Below are positions 1 to 64,000 of a stretch of DNA of 64,000 nt, in pieces. The stretch comes from Minisyncoccota bacterium (lineage in GTDB: Bacteria; Patescibacteriota; Minisyncoccia; Phycocordibacterales; UBA6065). The notes beneath the pieces are model-generated. The model was not told the DNA's origin. It saw only the letters and a list, made by a program, of their open reading frames with translations, and made no database searches. A program made the position numbers and the translations under genes. Position 1 is the stretch's first letter, and every line of letters starts with the position of its first letter. Location: assembly GCA_035438745.1 (NCBI GenBank), contig DAORIX010000001.1:3075-67074 (forward strand). The letters are read 5' to 3'.

Positions 1-740
1 ATCACATGGAGGGACACATACTCATTTCACTTCTTGGGCAAGAAAAAGAAAAAACTGTTTCTGCTCCCGCTACACGCTACACCCTACACACTCTCACCTA
101 TCCCGCCCTCGCACTTCTCATATCAGGAGGTCACACCGAACTCGTACACATGGAAAAAGAAAAATCCTACACCGTCGTAGGCCAGACGCTCGATGACGCC
201 GTCGGAGAATGTTTTGATAAAATAGCTCGCACTCTTTCGCTCCCCTATCCTGGAGGACCAGAAATATCGCGCCTTGCAGACATAGCACGCACAAACAACA
301 TACACTCACCAGAAAAACTCCCTCGACCCATGCTTCATTCGGGCAATCTTGATTTTTCTTTTTCGGGACTCAAAACTGCGGTACTCTATCTCACACAAAA
401 AATCGGTACCCTCACCGAAGAAGTAAAACAAGGAATCGCGCGAGAAGCCGAGGAAGCAATCACCGATGTAATCATTGCAAAGACACGCAAAGCAATTGAA
501 ACCTACGGCTCAGAAACACTCATTATTGGAGGAGGTGTTATTGCAAACGCACACCTTAGGGATGCGCTCACAAAACTTGCCCAAGAAAAAAATATCACCT
601 CTCATATTCCACTCATTTCTCACTCAACAGACAATGCGCTCATGATAGCGCTCGCAGGCTACCTGAATCGAGACAAGGCACAGACAGGAAATACACCTAT
701 ACAAGCGCAAGGAAATCTCCGTATTGATACGACCGCCTAG
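1..740 (+). CDS. tsaD: tRNA N6-adenosine threonylcarbamoyltransferase TsaD (Kae1/YgjD family), 5'-truncated by the window edge
   Basis: Motifs LLISGGHTEL, DDAVGECFDKIARTLSLPYPGGP and LIIGGGVIANAHLR are typical of the TsaD C-terminal half; the ORF runs to the window start. Confidence 0.8.
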   Translation, partial: HMEGHILISLLGQEKEKTVSAPATRYTLHTLTYPALALLISGGHTELVHMEKEKSYTVVGQTLDDAVGECFDKIARTLSLPYPGGPEISRLADIARTNNIHSPEKLPRPMLHSGNLDFSFSGLKTAVLYLTQKIGTLTEEVKQGIAREAEEAITDVIIAKTRKAIETYGSETLIIGGGVIANAHLRDALTKLAQEKNITSHIPLISHSTDNALMIALAGYLNRDKAQTGNTPIQAQGNLRIDTTA

Positions 741-1357
741 TACTCGCCTCCGAGAATATCTTTTACGAGAGGTATAACCCTCAAAGCAATTTTTGCATAC
801 CCAGCGTCATTAGGATGTATTGCATCACTCATGTAACGAGAATCAGCAAAAAGACCGCTCAAAACATCAGGAATGTATGCTGAGCCCGTTGAGTCTGCAA
901 TGTCCTCATACATTGAGTCATACGGATCACCCAGAATGCCTCCGCGCACACCGAGAAGTACAGTGACTGCACCAGCATTTTGAAATGTAGAAATAATCGA
1001 GCGTAAATTCTTTTCGGTGTCGACTCGAGACACACGACGCAGTGCATCATTGCCTCCCAAAAGAATTAAAACGACATTCGGTTTTTTTACGAGAGCGTCA
1101 GGGACACGGAGAACACCGTCAGATGTTGTGTTTCCTGATTTTCCAAAATTTAAAACAGGAACACCGATTCCACGACCAATGAGGGATGGCAAATCATTGC
1201 CCTTTGTCGCACCGACGCCCTCGACGAGACTGTCGCCAAACATCATCACTGTATTTCCTTGGGGTGGATAATTGGTGAGAGGTGTTTTTTTGAAAAACAA
1301 AAACCACGCACTAACGCAAACGATTATAAGTACGAAAAGTATAGTTTTTTTATTCAT
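737..1357 (-). CDS. SGNH/GDSL-family hydrolase (lipase/esterase-like) with N-terminal TM/signal segment
   Basis: FGDSLVEG (GDS block), LGGNDA, DAIHPN catalytic blocks; hydrophobic N-terminus. Confidence 0.7.
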   Translation of the reverse strand: MNKKTILFVLIIVCVSAWFLFFKKTPLTNYPPQGNTVMMFGDSLVEGVGATKGNDLPSLIGRGIGVPVLNFGKSGNTTSDGVLRVPDALVKKPNVVLILLGGNDALRRVSRVDTEKNLRSIISTFQNAGAVTVLLGVRGGILGDPYDSMYEDIADSTGSAYIPDVLSGLFADSRYMSDAIHPNDAGYAKIALRVIPLVKDILGGEY

Positions 1358-1366
1358 GCAGATTTT

Positions 1367-1633
1367 TTATTTACCCCAACGAAAACGTGGTTTCTCGCCG
1401 GTGAGATAACACACGAGAATGAGTAGTAGAGTGAGAGCGAGAGAAGGCACCACATCGGCAAAGAAAACAATATCAGCGGATACCGGTGTCGAAGCGTGTA
1501 TGCCATCAAATATGTATACGATACCGACAATATAGAGAGCCAAAACAGCCCATCCTTCCCATGATGAAGGCGTCCAACCCCAGCCATAGCGCTTTGACTT
1601 GAACCACATTTTTTTGGTTATCATATGTTTCAA
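1367..1633 (-). CDS. small membrane protein (2 TM), unknown function
   Basis: ORF with W/G-rich N-terminus (RYGWGWTPSSWEGW) and two hydrophobic helices; no recognised family. Confidence 0.4.
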   Translation of the reverse strand: MKHMITKKMWFKSKRYGWGWTPSSWEGWAVLALYIVGIVYIFDGIHASTPVSADIVFFADVVPSLALTLLLILVCYLTGEKPRFRWGK

Positions 1634-1646
1634 AAATTAAAATAAT

Positions 1647-2093
1647 CTAACGAGTAAGATAAAAAATAAGCAGAAACAGTGAGCTCCACCACAGAGTAAA
1701 AGAGATCACGAAACTCACCGTTATCAACTGCTGAATGTGACGAGGTAACAGCTCAGACGAGCGACCCTCCCTCTCCTGACGGAGCAAATACGGACTAATA
1801 TAAAACGACAAAAAACATCCATTCAAAATCAAAACACCAAAAGCGATAGCGTGGAAAAGAGGTATACCACGTAGAGCTTCACCCCAATAAAAATAAGTGC
1901 CCGCAGTAATTACCAAAAAAGTTCCTATCCAAATCAAAGGCTTGGTCACTTTGTGAGTACGAATCGTTGCCTCCGTCCAATACGATGATTTTCTACCCAA
2001 AAAACCATGGAGATCGATCACCGTAACCGCTCCGAGACCGATGACGAAACCAGCACATATGAGAAACAAAGCAATGGTGTCAAAAATAGCCAT
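1647..2093 (-). CDS. membrane protein (about 4 TM), unknown function
   Basis: 148 aa ORF with four hydrophobic segments, in tandem with the preceding small membrane ORF and the SGNH hydrolase. Confidence 0.45.
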   Translation of the reverse strand: MAIFDTIALFLICAGFVIGLGAVTVIDLHGFLGRKSSYWTEATIRTHKVTKPLIWIGTFLVITAGTYFYWGEALRGIPLFHAIAFGVLILNGCFLSFYISPYLLRQEREGRSSELLPRHIQQLITVSFVISFTLWWSSLFLLIFYLTR

Positions 2094-2196
2094 ATGTAAT
2101 TAAAAATAGTTACTCTATATCTCTATCATACACCTCTGCGTTACCCTTGAACACAAAGGACAAAAACTCTTTAATTTGCTATGATTTTTCATATCT

Positions 2197-4362
2197 ATGA
2201 TACACAAAGATCCAGCGATACCTGAGAAATTTCTAAAACCATACAACCCCAAGGAAACTGAGGAGATTTTGTACAAAAAGTGGCTTGATTCAGGCTATTT
2301 TAATCCTGACAATTTGCCTTCACGCCATACAACACCTTTTTCAATAGTACTCCCCCCTCCAAACGTTACGGGAACCCTTCACATGGGACACGCATCGATG
2401 CTCGTTATCCAAGACATCATGGTTCGTTACAAGCGCATGATGGGATTCAAAACTCTCTGGATACCAGGCACTGATCACGCGGCAATCGCCACACAATCAA
2501 AGGTTGAAAGTGAAATCTACAAAAAAGAAGGCAAACGTCGCCACGATTTGGGTCGCGAAGAATTACTCAAACGAATTGAAAAATTCGCGCGTGAGAGTCA
2601 CGACACGATTGTAAACCAAACAAAGCGTATGGGTGCTTCACTCGACTGGTCACGAGAAGCCTACACGCTCGATGCACCACGTGAAAAAGCGGTGTTTGAG
2701 GCATTCAAGCAGATGTATAACGACAAGCTCATCTATCGAGGTCACAAAATCGTAAACTGGGATCCGAAAGGACAAACAACTATCTCTGATGACGAAATCG
2801 TATACGTTGAAGAAAAAACAAAGTTCTACTATTTCACCTACGGCCCCTTTACCATTGGAACGGCTCGTCCCGAAACAAAATTTGGTGACAAATATGTCGT
2901 GATGCATCCTGACGACGAACGCTATGCGCAGTACAAACATGGCGACACGTTAGACATCGAATGGATTAACGGACCAATGAAAGCGACAATTATAAAAGAC
3001 CCGTCAATCGACATGGCATTCGGAACAGGCGTTATGACAATCACTCCGTGGCACTCACGAGTAGACTTTGATATTGCTGAGAAATTCAAACTAGAAAAGG
3101 AACCTATCATCGATAGCTACGGAAAACTCCTCCCTATCGCCAAGGAATTTGCCGGCATGAAAATACTCGATGCACGACCAAAAATTGTTGAGAAACTAAA
3201 AGCAAAAGGACTTCTCGTAAAAGAAGAAGACTATACGCACAACATCGCTACCGCAGAAAGAACCGGAGGTATTGTTGAGCCTCAAATAATGAATCAGTGG
3301 TTTATTGATGTAAACAAAAAAATACCCGCTCGAGACAATAAAACCCTCAAAGAATTAATGCTCGGGACAGTAGAGAATAAACAAATTGATTTTTTGCCGG
3401 AACGCTTCGAAAAAGTCTACACGCACTGGATCACAAACCTTCGCGATTGGTGTATTTCACGCCAAATCTGGTTTGGTCACCGAATACCTGTCTGGTACAA
3501 AGACGGTGAAGAAAAAGTAAGCCTCACAAGCCCCGGAGAAGGCTGGATTCAGGATGAAGACACTCTCGATACGTGGTTTTCTTCGGGATTGTGGACATTT
3601 TCAACACTTGGCTGGCCAGAGAAGACAAAAGATTTTCAAACATATCACCCAACATCGGTACTCGAAACCGGATATGACATTATATTCTTTTGGGTTGCAC
3701 GCATGATTCTCATGTCGACCTATCTCATAGGAACCATTCCATTCAAAACCGTATACCTCAACGGAATTGTTCGAAATGCTGATGGATCAAAAATGTCTAA
3801 ATCAAAAGGAGCAATAGACCCTCTCGAAATGTGCGACACCTACGGAACAGACGCCGTACGCATGAGCCTCATTGTGGGTACAGGACCCGGAAACGACACC
3901 AAAATGTCTGAAGATAAAATCCGTGCCTACAAAAACTTTGCAAACAAACTCTGGAACATCACCCGATTCGTCCTCTCTTCAACAGAGGGAGAAACTATCG
4001 AACCATCATTCTCCGCTTTCTCAGCACAGGATAAAGAGCTCATGTTGAAACAGAAGACCTTGCTCGCCGAAATCACCAAAGAAATGGATGAATACAAGTT
4101 TTATCTCGTAGGAGAAAAGCTCTACGCGTACACATGGCATGAATTTGCCGACATCATCCTCGAGGAATCAAAAAAGATTCTGCTCGAGGGCACAGATACT
4201 GAAAAGAAATCTCGTAAACAATTCCTCCTCCATACACTCGTACTCATCCTAAAGACTCTTCATCCTTTTGTTCCTTTCGTAACAGAAGAAATCTGGAAAG
4301 ATATTCCCCTACCAAACAAAAAAGACCTTATAATAGAGACGTGGCCTTATGAACTCAATTAG
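2197..4362 (+). CDS. valS: valine--tRNA ligase (short form lacking the C-terminal coiled-coil)
   Basis: HIGH motif PPPNVTGTLHMGHA, KMSKS motif, CP1 editing-domain blocks; 721 aa. Confidence 0.9.
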   Translation: MIHKDPAIPEKFLKPYNPKETEEILYKKWLDSGYFNPDNLPSRHTTPFSIVLPPPNVTGTLHMGHASMLVIQDIMVRYKRMMGFKTLWIPGTDHAAIATQSKVESEIYKKEGKRRHDLGREELLKRIEKFARESHDTIVNQTKRMGASLDWSREAYTLDAPREKAVFEAFKQMYNDKLIYRGHKIVNWDPKGQTTISDDEIVYVEEKTKFYYFTYGPFTIGTARPETKFGDKYVVMHPDDERYAQYKHGDTLDIEWINGPMKATIIKDPSIDMAFGTGVMTITPWHSRVDFDIAEKFKLEKEPIIDSYGKLLPIAKEFAGMKILDARPKIVEKLKAKGLLVKEEDYTHNIATAERTGGIVEPQIMNQWFIDVNKKIPARDNKTLKELMLGTVENKQIDFLPERFEKVYTHWITNLRDWCISRQIWFGHRIPVWYKDGEEKVSLTSPGEGWIQDEDTLDTWFSSGLWTFSTLGWPEKTKDFQTYHPTSVLETGYDIIFFWVARMILMSTYLIGTIPFKTVYLNGIVRNADGSKMSKSKGAIDPLEMCDTYGTDAVRMSLIVGTGPGNDTKMSEDKIRAYKNFANKLWNITRFVLSSTEGETIEPSFSAFSAQDKELMLKQKTLLAEITKEMDEYKFYLVGEKLYAYTWHEFADIILEESKKILLEGTDTEKKSRKQFLLHTLVLILKTLHPFVPFVTEEIWKDIPLPNKKDLIIETWPYELN

Positions 4363-5077
4363 CACCCTCACGTATGCAGGTCTCGCCGGTATATTGCCCG
4401 CTCTCGCGTGGTTGTGGTTTTGGTTGCGAGAAGACAAACTCCATCCTGAACCTAGGGGACGCATTGCACTTTGTTTTATCGCTGGAATGCTCGCAGTACT
4501 GATTGTGATTGGACCAGAAAGATTTGTAGCACGTTATCTCGGCTTTGATGGTGATTTTTACTCTTTTTTCCAAAGTGCGGCAACTCTCATAAAAATAAAG
4601 CTATTCGTCTCATGGTCTGCCATCGAAGAGTTAGCAAAATACATGATGGTACTCCTCGTTGCACTGCAATCAAAAGATTTTGATGAGCCTGTAGATGCGC
4701 TCATGTATACCATCACGGTGGCTTTAGGATTTTCTGCCCTCGAAAACGCAGCTTTTGTCCTCCCCCATTTCCTCTCACACGACATCGTACAAGGGTTTAT
4801 TGTAGGAAACCTACGATTTCTCGGTGCGAGCCTTCTCCACGTGGTCTCCTCGGCGGCAATCGGCTTTGCCATTGCACACTCGTTTTACATGAGTTTTTGG
4901 AAAAAAATCTTTTGGAATATTGGCGGAGTTGTCACCGCAATCATATTGCATACAACCTTTAATTTCTTTATAATAGACAGCAACGGAAGCAAAACCTTTT
5001 TGATCTTTGGAATTCTGTGGACGGGTACAATCATACTCCTCCTATTATTTGAGAAACTAAAAAAATTAAACGCATAA
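4349..5077 (+). CDS. PrsW-family intramembrane protease-like membrane protein
   Basis: Multi-TM protein with EELAKY (EExxK), FSALEN and HVVSSAAIGFAIAH blocks resembling PrsW motifs; start overlaps the valS stop. Confidence 0.55.
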   Translation: MNSISTLTYAGLAGILPALAWLWFWLREDKLHPEPRGRIALCFIAGMLAVLIVIGPERFVARYLGFDGDFYSFFQSAATLIKIKLFVSWSAIEELAKYMMVLLVALQSKDFDEPVDALMYTITVALGFSALENAAFVLPHFLSHDIVQGFIVGNLRFLGASLLHVVSSAAIGFAIAHSFYMSFWKKIFWNIGGVVTAIILHTTFNFFIIDSNGSKTFLIFGILWTGTIILLLLFEKLKKLNA

Positions 5078-5079
5078 CC

Positions 5080-5532
5080 ATGCTCCAGTCAAAAAAATCA
5101 TTCTTTGAAAGACTTACTGGTACCGTCAAAATAGATGACGAGAATGAGCTCATGGCCCACGACAATGTGCCTAACCCGAGCATTCTCGATGAGGATCCAA
5201 CAGACGGACAGCTCGCGGTTGATGTGTATCGCACACCAGAAGAAATAGTAATCAAAACAATGATTGCGGGTGTTCGTCCTGACGATCTCGATATAAACAT
5301 CACCCGAAGCATGGTGACAATACGCGGAAAGAGAGAGGAATCTCGTGAGGTACGTGATAATGACTACTTTTTTAGAGAACTCTATTGGGGAACATTCTCT
5401 AGAACCATATCTCTCCCCGAAGAAATCGAAGTTGAAGACGCTGAGGCAATAGAAAAACACGGACTTCTCATTATACGCTTGCCGAAAATAGACAAAGCAC
5501 GAAATAACAAACTCAAAGTTAAGTCGTCATAA
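5080..5532 (+). CDS. Hsp20/alpha-crystallin family small heat shock protein
   Basis: Alpha-crystallin domain pattern (DVYRTPEEIVIKTMIAGVRPDDLDINI..., GTFSRTISLPEEI..., GLLIIRLPK). Confidence 0.8.
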   Translation: MLQSKKSFFERLTGTVKIDDENELMAHDNVPNPSILDEDPTDGQLAVDVYRTPEEIVIKTMIAGVRPDDLDINITRSMVTIRGKREESREVRDNDYFFRELYWGTFSRTISLPEEIEVEDAEAIEKHGLLIIRLPKIDKARNNKLKVKSS

Positions 5533-5540
5533 AGAAAAAA

Positions 5541-5565
5541 CCACCTCGAGAGAGGTGGTTTTTTG
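5541..5565 (+). terminator. rho-independent terminator after hsp20
   Basis: ccacctc-gaga-gaggtgg hairpin followed by TTTTTT. Confidence 0.6.
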
Positions 5566-5714
5566 ACCCAGGGTTTCTCCCTCGACTAAAACTTTTTCGA
5601 ATCAGGTTCGGTCCTTACAGGACCAGTACCCCGATTGGACGCGTAAGAACGCGTACTCAATCGGGCTTCGAACCTGGGGCGGGCAGTGCCTCCGCACTGC
5701 CCTTCCAAGCACAA
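5566..5714. other. GC-rich, highly structured intergenic element (candidate small ncRNA or tRNA-Phe-derived pseudo-tRNA remnant)
   Basis: About 57% GC against about 40% background. Three near-perfect hairpins: GGGCAGTGC-CTCC-GCACTGCCC; CCCGATTG..ACGCGT-aaga-ACGCGT..CAATCGGG; GGTCC-ttaca-GGACC. On the minus strand it starts GCTTGGAAGG and contains CCCCAGGTTCGAAGC, both echoing the acceptor and T-arm of the adjacent tRNA-Phe. Confidence 0.3.
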
Positions 5715-5740
5715 GAAAAAAACGGCCTATGCCGTTTTTT
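5715..5740. terminator. bidirectional hairpin terminator (serves the minus-strand tRNA-Phe)
   Basis: A-run, aacggc-ctat-gccgtt, T-run; outer arms ccaagcacaag/cttgtgcttgg extend the stem into the tRNA 3' end. Confidence 0.5.
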
Positions 5741-5745
5741 GCTTG

Positions 5746-5818
5746 TGCTTGGACCCAGGTTCGAACTGGGGACCCTTCCCTCTTCAGGGGAATGCTCTAC
5801 CAACTGAGCTATCCAAGC
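5746..5818 (-). tRNA. tRNA-Phe (GAA)
   Basis: Minus-strand sequence GCTTGGATAGCTCAGTTGGTAGAGCATTCCCCTGAAGAGGGAAGGGTCCCCAGTTCGAACCTGGGTCCAAGCA folds as a canonical cloverleaf (7/4/5/5 bp stems, anticodon loop CTGAAGA, T-loop TTCGAAC); CCA not encoded. Confidence 0.9.
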
Positions 5819-5823
5819 AAGTA

Positions 5824-6102
5824 TTATTCTGTGAGCGATTTCAAATTATCGAGCGTGTTGTTGAGCAAAGAGCCCGGATGAAGCATGTCATTTGAACCCT
5901 GCTCAACACTACCAACAAAAGACTCAAGATATGGCTGTATCAGATAATATGCACCAAAGAATGATCCAAGAATGAGTCCGTAGTAAACAACCTTCATAAC
6001 TGTACCGAGAAACACTGCCTTTTTCATCTTTAAAAGCAAAGCGTTGTTTTCTTTCGCAAGCTCAAACGTTCTTTTTAAAAGGTCTTTTTCTTCTGGTGAC
6101 AT
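5824..6102 (-). CDS. small membrane protein, unknown function
   Basis: 92 aa ORF between the two tRNA genes; charged N-terminus plus one TM helix. Confidence 0.4.
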   Translation of the reverse strand: MSPEEKDLLKRTFELAKENNALLLKMKKAVFLGTVMKVVYYGLILGSFFGAYYLIQPYLESFVGSVEQGSNDMLHPGSLLNNTLDNLKSLTE

Positions 6103-6178
6103 ACAGGGGTGAGTATAGCAAAAAATACCTTAAAATCAACACACGCCACGGTATATACGAGTAATACGAATACGCCTA

Positions 6179-6250
6179 GTGCCCCTGCCAAGAATTGAAC
6201 TTGGATCAGCTCGTTAGGAGTGAGCTATTCTATCCGTTGAACTACAGGGG
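6179..6250 (-). tRNA. tRNA-Arg (CCT)
   Basis: Minus-strand GCCCCTGTAGTTCAACGGATAGAATAGCTCACTCCTAACGAGCTGATCCAAGTTCAATTCTTGGCAGGGGCA; anticodon loop CTCCTAA with U33/A37; T-arm CCAAG-TTCAATT-CTTGG; one A:C mismatch in the anticodon stem. Confidence 0.8.
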
Positions 6251-6272
6251 CGATTTATTAAAACTACCACCT

Positions 6273-6313
6273 ACCAAGCAAAAAACAAAGCATGAGGCTT
6301 TGTTTTTTGCTTG
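6273..6313. terminator. 41-nt perfect hairpin (18-bp stem, 5-nt loop), bidirectional terminator between the glutaredoxin gene and tRNA-Arg
   Basis: ccaagcaaaaaacaaagc-atgag-gctttgttttttgcttgg; the arms are exact reverse complements. Confidence 0.6.
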
Positions 6314-6333
6314 GTATAAAAAGCGAATGAACA

Positions 6334-6570
6334 CTATTTTACCCCGAGAAGATCAGCTACCGTGCCCTTGTCAAAACCAACAACAACTTGACCATCAATA
6401 TCAATAACAGGCACGCCCATTTGACCACTTTTTTCTACCATTTCTTTTCTACGCAAAGCGTCAGAAGCAACATTAAACTCCGTATATGTTATGTTATTTT
6501 TCTTAAAAAAATCTTTTGCCATCGTGCAGTACGTACAAGTAGGTGTTGAATAGATCAATACATTTTTCAT
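6334..6570 (-). CDS. glutaredoxin-like / NrdH-like thioredoxin-fold protein
   Basis: 78 aa, CTYC active-site motif near the N-terminus, GVPVIDIDG and GFDKG blocks typical of glutaredoxins. Confidence 0.7.
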   Translation of the reverse strand: MKNVLIYSTPTCTYCTMAKDFFKKNNITYTEFNVASDALRRKEMVEKSGQMGVPVIDIDGQVVVGFDKGTVADLLGVK

Positions 6571-6629
6571 ATGTTTTTCTAAATTAATGTGTACTCAAGT
6601 ATACCACAATGAAAAAACAGGAATACTCA

Positions 6630-7016
6630 TTAGAAAATACTTTTCACAAAAGAGAAAAGGCGTTTAAAAATACCCTCCTCAGATACAGTATCAGGGTTTT
6701 TTTGACCTGCTTCGTCCTCAATAAGCACAACAACACGTTCACCCTCCTTCACAAAGCCAAATTTTTCACGAACCTCTCGTTCTTTTCCTTGGAGTGTTCC
6801 GAGGGCAGCAATTTTTTTATCGAGCATATCTCGCCTGTCTTCTACCAGGAGATACTCTTTCTGGGTTTGAGCCCGTATAAGCTTACTCTTTTGAAACTTC
6901 TCATGCGCATTGAAAACTGGTCGAATCATGAGGAGGCACAATAGAAAAAGTACCCCGAGAGCATACCGAGAATGGAGCATTTGCTTGAACCTGCGTCTAT
7001 TTTGGAACTCTTTCAT
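6630..7016 (-). CDS. FtsB/DivIC-like septum formation initiator family protein (putative)
   Basis: Short cytoplasmic N-terminus, single TM (LGVLFLLCLLMIRPVF) and coiled-coil stretch; -10 box TATAAT upstream. Confidence 0.4.
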   Translation of the reverse strand: MKEFQNRRRFKQMLHSRYALGVLFLLCLLMIRPVFNAHEKFQKSKLIRAQTQKEYLLVEDRRDMLDKKIAALGTLQGKEREVREKFGFVKEGERVVVLIEDEAGQKNPDTVSEEGIFKRLFSFVKSIF

Positions 7017-7175
7017 GCGTATCGTTTAGATGTTGCTAAACTTTTTACCTGTCTTTATACTGTATCACATGATTATAGACCCAAAAAAACGAAAACACCT
7101 CAATATCGCATCAGCAATACTTGCGGTTCTTATTATTGTGAGCATGATACTCCTCTATCTTCCAGCTCTCTACTC

Positions 7176-8981
7176 TTAGTTTTCCCCGCTTCGAATCATT
7201 TTTACAAAAACATCCTGAGGAATGTTTACGTTTCCAACGCCTCTCTCTTTGAGTCGTTTCTTTCCCTCTTTTTGTTGCTCCCAGAGCTTCTTCTTTCTCG
7301 TAATGTCACCACCATAGAGATGTCCCGTCACATCTTTTTTAAGCGCGCTCAATGTACGAGAAGCGAGGATGCGTCCCATAGCCTTTCCTTGTATTTTTGT
7401 TGTAAACATTTGGCGTGGCAAAATACCGAATAGTTTTTCAACCACCGCTTCGGCTTCTTCATATGCCTTTTTCTTTGAGACAACGCGTGTAAACGCCGGA
7501 ATAGGCTCTTCAGCAACGAGAATATCGAGCCTCACTACATCAGCGGTTCTCATTCCTGTTTGCGTATAGGAAATAGAACCATATCCAGATGTCACGCTTT
7601 TTACCTCATCAAAAAAATTACGCATGAGTTCCCGCAAAGGCATCTCAATCACGAGCTCAGTTCTATTTTCTCCGAATGTATCAGAATGAGTCATTGATCC
7701 TTCGTGCTCAAATACGAGCTGGGTGAGTTTTCCAATATATTCATGAGGAGTAATTATTTTCATGAGTACCCACGGCTCTTCAACGGACTGAATAGCCCCG
7801 TCATCAGGAAAAAGTGGTGGCGAATACACAATCTCCTTTTTCCCTTTTTGATTGGTAACCAAATACGTAATCGATGGTGTCGTAACAATGAGCTCAAGAT
7901 TGAACTCTCTGCGAAGTCGCTCGGTGATGATTTCCAAATGAAGCATTCCTAGAAAACCACATCTAAAACCTCGTCCCAAAATACCAGAAGACTCTTCCTC
8001 GTAGGTAAAAGCGGAGTCCGAAAGAGAGAGACGAGAGAGCGCCTGACGGAGAAAAACGAGGTCATCCTGACTTTCAGGGTAAATAGATGCCCATACCATC
8101 GGAGAAGGCTTCATATAGCCTGCCAAAGGCTCCAGGCGAGAGTGTTCTCGTGTAATGGTATCTCCCACTGAAGCGACACCTGGCTCCTTAACACCTGTCA
8201 CTATATAGCCAATCTCACCCGCTCCGAGAGTTCCTGTAGGAACTTCCTGAGGAGAAAATATTCCTACCTCAAGGGCTATAAATTTCTCTTGCGCCCCCAT
8301 AAATTCGAGCGTGTCCCCTTTTGTCACCACGCCATCCATCACTCGTGTATACACGGTAACGCCACGATGATTTGAGTATTGAAAATCAAAAACGAGCGAA
8401 CGAAAATCTTTTGACTGAGCAGTAGTTTTTGGACACGGAACCCTCTTTACCACCTCCTCAAGAAGATGTGCCACACCTTCTCCGGTTTTTCCAGAAACTT
8501 CGAGAATCGTATCGGGAGAAATAGCGAGGAGCTTTGCGATTTCAAGTTTAACTTCATCAATACGTGCAAGAGGAGAATCAATCTTTGAAATTACAGGAAT
8601 GAGAGTGAGCCCTGTCTCACGTGCCATATTGAGCGTAGTGAGCGTTTGGGCCTGTACACCCTGTGTTGCATCAACGAGAAGGATAGATCCTTCAACAGCC
8701 TTGAGTGCTCTAGAAACTTCATATGAAAAATCAATATGCCCCGGTGTATCGATAAGGTTGAGCTCGTACTCCGCTCCCTCGTGTACATATTTCATACGAA
8801 CTGGCTGCATTTTAATAGTAATGCCACGCTCGCGCTCAAGCTCCATTGAATCGAGAACCTGCTCTTGCATCTTTCGTTTTTCAATAGTGCCCGTCATTTC
8901 AAGCAATCGATCCGCAAGGGTCGATTTGCCGTGGTCGATATGGGCAATAATGCTAAAATTTCGTATTCGTGAGATATCCAT
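7176..8981 (-). CDS. lepA: elongation factor 4 (LepA)
   Basis: IRNFSIIAHIDHGKSTLADRLL G1 motif, DTPGHIDF, NKID blocks; 601 aa full-length LepA architecture. Confidence 0.95.
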   Translation of the reverse strand: MDISRIRNFSIIAHIDHGKSTLADRLLEMTGTIEKRKMQEQVLDSMELERERGITIKMQPVRMKYVHEGAEYELNLIDTPGHIDFSYEVSRALKAVEGSILLVDATQGVQAQTLTTLNMARETGLTLIPVISKIDSPLARIDEVKLEIAKLLAISPDTILEVSGKTGEGVAHLLEEVVKRVPCPKTTAQSKDFRSLVFDFQYSNHRGVTVYTRVMDGVVTKGDTLEFMGAQEKFIALEVGIFSPQEVPTGTLGAGEIGYIVTGVKEPGVASVGDTITREHSRLEPLAGYMKPSPMVWASIYPESQDDLVFLRQALSRLSLSDSAFTYEEESSGILGRGFRCGFLGMLHLEIITERLRREFNLELIVTTPSITYLVTNQKGKKEIVYSPPLFPDDGAIQSVEEPWVLMKIITPHEYIGKLTQLVFEHEGSMTHSDTFGENRTELVIEMPLRELMRNFFDEVKSVTSGYGSISYTQTGMRTADVVRLDILVAEEPIPAFTRVVSKKKAYEEAEAVVEKLFGILPRQMFTTKIQGKAMGRILASRTLSALKKDVTGHLYGGDITRKKKLWEQQKEGKKRLKERGVGNVNIPQDVFVKMIRSGEN

Positions 8982-9054
8982 AGGAATACAGACATACTAT
9001 CAGAAAAACCCCAAAAATAAAGGTTTTAGCCTCGGAAGCACTAGAAAAATAATT

Positions 9055-10734
9055 CTATGAAGGAAGTTGATCGAGAGATGACCTGTCCACTTTCCAAATT
9101 TTACGATGAAGCGTTTCGAGCACATCACGAAGCTCAACGCTCTTCAGAACATAGAGAACACCAATAATAATTATGGTGCCGACAATTCCAGCAAGTAGAC
9201 CTTGGAGAAACACACCTGCTACTGTGGATAGATTAAAAATATCATCAAACACATCCAGAGAAAGGTATGCTGTGTATCCACCGATTATCGATGCGCCAGC
9301 GGTATGAAAAAAACTTTTGAGCACCGATCCTGAAAAACCAGCATGCGCACGAGAAAATGATACCCAATGGAGAAGAAGATTGAGGAACGCACCCACAGAA
9401 AATGCCAGAGGCAACATGAGAACAGAAGAATCTCCAGAACCCGATGTTTTCATGAGAGCGGTCACAAAATATTTGAAGAAATCATACTGATTAAACATAC
9501 TCAAGAGGAAAAAAGCCAGAACGATAGTTGCAATCATAGAGGCAACATTCATCAAGAGAGGCTTTGCTGTTTTCCCTTCTGCATAAAAAGAACGCACAAA
9601 AAGGAGAGTGAGACTTTGAGCAAAAGCAGAAACAACAAAGAGCGCAAGCGCAGCGGCCGTCAGTCTCGTGTCAGACCAAGAGAATTCTCCGGAGCCCAAA
9701 ACAGTTCGAACGATCTGTGCTCGCAACACAATAAAAAGAACGGAAAGTGGAATAGCCCAAAAAATAACGTGACGTGCGGCAGATACCATTTTCTGAGTAA
9801 ACACATGAGTATTTTTTTCACTAAACAGTCGTGCAAGAACCGGAAAAGCTGCTGAGGAGTAACTAGCGCCGATAATGGAGAGAGGAACAGACTGAAGGTT
9901 CAAGGCGAAGTTAAAAATAGAAATTGATCCAGCGCCAAGAAACGAAGCAAAAGAAACAAGTGCAATATATGTACATTGCTGAGAAGAAAGGGTTACTGTG
10001 CGAGGAATAGAAAGTAACGCTATGTTTTTAATCTTTGACCACGCAAAAACAAAACGTATTCGAGGAAATAAACCATCCTTAATAACCACGGGTATTTGAG
10101 AGAGAGACAGCAGGAGCGCTCCACATGCCACTCCCCACGCCAAACCTTGAACTCCCCATCGTGGCAAAAAGAAAATAATACCTGCAATAATACCGATATT
10201 GTAGAGAGGTGAACTTATTGCGTACAACAGAAATCTATTTTGAATCTGAGTGAGAGAAGCAAAGAAAGAAGAAAAGCCAAGCAAAATAGGAGAAAGCAAT
10301 AATACTCGTGAAGTGGACACGAGAACGTCTCCATATCCCGCATCAAAAAGCGCAGGGAAAAGAAACTTTTGTAACGGCTCCATAAAAATAGCCGCGACAG
10401 CACACACAACAACTATAAGCACCAAGAAAGAAGAAAAAAGATGCTGAATTGATTCTTTGAGTGATTCTACACCTTTTTGTTTTGCCTCAACGAGAAAAGG
10501 AACGAGTATTGATGTTGATACGAGAGACGCTACCGTGACGAAAATGAAATCTGGTATACGGAAAGCCGCATAGTACACATCGAGCTCTGTTCCCGCTCCG
10601 AGCACATGCGCCAAAAGTCTATCGCGTATAACAGCAAAAACTAGAGACGCAACAGAAGATAATGCCAAAAGATAAGCGGCCTCGTGGAGCCCGCTTATCT
10701 CTTTGCTAACAAATAAAAGAATCTTCTTTACCAT
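9055..10734 (-). CDS. murJ: lipid II flippase MurJ (MviN family)
   Basis: 559 aa, about 14 TM, conserved MurJ N-terminal block (ISGLHEAAYLLALSSVASLVFAVIRDRLLAHVLGAG, FRIPDFIF). Confidence 0.85.
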   Translation of the reverse strand: MVKKILLFVSKEISGLHEAAYLLALSSVASLVFAVIRDRLLAHVLGAGTELDVYYAAFRIPDFIFVTVASLVSTSILVPFLVEAKQKGVESLKESIQHLFSSFLVLIVVVCAVAAIFMEPLQKFLFPALFDAGYGDVLVSTSRVLLLSPILLGFSSFFASLTQIQNRFLLYAISSPLYNIGIIAGIIFFLPRWGVQGLAWGVACGALLLSLSQIPVVIKDGLFPRIRFVFAWSKIKNIALLSIPRTVTLSSQQCTYIALVSFASFLGAGSISIFNFALNLQSVPLSIIGASYSSAAFPVLARLFSEKNTHVFTQKMVSAARHVIFWAIPLSVLFIVLRAQIVRTVLGSGEFSWSDTRLTAAALALFVVSAFAQSLTLLFVRSFYAEGKTAKPLLMNVASMIATIVLAFFLLSMFNQYDFFKYFVTALMKTSGSGDSSVLMLPLAFSVGAFLNLLLHWVSFSRAHAGFSGSVLKSFFHTAGASIIGGYTAYLSLDVFDDIFNLSTVAGVFLQGLLAGIVGTIIIIGVLYVLKSVELRDVLETLHRKIWKVDRSSLDQLPS

Positions 10735-10740
10735 ACGAAC

Positions 10741-13107
10741 CTAGAAATCCTCGTCAGAAACGGTCTCTTCTTCGAGCGGTGGAGTTGCTCGTTTTTCTGG
10801 TCGTGAATCGACCTGATTAGCAAACGGAGACTTGCCCGCTTTGAGATTTGAAAGAATTGTTTTTACTTCTTCATTCTCAGGATTTGAGGCTACGAGATCC
10901 GTAAATTGCGCCTGTGCGCCCTCTTTGTTTCCTACCTGGAAGTAACTCAAGCCGAGAAAGTACTTTGCGTTAGCGTATTGAGGATTGATAGTAACTGCTC
11001 GTTCAAAAGCCTGAATCGAACCAGTGTAATCCTTTTGATTGTATCTGAGAAGACCGAGCTGAAAGAATACTCCTGGATCATTTGGAGAGAGAATTGCGAG
11101 AGCCTCAACTGTCTGGAGCGCCTCAGTAAGTCTTCCCTGTCCGATTTCAATTTGAGAAAGAAGGAAAATACCATCTACGTAGTCACTTTTCTTTTGGAGA
11201 GCAGTACTGATGTATGTACGTGCGCCATCAACATTTTTGTTTGCAACCTCAAGACGAGCAAGGAGCAAATAGAGCTCTGGATTTTCTGGATTCAAAGCGA
11301 TCGCGCCCTCATATGCAGCTTTTGCGCTCTCGTATGAACCCTGAACACCGAGTGGAACCACCGCTTCGTATACACGACCGAGTGCTACGTGGTTTTGATA
11401 ATTAGTCTCATCGTAATTGAGCGCCTCACGAGCTGATTCGATTGAGACACCGAGCACATTCTGAAACTTTTGAGCCATTTCTGTTTGAGAAATTGTGGTG
11501 TCGTTGAGTACATTACTTGTACGTACAAGATACAACTCAGACATAAAGCGACTATAGACGTCACTTGGAGACAATTCAATTGCGCGTGCTATAAATTTCT
11601 CACCCTCATCGAGATTACCGTCTACGTTAATGAGTGTAATACCTTTTTGGAAAGACACATTAGCAATAACACGAATAGTTGTTTTGTAGAGAGCAACTGA
11701 TACTCCGATTATGATAAGGATACAGAGGAGTACTGAGAAAAAGCTTTTTACCTGACTTTCTCCTGAAGAGAATCTGATAGTAGATCCTGCTCCGTGGAGT
11801 ATGACAGAAGAAACGAAGAGGCCGAGCATGAGGAACATCAAAATCCAGAGCACCGGACTTGGAACATACACCACTGAGAAAACAATCAAGTAAAGCGATG
11901 CAAAGAATGAGGAAAGGACGAGGAATGCTGATACAGGCGATCCAGAATCACGAGCAATAAATATCGCCTTGAATGCAGTGAGCAAAAAGAGACCAAGGAG
12001 CAAAGCAATTCCGGCAAAACCAACAAGGCCTGTAGTTACAATAAAGCTTGGAATAAAACCAATACCGTAGTTGAAATCAACGTTCCAGAAAACGGTGTTA
12101 TTTATACCTGCGGGTTTATTGAGAAGCCACTCAGTTTGGAAACGATTTGGTCCAACACCAAAGAGAGCATCCTTTTCAAGGACCTTGCCTGTAATCTCAA
12201 GCGTTGATTCCCATGAAGGACGAACTTCGACTTGAGAAATACCAAACGAACTTGCGATTACATTACCGAGTGTTCCGTTTGTAAAAGCAAAAACACACGC
12301 GAGGATGAGAACAATGAGTGTAATAACCGGAGTCTTTCTCTTGAACTCTCCTGTACCGAGATCTTTCTTTACAGACAATTCATAAATAAAGAACACTGCC
12401 AAAAGAGAAGCAAAGGTAATCCACGCTGTCGGGAAATTAACAACCGCCATAACAAAAAGAGAAATAACGAGCGCTGACCATGCGATAGTTTTGTGGAGTT
12501 TTTTGAGAACAACTCGCTCAAGCGTAATTACTGAGAGAAGTCCGATACAACCAAAGAATGCGCCTAAGTCATTCCACTTACCGATAAGGTTTGATGTTGC
12601 CGTAGTGAGAATACCGAAAGAAAGAAAATCCGCACCGAGGAAAAACCGAAGCACCTGATAGAGACCCACAATGAGAGCAGAGACAAAAAGAACTGTGTAG
12701 GTGTAAAAAACACGTTCTGTTGTTTTTACAAGGAGAGGAGTGAGAAGGAAGAAGAAAACAGAAAGAGCAAAGAAGCTAAGAGTACCTAGTTCAAAGCCTT
12801 GTCCTACAAACGAGCTGGCAGTATTTCCCGAAAAAAGAGTAGCCAAACCATAGGTTACAAGAGACACTATGGCTGAAAGATACAAAAGACTCTTTGGTAT
12901 TTCAAATGAGCCGTCTTTGAGCCTATACAAAGCCCATCCAAAGAAAATAATGAGGATACCGAACATGATAAAGGCAGTCTTTCCTATCTGGAAAGGTACT
13001 GATGCGAAAGGAACAAAAAACAAAGGAGAAAGGAAAACAACTACTTGAAAAATAACAAACAATGCACGGTCAAAAAAACTTACGTTAGTTTCTGGATTAG
13101 TAAACAT
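10741..13107 (-). CDS. Wzy_C (O-antigen ligase/polymerase-like) polytopic membrane domain fused to C-terminal TPR repeats
   Basis: N-terminal 500 aa with 12 or more TM helices; the C-terminal 250 aa holds several 34-residue TPR-like units (A..G.Y...A...L..P...). Paralog of 29254..31455. Confidence 0.75.
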   Translation of the reverse strand: MFTNPETNVSFFDRALFVIFQVVVFLSPLFFVPFASVPFQIGKTAFIMFGILIIFFGWALYRLKDGSFEIPKSLLYLSAIVSLVTYGLATLFSGNTASSFVGQGFELGTLSFFALSVFFFLLTPLLVKTTERVFYTYTVLFVSALIVGLYQVLRFFLGADFLSFGILTTATSNLIGKWNDLGAFFGCIGLLSVITLERVVLKKLHKTIAWSALVISLFVMAVVNFPTAWITFASLLAVFFIYELSVKKDLGTGEFKRKTPVITLIVLILACVFAFTNGTLGNVIASSFGISQVEVRPSWESTLEITGKVLEKDALFGVGPNRFQTEWLLNKPAGINNTVFWNVDFNYGIGFIPSFIVTTGLVGFAGIALLLGLFLLTAFKAIFIARDSGSPVSAFLVLSSFFASLYLIVFSVVYVPSPVLWILMFLMLGLFVSSVILHGAGSTIRFSSGESQVKSFFSVLLCILIIIGVSVALYKTTIRVIANVSFQKGITLINVDGNLDEGEKFIARAIELSPSDVYSRFMSELYLVRTSNVLNDTTISQTEMAQKFQNVLGVSIESAREALNYDETNYQNHVALGRVYEAVVPLGVQGSYESAKAAYEGAIALNPENPELYLLLARLEVANKNVDGARTYISTALQKKSDYVDGIFLLSQIEIGQGRLTEALQTVEALAILSPNDPGVFFQLGLLRYNQKDYTGSIQAFERAVTINPQYANAKYFLGLSYFQVGNKEGAQAQFTDLVASNPENEEVKTILSNLKAGKSPFANQVDSRPEKRATPPLEEETVSDEDF

Positions 13108-13228
13108 ACTTCTTGTATCTCTATAAATACTGCTAATAATGTCTCATTATTATAGATGACACGTGAGCATATAACAATGTGCACAAATACACAGAAAACA
13201 TCCACCCGTTAAGGTGGATGTTTTCATG

Positions 13229-13584
13229 TTGTAAGCAAGCTTATAAGCCGAATTCTGTTCTTGTCGTAAAACAAGCGATAATTATTTATCTAGGATGTAC
13301 GTTGCCGTACACCTCAAGCGACTCTCCTCATGCACGAAGCATGAGGCACGGTCTTGCACTCAAGTAAGGGTTTTGCCGTTGCACCTCCTTTGTTACCAAA
13401 GGATCTCATCCCCGAAGGGATGCTGTTGTTCATTTCGAACACCAGCGTCTCTGTTCGCACCTCGAGTATTTCTCTCGATAGGTATTACCTACTACCCTGC
13501 TCCCGCTATTAAACGGGGAGTGTTCGGACTTTCCTCACCTCACATCTATTGCTAGATACGGGGCGCAATTATCAAGCTTACCTC
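13229..13584 (-). ncRNA. rnpB: RNase P RNA (rnpB), bacterial type; ends approximate
   Basis: Minus strand carries the P4 5' strand GAGGAAAGTCCGAAC and the P4 3' strand ACAGAATTCGGCTTATAAGC, plus GGTAACAAAGGAGGTG. P1 is GTAAGC/GCTTAC. A TATAAT -10 lies 7 nt upstream and a hairpin plus T-run terminator (13197..13224) downstream. The overlapping + ORFs 13179..13367 and 13295..13555 are spurious. Confidence 0.8.
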
Positions 13585-13589
13585 CCATA

Positions 13590-13595
13590 ATTATA
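13590..13595 (-). promoter_or_regulatory. -10 box (TATAAT) of the rnpB promoter
   Basis: Minus-strand TATAAT 6-7 nt upstream of the predicted P1 5' end. Confidence 0.4.
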
Positions 13596-13606
13596 CCACC
13601 AAAACA

Positions 13607-13648
13607 ATAAAAAATCAAACACCTTTTAGTGTTTGATTTTTTATGAAT
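13607..13648. terminator. hairpin terminator downstream of nrdJ
   Basis: atcaaacac-cttttag-tgtttgat flanked by an A-run and a T-run. Confidence 0.5.
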
Positions 13649-13655
13649 CTACCCT

Positions 13656-16001
13656 TTATTTGCTTGCTTTATCTTGAGGTACAACATCCACCTCACAAAC
13701 TCCCCCGGCACACGCAAGCTCTCTTTTGAGATCACCTTCATCTGCCTTTTCATAACTCATGATCTTTGAAAAATCGATATGCTCAAGTCTCTTTGCAAGT
13801 TCGAGATATTTTTTCTCATCAATAGTCTCATATGGAGCAAGTTGATACGCGTGATTCTCACGAGGAAGGAATGAGAGTCCTCCGACCACATCCCAATTCT
13901 TGTATACCCAATGCGCGACCTCGATCCACTCTTCTTCACCTACCGACACAGTTACTGAAGGATTATGCTCGGTGAAATGATTCTTTACTGTCTTCCAGAA
14001 CTCAAGCTGTTCAATTGCAGAAATGTCGTCTTTGTAAATTGAACCCTTTGGAGCCCGCACAGGGAATTCAAAAACATAGGTTGAAGCTGTCTCCATAGTT
14101 TGTCCCACTTCTGGGTGATAGTGAACGCCCTGATCTCGAAGCATCTTGAACAATGAATCTGTTGCAGAGATACGAATGCGACGAATATAGAATTCTGAGT
14201 GACGTGGATGCATTCCAGAAGAGCAGTCCACGGTCTGAGATACCGTACCTGAAGGTTTTACACAGGTAATTGCTGTAGATGCTCCAACACCAAAACGTTT
14301 TGCGAACATCTGATTTATCTTTATCGCCTCTTTTTTCATTTTCTCGAGCATTTCTGGCTTACGAACAAGTGGTGAATCCCACATACCACTGATCGATACG
14401 CCGAGAAGTCTCTCTCGCTCACAGTGCTCTCTCCATTCCTTTGAGAGATACGGGAAATGAGTAAGTGTTGACTGATATGTTCCAATAATAGTAGCAACAC
14501 GAACTTTTCGCATGAGAGTTTCTTCAGTATCTTCGTGTCGTGCCACTACTTCTGAAAGATTACAGAATTGTTTTGATTGCAAAATAATCTCTCCACATGG
14601 ATTAGTACCGATAGGACCGATAATGTGCTCACCGGTGCTATCAAAATAACCCTTGTATTCCTTGAGAGCTTTGATGCGACGCTCTGGTAGAGTTTTTGCG
14701 AGTGATCCTCGATTGAAAATACCACGTTCGCCTGTTCTGCTTTCAATGAGAGCCATCCATTCCTTCAAAAATTCCTCTGCGGTTGGCTTGTTGATATAGA
14801 CCGCTGAGTTATTTGAGAGTGCACGATGCGGATGAGTGAGATAAAACTGTCCGTCCTTCGCATGGCGAATTTGTTCGTCATCGAGATCTGACAAAGAAAT
14901 CATAGCGCTACGTCGCACGCCACCAGAAACCACGCAGTCGCCAATCATACAGATAATATCGTGCAAATCTATATTAGTAAGTCTCTTTCCTTGTCTCTTG
15001 AGAATAGTCTCGCGTGCAAAAGAGAGAAGTCGTATGAGTGGTGCAGGACCAGATGATTTGCCTCCCATAGTCTTGAGACGCGCTCCTGCTGGACGAAGAC
15101 CTGAAAAATCAAATTCGACATCCTTGCCCTCTGCCCACACCTTCATACCGTATACCAATGAGTCCGCCCATCCCTCTTTATTGTCTGGAATTACATAGGT
15201 TGGGAGTTTCTCACCTGTCTGTGGTTTGATTTGAGGAAACTTTTGTACGTTCGCGCTTTCTACTGAATAGCCGGCTCCGGTACCACACATAGAGATGTAC
15301 ATAATCTCAGCAAGATCTTGGAAAGATTCAGGTGCGATATATGAACAGTTATACGCACACACATTAGTTGTGCGAGCAGCCTTGCCTGCAAATTGGAGTA
15401 GGCGCATTGATGGCATAGCCTCTTGTCGCAAAATACCCTGACGAACTTCCTCGTACTCAGAGTCCTTGAGTTTTTTGCCGAGATTTTCTTTCATAAAAGA
15501 CATGTATCGATCAACTGTCTCGATCCATGTTTCTCTGCGGCCTTCGTCATCCATCCACTTAGCGTATGTGCGATAGTACACAAACTCTCCGAGCGCTGTT
15601 CGGAAATATTTTTTACTATCCTCAGCAAGTTTTCTTACTTTTTCTGGGATTTCAACACCACGAAGCTCTCGAAGTTGTGCTCTCTCCTGGCGATAGAGAA
15701 TATAAGCCTTTGCGGTCTTTACATATTCACTCAAAATGAGCTCCTTTTCTACAGAATCTTGGATTCCTTCAACTTGAGGAATAAAGTTTTTGTGTTTTTT
15801 TGAAATACGTACCAAATCGGCAAGTACTTTATTTGCCACCATCTCAGCTTCTGCTTCACTACCCTCTCCGGTTTGAAGCATTGCCTTACTGATAGCGCTC
15901 ACAATCCTTTGAAAATCAAAGGGAACAATGAGACCATTTCTTTTCTGAACTTTCTTGATAAGCTCCTGTGCTTTAGATGACTTCTTTACTGATTTCGCCA
16001 T
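13656..16001 (-). CDS. nrdJ: class II (adenosylcobalamin-dependent) ribonucleoside-triphosphate/diphosphate reductase with N-terminal ATP-cone
   Basis: ATP-cone (VQKRNGLIVPFDFQRIVSAISKA), catalytic region with NPCGEI and conserved thiyl-loop, C-terminal Cys pair CAGGVCEV; 781 aa monomeric NrdJ architecture. Confidence 0.85.
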   Translation of the reverse strand: MAKSVKKSSKAQELIKKVQKRNGLIVPFDFQRIVSAISKAMLQTGEGSEAEAEMVANKVLADLVRISKKHKNFIPQVEGIQDSVEKELILSEYVKTAKAYILYRQERAQLRELRGVEIPEKVRKLAEDSKKYFRTALGEFVYYRTYAKWMDDEGRRETWIETVDRYMSFMKENLGKKLKDSEYEEVRQGILRQEAMPSMRLLQFAGKAARTTNVCAYNCSYIAPESFQDLAEIMYISMCGTGAGYSVESANVQKFPQIKPQTGEKLPTYVIPDNKEGWADSLVYGMKVWAEGKDVEFDFSGLRPAGARLKTMGGKSSGPAPLIRLLSFARETILKRQGKRLTNIDLHDIICMIGDCVVSGGVRRSAMISLSDLDDEQIRHAKDGQFYLTHPHRALSNNSAVYINKPTAEEFLKEWMALIESRTGERGIFNRGSLAKTLPERRIKALKEYKGYFDSTGEHIIGPIGTNPCGEIILQSKQFCNLSEVVARHEDTEETLMRKVRVATIIGTYQSTLTHFPYLSKEWREHCERERLLGVSISGMWDSPLVRKPEMLEKMKKEAIKINQMFAKRFGVGASTAITCVKPSGTVSQTVDCSSGMHPRHSEFYIRRIRISATDSLFKMLRDQGVHYHPEVGQTMETASTYVFEFPVRAPKGSIYKDDISAIEQLEFWKTVKNHFTEHNPSVTVSVGEEEWIEVAHWVYKNWDVVGGLSFLPRENHAYQLAPYETIDEKKYLELAKRLEHIDFSKIMSYEKADEGDLKRELACAGGVCEVDVVPQDKASK

Positions 16002-16186
16002 AACAATGTAATAAAAACTGCCATTAATAAATACGCTAATAATTTCTCTGGATAATTTTATCCTAAAGAATTTTTAAAAAAAATAGCAAAAAAGTTTTTT
16101 TTACCACCAAGATACACAAACAAAAAAATGTAAACACTCCTCACGCACAAGCGTTAGCACATAACGCGATTTAAGAATTAATTTTG

Positions 16187-16216
16187 AAAAAAAACATGAC
16201 CCTGTGTCATGTTTTT
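16187..16216 (-). terminator. rho-independent terminator after the DUF192 gene
   Basis: aacatgac-cctg-tgtcatgtt hairpin with flanking A/T runs. Confidence 0.5.
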
Positions 16217-16267
16217 GTGTTAAAGAAAATAATAAAAAGATTCTGCAGTAGAAAAGACCTCTCCGTC

Positions 16268-16762
16268 TTAATCAATAGTAGATGTTGCGACACGATCTCC
16301 CACTTTTAATCCCAGAAAAGAAGCGGTACCTGATGCAACCTCAAGAACAAAACGTGCAGGACGTTTTGGAAAGAAAATATTTGGATATGTTGATGTCGCA
16401 ACTCCTTTTTCAATGTGAACAATTTCAAGATTAGTATTGAGCCACAAAATATCGATAGGAATAATCATGTCTTTCATCCAAAAACCATAAATACCCGACT
16501 CATCAAAAGAAAAAAACATTCCCTGCGATCCAGAAAGCGTAGAAACTCCTGAAAGTCCACGTGCCCTGAGGAGCTCGGTGTTAGCCAGCCATGCTGTTAT
16601 GGTTTTTTGCCCTAGCTGTACGTGGATTTTTTCCATGTCACCCCTCTGATCCTGGGTATTATGAAGAGGTTGTGGACCAAAGAAAAAGAAAAAAAGAGTA
16701 ATAACAAAAACAAGGAGAACAATCACACTCGTATTTTTGTGAGACGCGATAAATGACTTCAT
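16268..16762 (-). CDS. DUF192 (COG1430) domain protein with N-terminal TM anchor
   Basis: Blocks ARGLSG, MFFSF, GFWMKDMIIPIDILW, FVLEV are characteristic of DUF192. Confidence 0.7.
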   Translation of the reverse strand: MKSFIASHKNTSVIVLLVFVITLFFFFFGPQPLHNTQDQRGDMEKIHVQLGQKTITAWLANTELLRARGLSGVSTLSGSQGMFFSFDESGIYGFWMKDMIIPIDILWLNTNLEIVHIEKGVATSTYPNIFFPKRPARFVLEVASGTASFLGLKVGDRVATSTID

Positions 16763-16773
16763 TGAAACAATAA

Positions 16774-18219
16774 TTATGATAGTAATTCCTTAAACACCCC
16801 CTGCAGTACAGCGGGATTTGCTGAACCTCCACTCGCTTTCATCGCCTGTCCAACAAAAAATTGCAAAAGGTTTTGTTTGCCCGCCTTGTATTCAGCCACA
16901 ACACTGGGATTATTTTCAATAATAGTCTGAGCAATTTTCTTGAGCGCTGCCGGATCACTTTTCTGTTTCAATCCTCGTGCGTTTGCAATATCTTCAGGAG
17001 AGCCCCCCTCTGTAAACATGACCGAGAGTATGTCTTTTGCTCCTCGAGAAGAAATGTCCCCTTTCTCAACCATAGAAATGAGTGTGGCGAAAAAAGAAGG
17101 CACAAAAGGAAGTTCAGAAAAACCTTGGGTGATTTTGCCTTCTCCGTATTTCTTTTTCATCAAACCCAAAAGGTCTGAAGTAATGTAGTTTGAAGCGAGT
17201 ACCGTAGACTCTTTTTTGCCCGCAAGATCAGTAACTACCCTCTCAAAGAAATCTCCGACAACAGGCTCTGTCACAAAAAGCTCAATATCCTCAGTTTTTA
17301 TTCCATAGTCACGAGCGAAGCGTACCCTCTTCTCACTAGGAAGTTCTGGTGTTTCCTTGGCGAGGATTTTTTCATCGTAGTCAGGTATTTGAGAAATATA
17401 CAGTTTCGGTAGATCAGGATCAGGAAAATAACGATAGTCGTGGGAGTCTTCTTTTTTACGCTGAGAGTACGTCTTTTGGGTAGAATCGTCCCACCCTCTC
17501 GTTTCCTGCACGATTTTTTCTCCCCGCTCGAGCATATCAATATGACGTTCGGTCTCGTACGCAATAGCACGCTCAACGGCCTTAAAGGAGTTGAGGTTTT
17601 TTACCTCTACTTTTGTGCCGAATGTGCTCGTCTTTGAAACTGAAATATTTGCCTCCACACGCATCTCTCCTTTTTCCATGTGCGCATCAGAAACTCCAAG
17701 GTACCGTAACAAAAGCTGAAGTTCGCGACCAAAAGCCCCTGCTTCGGCCGGTGAATGAATCACGGGTTCGGTAACAAGCTCCATGAGTGGGACCCCCGCG
17801 CGATTAAAATCGACAAGAGAGTAGTCTCCCTCGTCATGACCTGAACTTGCAGTGTCTTCTTCGAGATGGATGCGTGTAATCGCAACACCCGCGAGTTCTC
17901 CTCCAGTAACAAGTGGATATTTGTACTGTGATATTTGATATCCCTTTGGAATATCCGGATAGAAATAATTCTTGCGATCAAATTCGGTGAAGTCAGCGAG
18001 GGTGCCTTTTACCGCACGACCAACTTTGAGAACAGACTTAACTGCTTCTTTGTTGATAGTAGGAAGCGTACCAGGATGGCCCATACAAATAGGACACACG
18101 AGAGCGTTTGGCTCTGCGTGGTGTGGATTATTGGCGCACGGACAAAACATTTTTGAACGTGTCTTAAGTTCAGCATGTATCTCAAGCCCGACTGTTGTTA
18201 TATAGTCTTTCATTGTCAC
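16774..18219 (-). CDS. gatB: Asp-tRNA(Asn)/Glu-tRNA(Gln) amidotransferase subunit B
   Basis: N-terminal GLEIHAEL..SKMFCPC zinc/cradle domain and C-terminal YqeY-like tail; 481 aa. Confidence 0.9.
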   Translation of the reverse strand: MTMKDYITTVGLEIHAELKTRSKMFCPCANNPHHAEPNALVCPICMGHPGTLPTINKEAVKSVLKVGRAVKGTLADFTEFDRKNYFYPDIPKGYQISQYKYPLVTGGELAGVAITRIHLEEDTASSGHDEGDYSLVDFNRAGVPLMELVTEPVIHSPAEAGAFGRELQLLLRYLGVSDAHMEKGEMRVEANISVSKTSTFGTKVEVKNLNSFKAVERAIAYETERHIDMLERGEKIVQETRGWDDSTQKTYSQRKKEDSHDYRYFPDPDLPKLYISQIPDYDEKILAKETPELPSEKRVRFARDYGIKTEDIELFVTEPVVGDFFERVVTDLAGKKESTVLASNYITSDLLGLMKKKYGEGKITQGFSELPFVPSFFATLISMVEKGDISSRGAKDILSVMFTEGGSPEDIANARGLKQKSDPAALKKIAQTIIENNPSVVAEYKAGKQNLLQFFVGQAMKASGGSANPAVLQGVFKELLS

Positions 18220-18227
18220 TATCTATT

Positions 18228-19199
18228 TTATAGCGCCCTGAGTGTTTTTACCAAATTGTCACCAAGAGTCTTTACCTGTGCATCATTAATAATTGAAACA
18301 CAAAAGACATCAGGATTTATTTTTTTAGCTTCTTTTATTTTTTCCTTGAGAGTTTTTTCGTCAACGAGGTCTGTCTTTGTCAAAATAATAATTTCTTTTT
18401 TCTGCACGAGCCCCTCACCAAAAGCCTCAAGTTCGTTTCGGATTGTTGTATATGCCGATGTAATGTCTTCGTGCTCAAGGGAAATACAATGAAAAAGCAT
18501 TTTCGTACGAGCAATATGTTTCAAAAATTTATGTCCGAGACCCTTGCCCTCTGATGCACCCTCGATGAGTCCAGGAATATCAGCCAAAATAAAACCGTAC
18601 ATATCTCCGAGGCTTGGTTCAAGAGTAGTGAATTGATAGCTTGCAACTTTTGATTTTGCGTTGGTGAGAGCATTGAGCAAGCTTGATTTACCTGCATTAG
18701 GGAAACCGACAAAGCCCGCATCCACTATGAGGCGTAATTCTATTTTGAAATCGGCCTCCTCACCTGGTTTTCCACCTGTGATTTGTTTAGGCGCAACATT
18801 TGTCGAAGATTTAAAATGTTCATTACCAAAACCACCTCCTCCACCACGAAGAATTTGAATACGCTCACCTTCTTTCATGAGATCGAGACGAGCTCCAGTT
18901 ACGAGATTGGTAACGAGAGATCCAAGAGGAAGTTTTACCACGAGATCATCTCCCGCCTTACCATACATGCTATTTTTTCCTCCATCTTCTCCCACGCCTG
19001 CTTCAAGCTCTTTGATATGCTTCAAAGCTCCGAGTGCACCAATATCACGCACAGCCTCGACAAAAACATTTCCTCCGTGACCACCGTTTCCTCCTGATGG
19101 TCCCATGAGTTCTTTTCCTTTTTCATGTCTCCAGCGTTCAACGCCCTCTCCACCACGGCCGGCCTTGATATGTATTGTTAATTCGTCAATAAAAGCCAT
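18228..19199 (-). CDS. obg: GTPase Obg (short form without C-terminal TGS-like extension)
   Basis: Gly-rich Obg fold (GGNGGHGGNVFV, GGGGGFGNEHF) followed by G-domain (GFPNAGKSSLLNAL, DIPGLIEGA, TKTD). Confidence 0.9.
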   Translation of the reverse strand: MAFIDELTIHIKAGRGGEGVERWRHEKGKELMGPSGGNGGHGGNVFVEAVRDIGALGALKHIKELEAGVGEDGGKNSMYGKAGDDLVVKLPLGSLVTNLVTGARLDLMKEGERIQILRGGGGGFGNEHFKSSTNVAPKQITGGKPGEEADFKIELRLIVDAGFVGFPNAGKSSLLNALTNAKSKVASYQFTTLEPSLGDMYGFILADIPGLIEGASEGKGLGHKFLKHIARTKMLFHCISLEHEDITSAYTTIRNELEAFGEGLVQKKEIIILTKTDLVDEKTLKEKIKEAKKINPDVFCVSIINDAQVKTLGDNLVKTLRAL

Positions 19200-19277
19200 A
19201 AAAATGTGTTCTAAGCCCCGACGGGGTCATTAATCTATGCAGTATGCACTAAAAATCGTGATAAATCCAGAAAATCC

Positions 19278-19311
19278 AATAAAAAGCGGGCCCTTGTAAA
19301 CAAGGGCCCGC
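19278..19311 (-). terminator. rho-independent terminator after the MYG1-family gene
   Basis: 11-bp GC-rich stem gcgggcccttg-taaa-caagggcccgc followed (minus strand) by a T-run. Confidence 0.6.
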
Positions 19312-19353
19312 GAACACAACAACACGATAACAGCTAAGCTAACCGTTGTGTAT

Positions 19354-20250
19354 TTAAGCACCAATAGACTTTTTTGTCAACAGCACCGCACCCTCTTTTG
19401 AAGAAGCAACAGCAATGAATCTTTTTGTATGACAAAACAATGCGCCCGCAACTCCTGACACTGAAACAAAATCATTCCCTGTTTTTCCCGCCCAGGCAAG
19501 CGGAAAAGGTTTGCGTAATTCAAATGTTTTTCTCTCACGTGCCACAGCATGTACTCCCCAGGTAACCATGTCCTCTCGAGGCATAACAACATAGAGCGGT
19601 TCAGGAAAATCAATGAGTGCTTCCTTCCATGGTAAATAACGATCAAAAACTATAACCCTTTTGTCTGGCGAAGACGTGTATACACGTCTCACCTCATCAA
19701 GCGCCTCAAGAGAATCTTTATTTTTTATAATCTCCCTCATGAGAATGTGCTCGGCAAAAGTAACCGCCTTCATAAAACCCTCATCACTCCGTGAATCTGT
19801 TTCCTTCCATGTCGCGCTAAAAGTACCAATACAATCCTGAATAGTGTACGGGTACACTCCGTTAGAAAAAGGAGGTGCGTCGTAAGCGCCGTTATCAATA
19901 ATATCGATACTCTCAACGAGCTTTTCTTCGATGCGTCGAGCAACTACAGGGGAACCACAGAGCGCTTCTCCATAATGTTTCCAAACGAGGCCAAAGGCAG
20001 CATAAGGAGAGCCATTGGGACGCGGTGCGGGCGCGCCTTCTTGATGATGATCAAAACGTCCCTGCTCTGGATTGTACTCTCCGCCAACATCAACAAGAAC
20101 ATCTGCTTTTTTCCAATCTTCTTTGTTTCGAGAGCGTCGTACTGAAATAGCGCCTCTATGCAAGAGTGATACGGTTGCCACCGCAAAAACATCATCAGCA
20201 TGAAATGACCCGTCATGAGTAACTACTGTGCATTTCTTTTTAAAAAACAT
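19354..20250 (-). CDS. MYG1/UPF0160 family metal-dependent hydrolase
   Basis: N-terminal VVTHDGSFHADDVFA signature of the MYG1 family; about 300 aa. Confidence 0.7.
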   Translation of the reverse strand: MFFKKKCTVVTHDGSFHADDVFAVATVSLLHRGAISVRRSRNKEDWKKADVLVDVGGEYNPEQGRFDHHQEGAPAPRPNGSPYAAFGLVWKHYGEALCGSPVVARRIEEKLVESIDIIDNGAYDAPPFSNGVYPYTIQDCIGTFSATWKETDSRSDEGFMKAVTFAEHILMREIIKNKDSLEALDEVRRVYTSSPDKRVIVFDRYLPWKEALIDFPEPLYVVMPREDMVTWGVHAVARERKTFELRKPFPLAWAGKTGNDFVSVSGVAGALFCHTKRFIAVASSKEGAVLLTKKSIGA

Positions 20251-20256
20251 GTTTAT

Positions 20257-20586
20257 TTAATTACGATGTGTAAGAGAGTTCACCAGAGAAACAATGAGCG
20301 CGCCCAAAAATGCAGACAAAAAACTTTCCAAAGAAAAACCCTCGATAAAATGAGCGGTTACCCAAAAGAAAAAACCATTAACAACCAAACCAAAAAGGCC
20401 GAGCGTAATAACATTTATAGGAAGCGTAAATAGCGAGACGAGGGGCTTAATAAGTATATTAAAAAACGCCAGCACCCCCGTTACGAGGAGCGCCGTGCCA
20501 AAGGTGCTCACCGTGATATCAGAAAACAAGTACGGTAAGGCAAAAATAGCGGCACTAACAATCAAAAAACGAAAAATAAAATGCAT
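20257..20586 (-). CDS. DUF360/YvlD-like small membrane protein (phage holin 4-TMS superfamily IV-like)
   Basis: 109 aa, four TM helices, no other domain. Confidence 0.5.
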   Translation of the reverse strand: MHFIFRFLIVSAAIFALPYLFSDITVSTFGTALLVTGVLAFFNILIKPLVSLFTLPINVITLGLFGLVVNGFFFWVTAHFIEGFSLESFLSAFLGALIVSLVNSLTHRN

Positions 20587-20634
20587 AAAGTGGTATGTAT
20601 AAAACGACGAAGAAAAAAACTTGTCTACTTATGA

Positions 20635-21981
<1,347 letters not shown>

Positions 21982-21995
21982 ACATTAAGAAGTTA

Positions 21996-22031
21996 CAAAA
22001 AACACCCACCAAATAATTTGGTGGGTGTTTT
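21996..22031. terminator. bidirectional terminator between eno and the convergent Cys-rich gene
   Basis: acacccacc-aaataattt-ggtgggtgt hairpin with A-run and T-run. Confidence 0.6.
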
Positions 22032-22034
22032 GAC

Positions 22035-22481
22035 TTAACAAACGACGCCAGCGTGAATTAAACGCTTGCGAAACGCTGGTCCGTACTCTTCACTAACGTG
22101 ATTAATGAAGAGGACGAGACCTTCGGTACGGCCTTCCCTGGCCCAAGCCGCTATGATCTTTTGAATCACAGCGTCTTCCTCTGCCATCTCGAGACTGGTC
22201 AGAGGGTCGGGAGGGCACTGTCCACAAACACATTCTCCTCCAGGAATGCAGTCCTTAATCGACATTTCATCGATCGGTATAAACTGTCTCCCGGGGCGAG
22301 TTTCGAGCGACTGCTCGTGCGCGAGCTCGTCCGGGTCGAACCCTACAGGTTGAGTCCATGGGGTATCAACCTTGTTGAGTTGTTTGTGACCGTCAAAGCA
22401 CTGCGACGCTCTTTCGATACGATCGCATGCTGCATCTAACTTTCGACTTCCGTCGATATCTGACAATGAACGAGAAGACAT
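22035..22481 (-). CDS. Cys-rich hypothetical protein, compositionally atypical (about 52% GC), probably leaderless
   Basis: 149 aa from MSSRS; CxxxxxC, CIPGGECVCGQC cysteine cluster. Start chosen at 22481 rather than 22544 because the divergent promoter palindrome lies at 22486..22499. No recognised family. Confidence 0.4.
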   Translation of the reverse strand: MSSRSLSDIDGSRKLDAACDRIERASQCFDGHKQLNKVDTPWTQPVGFDPDELAHEQSLETRPGRQFIPIDEMSIKDCIPGGECVCGQCPPDPLTSLEMAEEDAVIQKIIAAWAREGRTEGLVLFINHVSEEYGPAFRKRLIHAGVVC

Positions 22482-22485
22482 TTCG

Positions 22486-22499
22486 TGTATAATTATACA
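22486..22499. promoter_or_regulatory. 14-bp perfect palindrome TGTATAATTATACA carrying overlapping divergent TATAAT -10 boxes
   Basis: Sits between divergently oriented 22035..22481 (-) and gpmI (+). For the minus gene the -10 ends 10 nt from the ATG, implying a leaderless mRNA. Confidence 0.45.
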
Positions 22500-22548
22500 C
22501 CCAAAATATATAAAAGTCAATAGGTGCCCATGCGCCCTATCCATTAAA

Positions 22549-24087
22549 ATGAAGCCTTACCATCTCAAAAAACCTATGCACCAAAAACCCCAAGTAGCCC
22601 TTATTATTCTCGATGGATGGGGATATCGAGAAAACGCCGAACACAATGCTATTGCACAGGCTCACAAGCCTTTTTTCGATAGCTTATGGAAAAAATACCC
22701 CCACACCCTACTCGAAGCATCAGGTCTCCATGTGGGATTACCTCAAGGGCAAATGGGAAATAGTGAAATAGGCCATACAACCATCGGGGCAGGAAAAGTC
22801 ATCGATACTGACCTTGTACGTATTGGTAAGGCAATACAGGATAATGAATTTGGAAATTTGCCCGCCTTCAAAAAACTCTTTGATCACGTACTCAAAAACA
22901 AATCGACACTTCACGTAAAAGGACTTCTAGGAAACGGTGGTGTGCATGCTCACCAGGATCATCTCGTCGCATTTGTACGATCAGCAAAAGAAGCCGGTAT
23001 CAGTACCATAGCGATACATCTCTATACTGATGGACGAGATACAGCACCACAAAGTTCAAGCCAATTCCTAAAAGACCTCGAATCTGATCTCGAAAAAATA
23101 GGAGTGGGTTTTATCGCAACTGCTACAGGTAGATTTTATGCGATGGACAGAGACACAAACTGGGACAGAATAAAAAAAGCTGAAGACGCACTCTTTGAAT
23201 GCAAGGGTACTGTGTGTAAGCCAGGAGATATACCTTCTGAAGTGATTGCTCGTCTCCACTCCCAAGGCATTCTCGATGAACACTTGGAACCAGTTATTTT
23301 CCTTGATAAGAACGGCAAACACTATCCTATCCAAAAAAATGATGGCGTCTTTTTCTTCAATTTCCGATCAGACAGAGCGCGTCAAATTACAAAAAAAATA
23401 CTTGAAAGAGCTGAAAAAGAAAACATTGTGTTTGTCACCCTCACTGAATACGACAAGGCCTTCACCTGCCCCGTTGCTTTTCCTCCTGTATCAATAGAAA
23501 CAACACTCGCAAAAGAAATATCAAAAGCGGGTCTCTCTCAGGCGCATATTGCTGAGACAGAGAAATTCCCTCACGCTACCTATTTTCTCAACGGTGGCGT
23601 AGAAAAACCTTACCCGGGAGAAAAACACATTCTTCTCGACTCACGCAAAGACGTTAAAACACATGACCTCGCCCCAGAAATGCGCGCGGAAGCAATTGCT
23701 GAAAAAGCTATCCTTGAAATACGCTCGGGTACTCAGTTTATTTTTATAAACTTTGCAAACCCAGATATGGTAGGACACACGGCAAACAGCAAAGCGATTG
23801 TGAAAGCAATTGAAGTAGTTGATGCATCGCTCAAGGCAGTTGTTGAGGAGCTTCATAAAAACGGCGGTGTTGCTTTTGTTACCGCAGATCACGGTAATGC
23901 CGAAGTAAATACTGATCCTCTCACGGGAGAAAAACATACAGCACACACACTCAATCCTGTCCCCGCGATACTCACCGACACACACTACACACTCACATCT
24001 GGAGGCCTCGCGGATATTGCGCCAACCATACTTCATCTCCTGAACATACCTCAACCACAAGAAATGACCGGCAAGAAACTCGTATAA
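22549..24087 (+). CDS. gpmI: 2,3-bisphosphoglycerate-independent phosphoglycerate mutase
   Basis: ALIILDGWG, MGNSEIGH, metal-binding blocks (TADHGN) and 512 aa length. Confidence 0.9.
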   Translation: MKPYHLKKPMHQKPQVALIILDGWGYRENAEHNAIAQAHKPFFDSLWKKYPHTLLEASGLHVGLPQGQMGNSEIGHTTIGAGKVIDTDLVRIGKAIQDNEFGNLPAFKKLFDHVLKNKSTLHVKGLLGNGGVHAHQDHLVAFVRSAKEAGISTIAIHLYTDGRDTAPQSSSQFLKDLESDLEKIGVGFIATATGRFYAMDRDTNWDRIKKAEDALFECKGTVCKPGDIPSEVIARLHSQGILDEHLEPVIFLDKNGKHYPIQKNDGVFFFNFRSDRARQITKKILERAEKENIVFVTLTEYDKAFTCPVAFPPVSIETTLAKEISKAGLSQAHIAETEKFPHATYFLNGGVEKPYPGEKHILLDSRKDVKTHDLAPEMRAEAIAEKAILEIRSGTQFIFINFANPDMVGHTANSKAIVKAIEVVDASLKAVVEELHKNGGVAFVTADHGNAEVNTDPLTGEKHTAHTLNPVPAILTDTHYTLTSGGLADIAPTILHLLNIPQPQEMTGKKLV

Positions 24088-24117
24088 AAAAATGCCCCCG
24101 AGGGGGCATTTTTTTAT
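24086..24117. terminator. bidirectional terminator after gpmI
   Basis: aatgcccccg-a-gggggcatt hairpin followed by TTTTTTT. Confidence 0.55.
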
Positions 24118-24521
24118 TTCTTTTTAAGTTCTTCTATTTCTTTACGGAGAGCTCTAATTTCATCACGAATGTGACTAAGTCTAATCACCTCCTCTGCGAC
24201 CAATTCTTCTGTTTTCTCTTCAATTTTTTTCTCATGTCGTAATCCAGAGAGAAGTATTCTATCTCCAATAAATACCGACACCATCAGTCCTGTGAGCATA
24301 AGGAGAGATGTGGCAAGAATAACCTGAACCGGCGGATAAAAAAACCATGCAAGAAATGGTACACCTAATCGCATAAGCAGGTCTGCCGATTCCCACACGC
24401 CTCGCCAAAAGAGCACCACTCCAACGCCTCCAATAATCGAATATGGTATAGGGTGTTTTGACAAATGAATTCGCGCATAGTCTTCGACCTTATCAAAAAA
24501 ACGAATGGTATCTTTATACAT
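24114..24521 (-). CDS. hypothetical membrane protein with C-terminal coiled-coil
   Basis: Two TM helices then a K/E-rich heptad region (EEKTEELVAEEVIRL...EIEELKKK). Confidence 0.4.
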   Translation of the reverse strand: MYKDTIRFFDKVEDYARIHLSKHPIPYSIIGGVGVVLFWRGVWESADLLMRLGVPFLAWFFYPPVQVILATSLLMLTGLMVSVFIGDRILLSGLRHEKKIEEKTEELVAEEVIRLSHIRDEIRALRKEIEELKKK

Positions 24522-24545
24522 GGTTATTATCTCATTACTAAGTAA

Positions 24546-25502
24546 TTAAACAGCGCACGTCGATTGCTTACCGGACAAAACATCTATCACATTATGAGCG
24601 ACAAGCGTGCCCATTTCTGTCCGAGCCTCAAGCGTCGAAGAAGCAATGTGTGGAGTGAGAATCACATTCGGTAACTTACGAAGGCGACGGGCTATTTTGG
24701 GTTCAAATTCATACACATCAAGCGCAGCGCAGGCTATTTTTTTATTATCAAGAAAATCAATAAGTGTGTTTTCGTCGATAACTGGTCCACGAGAAGTGTT
24801 TACCAGAATTGCTGTTTCCTTCATACACGAAAGTCGTTCCTGATTTACCAAATGATGGGTTTCTGGCAAAAGCGGAGTATGGAGAGAAACAACATCAGCA
24901 TTTCTAAAAAGACCCTCGAGCGACTCTACTTTACGTGCCTGCATTTCAGTCTCAAGTTCTGCGCACACGACTGTATCAAAATAAATAATACTCATTCCAA
25001 AGCCTTTGTTCATAATACGCGCAGTTTGTCTTCCGATATGTCCCGCACCAACAATACCGAGAATTTTTCCCTGGAGATCCCTACCCAAAAATATGTGAGG
25101 GTCCCATCCGCGATACCTGTCCTCACGAACAAAAGCATCAGCAGAAACAATTCGTTTTGAAGCGGCCAGAATCAAACCCGCAGTAAACTCAGCGACAGAA
25201 GGTGACACGAGAGGCGTGTTTGTAACACATATCCCTTTTGATTTTGCATACGCAACATCAATATTGTTAAACCCTACTGCATAGTTGGCAATCACCTTCC
25301 CCCCAAAAGCATCAATAACCTCCTTATCAATAGTATCTGTCAAAAAAGAAATCATTCCGTCATACTTTCCCTTGAGCAGAGCCTTTACCAAACGAGGTTT
25401 GGTGAGCCCTTGCTGATCATGTCCTACCTCAACGGTATACCCTGCACCTTTTAAAAGTTCCTCGACAGGAGCAGGTATCGGACGAGTTATAAATATTTTC
25501 AT
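24546..25502 (-). CDS. D-isomer-specific 2-hydroxyacid dehydrogenase (glycerate/hydroxypyruvate reductase or SerA-like)
   Basis: NAD-binding GIVGAGHIGRQTA, catalytic R..E..H triad region (SRGPVIDE..., TPHIAS). Confidence 0.8.
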   Translation of the reverse strand: MKIFITRPIPAPVEELLKGAGYTVEVGHDQQGLTKPRLVKALLKGKYDGMISFLTDTIDKEVIDAFGGKVIANYAVGFNNIDVAYAKSKGICVTNTPLVSPSVAEFTAGLILAASKRIVSADAFVREDRYRGWDPHIFLGRDLQGKILGIVGAGHIGRQTARIMNKGFGMSIIYFDTVVCAELETEMQARKVESLEGLFRNADVVSLHTPLLPETHHLVNQERLSCMKETAILVNTSRGPVIDENTLIDFLDNKKIACAALDVYEFEPKIARRLRKLPNVILTPHIASSTLEARTEMGTLVAHNVIDVLSGKQSTCAV

Positions 25503-25548
25503 ATATCTAGTATATCAGAACACACAAAACGCTTACAGAGAAATATCC

Positions 25549-28086
25549 TTATTTTTGTGTCCACCCATCAGCCAAATAATCACTCAATTTTTTCCACTTC
25601 ACTTCCTTTTCTTCGCCATTTTTTACAACGACAACCTTTTCATTTCTACCTTTCTTTTCTTCACCAGAGACACGTTGTGTGCTACCTGTAGATGAAATAA
25701 TACGAGCCGCGTCTTCCATCTCTGCGCGCGCTTTTGCTTCATGAACATCCACCGTAGCTCCCAAAGAAGGGATAACACTAATAACATGAGCATTAATCGA
25801 TACAATAAGGTTTTTGAAAAGCAGAGTGCTCTCCTTTTTGTACTCAACGAGAGGGTCACGTTGACCATACGCTCTCAAATTTACTGAGCCACGCAAATAA
25901 TCCATAGCCTCAAGATGCTCCACCCACAACATATCTATAGTCTGCAAAAAAAGTGCTCGCACGTGTTTAACAAAAACATCACTGCCCATAGTTTTTTTCT
26001 TTTCCTCAATTTTTGAGAGAAAATCAGCGTCGTTAGGATCGAGAATACTGTCTAGCTCTGCGAGCACGTCAGCATCAGAACCAAGGAGCATTTTTGATCG
26101 ACGAGTATACACTGTTTTTCGATGTAAATTCATTACGTCGTCATATTCCAAAACATGTTTACGTGCATCAAAGTTGAAACCTTCGATACGATTCTGCGCC
26201 GTCTCAAGAGACCGGTTGATAATACCGTTCTGAATTGGTTCGTCTTCGGGAATACCAAAACGTCCCATCATTCTCTTGATCGTGTCCGAAGCAAAGACAC
26301 GCATAAGAGTATCCTCAAGGGACACAAAAAACTGCGTCGCACCCGGATCGCCCTGCCTACCAGCACGACCACGAAGCTGATTGTCGATACGCCTTGCCTC
26401 ATGTCGTTCGGTTCCTAGAACAAAAAGACCTCCCGCTTCTTTTACCTGCGCATATGCTTCTGGAGTTGCGGGATTACCTCCGAGTTTGATATCAACTCCT
26501 CGTCCCGCCATGTTCGTAGCAATAGTCACCGCACCGAATCGTCCCGCCTGAGCAATAATTTCACCCTCACGTTCATGATTTTTTGCGTTGAGTATTTCAT
26601 GCTTCACACCCTCAGTGCGCAAATACGCAGAGAGCAACTCGTTCTTTTCAATTGATGCTGTTCCAATCAAAACAGGCTGACCTTTTTGATTGAGCTTTTT
26701 TACAGCCTTTGCGATAGCTTTAAATTTACCAATTTCAGTTTGAAAAATAAGATCATCATGATCAATACGGGCAATGACTTTGTTAGTAGGAACAACAATA
26801 GTGGTGAGTCCATACACCTTAAAAAACTCTTCCGATGACGTCTCGGCTGTTCCCGTCATACCGGACAACTTTTTGTAGAGCCTAAAATAATTTTGATAGG
26901 TAATAGATGCAAACGTTCGCGTCTCCTGTTCTATACGTACACCCTCCTTTGCTTCAATAGCTTGATGAAGACCTTCTGACCATCTACGGCCAGGCTGCAT
27001 ACGTCCTGTAAATTCATCTACGATAACTACCTGCCCATCACGCACCACGTATTCTTTGTCTTTATGAAATAGTGCTTTTGCACGCACTGCGGTCTGTAGA
27101 TGGTGTACATATTTCACACCTCTATCAGTATAAATATTTTCAACTCCAAGAGCTTTTTCTGCAGCCTCAATACCTTTTGTAGTGAGAATAACTGATTTGT
27201 GTTTTTCTTCAACGGTATAGTGCTCATCTTTTTTGAGCGTTTCTGCAATACGCGCAAACATTGTATAAAAAGCTTCTGAATCACTTGCCGGCGCAGAAAT
27301 AATCAAAGGGGTACGTGCTTCGTCGATTAAAATAGAGTCTATTTCGTCAACAACGGCATAATTAAAAGGCCGCTGTCGTAAATCTTCCTTACGATAACAA
27401 ATATTGTCTCGAAGATAATCAAATCCAAACTCGCTGTTTGTACCGTAGGTAATATCAGCCTGATATGACTCTCGCCTGCTCACCGGTCGCAAAAACTCAT
27501 GCATCACCTTAAACGATCCCACTTCATCACGCGTCACATCGAGAGGATCACGTGACCCTTCTGTTGTTTCTGTTTTTTTACCATGAAGTGGATCATATAC
27601 GTATGATTCATTATGTCCCACAACACCGACAGAAAGACCGAGAAAATTGTATACCTGTCCCATCCACACGGCGTCTCTGCGAGAAAGATAATCGTTTACG
27701 GTAACAACATGAACACCGAGTCCTGTCAGAGCATTCAAGTACACAGGAAGCGTTGCCACAAGCGTCTTTCCTTCTCCTGTTCTCATTTCTGCAATACCCG
27801 CATGGTGAAGTATTGCTCCTCCGATAATCTGAACATCAAAATGTCGCTGACCGAGCGTTCTCTTTGACGCCTCCCTCACCACAGCGAAAGCGCGTGGCAA
27901 CAGGTCATCGAGAGATGTACCCGAAGCAAGAGCTTTTTTAAAAGAGGTGGTTTCCTCCCGAAGAGCACTATCAGACAATGCCGCTATCTCAGCTTCAAGA
28001 GCGTTCACACGCGGAACAAGGGCCTCATAAGGCTTGAGATTCCGTGCGTTTTGATCTCCAAATAGTTTCTTTAAGAATGAAGCCAT
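25549..28086 (-). CDS. secA: preprotein translocase ATPase SecA
   Basis: MASFLKKLFGD N-terminus, Walker A (MRTGEGKT), DEAD-like motor blocks, HWD/HSD scaffolds. Start at 28086 preferred over 28146; no C-terminal zinc finger. Confidence 0.9.
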   Translation of the reverse strand: MASFLKKLFGDQNARNLKPYEALVPRVNALEAEIAALSDSALREETTSFKKALASGTSLDDLLPRAFAVVREASKRTLGQRHFDVQIIGGAILHHAGIAEMRTGEGKTLVATLPVYLNALTGLGVHVVTVNDYLSRRDAVWMGQVYNFLGLSVGVVGHNESYVYDPLHGKKTETTEGSRDPLDVTRDEVGSFKVMHEFLRPVSRRESYQADITYGTNSEFGFDYLRDNICYRKEDLRQRPFNYAVVDEIDSILIDEARTPLIISAPASDSEAFYTMFARIAETLKKDEHYTVEEKHKSVILTTKGIEAAEKALGVENIYTDRGVKYVHHLQTAVRAKALFHKDKEYVVRDGQVVIVDEFTGRMQPGRRWSEGLHQAIEAKEGVRIEQETRTFASITYQNYFRLYKKLSGMTGTAETSSEEFFKVYGLTTIVVPTNKVIARIDHDDLIFQTEIGKFKAIAKAVKKLNQKGQPVLIGTASIEKNELLSAYLRTEGVKHEILNAKNHEREGEIIAQAGRFGAVTIATNMAGRGVDIKLGGNPATPEAYAQVKEAGGLFVLGTERHEARRIDNQLRGRAGRQGDPGATQFFVSLEDTLMRVFASDTIKRMMGRFGIPEDEPIQNGIINRSLETAQNRIEGFNFDARKHVLEYDDVMNLHRKTVYTRRSKMLLGSDADVLAELDSILDPNDADFLSKIEEKKKTMGSDVFVKHVRALFLQTIDMLWVEHLEAMDYLRGSVNLRAYGQRDPLVEYKKESTLLFKNLIVSINAHVISVIPSLGATVDVHEAKARAEMEDAARIISSTGSTQRVSGEEKKGRNEKVVVVKNGEEKEVKWKKLSDYLADGWTQK

Positions 28087-28163
28087 AAAAAGTGTATAGA
28101 TAGCAATTCTAGCATGTAGTACGCCTTGCGTACCACAAAAAAGCATGATGAATACCCGAGCGC

Positions 28164-29177
28164 TTAAACGAGTTCAACCTCACGTTCTATAGTGATACCT
28201 GTCGAATCATATACCTTTTTTTCAATAGCGCGTGCAAAAGCATCTATCTCGTGAGATGGTGTTTCTTTATGCGCAACAAGTACCAGTGGTTGTTTCTCAA
28301 ATAGTCGACACCGTCCAACCATATAGCCTTTCAAGTGAAGCCCCATATCGAGAATCCATGCGAGAGGAATCTTGTATTCGTTTTCTGACACAGAAAAAGC
28401 CGGAAGCTCTGGCCACAGAACCCTCAACTCATCGAGTTTGGATTTTGAAATAATTGGATTTTTCCAAAATGAACCTGCGGTACCCCACAGAGAAAGTTCG
28501 GGGAATTTCCCCTGACGAATACTAATTACCGCCTCACGAATCTCTCTAAGCGACGGACTAGTGTTTACTCCAAAAAAAGACTGTATGTCCTTATACGCAA
28601 GTCGTGGCGTAGGTGTGCGTGTAAGTCTATATGTAACTGAAAGAATAATCAGATGTTTATGCTCTTTCTTTTTAAAAATACTACTACGGTATCCGAATTC
28701 ACACTCAGAACAAGAAAGTGGTTTGACCTCACCAGAACGTGTATCGAGAACGCGCACAGAATCGATCACATCCTTTATCTCAACCCCATACGCACCTATG
28801 TTTTGTACCGGAGAAGCGCCCACCGTTCCTGGTATGAGCGAAAGATTCTCAAGTCCCCACAATCCATGCATAACAGAATCCTCAACAAACGCATCCCACT
28901 CTTCGCCCGCCTCGGCCGTTACAAAAACAAAAGACCCTTTTTCAGCATAAGAAATACCCTTAGTCCTCACACACATAACTAGACCATCAAAACCCGCATC
29001 CGAAAAAAGAACATTCGAACCACCACCTACTACAAAAAAAGGTATCTGCTGTTTTGTGGCAAAAGAAAGCGCTTTATGTAACTCATCCTCAGTTGTCGCC
29101 ACAGAAAAAAATCGTGCACTCCCTCCCGAACAAAATGTAGTGTACGGCGCGATTTTTACGTTCTCTTCGATAGTCAT
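28164..29177 (-). CDS. murB: UDP-N-acetylenolpyruvoylglucosamine reductase
   Basis: FAD-binding PCMH domain (FFVVGGGSNVLFSD) and MurB C-terminal domain. Confidence 0.85.
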   Translation of the reverse strand: MTIEENVKIAPYTTFCSGGSARFFSVATTEDELHKALSFATKQQIPFFVVGGGSNVLFSDAGFDGLVMCVRTKGISYAEKGSFVFVTAEAGEEWDAFVEDSVMHGLWGLENLSLIPGTVGASPVQNIGAYGVEIKDVIDSVRVLDTRSGEVKPLSCSECEFGYRSSIFKKKEHKHLIILSVTYRLTRTPTPRLAYKDIQSFFGVNTSPSLREIREAVISIRQGKFPELSLWGTAGSFWKNPIISKSKLDELRVLWPELPAFSVSENEYKIPLAWILDMGLHLKGYMVGRCRLFEKQPLVLVAHKETPSHEIDAFARAIEKKVYDSTGITIEREVELV

Positions 29178-29253
29178 ATAGGTGCCATTGTACGTAAAAT
29201 AAAAGCACCAGACAATATTATGTTGGTGCTTTTACTACTACCTCAACAAAGAC

Positions 29254-31455
29254 CTAAGGATTTCTGCCCGCCTCAATTTCTTTTATGTAATACTCACCTT
29301 GCTCTTTGAATGTAGGATCTTTCGCAATAACTTCTCTGATGGTAGCAACCGCACTTCTACGATCACCAGAAGCGAGAAATGTTGCTGCATACTGAAGTCT
29401 GTATTGATTGTTTGATGGGTCTGTATCTAGTCGCTTCTTCCACAAAGCAAGCGCTCGTGACCACTGTTTTGTATCAGTATACGCCCTGATGAGACGATCG
29501 TCCGTAACGAGTGTAGTGCCGTACTTTGACTCAAGCGTTTCTTCTGCTTTTTGCACGTCACCAGAATAAATTGTAGCAATAACATAGTACATAAACGCAT
29601 CTTCATTTCGCACCTCGATCTCGTACGCACGCTTAAACACCTCGAGCGCTTTCGCATAATCTTGCTTCTGCAAATAGAGATTGCCCAACTGATAGAGAAT
29701 ACTCTGTTTGTTTGGAGAAAGTTCGGATGCGCGCAGTGTGTACTTGAGAGCATCGTCAAAAAGACCGTAGTAAGAATAAAATGTTCCTGTAAAAAGCTGA
29801 TAGCGGGCATCGTCAGGAGTATGTTCAAGTTGTTTTGCGAGTTCCGCCTTACCGAGCTCAAAGAAATCCTGCTTCACATTAATCGGAGCAGTTGATGGAT
29901 TGATTTGGCTCACCGCCTCAATAATTCTCTCTCTAATTTCTGACTGACCAAGAGACTCTCTCTTGAGTGCGTCCTTGAAATCCACCACCGCAAGAGCGCC
30001 CATTTGTCCCGCATCCGTACCTAACTTTCTCAAAGCCTCAATAAGAGACCGAGATGCCGCATACGCCTTGAAGTTAACGAGATAAAGGATGACCACGAGC
30101 ATAACAACACAGGCCGGTAAAATGATTTGCTTAAAATCATCATCTCCCACTTCGGTGTCTACGCGTGAAAGTTTGTGAGAAGTTACCGCTACACGCCCGT
30201 GTATATATGCGAGCATAGTAACAAAGATCATGTAGCTCGTGAGATTGTCGAATACAAAAAAGTTATGTATGAAGTACGCAACAAAAAGTCCAGACATCAC
30301 ACTTTTTTCTGTAAATGAAAATGTTTCCTCGGAAGACTTCCACAAACTCCACAGTGCGCTACCGAACAAAAAGAGATACGCAAGGAGACCGAAAATACCT
30401 CCTGCTATAAGCCAATCAAATACAACATTGTGAGTACGATCAAACCACTGTTCCTGAGCATACATACCCGGATTGTAGTATTTGTTAAAAACATAGCTGA
30501 AATTTTCCTGACCCCATCCTAGAATCGGGCGCTCCTTGAAACCTTGCCATGCCATATCCCACACCATAAAACGCGACTTAGTAGTTCCATCATTAAGCGA
30601 GATCGAGGCAAAGCGCGAGAGAACAGGACTTTCGCGAACAAAAGAGGTATTTTTAATGGCCAAGAAACCAAGAACCGTAGCAATACCCAAGCCTAAAATA
30701 ACTCCACAACTAATACGAAGCACTTTATTTTTTCTTTCAAAAATGAGCACGAGAAGAGTCGTCACGCCTATACCCCCAATGAGACCCAAAATCGCACCTC
30801 GAGTTGCGGTGTGATAGAGAATAAATACAAAGAAAAGAGCGAGCACGCTGTATGCATAACCCCATTTCTTTTTCATATCTGTAAAAGAACGCGCCGCAAA
30901 CATTCCTGCAATAAAAATGTTGAAAATCATGTACACCGCGAGATACGTTGCATTGCCGAACGTCGCATCAACACGCACACCTCCTTGATTGATAGTGAAT
31001 TTTCCAAGAAGTTGAGCCACGCCATACAATCCAATACAGAGAGTTGTTCCGAGATATACATTGAGTAGTCGATCCCAAAGTGTTCTTGAAAGCAAAACAC
31101 ATCCAGCCACTACGAAATATACATAGAGATGAAGTATGGTGATGAACCCTTCCATACGCTCATAGTTTGACCAGAATGCCTTGAATGCATTCGGCGCAAA
31201 AGAGTCAGCAATACCAATAATGAGCACGAAGGCAGTAAACGCCCACAAAATGAGAGATTTTTTCGGGCGATACGTGACATCTCTGAGTGCGAGCGCTAAC
31301 CACGCCACGCCAATGATCTCAACAATAATTCTAAATAAAAAATTCTTTCCGGTAATAAAAGGAAAAAACAAACTTCCTGTAACTACAAAAGGAATAAAAG
31401 GAACGGTGAATAAACCGCCCAGAATTATAAAACGCAGAATTTTCTTGAGATTCAT
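29254..31455 (-). CDS. Wzy_C (O-antigen ligase/polymerase-like) polytopic membrane domain fused to C-terminal TPR repeats (paralog 2)
   Basis: About 12 TM helices with Wzy_C-like periplasmic loop (RTHNVVFDWLIAGGIFG) then a 280 aa TPR array (AIEALRKLG..., ALEVFKRAYEIEVRNEDAF...). Confidence 0.75.
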   Translation of the reverse strand: MNLKKILRFIILGGLFTVPFIPFVVTGSLFFPFITGKNFLFRIIVEIIGVAWLALALRDVTYRPKKSLILWAFTAFVLIIGIADSFAPNAFKAFWSNYERMEGFITILHLYVYFVVAGCVLLSRTLWDRLLNVYLGTTLCIGLYGVAQLLGKFTINQGGVRVDATFGNATYLAVYMIFNIFIAGMFAARSFTDMKKKWGYAYSVLALFFVFILYHTATRGAILGLIGGIGVTTLLVLIFERKNKVLRISCGVILGLGIATVLGFLAIKNTSFVRESPVLSRFASISLNDGTTKSRFMVWDMAWQGFKERPILGWGQENFSYVFNKYYNPGMYAQEQWFDRTHNVVFDWLIAGGIFGLLAYLFLFGSALWSLWKSSEETFSFTEKSVMSGLFVAYFIHNFFVFDNLTSYMIFVTMLAYIHGRVAVTSHKLSRVDTEVGDDDFKQIILPACVVMLVVILYLVNFKAYAASRSLIEALRKLGTDAGQMGALAVVDFKDALKRESLGQSEIRERIIEAVSQINPSTAPINVKQDFFELGKAELAKQLEHTPDDARYQLFTGTFYSYYGLFDDALKYTLRASELSPNKQSILYQLGNLYLQKQDYAKALEVFKRAYEIEVRNEDAFMYYVIATIYSGDVQKAEETLESKYGTTLVTDDRLIRAYTDTKQWSRALALWKKRLDTDPSNNQYRLQYAATFLASGDRRSAVATIREVIAKDPTFKEQGEYYIKEIEAGRNP

Positions 31456-31515
31456 AAACGAATAATTAATAAAGTTTGTATACGCGTAACTATACCAAAT
31501 AAACTATATTTTGAA

Positions 31516-31545
31516 CAAAAAAAACGACACCTGTTACGGTGTCGT
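31516..31545 (-). terminator. rho-independent terminator after 31557..32327
   Basis: acgacacc-tgttac-ggtgtcgt hairpin; on the minus strand it is followed by a T8 run. Confidence 0.5.
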
Positions 31546-31556
31546 CTTGAAAGCCT

Positions 31557-32327
31557 CTACGAAGAAAGCCCTAACCTAACTGCTTCTCTTTGCATGGCTG
31601 AGACGATATCTGTGCGTTGTTTGTCACGTTTGGACCTCATCGACTCATCATCCTCAATGAGTTGTTCAACTGGATGGACGTAGTCAACGATTACGGAATC
31701 GATGGCTACACCCCCTGTCAGAAACCACAAAAGTGGTATGAACAGGATTTCCCAATTATCACCATAGTGTATCGGTTGATATGCCGCCATTATCATGGCG
31801 GCCTGCCGATTCATGATCCGCGGTCCGATATAAAAATCAATATCGAACCTTTTTGTGATATTGCCAAGCTCCCAATTGGCCCTCAGTTCAGACCAATGCT
31901 GATACTGAGGATACCCATCGAGATTCCGTCGCCGTGGTATGACCACATCGGTAGCGCCCCTCATTACTCGCGCAATGCACGGACCAAGCAAGGGGACAAG
32001 CGTGTATTTTTCCGGCTCAAGCCAGACAAGTACCTCTGCTTCTGTCGCGAGACCAGCATTGAAACATTCGCGACGCGACTGTCCCATACCCGGCTTTTCC
32101 TGATCAATAACGGTTGCTCCAGTTTCCCGGAGAGCTTGTTTGAACTCTTCGCACGGACTACCGTCAATGACGATAATCGGATAATCGTTGTCTCGAGCAG
32201 TACGACACGTTTTAAGTGCCAGCTGTGCTCGGACCTCATCCACGCTTTTGATAAACGTGGTGGTTACCAACACTATTCGATCGTTCACAATTACCTTTCT
32301 TTTGATTATTTTAAGAACTAACCTCAA
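31557..32327 (-). CDS. hypothetical protein, possibly a divergent GT-A fold (GT2-like) nucleotide-sugar transferase; GC-rich relative to neighbours
   Basis: Pattern IVLVTTTF..(30)..PIIVIDGSP..ETGATVI..GMGQSRRECFNAGL..VLVWLEPE parallels the GT2 core, with EPE where DxD is expected. The minus strand is chosen over the antisense 234 aa ORF because the terminator is downstream on the minus strand. Confidence 0.3.
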   Translation of the reverse strand: MRLVLKIIKRKVIVNDRIVLVTTTFIKSVDEVRAQLALKTCRTARDNDYPIIVIDGSPCEEFKQALRETGATVIDQEKPGMGQSRRECFNAGLATEAEVLVWLEPEKYTLVPLLGPCIARVMRGATDVVIPRRRNLDGYPQYQHWSELRANWELGNITKRFDIDFYIGPRIMNRQAAMIMAAYQPIHYGDNWEILFIPLLWFLTGGVAIDSVIVDYVHPVEQLIEDDESMRSKRDKQRTDIVSAMQREAVRLGLSS

Positions 32328-32381
32328 TATATATTATACACCAAAACAACATCAAAGTCAATACGAACACAGTGACCCTTT

Positions 32382-32411
32382 TTGACACCTTTACATAATG
32401 GGGAGTATTAT
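32382..32411 (+). promoter_or_regulatory. near-consensus sigma70-type promoter (TTGACA-N18-TATTAT) driving the HTH gene and probably the long plus-strand glycan operon
   Basis: TTGACA at 32382..32387 and TATTAT at 32406..32411. The ATG at 32422 is about 10 nt downstream of the -10 box, suggesting a leaderless or near-leaderless transcript. Confidence 0.45.
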
Positions 32412-32421
32412 AAGCATTGTC

Positions 32422-32670
32422 ATGGTAGAAGAAATAAAACCCAACGCCGTCTATACGACAGAGGAAACAAGACAAGTCCTCCGTATTAGTGACAGCACCA
32501 TTAAGAGACTCCTCAAAAAAGGACTCCTGCGTGCAAACAAAGTTGGAGGACAATACAGAATCATGGGAAAAGAAATTTTACGAGTGGTCTCCCCTGATCT
32601 CGAGAAAGAAGCCGTAAAGTCATACCTCTCTCTCAAGAAAAAAGTAATAAAAAAAATAAACAAATGGTAA
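32422..32670 (+). CDS. excisionase/MerR-like helix-turn-helix DNA-binding protein (HTH_17-type)
   Basis: [38 protein letters not shown] matches the excisionase-family HTH. Stop overlaps the gmd start. An alternative start at 32398 lies inside the promoter spacer. Confidence 0.6.
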
Positions 32671-33761
32671 AATCTAATCCTATGGCCAAAAAACAAAAAA
32701 CAAAAACTAAGAAAGCTCTCATTACCGGAATTACAGGCCAAGACGGTTCTTACCTTGCTGAACTTCTCCTTGAGAAAGGTTATGAAGTCTATGGACTCAT
32801 CAGACGCGCCTCAACATTCAATACCTCTAGAATAGATCACCTTTTCCAAGATCCCCACACAAAAAACAAAAAACTCATACTCTTGTATGGAGACCTCTCT
32901 GACTCGAGCAACCTCTCGCGAATTATTGAAAAAGTAAAGCCAGATGAAATCTACAACCTAGGCGCACAAAGCCATGTCCGCGTCTCTTTTGATATGCCTG
33001 AGTACACCGCTGATGTTGATGCGGTTGGCACATTGCGACTCCTTGATGCAATACGAGAAACAGGAGTAAAAACAAAATTCTACCAAGCATCATCCTCAGA
33101 AATGTATGGAAAAGTTATGGAGGTACCTCAGACAGAAACAACCCCCTTCTACCCCCGATCACCCTATGCAGTTGCAAAAGTATTTGCTTATTGGATTACA
33201 AAAAACTACCGAGAGGCGTACAACCTATTTGCAGTAAATGGAATTCTCTTTAACCACGAATCTCCTCGTCGAGGAAAAACTTTTGTAACGAAAAAAATCA
33301 CTCGCGGACTATCGCGCATCAAGCTTGGTATTGATGAAAAGATGTATCTCGGAAATCTCGACGCGAAGCGTGACTGGGGTTACACAAAAGACTATGTATA
33401 TGGAATGTGGCTCACCCTTCAACAAAAAAAACCGGATGACTACGTACTCGCCACAGGAGAAACACATTCTGTACGAGAGTTTATAGAAGAATCTGCGAAA
33501 TGCCTCGATATCGATCTCGTCTGGAAAGGAAAAGGAGTTGATGAAAAAGGAATTGATAAGAGAACAGGAAAAACAATCATAGAGATTGACCCTGCGTATT
33601 TTCGCCCAGCTGAAGTAGACCTCCTTATTGGAGATGCATCAAAAGCCAAAAAAGAACTGGGTTGGAAACCTACCGTTGATTTTAAAGGTCTCGTAAAAAT
33701 GATGTGTGAATACGACCTTGAGGAAGAAACTCAAAACAAACAAAATCTCGCACGAAAATAA
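32664..33761 (+). CDS. gmd: GDP-mannose 4,6-dehydratase
   Basis: [33 protein letters not shown]-terminus, catalytic SSSEMYG...Y..AK, GME-unrelated long loop; start 32664 or 32682. Confidence 0.9.
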
Positions 33762-33762
33762 C

Positions 33763-34692
33763 ATGAATAAAAATTCAAAAATTTATATAGCCGGCCATTT
33801 AGGACTTGTAGGATCAGCTATTTTGAGAAAGCTCAATAAAGAAGGCTACACAAACCTCATTACAAAATCTCGTAAAGAGCTTGACCTTACTGATCAAAAA
33901 GCAGTGAAAGATTTTTTTGAAAAAACAAAGCCCGAATATGTATTTCTTGCCGCGGCAAAGGTGGGTGGAATTATGGCAAACAAAACCTACCCTGGAGAAT
34001 TTATTTCCGAAAATCTCGACATCCAAAATAATATAATAAAAAACTCCTACATCCACGGAGTAAAGAAACTGTTGTTTCTTGGAAGTTCGTGTATATACCC
34101 AAAACTAGCTACCCAGCCAATAAAGGAGGAGTATTTTATGACGGGTCCCCTTGAGCCAACAAATGAGGCGTATGCGATTGCAAAAATTGCAGGAATTTCA
34201 ATGTGCCAGTCATACCGAAAACAATATGGAGCTGATTTCATATCACTCATGCCGACAAATCTCTATGGACCGGGCGACAACTTCACGAACGAAAGAGGTC
34301 ATGTGATTCCGGCACTCATTAGAAAATTTCATGATGCAAAAGCCAAAAATCTTGACGAGATATCAGCATGGGGCACAGGATCAGCAAAACGAGAATTTTT
34401 ACACTCGGATGATTTAGCTGATGCGTGTGTGTTCCTCATGAAGAATTACTCCTCGGGAGATATTATAAACGTTGGTACAGGCGAAGACGTCACTATCAAA
34501 GAACTCACCGAAAAAATTAGCAAGATCGTTGGCTTTAAAGGAAAAATTGTCTGGGACACCACAAAACCAGACGGTGCTCCCCGAAGACTACTTGATGTAG
34601 AAAAACTTCACACCCTAGGTTGGAAACACCACATAGAACTCGAAAAAGGTCTTGAAGAAACCTATGAGTGGTTCAAAAAAAATGTCATCTAA
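33763..34692 (+). CDS. fcl: GDP-L-fucose synthase family (GDP-4-keto-6-deoxy-D-mannose 3,5-epimerase/4-reductase; Fcl/WcaG, or a ColC-type paralog)
   Basis: [19 protein letters not shown] Rossmann start, [18 protein letters not shown] blocks; start at MNKNSK (33763) abuts the gmd stop. Confidence 0.8.
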
Positions 34693-34696
34693 AAAA

Positions 34697-35911
34697 ATGA
34701 AAAAAGGTAAAAAAAATACAGCAGTACCCTACAAAGTACCCCTCATGAAAAATGCTTTTATTGAGGAAAAGAGCGTCAGGGCAAAACTCTCACAATTTGT
34801 TCTCACTGCCCCACGCCTCAGTATGGATTTACAATGCGCTCAGTTTGAAAAAACGTTCGCGAAAAAACAGGGTCGAAAATACGCGATTTTATTCAACAGC
34901 GGAGGAAGCGCAAACCTCGCAATGATACAAGCGCTCAAAAACTTAGGCGCACTCAAGGACAATGACAAAGTAGGCTTCTCTGCTGTTACCTGGTCAACAA
35001 ATGTTATGCCCATCCTACAAATGGGACTTGGTGCCGTTCCTATCGACTGTGACCCCACCACACTCAACTCAATGAGCCATTGTGCCTTACCCCGACTTGA
35101 ACAAGAAAAGTGTAAAGCCTTTTTTATAACCAACGTACTAGGTTTTTCTGGTGATCTCGATGTAATCGAAAAAGAATGTGCAAAAAAAGGAATTATAGTA
35201 CTCGAGGACAACTGTGAATCACTTGGCACCGTGCTCCATACAGGAAAGACGGGTAATTTTAGTCTTGCATCAAGTTTTTCTTTTTTTGTTGCCCACCATA
35301 TGTCAACAATTGAAGGAGGCATGGTGTGTACAGACGATCACGATTTTGCAGAAATGCTCAAAATAGTTCGAGCTAATGGTTGGGATAGAAATCTCCACCC
35401 AAAGAGACAAAAACACTGGCGCAAGAAACATGAAGTAGAATCTTCTTTTCACGCAAAATACACTTTTTATGACCTCGGCTTTAACTTACGTCCTACTGAA
35501 ATAACTGGTTTTATTGGACTCAATCAACTTCCCCACCTCGATAAAACTATCAAAATTCGTGAAAAGAATTTCAAAAAAATATACGCACAAATATTAAAAA
35601 ATGATGATTTTCTAAAAATCTCACACGATCACCTCAAAACCATTTCTGCTTTTGCAATACCTTTCATATGTAAAACACCGGAGCTCAGAAAAAAATATAT
35701 CAAAATATTCAACGATGCAGGAGTTGAGATTAGACCAATGATTGCTGGAAATATGCAAAAGCAACCATTCTCGAAAAAATACACGTCAAAAACATTTGAT
35801 CTTCCTGGTGCTGATGTATTGCACGACAATGCTTTTTATTGTGGAAATTGTCCCGACTACACGCCTGCGGAGATAGAAATCATTTTAAATTGTATAATAA
35901 AAGGAAAATAA
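34697..35911 (+). CDS. DegT/DnrJ/EryC1-family PLP enzyme with His replacing the Schiff-base Lys: ColD/E1-like sugar 3-dehydratase candidate
   Basis: Fold-type I aminotransferase blocks (FEKTFA..KYAILFNSGGSANL, GDLD..IVLEDNCESLG). Where the family has SFxxxK....GEGG the sequence reads SFFVAHHMSTIEGG. Confidence 0.6.
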   Translation: MKKGKKNTAVPYKVPLMKNAFIEEKSVRAKLSQFVLTAPRLSMDLQCAQFEKTFAKKQGRKYAILFNSGGSANLAMIQALKNLGALKDNDKVGFSAVTWSTNVMPILQMGLGAVPIDCDPTTLNSMSHCALPRLEQEKCKAFFITNVLGFSGDLDVIEKECAKKGIIVLEDNCESLGTVLHTGKTGNFSLASSFSFFVAHHMSTIEGGMVCTDDHDFAEMLKIVRANGWDRNLHPKRQKHWRKKHEVESSFHAKYTFYDLGFNLRPTEITGFIGLNQLPHLDKTIKIREKNFKKIYAQILKNDDFLKISHDHLKTISAFAIPFICKTPELRKKYIKIFNDAGVEIRPMIAGNMQKQPFSKKYTSKTFDLPGADVLHDNAFYCGNCPDYTPAEIEIILNCIIKGK

Positions 35912-35912
35912 T

Positions 35913-36737
35913 ATGGAAACTCCCGTAACAATACTCCGCCCAAAAAAAACCATCACCCTAAACGACCTCAAAGAACTCTGGCGCTACCGTGAGCTTCTTT
36001 ATTTTTTTACATGGCGCGATCTCAAAGTTCGATATAAACAAACCCTTATTGGTGCACTGTGGGCTATACTTCAACCTCTCGTTACGATGGTCATCTTTAC
36101 TGTATTTTTTGGTAAGTTGGCACAAATGCCATCTGACGGAGTTCCGTATCCAATCTTTGTTTACGTCGGTCTCCTTTTCTGGCAATTTTTTTCGAGCGCT
36201 CTCTCAGAAACATCTAATGTTCTTATTTCAAACCAAGCAATCATAACCAAAGTTTACTTTCCTCGCCTCATCTTGCCGTTATCGTCAGTACTTACCAAAT
36301 TTGTTGATTTTGCAATTGCATCTCTCATCCTTATTGGAATGATGGTCTATTACGGATATACGCCCCACCTTCTAGGGATTTTCATCATTCCTCTCCTTCT
36401 CCTCATTACCTTCATGGCTGCTGTTGGTAGTGGTCTATGTTTAGCATCAGTAAACGTTAAGTACCGAGATGTTAGATATGCTCTGCCCTTTTTTATACAA
36501 ATACTCCTTTTCCTTACCCCAGTTATTTATCCCGCATCAATTGCAGGCAACTATTCATGGCTCCTGGCGCTTAATCCAATGACGGGGGTAATTCAATCTG
36601 CTCGAGCGGCTCTCCTCGGAACAACACCAATCAACTGGCTCCTTCTCGCTATTTCATCCTTGGCGTGTTTGTGTCTTCTTATTATTGGTGGTATCTATTT
36701 CAAAAAAATAGAACGCTATTTTGCAGATATTTTATAA
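35913..36737 (+). CDS. wzm: ABC-2 type polysaccharide export permease (Wzm/TagG/KpsM family)
   Basis: 274 aa, 6 TM, N-terminal RELLYFFTWRDLKVRYKQTLIGALWAILQP signature of Wzm permeases. Confidence 0.8.
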   Translation: METPVTILRPKKTITLNDLKELWRYRELLYFFTWRDLKVRYKQTLIGALWAILQPLVTMVIFTVFFGKLAQMPSDGVPYPIFVYVGLLFWQFFSSALSETSNVLISNQAIITKVYFPRLILPLSSVLTKFVDFAIASLILIGMMVYYGYTPHLLGIFIIPLLLLITFMAAVGSGLCLASVNVKYRDVRYALPFFIQILLFLTPVIYPASIAGNYSWLLALNPMTGVIQSARAALLGTTPINWLLLAISSLACLCLLIIGGIYFKKIERYFADIL

Positions 36738-36741
36738 AAAA

Positions 36742-38001
36742 ATGGAACCCATAATTGAAGTAAAAAATGTCGGTAAAAAATACAACATAAAGCACTACCA
36801 AGGTGGCTATGTTGCGTTGCGTGATGTGATCATGAATATAGTCAAAAACCCTTTTCGCTTTGCAAAAGAAAAAGCAAAAGCAGTCACAGGAATAGGAACA
36901 AAGGAAGAGTTCTGGGCGCTCAAAGAAGCAAGCTTTAACATTTTCCAAGGAGAAGTGGTTGGAATCATCGGAAGAAATGGGGCCGGAAAATCAACTCTCC
37001 TCAAAATACTGACTGGCATTACACCTCCTACAACAGGAGAAATAAAAATGCGCGGTAGAGTCGCTTCCCTTCTTGAAGTCGGTACGGGGTTCCATCCAGA
37101 ACTTACTGGCCGAGAAAACATATTCCTCAACGGTGCAATTCTCGGAATGAAAAAAAGTGAAATCGCAAAAAACTTTGACTCGATTGTTGCGTTTGCTGAA
37201 ATAGAAAAATTCCTCGATACCCCAGTAAAATACTACTCAAGTGGAATGTATGTCCGTCTCGCCTTTTCAGTAGCCGCGCACATGGAACCAGACATACTCC
37301 TCGTGGATGAAGTACTCGCTGTGGGTGATGCAGAATTCCAAAAAAAGTGCCTTGGAAAAATGGAAGAGGTTACCAAGAAACAAGGCCGTACCATACTCTT
37401 TGTGAGTCACAACATGGCAGCAATTCAAAATCTCTGTAAAAAATGCATCCTCTTAGAAAAAGGAAAAATCAAAGCGGTTGGTGACACAGAAGACATTGTA
37501 AACCTCTACCTCCACAATTCCGAGTCAGAGGCAACAGAAAAAAAATGGGAGGGAGACAAGCGTCCAGGAAATGATGTTGTACGACTAAACCATGTTCGTC
37601 TTGTTGATGAAAATAAAGAAACCACGAGCTTTGTCTACTCAAATAAAAAATTTGGATTAGAAATATCCTACGAGGTTCTCAAATCTGGTTTTGCACCTCT
37701 TCCCAATGTTCACTTTTTCACAAATAAAGGGGAATATGCATTTATTAGCCACGCTGACGTAAAAGAAGAAAATGATAAAGTAGGAAAACACACGAAAACT
37801 GTGTGGGTCCCCGGAAATCTCCTTAATGAAGGTACCTACTCAATCGGTGTTGCTCTTTCAACTATGATTCCGCTCAACATACACCTCTATGAAAGAGAGC
37901 TTATTGTGTTCCAAGTGCTTGAGGATATTCACAGTGCAAAGAAACACGACTTCAATGTGCGTATACCGGGAGTTGTCCGCCCTCGACTAGTATGGGAATA
38001 A
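36742..38001 (+). CDS. wzt: polysaccharide ABC exporter ATP-binding protein with C-terminal carbohydrate-binding (Wzt_C-like) domain
   Basis: Walker A GRNGAGKST, signature YSSGM, Walker B LLVDEVLAVGD; an extra about 170 aa beta-rich C-terminal domain as in Wzt. Confidence 0.8.
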   Translation: MEPIIEVKNVGKKYNIKHYQGGYVALRDVIMNIVKNPFRFAKEKAKAVTGIGTKEEFWALKEASFNIFQGEVVGIIGRNGAGKSTLLKILTGITPPTTGEIKMRGRVASLLEVGTGFHPELTGRENIFLNGAILGMKKSEIAKNFDSIVAFAEIEKFLDTPVKYYSSGMYVRLAFSVAAHMEPDILLVDEVLAVGDAEFQKKCLGKMEEVTKKQGRTILFVSHNMAAIQNLCKKCILLEKGKIKAVGDTEDIVNLYLHNSESEATEKKWEGDKRPGNDVVRLNHVRLVDENKETTSFVYSNKKFGLEISYEVLKSGFAPLPNVHFFTNKGEYAFISHADVKEENDKVGKHTKTVWVPGNLLNEGTYSIGVALSTMIPLNIHLYERELIVFQVLEDIHSAKKHDFNVRIPGVVRPRLVWE

Positions 38002-38010
38002 CAAAAATCA

Positions 38011-38667
38011 ATGCTCAAAAAAATATACTATTCGATAAGAAACAAGATCCTAAAATATAAAATGGGATCTTACCCTGTGTGGAATATCTACGAGGGGCAC
38101 TTTAAAACGACGTACCGTTCTATACCGATGTTAAAATGCCCTTTTGACTATGTTATGTATCAAATGATTGTGTCAAAGATACAACCAGATCTCATTATTG
38201 AAATCGGAACAAACGTGGGAGGAACAACCTTATACCTGGCTGACATCCTCAACACCCTTGGCAAAGGAGAGATCCACACAATAGATATCGATGATCGAGT
38301 TAATCCCCTAGCACGATCTCATCCACGCATAAAATGCTTTAACGGCGGATGGAAAAACTACGATCTTTCAAATACAAAAAAATTCTCAAAGATACTCGTC
38401 ATTGATGATGCGTCGCATCAATTTAAAGACACATTAGAAGCAATGGAGAAGTTTTCGAACGTCGTGTCTATTGATTCTTATTTAATCATAGAGGACGGTA
38501 TTGTTACTCAACTCAAAAGAGACAAACAACTTGATGGAGGACCTCTTCGGGCAATAGAAAAATTTCTTGAAACAAACAACAACTTCCTCGTTGATGACTC
38601 TTACTGCAATATGTTTGGTAAAAACGCAACCTTCAACACGAAAGGTTACCTAAAAAGAGTTAAATAA
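38011..38667 (+). CDS. CmcI-family (cephalosporin hydroxylase-like) SAM-dependent sugar O-methyltransferase
   Basis: LIIEIGTNVGGTTLYLADIL SAM-binding block and overall CmcI/rhamnosyl-O-MT layout. Confidence 0.7.
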   Translation: MLKKIYYSIRNKILKYKMGSYPVWNIYEGHFKTTYRSIPMLKCPFDYVMYQMIVSKIQPDLIIEIGTNVGGTTLYLADILNTLGKGEIHTIDIDDRVNPLARSHPRIKCFNGGWKNYDLSNTKKFSKILVIDDASHQFKDTLEAMEKFSNVVSIDSYLIIEDGIVTQLKRDKQLDGGPLRAIEKFLETNNNFLVDDSYCNMFGKNATFNTKGYLKRVK

Positions 38668-38668
38668 A

Positions 38669-39538
38669 ATGGCCAAAGTTTTTATCGGTATGCCTGTATA
38701 TAATGGTGAGCACTTCCTAAAAGAAGCCCTCGACTCTCTGTGTTCGCAGACATATTCTAATTGGAATATGCATATCTCTGATGATGGTTCCACCGACTCT
38801 ACCGAAGCGATTTGTCGCCTCTATGTAGAAAAAGACAAACGTATAACCTACTACCGCCAGCCAAAAAATATCGGTATGTTTGAGAATTTTAAATACACCC
38901 TAGAGAAATCAAACTCGGAATATTTTATGTGGGCAGCCCAAGATGATCTCTGGGAAAAAACATTTCTTGAAACATGCGTCTCGATTCTCGACAATGATAC
39001 TCGCGTTGGACTTGCCGGAACCACAATCGCTGAAATAGACTCTTATGGAAGAACCGCTCGTGAACTACTCTCACTGGAAAAACTTTCTGGTAAACCAAGT
39101 GTAAAAACAATTACCCACTACGTTCTCGAACCAGAAATACTTGGAAGGTGTAACATTATGTATGGCCTCTGGAGAACCGCCGCCATAAAAGAAACATGGA
39201 AAGCGTATCCCCAACGATCTGTCTGGGGACAGGACTACATGTTTGTACTGGCAGGTATTTCGCGTTTTGGCGTAAAGATTGATAACAAGACACTATTCAA
39301 AAAAAGACTTGGTGGATACTCGAGTCCCGATGCGACAAAAAATGACGCGCCCGGAGAGACACAAAAACGTACCATTACCAACCCCAAAGACTATATTTTC
39401 CCCCTTGGAAGGTTTAATGTTTACTTTAAGGGCCACATGGAAGCGTTACGAGGTACGCCCTATCAACCTCTCGCTGCAGTACTCTTATTAGCAAGGCTCC
39501 CTCGGGCATTATGGAATCATTTTAAACAAACACCATGA
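38669..39538 (+). CDS. family 2 glycosyltransferase
   Basis: IGMPVYNGEHFLKEALDSLCSQTY..ISDDGSTD GT-A N-terminus and DxD region. Confidence 0.8.
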   Translation: MAKVFIGMPVYNGEHFLKEALDSLCSQTYSNWNMHISDDGSTDSTEAICRLYVEKDKRITYYRQPKNIGMFENFKYTLEKSNSEYFMWAAQDDLWEKTFLETCVSILDNDTRVGLAGTTIAEIDSYGRTARELLSLEKLSGKPSVKTITHYVLEPEILGRCNIMYGLWRTAAIKETWKAYPQRSVWGQDYMFVLAGISRFGVKIDNKTLFKKRLGGYSSPDATKNDAPGETQKRTITNPKDYIFPLGRFNVYFKGHMEALRGTPYQPLAAVLLLARLPRALWNHFKQTP

Positions 39539-40419
39539 TCATCGTAAAACTTTCAGGCGGTTTAGGAAATCAACTCTTTCAATATGCCTTCGCACGTGCT
39601 GTATCAAAAAAACTCAATACAGATTTTAAGCTTGATGCGACACCTTTTGAGACGTACTACAAACTCCACAAATATGCACTCAATCACTTTAATCTTACTG
39701 AAAAATTAGCGAAAAGAAGCGATATGTTTGGTTTTGTTTGGATACGAGAACGTCACAAATTTTTTGACACTTTTTATAGATACCTCCGACTCAAAAGCAA
39801 ACTTATGCCTTTTTACTATCCTGAGCAACGATTTGATTTTGATCCCAATGTGTTTAAAAAAGACAACATGTACTTTGACGGCTTTTGGCAAACAGAAAAA
39901 TATTTCAAAAATATCGAGAACGAACTCAAAGAAGAAATGACTCTCAAAAAGCCACTTTCTCCGTATAGTCAGTCTGTACTCGATCAAATACAAAAAACCA
40001 ATGCTGTTTGCCTCCACATACGACGTGGCGACTATGTCACCAATGCAAGCACGAACGCAGTTCACGGTACCTGTTCACTTGAATACTACGAACGCGCCAT
40101 CAAATACATATCCGAGAAAGTAGACTCTCCTCATTTTTTTATATTCTCAGATGATTATCCTTGGGCGGTAGAGAATTTTAAAAATCGACCCTACCCTGTT
40201 ACGTGTATTTCAAATGGTGCTGACAAAAACTACGAAGACCTGACTTTAATGTCTCACTGTAAACACTTCATCATCGCCAATTCAAGCTTTAGTTGGTGGG
40301 GTGCATGGCTTTCAAGAAACACAGACAAAATTGTAATTGGTCCAAAAGAGTGGTTTAAAAGCAAAAAAACAACGGTCAGCACTGATGACGTGATTCCTTC
40401 CTCGTGGATAAAAATGTAA
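39535..40419 (+). CDS. GT11 alpha-1,2-fucosyltransferase family protein
   Basis: GT11 motif I GGLGNQLFQYAFARA and motif II HIRRGDY, plus the C-terminal NSSFSWWGAWL block. Confidence 0.8.
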   Translation: MIIVKLSGGLGNQLFQYAFARAVSKKLNTDFKLDATPFETYYKLHKYALNHFNLTEKLAKRSDMFGFVWIRERHKFFDTFYRYLRLKSKLMPFYYPEQRFDFDPNVFKKDNMYFDGFWQTEKYFKNIENELKEEMTLKKPLSPYSQSVLDQIQKTNAVCLHIRRGDYVTNASTNAVHGTCSLEYYERAIKYISEKVDSPHFFIFSDDYPWAVENFKNRPYPVTCISNGADKNYEDLTLMSHCKHFIIANSSFSWWGAWLSRNTDKIVIGPKEWFKSKKTTVSTDDVIPSSWIKM

Positions 40420-40423
40420 ACAT

Positions 40424-42175
40424 ATGTGTGGAATACTCGCTATAACAGGGAAAAATACAAAAAAAATCGAGGATACAACTATCTCGAGCATGCTTTCTAC
40501 TCTCTCAAAACGAGGTCCTGATGAAAGTAGTTTCGAAAGAATAGGTCCTACGGTTCTTGGCCAAACAAGACTTGCTATCGTTGATCTCTCCGGTGGGCAC
40601 CAACCCATGCGTGACAACAAAGACAATCTTACACTCGTATTTAACGGTGAAATATATGGATATAAAGAAACTCGTGAAATCCTAGAGAAACGAGGTCATG
40701 TATTCTCAACTCACTCTGACACCGAAGTTATTCTCAAGGCATATTCAGAGTATGGAAAAGACTGTGTACTTCATCTCGATGGTATGTTTGCTTTTGCATT
40801 ATGGGACGAAACAAAACAAGAGCTTTTCGTGGCACGCGATCGTTTTGGCAAAAAACCCCTGTACTACACCTCTGTCGACCAGACCTTTTTTGCCGCTTCT
40901 GAAATAAAAACACTCTTTGCGACAGGGATTATTAAAGGAGAAATCGATCCTTCTGCACTCGATGACTATTTGCGTCTTATGTACATCCCTTCATACAAAA
41001 GTATCTATAAAAACATCGGGGTACTTCCCCCTGCACATGCGGGTATTGTTAAAAACGGCGCACTTGAAACATGGCAATACTGGAAATTAGAAAAAGCACC
41101 GTGTGAGGACTCCTACGAAGAAGCTAAAACAAAAATAAAAAAACTATTCAGTGATGCAGTAAAAAAAAGAATGGTCGCCGATGTTGAAGTTGGCTCACTC
41201 CTCTCAGGTGGAGTTGATTCGACAATCGTAACCCACGAGGCGCAAAAATACATGAATCGACCTATAAAAACTTTTGCGGTCGGGTACGGCACACACAAAA
41301 ACGAGCTCCCTTTTGCGAAAATTGCATCAGAAAAAATAGGCAGTGACCACTACACCCTCACTACTGAAGATTTTAATATGGAAGGTTTCCTTGAGGTTGT
41401 TGCGTACTTTGACGAACCCCATGCTGACTCATCGAACTACCCGCAGTCCTTTGTTTCAAAACTCGCTTCTTCAAAAGTGAAAGTCGCGCTTTCCGGTGAT
41501 GGCGCGGATGAATTTTTTATGGGTTATGGTTGGTACCAAAAGTACTGGCACACCCCTCTCCTTAAAAAAATATTCACCACTCCTTGGAGATCCTATACAG
41601 ACGTGATCGAAGTCTTCAAAACAAAAGACAGAAAAGGGCTTCTTGGTGCACAGAAAAACAACAAGGCTTTTGAAAAAAACGCTCTCAAAAACGCAAAAAA
41701 CAACACCGAAAAAATAAATGATTTTGACATACACATATACCTTCCTGGACAGCTACTATCAAAAGTAGACCGAACAAGCATGATGCACTCCTTGGAAATC
41801 AGATCCCCTTTTCTAGATACAAAACTTGCAGAATATGTCTACAATCTCCCTACTGCTTTTAAAATATCTAAAAATGCAAATAAAATAATACTCAAAGACA
41901 TCCTGTCTGAAACCTTTCCGAAAGATTTTGTTTACAGAAGGAAACAAGGCTTTGGTGCACCGATAGGAGCATGGCTCTCAAAAGAAGATCTACAAAAAAA
42001 ACTTGCCGAGATATTTAGTAACCAAAAACACCCGATGTTTAGTTATATAAAGTACGACAAAGCCTTACAAATCAAAGAAAAGGCTTTTCAGAATATGAAA
42101 ACATATGCCCCTCGATTGTGGTCATTGTTTTGTCTCGCTCTGTGGTTCGAACAACATCACAAACACCATGAATAA
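40424..42175 (+). CDS. asparagine synthase (glutamine-hydrolysing)-like amidotransferase
   Basis: N-terminal MCGI Ntn-glutaminase nucleophile; PP-loop SGGVDS in the synthetase domain; 583 aa. Confidence 0.8.
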   Translation: MCGILAITGKNTKKIEDTTISSMLSTLSKRGPDESSFERIGPTVLGQTRLAIVDLSGGHQPMRDNKDNLTLVFNGEIYGYKETREILEKRGHVFSTHSDTEVILKAYSEYGKDCVLHLDGMFAFALWDETKQELFVARDRFGKKPLYYTSVDQTFFAASEIKTLFATGIIKGEIDPSALDDYLRLMYIPSYKSIYKNIGVLPPAHAGIVKNGALETWQYWKLEKAPCEDSYEEAKTKIKKLFSDAVKKRMVADVEVGSLLSGGVDSTIVTHEAQKYMNRPIKTFAVGYGTHKNELPFAKIASEKIGSDHYTLTTEDFNMEGFLEVVAYFDEPHADSSNYPQSFVSKLASSKVKVALSGDGADEFFMGYGWYQKYWHTPLLKKIFTTPWRSYTDVIEVFKTKDRKGLLGAQKNNKAFEKNALKNAKNNTEKINDFDIHIYLPGQLLSKVDRTSMMHSLEIRSPFLDTKLAEYVYNLPTAFKISKNANKIILKDILSETFPKDFVYRRKQGFGAPIGAWLSKEDLQKKLAEIFSNQKHPMFSYIKYDKALQIKEKAFQNMKTYAPRLWSLFCLALWFEQHHKHHE

Positions 42176-43319
42176 ACTCACGTCGTACTACTGGGCATAT
42201 AGGAACAAGGTATCCAACAAAGTTTTTGGAAGAGCTTTTTTGCCAGCACAAGGTCAAAAAAAAGGAAGTGTCCTCCTGTCTTACCTAACGGAACCTTTCA
42301 CACATACACCCAAAGAAGGTTTTTCCAATCTACACACATCAGATTTTGAATGCTTTGAGATCGCAAGATTGTTCACGGCGCGAGGATATGATGTTGACAT
42401 CATACACTTTAGCGACACCTCTTTTGTCCCACAAAAACCATATAACGTATGTGTTGATATACACCAAAACCTCGCGAGAATTTCAAATCTGCTTCCAAAA
42501 GACTGTAAAAAAGTTCTCCATATTGTTGGGTCGTTTTGGAAATTTCAAAACAATGCCGAACTCCAAAGATTAGAAAATCTTGAAAAAAGAAAAGGGGTTA
42601 GACTACAGCCCAAAAGAACATCCCCTCCATCAAACAACCTAGAGTACGCGGACTTCATAGAAGGTTTTGGTAATAAACAGGTTCGTGATACATACAAACA
42701 CTCGAACAAGCCCATATTCCACATACCCATATCTGCAGTACAGACTTTTGATTTTCCTGAAAACAAAAATTGGGAAAATGCAAAGAAACACTTCCTTTGG
42801 TTTGGAGGCGGAGGTGCAGTACACAAAGGTCTCGATATGGTTCTGGAAGCTTTCGCAAGTACGCCAGAATTACATCTCCACATATGCGGACCACTGTTGG
42901 CAGAAAAAGACTTTATCGAGGTGTACAAAAAAGAACTTTTTGAAACTCCAAATATAAAAATATACGGGAGAATTGACCCTACAACTGCGGAATTTAAAAA
43001 CATTGCAGACATGTGCGCATCGACCATTCACCTATCGTCATCAGAAGGAACATCGGGTGCAGTAATCCAAGCAATGCACGCGGGACTCGTACCCATCATC
43101 ACTCCCGAAACAGGAATCGATCCTGACGCGGGAGGTATTATACTTGAAAACCCCACGCCCGAACTCATCAAAAAAACAATTACAGAATTTTCTCTGTCCC
43201 CTACTCAAGAGATAGAATCCCTGGCTCGTAAAGCCTGGAACTTTGTAGCGCAAAACCACACCCGAGAGAATTTTAGCAAAAAATATAGTGAGTTTATCGA
43301 TACAATCCTAAAACTATAA
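42168..43319 (+). CDS. GT4 (Glycos_transf_1 type) glycosyltransferase
   Basis: C-terminal retaining-GT-B donor domain (FLWFGGGGAVHKGLDMVLEAF..., E..G..IQAMHAG). Start at MNKLTSYYW (42168) overlaps the asnB-like stop. Confidence 0.7.
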   Translation: MNKLTSYYWAYRNKVSNKVFGRAFLPAQGQKKGSVLLSYLTEPFTHTPKEGFSNLHTSDFECFEIARLFTARGYDVDIIHFSDTSFVPQKPYNVCVDIHQNLARISNLLPKDCKKVLHIVGSFWKFQNNAELQRLENLEKRKGVRLQPKRTSPPSNNLEYADFIEGFGNKQVRDTYKHSNKPIFHIPISAVQTFDFPENKNWENAKKHFLWFGGGGAVHKGLDMVLEAFASTPELHLHICGPLLAEKDFIEVYKKELFETPNIKIYGRIDPTTAEFKNIADMCASTIHLSSSEGTSGAVIQAMHAGLVPIITPETGIDPDAGGIILENPTPELIKKTITEFSLSPTQEIESLARKAWNFVAQNHTRENFSKKYSEFIDTILKL

Positions 43320-43324
43320 TACCC

Positions 43325-44173
43325 ATGGAAAAGCCTCTCATCTCAGTCATTATTCCGGCTCATAATTCCGCGTCAACAATACAGGACGCTCTTTTCTCAA
43401 TGACGCATCAAACGTACAAAAATATTGAGATTTTGGTTATTGATGACATGAGTACCGACAATACACAGAGTATTGTCCAGAAACTTTCAGAATCTGACCC
43501 GAGAATACACTACTACAAACTTCCACACGATGACCCGGAGAGAATTAACAAGAGAGGCAGAAATATCAATGCTGGGTACATGGCTCGTAACTATGGTTTT
43601 GAAAAAGCACAAGGCGACTATATAACTTTTCAAGATGCAGACGACGCCTCCTTTAATAATCGTATAGAAGTACAATATGACCTACTCACAAAACACAACG
43701 CCACCCACGTTGTTCTCGATTGGCAAAAATTTGATGTAAGCCTTCTCAACAAAAAATTTGACGCTCGTACTTTTTTAGAAAACAACCCTCACATACTTAC
43801 ACCCCAAGAGCTCGAAAAACTTGCGAAGAAAACACGAGGTCTCATCCACTTGTTTCCAAAGATATCCAAAAAAATTGATTTTGAAAAAAAACGTATAAAA
43901 ATTATTAATAAACTATTCTTTCGCTCACTACAACCCTACCCAGGAACAGGAAACTCTCCCCTGTTTAAACGTGAGGTGATGGGAACCGTTCAATTCCGAA
44001 AGCTTGCTGAAAGGATATGGCCATCATTTACAGGACGAGGTGCTGACCGGGATTTCAATTTTCAAGTAGCACTTACTTTTAAAAATAGCTACGTATTTAA
44101 ATTACCTTTATACTTATGGAGATCAGAGCAACAAAACCCTGACTACAAAAACGTAAGCACCTACATACTCTAA
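43325..44173 (+). CDS. family 2 glycosyltransferase
   Basis: ISVIIPAHNSASTIQDALFSMTHQTY..VIDDMSTD, QDADD DxD motif. Confidence 0.75.
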   Translation: MEKPLISVIIPAHNSASTIQDALFSMTHQTYKNIEILVIDDMSTDNTQSIVQKLSESDPRIHYYKLPHDDPERINKRGRNINAGYMARNYGFEKAQGDYITFQDADDASFNNRIEVQYDLLTKHNATHVVLDWQKFDVSLLNKKFDARTFLENNPHILTPQELEKLAKKTRGLIHLFPKISKKIDFEKKRIKIINKLFFRSLQPYPGTGNSPLFKREVMGTVQFRKLAERIWPSFTGRGADRDFNFQVALTFKNSYVFKLPLYLWRSEQQNPDYKNVSTYIL

Positions 44174-44183
44174 ATCAAAAAAC

Positions 44184-45395
44184 ATGAAAATAGCACTTGT
44201 TATCTGGGAATTAAACCTCAAAGGCGGAACTCAAAGACTTGCACTTGAACTCGCAAACGAGTTACAGAACCTTGGAAATACAGTTGACGTATATTGCTAC
44301 TATTACGACAACAAACAAGGATATGCTGATCTGTGTAAAAAAGTTCCTATATACTCCGTACAACCTTTGGAAATAAAAAAAGATACGAACAAAAAAAAGA
44401 CGCTCTTTTCAAAGCTTTGGTATTTTCCTGGTATCTACTTAAAGCTCATCAAGAATCTCTTTGTTGCAGAAAAAAACATACAAGAACTGGCACACCTTAT
44501 AAAAAAAACAAAAGGTATCTCATATTACGACGCCATAAATGTTCACGACTACACCGCTTACCGAATAGCACGACTCATAAAACATAAAAATATTGTATGG
44601 ACAATGAATGACGTACAACGCCCTCCTCTCACCGGAAAGAGCCGGCTTCACAACACTCTCTTTAACTTTCTTCAAAAAATCGTTGCTACGTACGAGATAA
44701 AAAACATAAAAAAAATTGTTGTTTTAGACAAAAGGAATGTTGCGCTGGCAAAATCATATTACAATCGAGACTCGATAATTGTACGAGGTGGTATGGATCT
44801 TGATATGTTCAAAAACATCACAATAGAAAAGGTTTTTAAAAAAGACCGCTATCAACTCTTTCTCTCAAGTATCTTTTTCCCCTGGAGAAGATTCGAAGAC
44901 GTTGTTGATGCGGTCGAGATACTCAAACACAAAGGCTATACAAACTTTAACGTACATATAAACGGCATTACGGACAGGGCTCCCTCTTATTACCTTTCAA
45001 TAGTTGATCGAATAGCGAAAAAGAATGTAGGAGATTATATACATATAACAACGGGACTAAGCGAGCCTGAGCTCATACAAGCATATGCAAAAACAGATAT
45101 TTTTATATTCCCAAACCACAATCAAACGTGGGGTCTTGCAGTGTTTGAAGCTATGCTTGCTGGGTGCGCAACCATTGTAAGTAAAACGAGTGGCGCCTCA
45201 GAAATACTTACTGATAATGAAAATGCACTCCTCGTAAACCCAAAAAGCCCCGAGGAAATAGCGGAAAAAATAGCCCTACTTCTAGATGATCCGAAAAAAT
45301 TAGAATCGATTTCAAAAAATGGAATTGAATTCGTCAGAAAAAACCTCTCATGGAAAAGATATGCACAGGAAATGGCTCAGGTACTTAAACCATAA
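44184..45395 (+). CDS. GT4 glycosyltransferase
   Basis: GT-B layout with C-terminal EAMLAGCATIVSKTSGASEIL donor-binding block. Confidence 0.75.
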   Translation: MKIALVIWELNLKGGTQRLALELANELQNLGNTVDVYCYYYDNKQGYADLCKKVPIYSVQPLEIKKDTNKKKTLFSKLWYFPGIYLKLIKNLFVAEKNIQELAHLIKKTKGISYYDAINVHDYTAYRIARLIKHKNIVWTMNDVQRPPLTGKSRLHNTLFNFLQKIVATYEIKNIKKIVVLDKRNVALAKSYYNRDSIIVRGGMDLDMFKNITIEKVFKKDRYQLFLSSIFFPWRRFEDVVDAVEILKHKGYTNFNVHINGITDRAPSYYLSIVDRIAKKNVGDYIHITTGLSEPELIQAYAKTDIFIFPNHNQTWGLAVFEAMLAGCATIVSKTSGASEILTDNENALLVNPKSPEEIAEKIALLLDDPKKLESISKNGIEFVRKNLSWKRYAQEMAQVLKP

Positions 45396-45397
45396 AA

Positions 45398-46237
45398 ATG
45401 AAAATCTCCATTGTCACCCCGGCATATAATATGGAAAAGTTTATCTCTCACACCATAGAGAGCGTACTACGCCAGCGTGGTGATTTTGATCTAGAGTATA
45501 TTGTTGTAAACGATGGTTCAACCGACAAAACTGAAGAGATTATCAAAGGGTATCAAAACAAGCTCGACTCAAAAGAACTTAAACCGCTCTGCTCTTCACT
45601 ATCTCTTAAATATCACTACCAGACAAACAAAGGTATGTACGCTGCCATTAACAAAGGATTCTCGCTGGCAACAGGAGAAATCTTCGCGTGGCTAGGTGGA
45701 GACGACCTTTATTCTCCCGACACATCACTTGATACTGTCGCTACGTGGTTTACAAAAAACCCCACCGGTCTCTGGTTAAAAGGCATTTGCAGTTTTATAG
45801 ACGAACAAGGAAAAGAAATAAAAAAAGGAGTCCTAAAAACATACAACAGGGACTGGCTACAAAAAGGCATCTACGGAAGAGAAACATACTTTGTTGAACA
45901 AGAGAGTACCTTTTGGAGAAAAGAACTATGGGACAAGGTCTCACCGATCCCAGAAAACCTCAGATCAGCTGGAGACTACTGGCTCGGTATACAATTCGCT
46001 AAGCATGCACAACTTCATTCTATTCCAGCACATGTAACCTATTTCAGAATTCGCCCTGGACAAATAAGCTCACAAAATACAAAGTATAGAGATGAACAAA
46101 AAATAATTATGCCGAAAAGGAGCATGACGGCCTACAAAATGAGAGTCTTGTCTATACTCTACAATAAACTTCGCATAACCAACCCTCTTAAATACATACT
46201 TTTTAAATGTATGTTTCCTACCAAAAAACCTTTCTAA
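45398..46237 (+). CDS. family 2 glycosyltransferase
   Basis: ISIVTPAYNMEKFISHTIESVLRQ..VVNDGSTD and GGDDL motifs. Confidence 0.75.
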   Translation: MKISIVTPAYNMEKFISHTIESVLRQRGDFDLEYIVVNDGSTDKTEEIIKGYQNKLDSKELKPLCSSLSLKYHYQTNKGMYAAINKGFSLATGEIFAWLGGDDLYSPDTSLDTVATWFTKNPTGLWLKGICSFIDEQGKEIKKGVLKTYNRDWLQKGIYGRETYFVEQESTFWRKELWDKVSPIPENLRSAGDYWLGIQFAKHAQLHSIPAHVTYFRIRPGQISSQNTKYRDEQKIIMPKRSMTAYKMRVLSILYNKLRITNPLKYILFKCMFPTKKPF

Positions 46238-46242
46238 CCAAA

Positions 46243-47007
46243 ATGAAACAGAAACTTAAAACAATTCCCCTCTTGAAATATCTTGTGGTTGTCGCAAGGG
46301 TTTTCATAATTAAACCTAATTTTCTAAAACGAACATATGCACTTGCTGTATTTCTCAGTGATTACAGAAAGTACAAAAAACTTGAAAAAAATAATACGTA
46401 CCTCTTACAAACAACAGACCTTTTTCCCCGAATATACGACAAGACGGCGAACACTGATGTAGATCCTGTGTACTACCTCCAAGGATGTTGGTGTGCAAAG
46501 AAAATATTTGAAAACAAGCCCACTCGGCACTACGATATAGCCTCTCAAGCTCTTATGGTGGGTATTATCTCTCAATACGTACCAACAACAATGATTGATA
46601 TACGCCCTCTCTCAGTAACCCTACCTGAGCTCTCATTTATAAAGGGAGACATAACACATCTCCCTTTTAAGGACGGAGAAATATCGTCTGTCTCATCGAT
46701 ATGCGTTATTGAACACATAGGACTTGGACGCTATGGTGACCCTCTTGATCAGTTTGGTACCGAAAAAGCGGCACATGAACTTACTCGGATTTTAGCTAAA
46801 AACGGAAACCTCTATATTTCTGTACCCGTAGATAGTATTAATAAAACATACTTCAATGCACACCGGGCATTCACCAGAGAGTATGTGCTTTCCTTGTTTA
46901 AAAACCTACATCTCAAGGAAGAAAAGTACATCTATGGAAAAGAAATACATACATCGTATGATCCACGCAAAGGGTTCGGAACAGGCCTCTATCACTTCAG
47001 CAAATAA
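46243..47007 (+). CDS. class I SAM-dependent methyltransferase (DUF268-like)
   Basis: DIRPL..GDITHLPFKDGEISSVSSICVIEHIGLGRYGDP..NGNLYISVPV block; start at MKQKLK avoids overlap with the upstream GT2. Confidence 0.6.
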   Translation: MKQKLKTIPLLKYLVVVARVFIIKPNFLKRTYALAVFLSDYRKYKKLEKNNTYLLQTTDLFPRIYDKTANTDVDPVYYLQGCWCAKKIFENKPTRHYDIASQALMVGIISQYVPTTMIDIRPLSVTLPELSFIKGDITHLPFKDGEISSVSSICVIEHIGLGRYGDPLDQFGTEKAAHELTRILAKNGNLYISVPVDSINKTYFNAHRAFTREYVLSLFKNLHLKEEKYIYGKEIHTSYDPRKGFGTGLYHFSK

Positions 47008-47011
47008 TCAC

Positions 47012-47932
47012 ATGAAAAAAGTCATCATACTTAAAAACGGAGGTGGTGAACTTGCAAATCAATTATGGAACTACATAAGCATCTATGCGTATGGCATCGA
47101 AAAAAATAGATCCATAAAAAATCCTTCTTTTTTTGAATACCACTCGTATTTCAACTTCATAAAAGACGAGAGTGTTCTGACAAAATTCTTTTCTTTTTGG
47201 TTCAAAAATTTCTCAGGAAGACGCAGCAGCTTTCGTAGCCAACTATGGCGAAAGGTATATATTCTCTACGTATACACGCTGACTTTGTTCAACAAAAAAA
47301 ACACCATTTCTTCTGAAAACACAAAAGGAGAAAAAGTATACCTCTCGCCAACACAGGAATCTGTACCCGATGAAAACATCCAGACGCTCTACTTTACGGG
47401 GTGGCTCTTTAGAAACCCGCTCGGATTAGAAAAACATAGACAAAATATTGTGAAGGCATTTGCACCGGAAGAATCTATCACAAAAAAAGTAACTTCGATT
47501 ATACGCGACATAGACAATCGCTATGGAACAATAATCGGTGTACATATCCGCCAAGCAGATTACGCGTTCTTTAAAGATGGCAAATACTTACTGACCCAAG
47601 AAAGGGTACGAAAAGTTATTGACGAATATTGTGTGGCAAAAAATATACAAGTAGACAAAACCCTTTTTCTTATTACATCAGATGGACCCGTGCAAGAAAA
47701 TATATTTAAAGGACTCAACATTCATATCTCCAAAGAAAAAGCAGTGATTGATCTTTTCCTTCTCTCAAGTTGTGATGAAATTCTAGGTTCAGATTCGAGT
47801 TTTGGCGCCTTTGCCTCATGGTACGGCAACATACCCCACATCATCATGACAAAAGAAAACATGGACTGGGAATACTACAAAGACAAAACTACCTTCTTCC
47901 AAAATAAATACTCGACACTCGCCCATTACTAA
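47012..47932 (+). CDS. second GT11-like (alpha-1,2-fucosyltransferase family) glycosyltransferase, divergent
   Basis: Motif I variant KNGGGELANQLWNY and motif II variant HIRQADY with C-terminal SDSSFGAFASWYG. Start at 47012; the upstream 156 nt of the ORF-track call overlaps the MT gene. Confidence 0.6.
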   Translation: MKKVIILKNGGGELANQLWNYISIYAYGIEKNRSIKNPSFFEYHSYFNFIKDESVLTKFFSFWFKNFSGRRSSFRSQLWRKVYILYVYTLTLFNKKNTISSENTKGEKVYLSPTQESVPDENIQTLYFTGWLFRNPLGLEKHRQNIVKAFAPEESITKKVTSIIRDIDNRYGTIIGVHIRQADYAFFKDGKYLLTQERVRKVIDEYCVAKNIQVDKTLFLITSDGPVQENIFKGLNIHISKEKAVIDLFLLSSCDEILGSDSSFGAFASWYGNIPHIIMTKENMDWEYYKDKTTFFQNKYSTLAHY

Positions 47933-47934
47933 AA

Positions 47935-48070
47935 ACACACACATAGGCATTTTTAGGGCTTTTTGAAGCAAAAGGTAGAATCCCTGTGCAGCGGAGTAAC
48001 AAAAGCCCCCTAAAGGGCCATTATAAGCCTCAGAAGAGCCGTGGAAAGAGCCTAGGGGATTTACACCGAT
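47935..48070 (+). other. 136-nt structured intergenic segment between convergent genes (candidate 3'UTR element or small RNA)
   Basis: Imperfect long-range pairing tagggctttt / aaaagcccccta enclosing about 40 nt, several GC-rich local stems, followed immediately by a strong terminator. Confidence 0.2.
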
Positions 48071-48104
48071 AAAAACACCCGTACATACGGGTGTTTTTAT
48101 TTTA
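48071..48104. terminator. bidirectional rho-independent terminator between the plus-strand glycan operon and the convergent GME gene
   Basis: aaaaacacccgta-cata-cgggtgttttt with T-run on both strands. Confidence 0.6.
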
Positions 48105-49121
48105 CTTACGAGATTTTTTCTTTTTCAAAACCTTTTTTGTTTTTTGTGGTTTTGATTTTTTCTGCTTTTGTACCTGCTCATTAATCCATTCATATGTTTT
48201 TGCCATCCCCTCTTTAAGAGGCCGACTTGGAGCCCAGTTCAACTTTTCTTTGATAAGTCGATTGTCAGAGTTACGTCCACGCACTCCGAGTGGACCAGGC
48301 ACATGATTGAGGCGAACTTTTTTTCCAGCAATAGAACTTACCATATGAACGAGATCGTTTATCGATATCATTTCATCTGAGCCAATATTTACCGGACCTG
48401 TAAAATCAGATCTCATGAGGCGCTCAACACCCTCGAGACATTCATCGATATAGAGAAAAGATCGAGTTTGTTCTCCATCACCCCACACTTCAACAACACC
48501 CCCATCTTTTGCCTCAGCAACCTTGCGACATGTCGCAGCAGGTGCTTTTTCCTTTCCACCATTCCATGTGCCCTCTGGACCAAAAACATTATGAAAACGT
48601 GCAATACGCACATTCATACAATGATTTCGAGCATATGCCATAAAAAGTCTTTCGCTAAATATTTTTTCCCAACCATATTCACTATCAGGAGCTGCGGGAT
48701 AAGCCGACTCTTCACTACAATCTGGATTGTTAGGATCAACCTGATTACGCTCAGGATAAATACACGCGGATGAGGAGTAAAAAAGAGTGCCCACACCAAC
48801 CTTTCGTGCTTGTTCAGCAATATTAAGGTTGATTGTCGCCGAATTGTGCATAATATCGGCATCGTGATTTCCTGTAAAAATATAACCCGCTCCTCCCATA
48901 TCTGCCGCAAGCTGATACACACGATCGAAAGAACGATTGAGAACCTTTGCGCACACTTTAACATCTCTCAAATCACCTACGACAAATTCATTGGCCTTTG
49001 AAACACCGTACTCGGGTTTTTTTAGATCAACACCACGCACCCAATATCCATCTTTTCTGAGTTTGGTCACAAGATGATTTCCAATAAATCCACCGGCGCC
49101 ACACACAAGAGCTCTTTTCAT
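48102..49121 (-). CDS. GDP-mannose 3,5-epimerase (GME) homolog with Lys-rich C-terminal tail
   Basis: Extended SDR matching the GME pattern: GAGGFIGNHL, LAADMGGAGYI, SSSACIYPE, GPEGTWNGGKEKAPAA, WGDGEQTRSF..IDEC, PVNIGSDEM, PGPLGVRGRNSDNRLIKEKL. The last 22 aa are QKQKKSKPQKTKKVLKKKKSRK. Confidence 0.75.
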   Translation of the reverse strand: MKRALVCGAGGFIGNHLVTKLRKDGYWVRGVDLKKPEYGVSKANEFVVGDLRDVKVCAKVLNRSFDRVYQLAADMGGAGYIFTGNHDADIMHNSATINLNIAEQARKVGVGTLFYSSSACIYPERNQVDPNNPDCSEESAYPAAPDSEYGWEKIFSERLFMAYARNHCMNVRIARFHNVFGPEGTWNGGKEKAPAATCRKVAEAKDGGVVEVWGDGEQTRSFLYIDECLEGVERLMRSDFTGPVNIGSDEMISINDLVHMVSSIAGKKVRLNHVPGPLGVRGRNSDNRLIKEKLNWAPSRPLKEGMAKTYEWINEQVQKQKKSKPQKTKKVLKKKKSRK

Positions 49122-49207
49122 GTGATTTAACAGTTTAACTGAATATATAACCTAAATAATGGAAAAATTATAGTCTTTTTAGCCTCAAAAGACAATGATA
49201 GACAGTT

Positions 49208-50764
49208 TTATTTCTTCCTCCCCACAATATACAAATGGGTCGCCACAGCGTCTGAACCAGGTATATACATAAAGAGGTAATCGAGATATTTGAGAGGACC
49301 CAAAACCAACATAAAAACATGAGCAAGAAATGGAGCAATTTTTCGTGAACCAAAAGAAAAAATAACACCCAGCCAGTATGCCAGAAACATGAGGAGTGTT
49401 GACCACGGACCTGAACGAACTCCCGCCTCTACAATTTCAAGATCAGAAAACATATGTTTGAGTCCTGAAATAGTCCATCTATTAAAATCGTCAGGTGATG
49501 CATGGTACGGATGCATAAAAGGAGCACTCACATACACATAACCACCCGGCTTCACAATTCTCACCATCTCCCGAGCAACAAGGTGTGCATCAGGCACATG
49601 TTCGAACAAAGACTCAGACACTGCAGCGTCTACTGAATTATCCTTAAAAGGCAACCGTGTCGCATCAGATACAATATCGACTTCGGGGAAAGGAAAAATA
49701 TCGACGTTTATAAATTCATCCCCCAGTCGTTCTGGTCCGGAACCCACATCTACAACTGTTGCACCCCGTGGAACCTTTTTGAGAATTATACGTGGGCCGT
49801 TCACCAACATGAGTACCGGACAAAAAACATGCCAAATAGAATAGTAAATCTTTGGAAACTGTTTCAAAAAAGACTTCAGCCAATTAACTCCAGACTCATG
49901 CTGATCGCTATTGCGCTCATACACCACTCTTTCAATCAAAATAGGGCGACGCGAATCATCAATAATAAAAGTCTCATGAAGAGAACACGCGAGTCCATTA
50001 TCGCTCACCTTAAAGTCCCCCTTACAAAAAGGACAACAGACAAGATGAAGGTGATTGTCTACCTCGCGAGCACGAGGTTTTTTCAAATTAAGAAGCCTAT
50101 CTGCGATAAGTAATTGTATCGCCTTGAAACCATCTCTATAGCGAATCTTTTTACCCTCTTTTGCGTCCCGCGGTGTGTGCGAAATAGGAACCTCTACAAT
50201 ACTGTGCCCCTCGCGCAACAATGCTGCTGTAAAAAGTAATTCGGACTCAAATTGACCAGGGATAAATAGTTTTTTTGAAGACTGAGGAAAAAGCTTATAG
50301 CATGTCCATACGTCAGTCAGGCGTGCTCCGTATAAAAAGTTAATGAGTTGCGTTATGAACCAGACACCCAGACGCTGAGCATAAAAACCTTTTCTCTTTT
50401 CGTGATGTAAATTGCGTGAACCGTATACAACCTGAGATCCCGTACTTAGAGCCTCGACAAAAAGAGGAATTTCCTTGGGATGATACTCCAGGTCAGCGTC
50501 CTGAATTAAAATATAATCACCCGTTGCTTCCTCGAGGCCTCGAGTCACCGCTGTGCCCTTGCCACCATTTTTCTCTTGATGGATTGTAATAATACGAGAA
50601 GCGTACTTCTTCAGTATGTCTTTGGTTCCGTCTGTAGAAGCATCATCGACAACAATAACCTCTTTTGACCATCCAGGAATGGAGACGGCAAAAACACGAG
50701 AAAGAAGTTCTTCTATTGTTTTTTCTTCATTAAAACACGGTATAACTATTGAAATCTTTTTCAT
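49208..50764 (-). CDS. fusion protein: DPM1/GtrB-like GT2 (polyprenyl-phosphate sugar synthase-like) + Cys4 zinc ribbon + class I SAM methyltransferase
   Basis: N-terminal ISIVIPCFNEE..VVDDASTDGT..IQDADLEYHP (DPM1-like), middle CCPFCKG...C, C-terminal VVDVGSGPERL..VDAAVSESLFEHV..VKPGGYVYVS (Methyltransf_11). Confidence 0.75.
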   Translation of the reverse strand: MKKISIVIPCFNEEKTIEELLSRVFAVSIPGWSKEVIVVDDASTDGTKDILKKYASRIITIHQEKNGGKGTAVTRGLEEATGDYILIQDADLEYHPKEIPLFVEALSTGSQVVYGSRNLHHEKRKGFYAQRLGVWFITQLINFLYGARLTDVWTCYKLFPQSSKKLFIPGQFESELLFTAALLREGHSIVEVPISHTPRDAKEGKKIRYRDGFKAIQLLIADRLLNLKKPRAREVDNHLHLVCCPFCKGDFKVSDNGLACSLHETFIIDDSRRPILIERVVYERNSDQHESGVNWLKSFLKQFPKIYYSIWHVFCPVLMLVNGPRIILKKVPRGATVVDVGSGPERLGDEFINVDIFPFPEVDIVSDATRLPFKDNSVDAAVSESLFEHVPDAHLVAREMVRIVKPGGYVYVSAPFMHPYHASPDDFNRWTISGLKHMFSDLEIVEAGVRSGPWSTLLMFLAYWLGVIFSFGSRKIAPFLAHVFMLVLGPLKYLDYLFMYIPGSDAVATHLYIVGRKK

Positions 50765-50771
50765 AGAAACT

Positions 50772-51590
50772 CTAGTGATAAAAAGGTGTGGTTTGAGAAA
50801 TATAATCAATCTGAAGACCCCTCTTAACCGCTACGAAATTTGTAAGAGTAAAGCGCTCTTGATCGGGGAAATACTCGACCCTCTCAAGAGAACGGGATTT
50901 CAAACGATACATATCGTACCCATACTGCTCAAAAAATCTCAAGAAGTCACGTAGAAAAAATCGAGACTCCAAAGTTGCCCCAGAAAATTCATACTGTACC
51001 ATGTCGACCATACCTTGTTTGAACATATTTTCTGCGCCTTTCAAAACAAAAAACTCATAACCCTCAACATCCACCTTCAAGAAATCTACATGGCGAATGT
51101 TGTGATCCTTTACATACTCATCGAGAGTAGTCACCTGAACCATAAGTGCTTTTTCTTTTTTATCTTGTTCGTGAATATCAAACAAAGAATTAAAAACCGT
51201 CTTTGAATGACGAAATAGTTGCATCTGGGTCTTTTTCTCACCCACTGCACAATTATTTAAAATGGCTCTTTTTTTAAAGTCCTTCGTATTCGTTTGTAAT
51301 TGATCAAACGCTCTCACGTCTGGTTCAAAAGCATGAACAACCACATCAGGATTGCTCGAGAGAATTTTTCTAGAGTAATCCCCTATATTCGCACCGACAT
51401 CAAAAACCACCTTTAGTTTTCCCTGTAATTTCTCGAGAAGCCAGTATTCACCGTTTGTCTCGCGGTCAAAAGCATTATCCCCATAACAAAAATCAATGTA
51501 TTTACTACAAAACAAAAAAAGCAGTCGAGAGTATCGTGGGTTATTGCGATTAATAAAAATCTTTACGAGGTTTTTTTTAAAAAAATTCAT
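50772..51590 (-). CDS. FkbM-family methyltransferase
   Basis: VFDVGANIGDYS SAM-binding block and FkbM-domain layout. Confidence 0.7.
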   Translation of the reverse strand: MNFFKKNLVKIFINRNNPRYSRLLFLFCSKYIDFCYGDNAFDRETNGEYWLLEKLQGKLKVVFDVGANIGDYSRKILSSNPDVVVHAFEPDVRAFDQLQTNTKDFKKRAILNNCAVGEKKTQMQLFRHSKTVFNSLFDIHEQDKKEKALMVQVTTLDEYVKDHNIRHVDFLKVDVEGYEFFVLKGAENMFKQGMVDMVQYEFSGATLESRFFLRDFLRFFEQYGYDMYRLKSRSLERVEYFPDQERFTLTNFVAVKRGLQIDYISQTTPFYH

Positions 51591-52966
51591 ATAAGTTTTT
51601 GTGGTTTTTGCAGTTTGAGTAGTATAGTACGAAATACTGAAATCAGTCCATAAAGAGCAAAACTTCCAATAAACACCTCCACAGGAACTCTAAACCGAGC
51701 GTTTACTCCAAAACCGTTGATGGCAGTAGTCACAGCAAAATACAAAACCATACAAAGCGCAGTGATGACATACGGTCTTACTTCTTCTTTCCTTAACAAA
51801 AGCCATGCGCCAACACAAAAGAATAGAGCACACACATACCAAAACAATCTCATGAGAATAATAAAGAAAGCGGGGCCGTATACATAATGAGAAATGGCAG
51901 AAAAAAGCTCACCGGGATGCGCAAGAAGAGTAATGACCGGCTTTGCCACCACATTCTCTAAACGAATATCCATATTGCCCAAGATCGTAAGAACCCCATC
52001 ATGTGTAAAAAAGGTAACGAGTGTAATGAGGGCCGATTGTATCAAAGCACTCTTGTGTTCGCGTATGATTTCAAAGGCCTTATCTGTGTACTCTTGAGCG
52101 TTCTCTAATGTAATCGTGTTCGGATCAAAACCATCTTTATACACGAAAGAATTCAGCTCCGTAGCAAAATCTGTGTTGTTATCAATAGCGAGCAGTGTGG
52201 GCACAATATATACATACGCATTGAAAGCAGGTTGCGCACTCATGCCCCACACGCCAAATTCCTGCTTATTACGATACAGCCATGGCATAACAACGAGCGA
52301 GGCAAAAAGTGCAAACAACAAAACATGAAGACAAACTATTTTTGATAGCCTTTTTCGTTCAATAAACAAAAGCCCTAGTGGAACGAGAAAGATAAAGTAC
52401 TGAACCGTAGGTTTAATTAAAATCGAAAGTCCCAAAAAAACAGAAGCCCAAATAATGGCACGAAGTGTTTTGTGCCGTATATAACGGAAGAGAAACAAAA
52501 CAAAACAAAGAAAGAAAAAAGTAAAAGATGTTTCCGTATAAAGTAAAAAAGAGAGCAAAATAGTATAAGGGCTCATGGCCATGAAATAGCCCACGTAACG
52601 CGAAATTTTCTCTGTTACGAAATAACGCGAAATGAGTACGCCTAGTATCGGTATACTACTCGCCATAAGCAATTCACATACAAAAACCAACGGGTATCCG
52701 CCAACTGAGGCAAGCCCTGCAATAATGTAAGGCCACAGAGGAGGCCTCAAGGGATTTGGTCTAAAAGGAGGTTCTGCATCAAAACTGAAGCCGTTACCTA
52801 AAAGAATATTTTGGCTCAGCTCATAGTACCCATCGTCGCCTTTAATAGTAGGTATAAGTTGGTGGTCATTTACAGTAAAATTTACAGAAAAAAGCACCAC
52901 CCTAAGCAGTAAGGCAAAAAGAAAAAGAATGATAAAAAAACGGTATTTTTGAAAAAAATTTTTCAT
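51587..52966 (-). CDS. GT-C fold membrane glycosyltransferase (ArnT/PMT, GT39/GT83-like; polyprenyl-phosphate-sugar dependent)
   Basis: 459 aa, about 11 TM, N-terminal DDGYY-type loop (IKGDDGYYELSQNILLGNGF) characteristic of the PMT/ArnT family first extracytoplasmic loop. Confidence 0.65.
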   Translation of the reverse strand: MKNFFQKYRFFIILFLFALLLRVVLFSVNFTVNDHQLIPTIKGDDGYYELSQNILLGNGFSFDAEPPFRPNPLRPPLWPYIIAGLASVGGYPLVFVCELLMASSIPILGVLISRYFVTEKISRYVGYFMAMSPYTILLSFLLYTETSFTFFFLCFVLFLFRYIRHKTLRAIIWASVFLGLSILIKPTVQYFIFLVPLGLLFIERKRLSKIVCLHVLLFALFASLVVMPWLYRNKQEFGVWGMSAQPAFNAYVYIVPTLLAIDNNTDFATELNSFVYKDGFDPNTITLENAQEYTDKAFEIIREHKSALIQSALITLVTFFTHDGVLTILGNMDIRLENVVAKPVITLLAHPGELFSAISHYVYGPAFFIILMRLFWYVCALFFCVGAWLLLRKEEVRPYVITALCMVLYFAVTTAINGFGVNARFRVPVEVFIGSFALYGLISVFRTILLKLQKPQKLI

Positions 52967-54106
52967 TTATTTTAATTGCATAAAACGAACAATTCTTTCA
53001 GCGCGATTATCCCATGTGTGTTTTTGTGCCACTAGAAAAGCTTTTTCTACCAAGCGCGACCTATCTCCGTCTACACAAGACTTAATTGCACCCGCAAGTG
53101 AAACCGCGTTATCTGGCTCAAAAAACACAGCACTGTCCTCGCCAACAATCTCTCTAATTGAGGGTATGTCAGAGGCAACAATAGGCTTCTTTGATGCCAT
53201 GTACTCAAACAGCTTCATCGGCGATGTGTAGTATAGTGATATTTTTTCTTTCCCAGTATTAGGCAAAACGAGAACATCTGCAGCTTTTTGCCATAGAGGT
53301 ATCTGTGCATGAGGCTTGTGTCCCACAACCTGTATATTCTTCACATCTCCATACTTCTTTAAAAAAGAATTGACATCATGAAGTGTTCCTCCAACAAAAA
53401 TGACCTCACAGTTATCAGGTAACAATCGAGCCGCCTCCGCGAGAGTATCGACACCTTTCCATCCATACAGATGACCAGTGTAGACAATTATTTTTTTGTC
53501 CAGAGACAAACCAAGATCTTTTCGGGCTTGAGCGGTAGAAATAGATACGTCGAAATCTCTAACATCTACAGCGTTTGGTTCATACAGAAATAAATCTTTC
53601 CTCAAACGAGGAAAAAGCTCATGCACGCGCTTGAGTTTCCACTTATTATGAACAAGTACCCATCTCATCAAACCGAGGGCGTGACCGAAAAAGAAAAGCT
53701 TACTCTCGGGAAAATCATGCATTTCATAAAAACAATTGGGTATTATTTTTGAAACAAAAAAAAGAGGAACAATTTCGTTGGAATAAACGATATCTCCTTC
53801 CGTATAATTTTTCTTTAAAAAATAAAAAACACCCCATGAAAAAGAAAACATGCTCACCACAAAAGCTGCGTACTTGAAAAGAAACGTGTCGAAAATGTCT
53901 ATCACGGGGACATAAACGATTTTGAAAGATTGAGATATTCCATAAAACGTAAAAGCGTCTTCCGTGGGGATGTTTTTTCTTTTTGGAACCAAAACGGTTA
54001 CTTCAAAACCCTGTCTTGAAAAAGCCTCAGCGTTTTTTGCTGTAAACAGAGAAGCTGCTTTTTCACTAGGAAATCGGCCGTGGAATATAAGGAATAGCTT
54101 CTTCAT
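52967..54106 (-). CDS. GT4 glycosyltransferase
   Basis: Glycos_transf_1 C-terminal domain (SPMKLFEYMASKKPIVASDIPSIREIV). Confidence 0.75.
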   Translation of the reverse strand: MKKLFLIFHGRFPSEKAASLFTAKNAEAFSRQGFEVTVLVPKRKNIPTEDAFTFYGISQSFKIVYVPVIDIFDTFLFKYAAFVVSMFSFSWGVFYFLKKNYTEGDIVYSNEIVPLFFVSKIIPNCFYEMHDFPESKLFFFGHALGLMRWVLVHNKWKLKRVHELFPRLRKDLFLYEPNAVDVRDFDVSISTAQARKDLGLSLDKKIIVYTGHLYGWKGVDTLAEAARLLPDNCEVIFVGGTLHDVNSFLKKYGDVKNIQVVGHKPHAQIPLWQKAADVLVLPNTGKEKISLYYTSPMKLFEYMASKKPIVASDIPSIREIVGEDSAVFFEPDNAVSLAGAIKSCVDGDRSRLVEKAFLVAQKHTWDNRAERIVRFMQLK

Positions 54107-54118
54107 GAAAAAAGTATT

Positions 54119-55207
54119 ATGTCTTATTATACCAGATTTGATGATATACTAAAATACAAAAAATATATGCTGATTTCATACATAAATACAAAAAATATAT
54201 ACCCCCACGACAGACATCTTATCGACGGACTTAGAGAAAATGGCCACACCGTTCTCGATATAAACGAAAACACTCCAGGACTAAAAAAATACTCTCATCT
54301 TATTAAAATAGTTCTCGAGCATAAGAAAAAAAGCGATCTGCTCATTATAGGTTTCACCTCACCAATTTTTGCCATCATTGCAAGCTTTTTTTCTCGAAAA
54401 ATTGTATACAATGCGGTATCTTCACAATATGAGGCAAATGTCATATCACGTGATGTCAAAAAATATTCCCTAGCAGCACTCAAGTGGTGGGTTCTCGATA
54501 TTTTGTCATTCCATCTTCCTGCAAAAATATTACTCGAAAGCCCTTCTCAGATTGAATTTATACACCGATTTTTTTTCGTAAAAAAAGAAAAGCTCATTAA
54601 ATCATGGACAGGGGTCAATGAGAAAGAATTTTTCTTTGAGCCTCAGTACACAAAAGAAAAAACGTTCACAGTACTCTTCAGGGGTAGATTTCTCGCGGAA
54701 TCAGGAATTGACACAGTTATTAAAACAGCAAAAATTCTCGAGGAAAAAGGAATCAATTTTAGAATTATAGGTGCAGGTCATCTCTATAGAGAAGTTAATG
54801 CTCTTATGAAAAACCTTGCACCGAAAAATATAGAAATGATTAACGAAACACTCCCTATCGAAACACTTCGAGAAAAAATGCTTCAATGTCACATTAGCCT
54901 CGGACAAATGGCTGATCATCCTCGCCTCTTGAGAACTCTTCCATGTAAACTCTATGAAACACTTGCGCTCGGCTTACCCTATCTCACTGGACGAAACAGA
55001 GCTGTACTCGAACTCCTCACGGAAAACGTAACCTGTGCATGTGCTAACCCAGGAGATCCGTATGATTTAGCAGATAAAATACTTTATCTAAAAAACAACC
55101 CGGAAACACTAGAAAAAATAGCCTCTCAGGGATTCGCTTTGTATAAAAACACACTCACATCAAAAAAACTTGCTCAGTCAGTAACTGAACAACTCTCAAT
55201 CAAATAA
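54119..55207 (+). CDS. GT4-like glycosyltransferase
   Basis: C-terminal GT-B donor domain (FRGRFLAESGIDTVIKTAKIL...YETLALGLPYLTG). Confidence 0.6.
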   Translation: MSYYTRFDDILKYKKYMLISYINTKNIYPHDRHLIDGLRENGHTVLDINENTPGLKKYSHLIKIVLEHKKKSDLLIIGFTSPIFAIIASFFSRKIVYNAVSSQYEANVISRDVKKYSLAALKWWVLDILSFHLPAKILLESPSQIEFIHRFFFVKKEKLIKSWTGVNEKEFFFEPQYTKEKTFTVLFRGRFLAESGIDTVIKTAKILEEKGINFRIIGAGHLYREVNALMKNLAPKNIEMINETLPIETLREKMLQCHISLGQMADHPRLLRTLPCKLYETLALGLPYLTGRNRAVLELLTENVTCACANPGDPYDLADKILYLKNNPETLEKIASQGFALYKNTLTSKKLAQSVTEQLSIK

Positions 55208-55208
55208 T

Positions 55209-56381
55209 ATGAAAATATGCGTACTCAGCACAATAGACTGTAGAGGGGGTGCTGCAAAAGTAGCATGGGAACTCCGGGAAAACCTCAAAAAAGAAGGTCA
55301 TCAGGTGGCCACGTTTGTACGTTATAAATATTCAGACGAAGCAGATGTTTTTGTGATACCACGAAAACGCTACCAAGATTGGCTTGTAAAAATTTTTGCA
55401 AATGACCTGATCTTTGCACGCTCAAAATATATCCTTAAAACAAAAGAATTCCTCGAGGCAGATATCATTCACTGTCACAACCTTCATAGCAACTTCTTTG
55501 ATCTTGCTCTACTCAAACACATGTCAAAACTCAAACCGGTAATATGGACAATGCATGATCTATGGGCAATTACAGGCTATGCAAGCGATAGTGTTACACG
55601 GAAAAATCCAAATAAAAAAAGGTTTCTACTGTATCTGTGGGATAATACTCAAAACTTACTAGAGAAAAAATCGAAGATATACAGAAACAGCAAACTTACC
55701 ATTATCGCTGTATCTGATTGGATGAAAAATGAGGTACAGAACAGTGTACTTGGTATGCAAAAAATTATCCGTATTTATAACGGAATAGACACATCTGTGT
55801 TTACAAAAAAAGATAAAATAAAAACGAGACAAAAACTAGGATTACCGTTAGACAAAAAAATAGTAGCCTTTGGAACGAAAGGTTGGCATACCGTAGAAAA
55901 AATCATCGAAACAACACCAAAAGACTCCAACCTGTACTTTCTGTCTATAGGAAACTCAAATGTAAAAACCTTGTATCCTCACTACAAATCAACTGAACAC
56001 TTAACTGACAAGAACCGCGTAGCGGAATATCTAGGCGCAGCAGATGTCCTTTTGTACCCAACACAAGGCGACTCTTTTGGTCTCACTGCTGCCGAAGCGA
56101 TAGCATGCGGTACACCCGTTGTCGCATACGCAATTGATGCGCTCCCAGAGATTATTAATCATACAAAAAACGGCTACCTTGCGATACCCGATTCACAAGA
56201 AGACTTAAAACGTGGTATGGAATACTTTATAAACCTACCCCAAAATCAGTACGCTTTTCTAAGTTCTGAAATGTCTACCGATATCGCAAATCGCTTTTCA
56301 AACAAAAAAATGTATGAGGAATATAAAAAACTCTACAACGAAATACTCTCAAAGAAAGAAAACCCTACTTCTTTAAAATAA
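55209..56381 (+). CDS. GT4 glycosyltransferase
   Basis: GT-B with C-terminal FGLTAAEAIACGTPVVAYAIDALPEII block. Confidence 0.75.
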   Translation: MKICVLSTIDCRGGAAKVAWELRENLKKEGHQVATFVRYKYSDEADVFVIPRKRYQDWLVKIFANDLIFARSKYILKTKEFLEADIIHCHNLHSNFFDLALLKHMSKLKPVIWTMHDLWAITGYASDSVTRKNPNKKRFLLYLWDNTQNLLEKKSKIYRNSKLTIIAVSDWMKNEVQNSVLGMQKIIRIYNGIDTSVFTKKDKIKTRQKLGLPLDKKIVAFGTKGWHTVEKIIETTPKDSNLYFLSIGNSNVKTLYPHYKSTEHLTDKNRVAEYLGAADVLLYPTQGDSFGLTAAEAIACGTPVVAYAIDALPEIINHTKNGYLAIPDSQEDLKRGMEYFINLPQNQYAFLSSEMSTDIANRFSNKKMYEEYKKLYNEILSKKENPTSLK

Positions 56382-56994
56382 ACGAGTAACCAAGAGGATA
56401 CCGCTCACCAACACGAGGCCTTAACTTTAAAAAGAGAGCGTCCGTAGCATAATAGAAAGGAAACAAGAAAACACGCACCAATCGAGGAAACGAGAGAACA
56501 ATAGTATTAAAATTTACGGAAAAAGGACCCCTCCCTACAGTGACGATTTGTACCTGAGAAAAGCCCGCCGACTTAAAAATCCTTTCGAGAGCTTCCTTTG
56601 TATATCTAAAATAGTCATGCGGATCAGGATGGTACTGTATAAGAAAAGGTACAAATCCAACAAGCGTTCCACCCTTCTTCAAAATACGATGAACTTCTGC
56701 AACTAAAAAAGCATGGTTATAGACGTGTTCCAAAACATTTGCCAACACCACACTATCAGCATATCCGTCAGCGTAAGGTAGTTTATCTTTTTCAAAGTCC
56801 ACCTTGGAAAGTAGTCCGTCTACGATTTCAACGGACGTGACAGACTCTTGTTTAAGATAGTCAAAATAATCAGGCTTACGGGCACCGCCAACATCAACAA
56901 CTTTTCCTGAAACAGAAAATTGTTTGAAACTTTGATTCATGAGTATCCTCAAAAGTGATTGACCTTGGTATACCTTACGCAGTGTAAAAAACAT
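56365..56994 (-). CDS. class I SAM-dependent methyltransferase (Methyltransf_11-like)
   Basis: VVDVGGARKP SAM motif I and VLEHV..LKKGGTLV post-I/II blocks; true start may be 56940. Confidence 0.7.
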   Translation of the reverse strand: MFFTLRKVYQGQSLLRILMNQSFKQFSVSGKVVDVGGARKPDYFDYLKQESVTSVEIVDGLLSKVDFEKDKLPYADGYADSVVLANVLEHVYNHAFLVAEVHRILKKGGTLVGFVPFLIQYHPDPHDYFRYTKEALERIFKSAGFSQVQIVTVGRGPFSVNFNTIVLSFPRLVRVFLFPFYYATDALFLKLRPRVGERYPLGYSFILKK

Positions 56995-57009
56995 GGTGGT
57001 GTTAAAAAA

Positions 57010-58041
57010 TTAATGAATGACCTGCACAAGTCTATCTCTAAGCTTGTCCAAACTATGCTGCTTGAGCACAACATTTCGCAAAATCGCTCCTTGAGCAACC
57101 CGAGAAGGTTTGTCCATGAGGATAATCCTCTCAAGTTTAGAAGCGAGCTCAGCAACATCACCTTCGGTGAAAATAAAACCATCGTCAATGAGTCCGCGTA
57201 AATTTTCATTAGAAGCAAGAACAAGACTCTCACACGCCATGGCTTCAAAAATAGTCTTATCGTACATCCCCGATGAAGATAAGTTTACGAACACCTCATG
57301 AGCGTTGTACACCCCGGGAGTTTGATCGTTTGGGATGCCGGGCAAAAAAGTGACCTTATCGGAAACACCCTCCTTGTGCGCCATGTATCTCAAGGAATCT
57401 GCATACTCTCGATCTTTTGGTAGAGGATCTCCAATAATAGTCGCATAAAAAGGCACTTTTTTTGTAGCAAGGATACCGAGCGCTCGTATTAAAACATCAG
57501 GTTTCTTAACCGGAGCAATACGAGCTAGAAATAAAATCGAGTGAGGTTTTCTGTCTTTTCTATACGGCGCAAAAATAGATGTATCTACACCAACAGGCAT
57601 AAGTATGGTTTTTTTAAATTTTGCCGTATATGAGTATTTTGATGTACAAAAAATATTCTTACAGAAAAGCGAAACAATATTAGTAAACTCACTACCAGAG
57701 TGATGATTTCTCCACATGTATATTGGCTTCCGTAAGAGTTTCCACAAAAAACCACCCAGAAGGACATACTCCTCGTTCATGTGAACAAATACAGCGTCAT
57801 ACTCTTTTCTTTTTGAAAAAATATACGTATAGAAATTTTTTAAATACTTCCACTTTGACTGTCCTCCTTCTTTACCCAAAGAAAGTACAGAAACATTGTG
57901 CGGTAAATCATACTCTCCTTTTTCGAGACATATAACCGTAATCGCTTTATACACTGAAGCAAAATCAAAAATCCAACGGTGAAAAAAACCCAGCACAGGA
58001 TCATTTTTATTAACCTTTTGAGTTATGATGAGTAATTTCAT
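57010..58041 (-). CDS. GT4 glycosyltransferase
   Basis: Glycos_transf_1 domain (SGMYDKTIFEAMACESLVLASN). Confidence 0.75.
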   Translation of the reverse strand: MKLLIITQKVNKNDPVLGFFHRWIFDFASVYKAITVICLEKGEYDLPHNVSVLSLGKEGGQSKWKYLKNFYTYIFSKRKEYDAVFVHMNEEYVLLGGFLWKLLRKPIYMWRNHHSGSEFTNIVSLFCKNIFCTSKYSYTAKFKKTILMPVGVDTSIFAPYRKDRKPHSILFLARIAPVKKPDVLIRALGILATKKVPFYATIIGDPLPKDREYADSLRYMAHKEGVSDKVTFLPGIPNDQTPGVYNAHEVFVNLSSSGMYDKTIFEAMACESLVLASNENLRGLIDDGFIFTEGDVAELASKLERIILMDKPSRVAQGAILRNVVLKQHSLDKLRDRLVQVIH

Positions 58042-58475
58042 ATCGGTTTTCTAGTGGAAACATTTTCTGGAAATATAATATAGCGATAAGCAAAAAAACT
58101 TACCCCCGCCATGATTCCGATAGTAAGCACTTGTGCAAAAACATACCACACGTGAAGTATCTCCACGAAAAAATACAAAAACCCCGTAGTAGCAACCATA
58201 CTCACAGCGTACAACACGCTATAGAAAAAAAGTTGTTTATGCACCGTTGCTGTATTTGTATCACGAAAAGTAAATTTTTTCTGAAGCAAAAAACGCACAA
58301 TAAATGATGTTGTGAGCGCAATGACTGCTGATGCTAGATAATAAACATGAAAATATTCTGTGAGCACAAAAAGCAAACCAATATCAAGAAACGATGAAAA
58401 ACCTCCCGAAAAAATATAACGAACAACAAGAGTGTCCGTAGCTAGAGCGATTATGTTTTTAAAAAAAGAAATCAT
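58038..58475 (-). CDS. GtrA-family small membrane protein (polysaccharide synthesis/flippase-associated)
   Basis: 145 aa, 4 TM, N-terminal RYIFSGGFSSFLDIGLLFVLTE block typical of GtrA. Confidence 0.7.
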   Translation of the reverse strand: MISFFKNIIALATDTLVVRYIFSGGFSSFLDIGLLFVLTEYFHVYYLASAVIALTTSFIVRFLLQKKFTFRDTNTATVHKQLFFYSVLYAVSMVATTGFLYFFVEILHVWYVFAQVLTIGIMAGVSFFAYRYIIFPENVSTRKPI

Positions 58476-58487
58476 GTGCGTATGTGA

Positions 58488-59618
58488 TTATACCAAAAGA
58501 GACTCTTTGTATTTTTGCAAATACACTTCCCGACTGTTTATCAAGGCAAAAGAGTCCGTCATTCGATAATTTTGAGGCTCTTTAAGGGCAGCAAGTACAT
58601 GATGCGCAAGACACTCCGCATCGCGAGGTGGACACACCACCCCTCCTGAAAGTAACTCGGACGCAACCCCAACATCAGTAGAAACAATCGCTGTTCCTGC
58701 CACACCCGCTTCAACCAACGTCATGCCATACCCCTCATACAGAGAACTGAGCAAAAAGACATCTGCTGTTTTATACAGAGAATACAAATCATCACGGTTC
58801 ATCCACGGCACGTATACTACAGAAGAATGTATACCTTTTTTCTCACAAAAACGAGAAAGAAAATCTCGCTCCGGACCATCACCAACAATAACGAGACCTG
58901 CGCGTGGATAGTGCGCTAAAACCTTTATAAAGGCATGTAACGCTGTATGTATGTCTTTTTCATGAGTAAGTCGCGAGGCCATTAAAACAATGTGGTCAAA
59001 CTGCGGATACATCGCTTTTAAATTTGTGCCCACGGGGGCATCTTTTATTTTTTGAATATCTACGAATATAGGTAACACAGAAACGGTGCATGTTTTATTT
59101 AACAAACCACTCTTCTCAAGAGATATTTTTATTCTCCGCGAAACAACTCTAACTGACGCAGCACGCGCAAAAACGAAACGCGCAAGCGCTACACGAACAC
59201 GATTAAGAACGTTTTCTTTCCTAAAATATCCGCTCAAAAAATCTGTGTGAACCTGAACATTCAGAGGCAGGGTGTATTTTTGTGCGAGTATCTTTCCTAC
59301 GATGCCTGTTTCAAATGGATCTTGGGTTGTAATAATCGTTATACCGGAGTCACCCATTTTAGATGTAATGACCCGTGAAGCAATTCGCAAAGCATCAAAA
59401 CAATAAAAATATCTCGAGTATGAGCACGTTTGATATGCGCGCACTCGATCAGACAAAATCTCTACAGACGTGCGACCGTGAGAACAATGCACTTTTTTTG
59501 TAAATACAACAATATGTAGTTCATCAAAAAGTGAGCCGTACTCAATCATACGCCTGCGAACAGGACTACCCTGTTCAAAAATCTTTGCATCTGATGAAAT
59601 CATGAGAACCCGCATCAT
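58488..59618 (-). CDS. GT4 glycosyltransferase
   Basis: YEGYGMTLVEAGVAGTAIVSTDVG donor-binding block. Confidence 0.75.
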   Translation of the reverse strand: MMRVLMISSDAKIFEQGSPVRRRMIEYGSLFDELHIVVFTKKVHCSHGRTSVEILSDRVRAYQTCSYSRYFYCFDALRIASRVITSKMGDSGITIITTQDPFETGIVGKILAQKYTLPLNVQVHTDFLSGYFRKENVLNRVRVALARFVFARAASVRVVSRRIKISLEKSGLLNKTCTVSVLPIFVDIQKIKDAPVGTNLKAMYPQFDHIVLMASRLTHEKDIHTALHAFIKVLAHYPRAGLVIVGDGPERDFLSRFCEKKGIHSSVVYVPWMNRDDLYSLYKTADVFLLSSLYEGYGMTLVEAGVAGTAIVSTDVGVASELLSGGVVCPPRDAECLAHHVLAALKEPQNYRMTDSFALINSREVYLQKYKESLLV

Positions 59619-60727
59619 AGTGTAGAAATGAACTGCGCAAATTCATTAAGCATACGCTCGTCCGTAAACCCTTTCACTCTCTCCCGTGCCTTACGAACCA
59701 AGGACTGACTGAGAGATGGATTTCGTACAAGTCGAAATATATGCTCGCTCAAGGCACCCGCATCATTATAAGAAACGAGTACGCCCGTATGATCATTCTC
59801 TATAATTTCTGAGTTTCCCCCGACACGTGTAGTAATAATAGGAACCCCCAAAGACATAGTTTCCAAGATCTGGTGCGAGAAACCTTCGTACTGAGTATTT
59901 AAAACAAAAATATCAGAGGCTTTGATGTATTCAAACAATACCTGCTGATCAAGTCTACCCAAAAACACAACGGAGTCGCCCAATCCCTGGCTTGAAACCT
60001 TAAGAGCAAGTTCATCTTTAAGTGGACCGTCCCCAGCAATAAAAAGCATCGCATCGGGAATCTCTTTTTTTACCGAAACAAACACATCAATTAATGTAGA
60101 AAAACCCTTCCATGGAACAAGTCTGCCTACGCTCATCAGGATTGTTCCGTGAAGTTTATATTTTTTACGGATATTTGTTTTTGTGCCTTTTAAATCCTGA
60201 GAATGAAAACCATTATAAATAACACGAATTTTACTTTCTTTGACACCCCAATTGGCAATAATACCCTTCAAATAAGAACTAGGGGTGACAATAGCGTGAG
60301 CCCCATCAGCTACATATTTTTGAATTTTTTTAAGGGTCCTGACCTGAGGAGAATATTTCTGATACTTTGTCGAAAACACATCAAGAGTATCCTCGACCCC
60401 AAAACGCTGAACACCCTGCTCCCACGCATAATCACCTACAATTTTTAAAACAAATTTCTTCTGTAATATCTGAGAAGCAATAAGAGCAGGTAGGCCGACA
60501 GATACAGGATCTTGAGCATAAACAACATCTACGCCTTGTCCTTTTTTAAGAAGCTCTATAAAAAAAAGAATATGCCGAATAATTTTCGGTTTTGATATGA
60601 AATCACCAAAATTAACAATATCAACTTGAAATCCCCTCTTTGGAAGCTCATCGTAAAGAAGCTTGGAATACGTTGCGGGGCCGCCAATCTGAGGAGGATA
60701 AATACCCGTAGCTACAAGAATACGCAT
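59615..60727 (-). CDS. GT4 glycosyltransferase
   Basis: MRILVATGIYPPQIGGPATY N-terminus and EGFSHQILETMSLGVPIITTRVGGN block; start set at 60727. Confidence 0.75.
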   Translation of the reverse strand: MRILVATGIYPPQIGGPATYSKLLYDELPKRGFQVDIVNFGDFISKPKIIRHILFFIELLKKGQGVDVVYAQDPVSVGLPALIASQILQKKFVLKIVGDYAWEQGVQRFGVEDTLDVFSTKYQKYSPQVRTLKKIQKYVADGAHAIVTPSSYLKGIIANWGVKESKIRVIYNGFHSQDLKGTKTNIRKKYKLHGTILMSVGRLVPWKGFSTLIDVFVSVKKEIPDAMLFIAGDGPLKDELALKVSSQGLGDSVVFLGRLDQQVLFEYIKASDIFVLNTQYEGFSHQILETMSLGVPIITTRVGGNSEIIENDHTGVLVSYNDAGALSEHIFRLVRNPSLSQSLVRKARERVKGFTDERMLNEFAQFISTL

Positions 60728-60788
60728 ATGTGTAAGTATAAAATAAAAAACCGATAACACGAAACGTGTTCGCCTGATACACTTTCTC

Positions 60789-62015
60789 TTATTTTTCGCC
60801 GAAAGACTTATCGAAAACACCTTCCCTCATCTGCTCAACAACAACACTCCAGTCATATCGATCAAGCACCATGTGCATAGCATTCTCTACAATCTCATTT
60901 CGCAATAAAACATCGCGCATATACATTTCAACTTTTCGAGCAATATCTTTTGGATCATGAACATCACACAACAAACCTGTTTCTTTATTCACCAAAAAAT
61001 CAACAATACCTCCCACAGGCGTAGCGATCACAGGAATACCCGCAGCCATTGCTTCAATAAAAGAATTTCCAAAACCTTCGGATAGAGAAGGGCGCACAAA
61101 TACATCAGAAATTTTTAAGTACTTTGGCATTTCCTTGTGTGATACATACCCTAGAAAATGCACTCGTGACATGACCCCTAAGTCTTGTGCTTGTTTTTTG
61201 AGCGAAGCCTCTTCGTATCCAGTACCCAAAACAAGGAGCTTAACATACGGTGGCAAATGGACGAGGGATGCAACAATGTCCCCTACCGCATTTTTTACCA
61301 CAAGCCGAGACGTAGTAATAATAAAAATATCATGCGGTTCTTTTCCTAAAGACACGCGTACGTTTTCAAGCTCACCCTCATCAAATGATTGTCTGAAATG
61401 AGAGGTGTCGACACCGTTAGGCACGACAACTACCGGACACGTTGCTCCTTGAGATGATGCAAACGAAGCAAGGTAACGCGATATCGCTTGAATGCAATCC
61501 GCTTTCTTAAAAATCATTTTAAAAAGCGGACGAACAAAACGCACTCTTTTTTCTATGTATTCAAACGGATCACCCTCCTGAAGAGTAAGAATAAACGGCG
61601 TAGACATATTAAAGAGCTTAAAAAACAGAGCCCCGAATCCTGAATAATTCGCCATCATTGCCCACACAGCGTCATAGTGTTTTTTGCGATTCAAGCCATG
61701 AGCAACATACGCAGACAAAAACGGATAGAGATATTTATTGAGATGCAAATACCACGGTAAAGAATCCGCAGAAGCACGTTGATTTCCCACAAAACCAATG
61801 CGATACACATTCACATTGCCTATGCGTTCAAAACGAGGTAGTTTTTTATCAATACGCAAAGCCACCAAGTCAAACTCAATGTCTTGGGAGGATATCCTGT
61901 CAGTGATTTCTTTAATAGCAATTTCTGCCCCGCCAATAAAGCGAGGGTAGTAGACGAAAGAAAAGATGAGTATTTTCTTAGGCTTAATCGTGTCTGTTCC
62001 GGGTATAGTAGTCAT
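60789..62015 (-). CDS. GT4 glycosyltransferase
   Basis: SEGFGNSFIEAMAAGIPVIATPVGG block. Confidence 0.75.
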   Translation of the reverse strand: MTTIPGTDTIKPKKILIFSFVYYPRFIGGAEIAIKEITDRISSQDIEFDLVALRIDKKLPRFERIGNVNVYRIGFVGNQRASADSLPWYLHLNKYLYPFLSAYVAHGLNRKKHYDAVWAMMANYSGFGALFFKLFNMSTPFILTLQEGDPFEYIEKRVRFVRPLFKMIFKKADCIQAISRYLASFASSQGATCPVVVVPNGVDTSHFRQSFDEGELENVRVSLGKEPHDIFIITTSRLVVKNAVGDIVASLVHLPPYVKLLVLGTGYEEASLKKQAQDLGVMSRVHFLGYVSHKEMPKYLKISDVFVRPSLSEGFGNSFIEAMAAGIPVIATPVGGIVDFLVNKETGLLCDVHDPKDIARKVEMYMRDVLLRNEIVENAMHMVLDRYDWSVVVEQMREGVFDKSFGEK

Positions 62016-62029
62016 AGCCTAGATCTATA

Positions 62030-62149
62030 TTACTCTATAATCTCAAAATCATCTCCTGGGTTACGAGCACTTTTTTGAACAGCAACAACACCTACGTACG
62101 ACAGTCCCGCAATGAGAGCGAGCGCAACGGAACCAAAAAGAAATATCAT
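62030..62149 (-). CDS. 39-aa single-TM small protein (candidate, not in the ORF track)
   Basis: ATG at 62149, MIFLFGSVALALIAGLSYVGVVAVQKSARNPGDDFEIIE; sits between the VirD4-like gene and the GT4 gene. Confidence 0.25.
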   Translation of the reverse strand: MIFLFGSVALALIAGLSYVGVVAVQKSARNPGDDFEIIE

Positions 62150-62154
62150 AGAAA

Positions 62155-63993
62155 TTATTGATTCATATCGAGAATCTTTTTCAAAACATCCTCCGGTACT
62201 TCTTGTTTTGATGATGGTGGAGGGGTAGGTATTTGCTCCTTTGGTTGTGGTTTCGGAATATTTTTTTCACTCGTTGCTGAAATAGCAGAAGTATCAGTTT
62301 TTTCTACCTTAGGAACAACAGAAGCGAGAGCCTGCCGTAAATCGTTAACATTTTTTTGGCTAGGAACTTTTTTTGTATTGTGCTCCAAACCAGAAGTAAT
62401 TGGGGGTTTTGGTTTTAATTCCGTGAGGGAAACAGTCTTTGTAAGGGGAACAAAATCATCGTTATCCTGTGTCTGTAAAACAGGCTTATCGAAAGCTGGA
62501 GGAGCGGTCCTCGGTTCTGTTCTTTTTTGAGCAAAATCAGCAGGAGGGTTGTGAGGATTTCGTTGTGGCTGAGTATCGAGAGGACGAGATGGACGAGTAT
62601 CACGATTAAAAGAGCCTCCGTCCTGTCTACGCGTATCCCTCTGTGGTTCTGAGCCATGTTCTCTACGAGGAAAGGCCTCCTGTCGTTTCTCTACTCTTTG
62701 CTGAGGTGGGTGGCTTTCTTTGTCTACTCCGGCTTGCTTGCGAACTTCCTCTTCAACTCCCGCCCGCTTTGAGGCGTAGGTAAGTCGTGACTGTTCAATT
62801 ATTTTTTCATACTGGGAGACGCTCGGTAATTGGATAGGAGGTAACGTGGTTGCAGAAAAAGGCTGTGAAGATACACCATCAATCATGAGCTTCAAATAAA
62901 TTTGATAGATGCCCAAATTCACAATATCCTCAGCGGTAAATGTTGGCGCAAATTCCTTTTCGAGTACCTCAGCATCAAAAGCTCCCACACGAAAAACGAT
63001 CATCGTTCCAACGTTTCCAAACACGGCAGCACGAACCTCATCTGACATTTGTTCAATATACTGATGAGCGATAGTAAGATTAAGTTTATACTTTCGAGCT
63101 TCAGACAAAATATCTGCAAAAGATTCATTAGCAAAAGACTGGAACTCATCCACATACAAATAAAAATTGGGTAACTTTTTAAGCGCTGCGTCTGAAGCAT
63201 CGGCTCGAGACATTGCGCCGAGATAGATTTTGGTGATAAGCATTGAACCGAGGAGGTTTGCATTCTGCTCTCCCACCCGACCCTTTGAAAGGTTGATAAT
63301 GAGAATCTTCTTCTCATCCATCATTTTTCTAATATCAAATGTTGATTTTGGCTGACCGATAATATTACGAACAAGAGGGTTTGAAATAAACTGACCAATC
63401 TTGTTTTGTATCGCAGCACCAGCCTCTTGCATATACCTCTCACCATATTTAGCAAACTCATCTACCCAAAAAGCCTTCACTGATGGATCAGTGATATTGT
63501 CCACAACTTTTTTACGATACTCCTTGTCGGCAAGCATTCTGTTTACGCCGATGAGTGTTGAGTCTGGATACTCAAGAAGCGCAAGAAGAATGTTGTTGAG
63601 AATATATTCCATACGCGCTGACCACGCATCTACCCATATTTTCTTGAACGCAGACATGAGACCAGAGACAACAAGGTGGCGTTTGTCAGCACCGACATCT
63701 TCCATCACATTAAATGAAATAGGGTGCTCAATATCAAAAGGAGCAAAATACAAAACATCTTTAATACGATGTTCCGGCACATACTGGAGGAGAAGGTCAG
63801 CAGTTTTGCCGTGAGGGTCAATAAAAGCGAGGCCGTTACCATTTTGAATATCCTGCACGGCCATATTTTCAAGAACAGTAGACTTACCCATACCCGTTTT
63901 ACCAATGATGTACGTGTGCCTACTCCTGTCTTTTGACTTAATACCAAAAGGTATTTTTTTATCTCGCGCATCAGTCTGCGCGAAGTATGTCAC
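62155..63993 (-). CDS. VirD4/TraD/TraG-like type IV secretion coupling-protein ATPase (FtsK/HerA superfamily) with disordered C-terminal tail
   Basis: Walker A IIGKTGMGKST, Walker B FYLYVDEFQSF, TIAHQY motif; about 170 aa P/Q/R/E-rich low-complexity C-terminus. Confidence 0.6.
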   Translation of the reverse strand: MTYFAQTDARDKKIPFGIKSKDRSRHTYIIGKTGMGKSTVLENMAVQDIQNGNGLAFIDPHGKTADLLLQYVPEHRIKDVLYFAPFDIEHPISFNVMEDVGADKRHLVVSGLMSAFKKIWVDAWSARMEYILNNILLALLEYPDSTLIGVNRMLADKEYRKKVVDNITDPSVKAFWVDEFAKYGERYMQEAGAAIQNKIGQFISNPLVRNIIGQPKSTFDIRKMMDEKKILIINLSKGRVGEQNANLLGSMLITKIYLGAMSRADASDAALKKLPNFYLYVDEFQSFANESFADILSEARKYKLNLTIAHQYIEQMSDEVRAAVFGNVGTMIVFRVGAFDAEVLEKEFAPTFTAEDIVNLGIYQIYLKLMIDGVSSQPFSATTLPPIQLPSVSQYEKIIEQSRLTYASKRAGVEEEVRKQAGVDKESHPPQQRVEKRQEAFPRREHGSEPQRDTRRQDGGSFNRDTRPSRPLDTQPQRNPHNPPADFAQKRTEPRTAPPAFDKPVLQTQDNDDFVPLTKTVSLTELKPKPPITSGLEHNTKKVPSQKNVNDLRQALASVVPKVEKTDTSAISATSEKNIPKPQPKEQIPTPPPSSKQEVPEDVLKKILDMNQ

Positions 63994-64000
63994 CTTATCT

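Follow-up and report, generated by a model that had tools for sequence, protein, structure and literature searches.

Why should an enzyme that appears to load sugars onto a membrane lipid carry a methyltransferase on the same polypeptide? The question arises from one gene in a 64,000-nucleotide stretch of a Minisyncoccota bacterium (Patescibacteria), called the window below. Three-component systems, which bring together a lipid-sugar synthase, a GtrA protein and a GT-C glycosyltransferase, are a common bacterial route to decorating exported surface glycans and teichoic acids; to our knowledge, the sugar transferred is unmodified or deacylated in every version described so far. The arrangement of the locus suggests an undescribed cell-surface glycosylation step, methylation of a sugar on its carrier, because the synthase-methyltransferase gene adjoins the presumed user of the lipid-linked sugar. 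We propose that the fusion serves as synthase in a Gtr/Arn-type pathway of extracytoplasmic glycosylation and carries its own on-carrier tailoring enzyme, a reading to which we give a probability of about one half.

A probable lipid-sugar synthase fused to a methyltransferase

The protein consists of a GT2 domain, a Trm112-like ribbon and a class I SAM methyltransferase with a hydrophobic hairpin inserted before its last strand (Table 1). A longer open reading frame (49208..50809) opens at a TTG, but we read the protein as 518 residues because conservation places the start at the ATG at 50764. The fusion is a real architecture and not a chance one: more than 100 homologues have the same architecture, which rules out a sequencing or frameshift artefact. 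In fact, 1255 database proteins match it at E<=1e-5, and the best 120 listed clusters are 57-96% identical to it and nearly all full length. The search for the same fusion in other genomes thus returned a whole Patescibacteria family, annotated merely as "glycosyltransferase", which by these sequence matches is highly conserved and abundant rather than rare. The initial annotation knew of no description of the arrangement. Our literature search found no paper on a synthase-methyltransferase fusion, whether of the Patescibacteria or of the Acidobacteriota type discussed below, and no description of methylated polyprenyl-phosphate monosaccharides, and NCBIfam holds no model specific to the fusion or to its methyltransferase module; to judge by that search the arrangement is undescribed, but it is not uncommon. 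Analysis of domain boundaries and predicted structure upheld both the GT2 and the methyltransferase parts, with interdomain geometry uncertain in the full-length AF2 model (pTM 0.61).

Table 1. Features of the fusion gene and of its neighbours, in window coordinates
Feature	Coordinates	Strand	Evidence
Fusion gene, 518-aa protein	49208..50764	-	ORF analysis of the window
GT2 catalytic domain, residues 1-228	50081..50764	-	Pfam PF00535, Foldseek, subfamily profile
Trm112/UPF0434-like beta ribbon, residues 241-277	49934..50044	-	AF2 strands 251-276, profile matches
Helical N-extension of methyltransferase, residues 278-330	49775..49933	-	AF2 helices 279-329
Compact class I SAM-methyltransferase core, residues 331-452	49409..49774	-	Pfam, AF2
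Hydrophobic helical hairpin, residues 453-500	49265..49408	-	AF2 helices 453-469 and 477-498
Last methyltransferase beta strand THLYIVGRKK and stop codon	49208..49264	-	AF2 strand 510-517; family-conserved
GDP-mannose 3,5-epimerase homologue, 86 nt downstream of fusion	48102..49121	-	PDB 2c59, E 2.8e-101
FkbM-family methyltransferase	50772..51590	-	PF05050 6.9e-21, TIGR01444 1.7e-30
GT-C glycosyltransferase, PMT_2 family, 459 aa	51587..52966	-	PF13231, 3.4e-7, above cutoff
209-aa methyltransferase, paralogue of fused core	56365..56994	-	BLASTP 30% identity, E 3e-14
GtrA-family small membrane protein	58038..58475	-	PF04138, 1.2e-17
Wzm	35913..36737	+	ABC2_membrane 4.4e-18 (Pfam)
Wzt with C-terminal carbohydrate-binding domain	36721..38001	+	ABC_tran 2.5e-22, Wzt_C 7e-8
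CmcI-type O-methyltransferase, directly after wzt	38011..38667		

The N-terminal domain matches Pfam Glycos_transf_2 (PF00535) over residues 5-161 (E 2e-35). The best PDB sequence matches of the fusion are PfDPMS (6e-21, single sequence) and ArnC, and Foldseek ranks 1-22 in the PDB are all ArnC, DPMS or GtrB (5.6e-17 to 3.8e-12), with GpgS next. A profile of the GT2 subfamily finds PfDPMS at 3.7e-33, ArnC at 6e-30 and GtrB at 9e-26, whereas the Leloir enzymes score lower (chondroitin synthase 7e-24, TarS 4e-18). The DPMS and ArnC profile alignments cover the full length of the domain and take in the A-loop R..G.SK; that with GtrB ends at position 169. By profile and by fold, the domain therefore groups with DPMS, ArnC and GtrB ahead of Leloir GT2 enzymes, as had been proposed from two signature blocks, both of them present (VVDDASTDGT, residues 38-47; IQDADLEYHP, residues 87-96).

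Residue conservation points the same way. Among 114 homologues, E13, D41, D89-A-D91, G115-S-R117, R199 and G204-K205 are invariant or near-invariant; QDADLEY occurs in 113, with Glu at position 93 where the DADLQ type has Gln, and the GSR motif (R117 equivalent) in all 114. The R..GKK motif is near-invariant too. The reference residues in PfDPMS are E12, D39, D89/D91, R117, R131, S135, R202 and K208 (PMC5526996). Equivalents of E12, D39, D89/D91, R117, R202 (R199) and K208 (K205) are kept, and the candidates for the phosphate-binding R131 and S135 are R124/R131 and T138, in a region (interface helix 1) that cannot be aligned reliably.

How would such a domain reach the membrane? GtrB and ArnC have two helices after the catalytic domain and PfDPMS has four. 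AF2 and hydropathy place no transmembrane helix right after the catalytic domain of the fusion, where ribbon and methyltransferase follow, and its strongly hydrophobic segments lie only at residues 453-498, within the methyltransferase. Amphipathic interface helices are predicted at 128-145 (hydrophobic moment 1.31) and 212-225 (AF2). Not every member of the family has such helices: DPM1 type II also has no anchor of its own, and PfDPMS truncated of its transmembrane domain is still targeted to the membrane (PMC5526996). Taking sequence and model together, the GT2 domain most likely loads a sugar onto polyprenyl phosphate.

Ribbon, methyltransferase core and hairpin

Ribbons of the Trm112/UPF0434 type carry CPxC ... 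CxxC ligands on a small beta ribbon that precedes a conserved G-x-P. In the fusion, the ribbon reads C244-P-F-C247 ... C260-S-L-H263, plus an extra C243, and the family profile of stand-alone relatives of the methyltransferase matches the Trm112/UPF0434 ribbons 2kpi, 2js4, 2hf1 and 2pk7 over this region. The Cys4 zinc ribbon of the initial annotation thus stands as a ribbon, with a predicted ribbon fold and Trm112-like profile matches, but not strictly as Cys4, its pattern being CPxC + CxxH with H263 as fourth ligand. The pattern CxxC...Cxx[C/H] is kept in 67 of 114 full-length homologues. The other 47 are without the full ligand set; among the 40 of these that are listed, about 18 keep CxxC...C-x2-D and about 22 are without ribbon cysteines. 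P245, D269, R273 and P274 of the ribbon region are invariant. Judging from these sequences, the metal ligands have been lost in about a quarter of the fusion family.

Pfam Methyltransf_11 matches residues 364-412 (E 1.1e-12; 48.8 bits against a cutoff of 21.2). This score and the fold model bear out a methyltransferase, but not the "full" Methyltransf_11 domain that had been reported, the match spanning only positions 47-95 of the 95 in the model. Methyltransf_23 also matches (residues 330-432), as does Methyltransf_8 over the core. The AF2 model of the module (pLDDT 89, pTM 0.87) has as its best fold matches AtmM, RlmA(I), Trm112-Hvo_0019, SpnF and RebM, all class I methyltransferases; these nearest folds are generic (TM 0.4-0.5, <=19% identity), and none is a substrate-specific match. 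SAM-binding residues are in place: motif I (D339-x-G341-S-G343-P), D355, D363, D367-A368, E384 and H389 are invariant or nearly so in the homologue alignment, and H418, H421, D425, D426 and R429 are invariant across the 57-96% identical homologues. On profile and model evidence, then, the methyltransferase is real but compact.

Two elements flank this core. The N-extension, with the consensus EHESGINWLKSFLKQFPKLYY.IWH.FCPVLMLVNGPR, is predicted to form highly conserved, partly amphipathic helices (hydrophobic moments 1.6-1.8), and its invariant columns include H289, G292, W295, K297, K301, Q302, W311, N322, G323 and P324. The hairpin helices (pLDDT >86; mean Kyte-Doolittle 1.56 and 1.29) are inserted between the last two methyltransferase strands and are strongly conserved in fusions and stand-alone relatives alike. 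We propose from the model that the hairpin is a membrane-embedded anchor or a lid over a lipid substrate.

Could the methyltransferase be mainly structural, an anchor that replaces the GtrB helices or an oligomerisation or regulatory element (e.g. for SAM sensing), with the transferred sugar staying unmethylated? A GT2 domain with no anchor of its own, in a protein whose strongly hydrophobic segments all belong to the hairpin, would fit this idea, as would ribbon ligands that part of the family can dispense with. Such a role would not account for the conservation of SAM motif I, of the acidic residues and of H418, H421, D425, D426 and R429, and stand-alone copies of the module adjoin synthases that already have transmembrane anchors, so we consider it improbable.

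Partner genes in the window and in other genomes

The PMT/ArnT-like GT-C enzyme and the GtrA protein noted earlier are both confirmed by Pfam. The GT-C enzyme has the loop motif GDDGYYE, in which D45, G46, Y47 and E49 are invariant, and a profile of its family found no match in the PDB by sequence. In all six other loci compared, the GT-C gene lies directly upstream and overlaps the fusion start by 4-38 nt; GtrA is found within 5 kb of the fusion in five of the six. Only in the window does an FkbM gene split the two: it is absent from that place in L001 and L083-L086, and L002 has an FkbM gene on the opposite strand, at a distance of about 1 kb. The 209-aa methyltransferase belongs to a conserved block, GT4-GtrA-GT4-MT-GT4-GT-C-fusion, and keeps its place in L085 and L086. 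For the epimerase homologue, the next-best family after 2c59 scores only 1e-30. In L002 the gene immediately upstream of GT-C encodes a close homologue of it (phmmer E 3e-178). The epimerase might supply the donor sugar, as GDP-L-galactose or GDP-L-gulose.

The GT2 subfamily itself has taken several partners. Among the matches listed from a GTDB genome scan with the fusion alignment, almost all are GT2-only relatives; the scan brought up this stand-alone subfamily together with alternative fusions. In L003 and L009 the GT2 is fused to GT-C-like multi-transmembrane domains, and in L070 a GT2-methyltransferase fusion is followed by a GT-C gene. With synteny kept in six of six other loci and with GT2-GT-C fusions in relatives, the three-component reading of the locus already put forward in the initial annotation is well supported by comparison of sequences; that the sugar forms a side branch, as also put forward there, is a possibility. 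The GT-C signal is weak around the stand-alone short GT2, with PMT_2 an immediate neighbour in 8 of 93 cases (Pfam counts). In other phyla, including an Acidobacteriota family, the same subfamily is fused to a second type of methyltransferase, which independently supports a tie between methyltransferases and lipid-sugar synthesis. The two types are unrelated by sequence (E 0.075), and a single ancient GT2-methyltransferase fusion is therefore rejected. Around the Acidobacteriota-type fusions no GT-C or GtrA gene was found nearby, which, like the weak GT-C signal around the stand-alone short GT2, counts against the pathway that we propose.

The methyltransferase module also occurs alone, in sources named as Bacteroidales, Marinimicrobia and Sedimentisphaerales MAGs among others. 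To scan its loci we used an 8-sequence subset as query, the 50-sequence alignment being too diverse, and defined a GtrB-type GT2 by a DxDLQ motif plus a C-terminal transmembrane segment. Such a GT2 lies <=6 kb from the module in 12-13 of 20 loci (flank >=10 kb); with one GtrB-type gene in 1.24 Mb of control sequence, this is an enrichment of about 58-fold. A large multi-transmembrane protein directly adjoins the module in 22 of 68 loci. Jackhmmer found no link between these proteins, but profile-profile comparison did, and their family matches the GT-C family of the window (hhalign 97% probability, E 5.7e-11). By Pfam counts the neighbours are other methyltransferases and B12-radical SAM genes and not GT-C; the adjacent GT-C-like proteins are too divergent for PMT_2. 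These loci look Arn-like: DegT, an acyltransferase, a GT2 of about 314 aa and a large membrane protein. A candidate relative of the module is AMIS_70470 of Actinoplanes, a methyltransferase with 2 transmembrane helices whose gene belongs to a GtrA cluster.

The window also encodes an ABC transporter, Wzm/Wzt, which is likely the export route of the glycan that is the probable acceptor. The locus holds at least four methyltransferases besides the fusion and a carbohydrate-binding module on Wzt, so methylation could serve chain capping instead. The GT2 might feed the GT-C enzyme as we propose while the methyltransferase acts on another cytoplasmic substrate, the fusion merely co-localising two steps; the substrate could be the non-reducing end of an Und-PP-linked polymer, given a methyl cap that Wzt reads, or the nucleotide sugar before transfer. 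Wzt_C-type domains in known systems do recognise a terminal methyl or phosphomethyl cap (PMC2943079; PMC11127046), and the methyltransferase fold, with its lack of a substrate-specific match, leaves room for such a role. For capping, however, the CmcI-type enzyme encoded directly after wzt is the more obvious candidate. Moreover, in unrelated loci the module keeps company with GtrB-type synthases and GT-C-like proteins, and its predicted hairpin suggests a membrane-embedded substrate. We regard this division of labour as unlikely, though less so than a structural role.

A second possibility built on the same transporter is a terminator like WsaE or WbdD, in which a Leloir GT2 adds the last sugar to an Und-PP chain, the methyltransferase caps it and the proximity of GT-C and GtrA is coincidental. 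WsaE (Geobacillus S-layer glycan) and WbdD (E. coli O8/O9a) likewise combine methyltransferase and glycosyltransferase functions in an ABC-transporter-dependent locus, WsaE pairing its methyltransferase with GT2 domains (PMC2943079), and the transporter of the window is of the matching type. Yet their glycosyltransferase domains are of the Leloir type and extend a chain linked to Und-PP, whereas the GT2 of the fusion ranks with DPMS, ArnC and GtrB before TarS and chondroitin synthase; they are soluble, have another domain order and have no GT-C or GtrA link. The start-stop overlap with the GT-C gene, kept in every locus compared, and the GT2-GT-C fusions of relatives speak further against coincidence, and we find little likelihood in this alternative.

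A proposed methylation step on the carrier

To explain these results, we propose that methylation takes place on the carrier. In a first, well-supported step, the GT2 domain would move a sugar from a nucleotide sugar (candidates are GDP-mannose, or GDP-L-galactose from the adjacent epimerase) to polyprenyl phosphate at the cytoplasmic face. The fused methyltransferase, held at the membrane surface by its hairpin and amphipathic helices, would then methylate the lipid-attached sugar. Family membership and synteny suggest that the methylated lipid-linked sugar would be flipped by the GtrA-family protein; the translationally coupled PMT_2 enzyme would then pass it to an acceptor outside the membrane, probably a surface protein or the glycan that the surrounding GT4-rich locus makes and Wzm/Wzt exports. 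Because SAM is found in the cytoplasm whereas GT-C enzymes act beyond the membrane, any methylation of the transferred sugar must precede flipping. Methylation on the carrier, already suggested in the initial annotation, would be the most economical mechanism, and the gene neighbourhoods strengthen it.

Several known systems come close to this scheme. Systems of the GtrA/GtrB/GtrC type (Shigella serotype conversion, CsbB/GtcA/YfhO, GacI-L and the Klebsiella side-branch) also bring synthase, GtrA and GT-C together (PMC11127046), and their synthases are alike in the DADLQ-type motif and the A-loop. The fusion synthase differs in that it has ribbon and hairpin methyltransferase in place of post-catalytic transmembrane helices and a metal motif DADLEY where theirs is DADLQD; the GT-C enzyme of the window is related to PMT_2 and matched no solved structure by sequence, and the described systems include no methylation step. 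The Arn pathway (ArnC-ArnD-ArnE/F-ArnT) likewise makes a lipid-linked sugar, modifies it on the carrier at the cytoplasmic face, flips it and uses it through a GT-C enzyme, and few proteins come closer to the GT2 in sequence and structure than ArnC. In fact, ArnD deformylates the ArnC product on its carrier, at the same pathway position as the proposed methylation. The two would differ in chemistry (methylation against deformylation), in the tailoring enzyme, fused here and separate there, and in the flippase candidate, GtrA against ArnE/F.

DPMS (PfDPMS of type III, DPM1 of type II) is the best sequence match and shares catalytic residues and interface helices with the fusion, which, however, sits in a bacterial context with a fused methyltransferase and has Glu rather than Gln at residue 93, Tyr rather than His at 94 and Glu at the K178 equivalent; by these sequence differences, sugar specificity probably differs between the two. 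Methylation of a glycan still bound to its lipid, on the cytoplasmic face, has a precedent in haloarchaea, where dolichyl oligosaccharides are transiently methylated (Lechner et al. 1985, as cited in PMC11407970). That case is archaeal and concerns oligosaccharides of an N-glycosylation pathway, with an enzyme that is not fused to a synthase.

If true, methylation on the carrier would be a new chemical step in three-component glycosylation and would explain how O-methyl sugars can be added outside the cell despite the lack of SAM there. The methyl group may decorate the surface glycan permanently or, as in the transient halobacterial methylation of dolichyl oligosaccharides, may license flipping or recognition by the GT-C enzyme. 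More tentatively, and with somewhat less than even confidence, we envision that methylated polyprenyl-phosphate sugars are widespread, unrecognised donors and that the hairpin methyltransferase is a fourth component of Gtr/Arn systems, in which case the module would be fused to the synthase in Patescibacteria and stand alone in other lineages. The Patescibacteria are a huge, mostly uncultured and host-dependent group whose surfaces are essentially unknown. With 57-96% identity among the listed homologues, the fusion is among their best-conserved envelope enzymes and offers a concrete way to test ideas about their surface chemistry.

Architecture of the synthase-methyltransferase fusion

The initial annotation had read this gene as a DPM1/GtrB-like GT2 joined through a zinc ribbon to a SAM methyltransferase, and with small corrections this is what Pfam and AlphaFold2 reveal. 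The mechanical ORF (49208..50809, minus strand) has its conserved start at the ATG at 50764 and thus encodes 518 aa. Pfam detects Glycos_transf_2 (residues 5-161, E 2e-35), Methyltransf_23 (residues 330-432) and Methyltransf_11 (residues 364-412, E 1.1e-12), the last, at first described as a full domain, covering the second half of the model only. We read the domain anatomy (see the table) from two AlphaFold2 models combined, one of the whole fusion (mean pLDDT 85.9, pTM 0.61) and one of the C-terminal module alone (pLDDT 89, pTM 0.87). Because a final strand follows it, the hydrophobic hairpin is predicted to interrupt the methyltransferase fold between its last two strands and so not to form a C-terminal tail.

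By sequence, profile and fold, the closest relatives of the GT2 domain are DPMS, ArnC and GtrB. A single-sequence search of the PDB places PfDPMS (6e-21) and ArnC (3e-16) above all other matches, the best 22 Foldseek matches are exclusively ArnC, DPMS or GtrB, and a subfamily profile built from 38 members scores PfDPMS at 3.7e-33, ArnC at 6e-30 and GtrB at 9e-26, with chondroitin synthase at 7e-24 and TarS at 4e-18 in the same comparison. The profile alignment of DPMS and ArnC spans the whole domain, A-loop included; that of GtrB stops at 169. In PfDPMS, metal, donor and acceptor binding has been assigned to E12, D39, D89/D91, R117, R202 and K208 (PMC5526996). Their counterparts in the fusion (E13, D41, D89/D91, R117, R199, K205) are invariant; for R131 and S135 the alignment yields no confident equivalent. 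Unlike PfDPMS, the fusion has Glu for Gln at position 93, Tyr for His at 94 and Glu as the equivalent of K178. Like type II DPM1, the GT2 domain lacks transmembrane helices, which fits the observation that PfDPMS truncated of its transmembrane domain remained membrane-targeted (PMC5526996). The grouping and the invariant binding residues thus argue against an ordinary Leloir GT2, and the assignment of the domain as a polyprenyl-phosphate sugar synthase is well supported at the level of sequence.

In the methyltransferase, the SAM-binding residues are in place: among fusion homologues, motif I (D339-x-G-S-G-P), D355, D363, D367-A368 and E384/H389 vary hardly or not at all, and the same holds for a cluster formed by H418, H421, D425, D426 and R429. 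Among solved structures, those closest in fold are AtmM, RlmA(I), the Trm112-Hvo_0019 complex, SpnF and RebM. AtmM and RebM are sugar O-methyltransferases, and RlmA(I) also has an N-terminal zinc domain, like the ribbon-bearing module. Since all these matches reach TM values of just 0.4-0.5 and identities no higher than 19%, the nearest folds leave the methyltransferase substrate unfixed.

The ribbon, first described as Cys4, does contain the CPxC motif, but its ligands read C244-P-F-C247 ... C260-x-x-H263, the fourth being a His. Across the ribbon part, the profile of the stand-alone module (see below) matches the Trm112/UPF0434 ribbons 2kpi, 2js4, 2hf1 and 2pk7, and some stand-alone relatives carry a precomputed Pfam Trm112p match. 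The CxxC...Cxx[C/H] pattern is kept in 67/114 full-length fusion homologues and absent from 47; among the 40 of these 47 that were printed, about 18 have CxxC...C-x2-D and about 22 have no ribbon Cys. P245, D269, R273 and P274 are invariant throughout. From this comparison, the ribbon ligands appear dispensable within the fusion family.

A conserved glycan locus

In each of the six other fusion loci compared, the gene immediately upstream encodes a PMT_2 GT-C and overlaps the fusion start by 4-38 nt, and in five of them a GtrA gene is found within 5 kb. The proposed three-component module of GtrA, synthase and GT-C is thus well supported, as is, from homology and synteny, the coupling of the GT2 domain to GT-C. 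The window block matches that of two of these loci (L085 and L086) in the order GT4-GtrA-GT4-MT(~210 aa)-GT4-GT-C-fusion, in which the small methyltransferase, a ribbon-less protein, keeps its position in all three. Two plus-strand GT4 genes (54119..56381), absent there in L085 and L086, interrupt the minus-strand block of the window; this pair and the FkbM insertion suggest local gene gain. The window is also set apart from the L085/L086 block by the epimerase gene downstream of the fusion, whose product closely resembles plant GDP-mannose 3,5-epimerase and ends in a lysine-rich tail (…QKQKKSKPQKTKKVLKKKKSRK). In another fusion locus, L002, a close homologue (phmmer E 3e-178) immediately precedes the GT-C gene. 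This gene suggests that L-galactose or L-gulose may be part of the glycan.

The window from 32.6 to 62 kb is a single glycan locus encoding Gmd, a second epimerase/reductase, DegT, Wzm, Wzt with a Wzt_C domain, a CmcI-type O-methyltransferase, GT2, GT11, an AsnB-like protein and many GT4 enzymes. Because of this content, we infer that an ABC-transporter-dependent polymer is the likely acceptor. The order Wzm-Wzt_C-O-methyltransferase reads as the hallmark of ABC-transporter-dependent glycans whose chain end is methylated. The fused methyltransferase could itself cap the Und-PP-linked polymer for the carbohydrate-binding module of Wzt, as in WsaE or WbdD; against this, a CmcI-type methyltransferase immediately follows wzt, and the partners of the module elsewhere are synthases and GT-C enzymes. 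The amidotransferase is reminiscent of WsfA from the Paenibacillus alvei S-layer glycan cluster. The DUF268 gene is found again near the fusion in L002, L084, L085 and L086. The coupling ATPase gene type also borders the block in two of the other fusion loci (L001 and L083), so synteny reaches past the glycan genes.

Features of the fusion protein, the window and related loci
Feature	Position	Strand	Remarks
GT-A domain	residues 1-228		amphipathic helices 128-145 and 212-225; AlphaFold2
Small beta ribbon	residues 241-277		AlphaFold2
Conserved helices	residues 278-330		AlphaFold2
Compact Rossmann core	residues 331-452		AlphaFold2
Hydrophobic helical hairpin	residues 453-498		AlphaFold2
Final strand	residues 510-517		AlphaFold2
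Two tRNA genes	5746-5818, 6180-6251	both -	
Bacterial class A RNase P RNA	13228-13584	-	116 bits
Wzm, Wzt with C-terminal Wzt_C, CmcI/rhamnosyl O-methyltransferase-type gene, in order	35913-38667	+	
Asparagine-synthase-like amidotransferase	40424-42175	+	within glycan locus; also in L086
DUF268-like methyltransferase	46207-47007	+	~150 nt overlap with GT11-like gene
GT11-like fucosyltransferase gene	46856-47932	+	
GDP-mannose 3,5-epimerase homologue	48102..49121	-	86 nt downstream of fusion; 2c59, E 2.8e-101
FkbM methyltransferase	50772..51590		between GT-C gene and fusion; differs from L085/L086 block
209-aa methyltransferase	56365-56994	-	paralogue of fused core, 30% identity, E 3e-14
TrwB/VirD4/HerA-like coupling ATPase	62155-63993	-	edge of glycan block
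L091, stand-alone module locus (example)	2690-4102		
L087, stand-alone module locus (example)	4556-5989		
L003, second GT-C gene	7759-9198		alongside GT2/GT-C-like fusion
L003, stand-alone methyltransferase with similar hairpin	9184-10092	-	adjoins fusion gene
L003, GT2/GT-C-like fusion	10699-12456	+	GT2 59% identical; PMT_2 3.6e-8; EGDAPSY loop
L009, GT2/GT-C-like fusion	9908-12352	+	domain ~580 aa, at least 9 hydrophobic segments
L167, second-family fusion gene	6001-7401		
L168, second-family fusion gene	6001-7524		

Both halves of the fusion in other settings

Ribbon, helices, core and hairpin also form one stand-alone protein of ~285 aa (278 representative clusters at E<=1e-30), whose context we followed in 68 distinct metagenomic loci, 20 of them with at least 10 kb of flank. 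In 12-13 of these 20 well-flanked loci, a GtrB-type GT2 (310-315 aa, with a DxDLQ motif and a C-terminal transmembrane segment) is encoded no more than 6 kb away from the module and almost without exception on its strand; the higher figure admits a DADLE form of the motif. Such genes number 21 in 424 kb near the module and 1 in a 1.24-Mb control, a ~58-fold enrichment. A large multi-transmembrane protein sits directly beside the module in 22/68 loci and is present in 19/20 of those well flanked; 16 of these proteins, once aligned, match the window GT-C family in profile-profile comparison (97.1% probability, E 5.7e-11), acidic loop motif included. The methyltransferase could also serve mainly as a membrane anchor, yet its stand-alone copies adjoin synthases that already have transmembrane anchors, and its invariant catalytic motifs likewise speak against a purely structural role.

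Other frequent neighbours of the stand-alone module (L087-L166) are further methyltransferases (13/76) and B12-binding radical SAM enzymes (9/76). An Arn-like gene set surrounds the methyltransferase in two loci retrieved by protein identity, L169 (a Bacteroidales MAG contig) and L170 (the contig whose protein carries the NCBI name from a Taylorbacteria MAG), and includes DegT aminotransferases, an acetyltransferase and a GHMP kinase. The neighbours of the module hint at amino sugars with extensive tailoring, possibly including C-methylation.

The GT2 subfamily likewise occurs alone, as ~230-aa proteins spread over many phyla and the DPANN archaea. Two Patescibacteria relatives (L003 and L009) have it fused to GT-C-like multi-transmembrane domains in place of a methyltransferase. 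In Acidobacteriota, Elusimicrobiota and Planctomycetota it is fused to an unrelated methyltransferase (BLASTP E 0.075 against the one in the 518-aa fusion), and this second fusion family, very abundant (L042, L046, L051, L070, L075, L167, L168), may differ in role. In L070 a GT-C-like gene comes after the fusion; two Acidobacteriota-type loci have neither GT-C nor GtrA nearby, and there the fusion is flanked by genes for a DUF92 membrane protein and a sugar-phosphate nucleotidyltransferase.

Proposed methylation on the lipid carrier

That the donor sugar is methylated on its carrier, as first suggested, is plausible from these sequences, and more strongly so than when it was proposed. Three points argue for it. 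The methyltransferase is linked to lipid-sugar synthases and GT-C enzymes twice over, once through gene fusion and, independently, through gene neighbourhood; the conserved hydrophobic hairpin and the amphipathic helices would suit a membrane-embedded substrate; and, since SAM is available in the cytoplasm only, methylation of the sugar must precede flipping. The sugar would be methylated while attached to the lipid, and the lipid-linked sugar would be flipped by GtrA. The enzyme could also act on the nucleotide sugar. For tailoring on the carrier, the Arn pathway offers a direct precedent: there, ArnD removes a formyl group from the undecaprenyl-phosphate-linked product of ArnC before ArnE/F flips it. 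Halobacteria are described as methylating dolichyl oligosaccharides (PMC11407970), which sets a precedent for methylating a glycan that is still lipid-linked.

NCBIfam holds no model for the fusion, and in the full-text literature we found no account of a synthase-methyltransferase fusion. The arrangement, of which the initial annotation knew no description, is nonetheless abundant in databases: 1255 proteins match it at E<=1e-5, and the best 120 clusters are 57-96% identical, nearly all full-length. Among the matches listed, each source name bearing a taxon is from Patescibacteria (Paceibacterota, Parcubacteria, Taylorbacteria, Sungbacteria), a few read just "bacterium", and functional names are of the "glycosyltransferase" kind only. 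Conservation of the fusion system extends over a large lineage of uncultured bacteria, and the system is probably more general than this one fusion.
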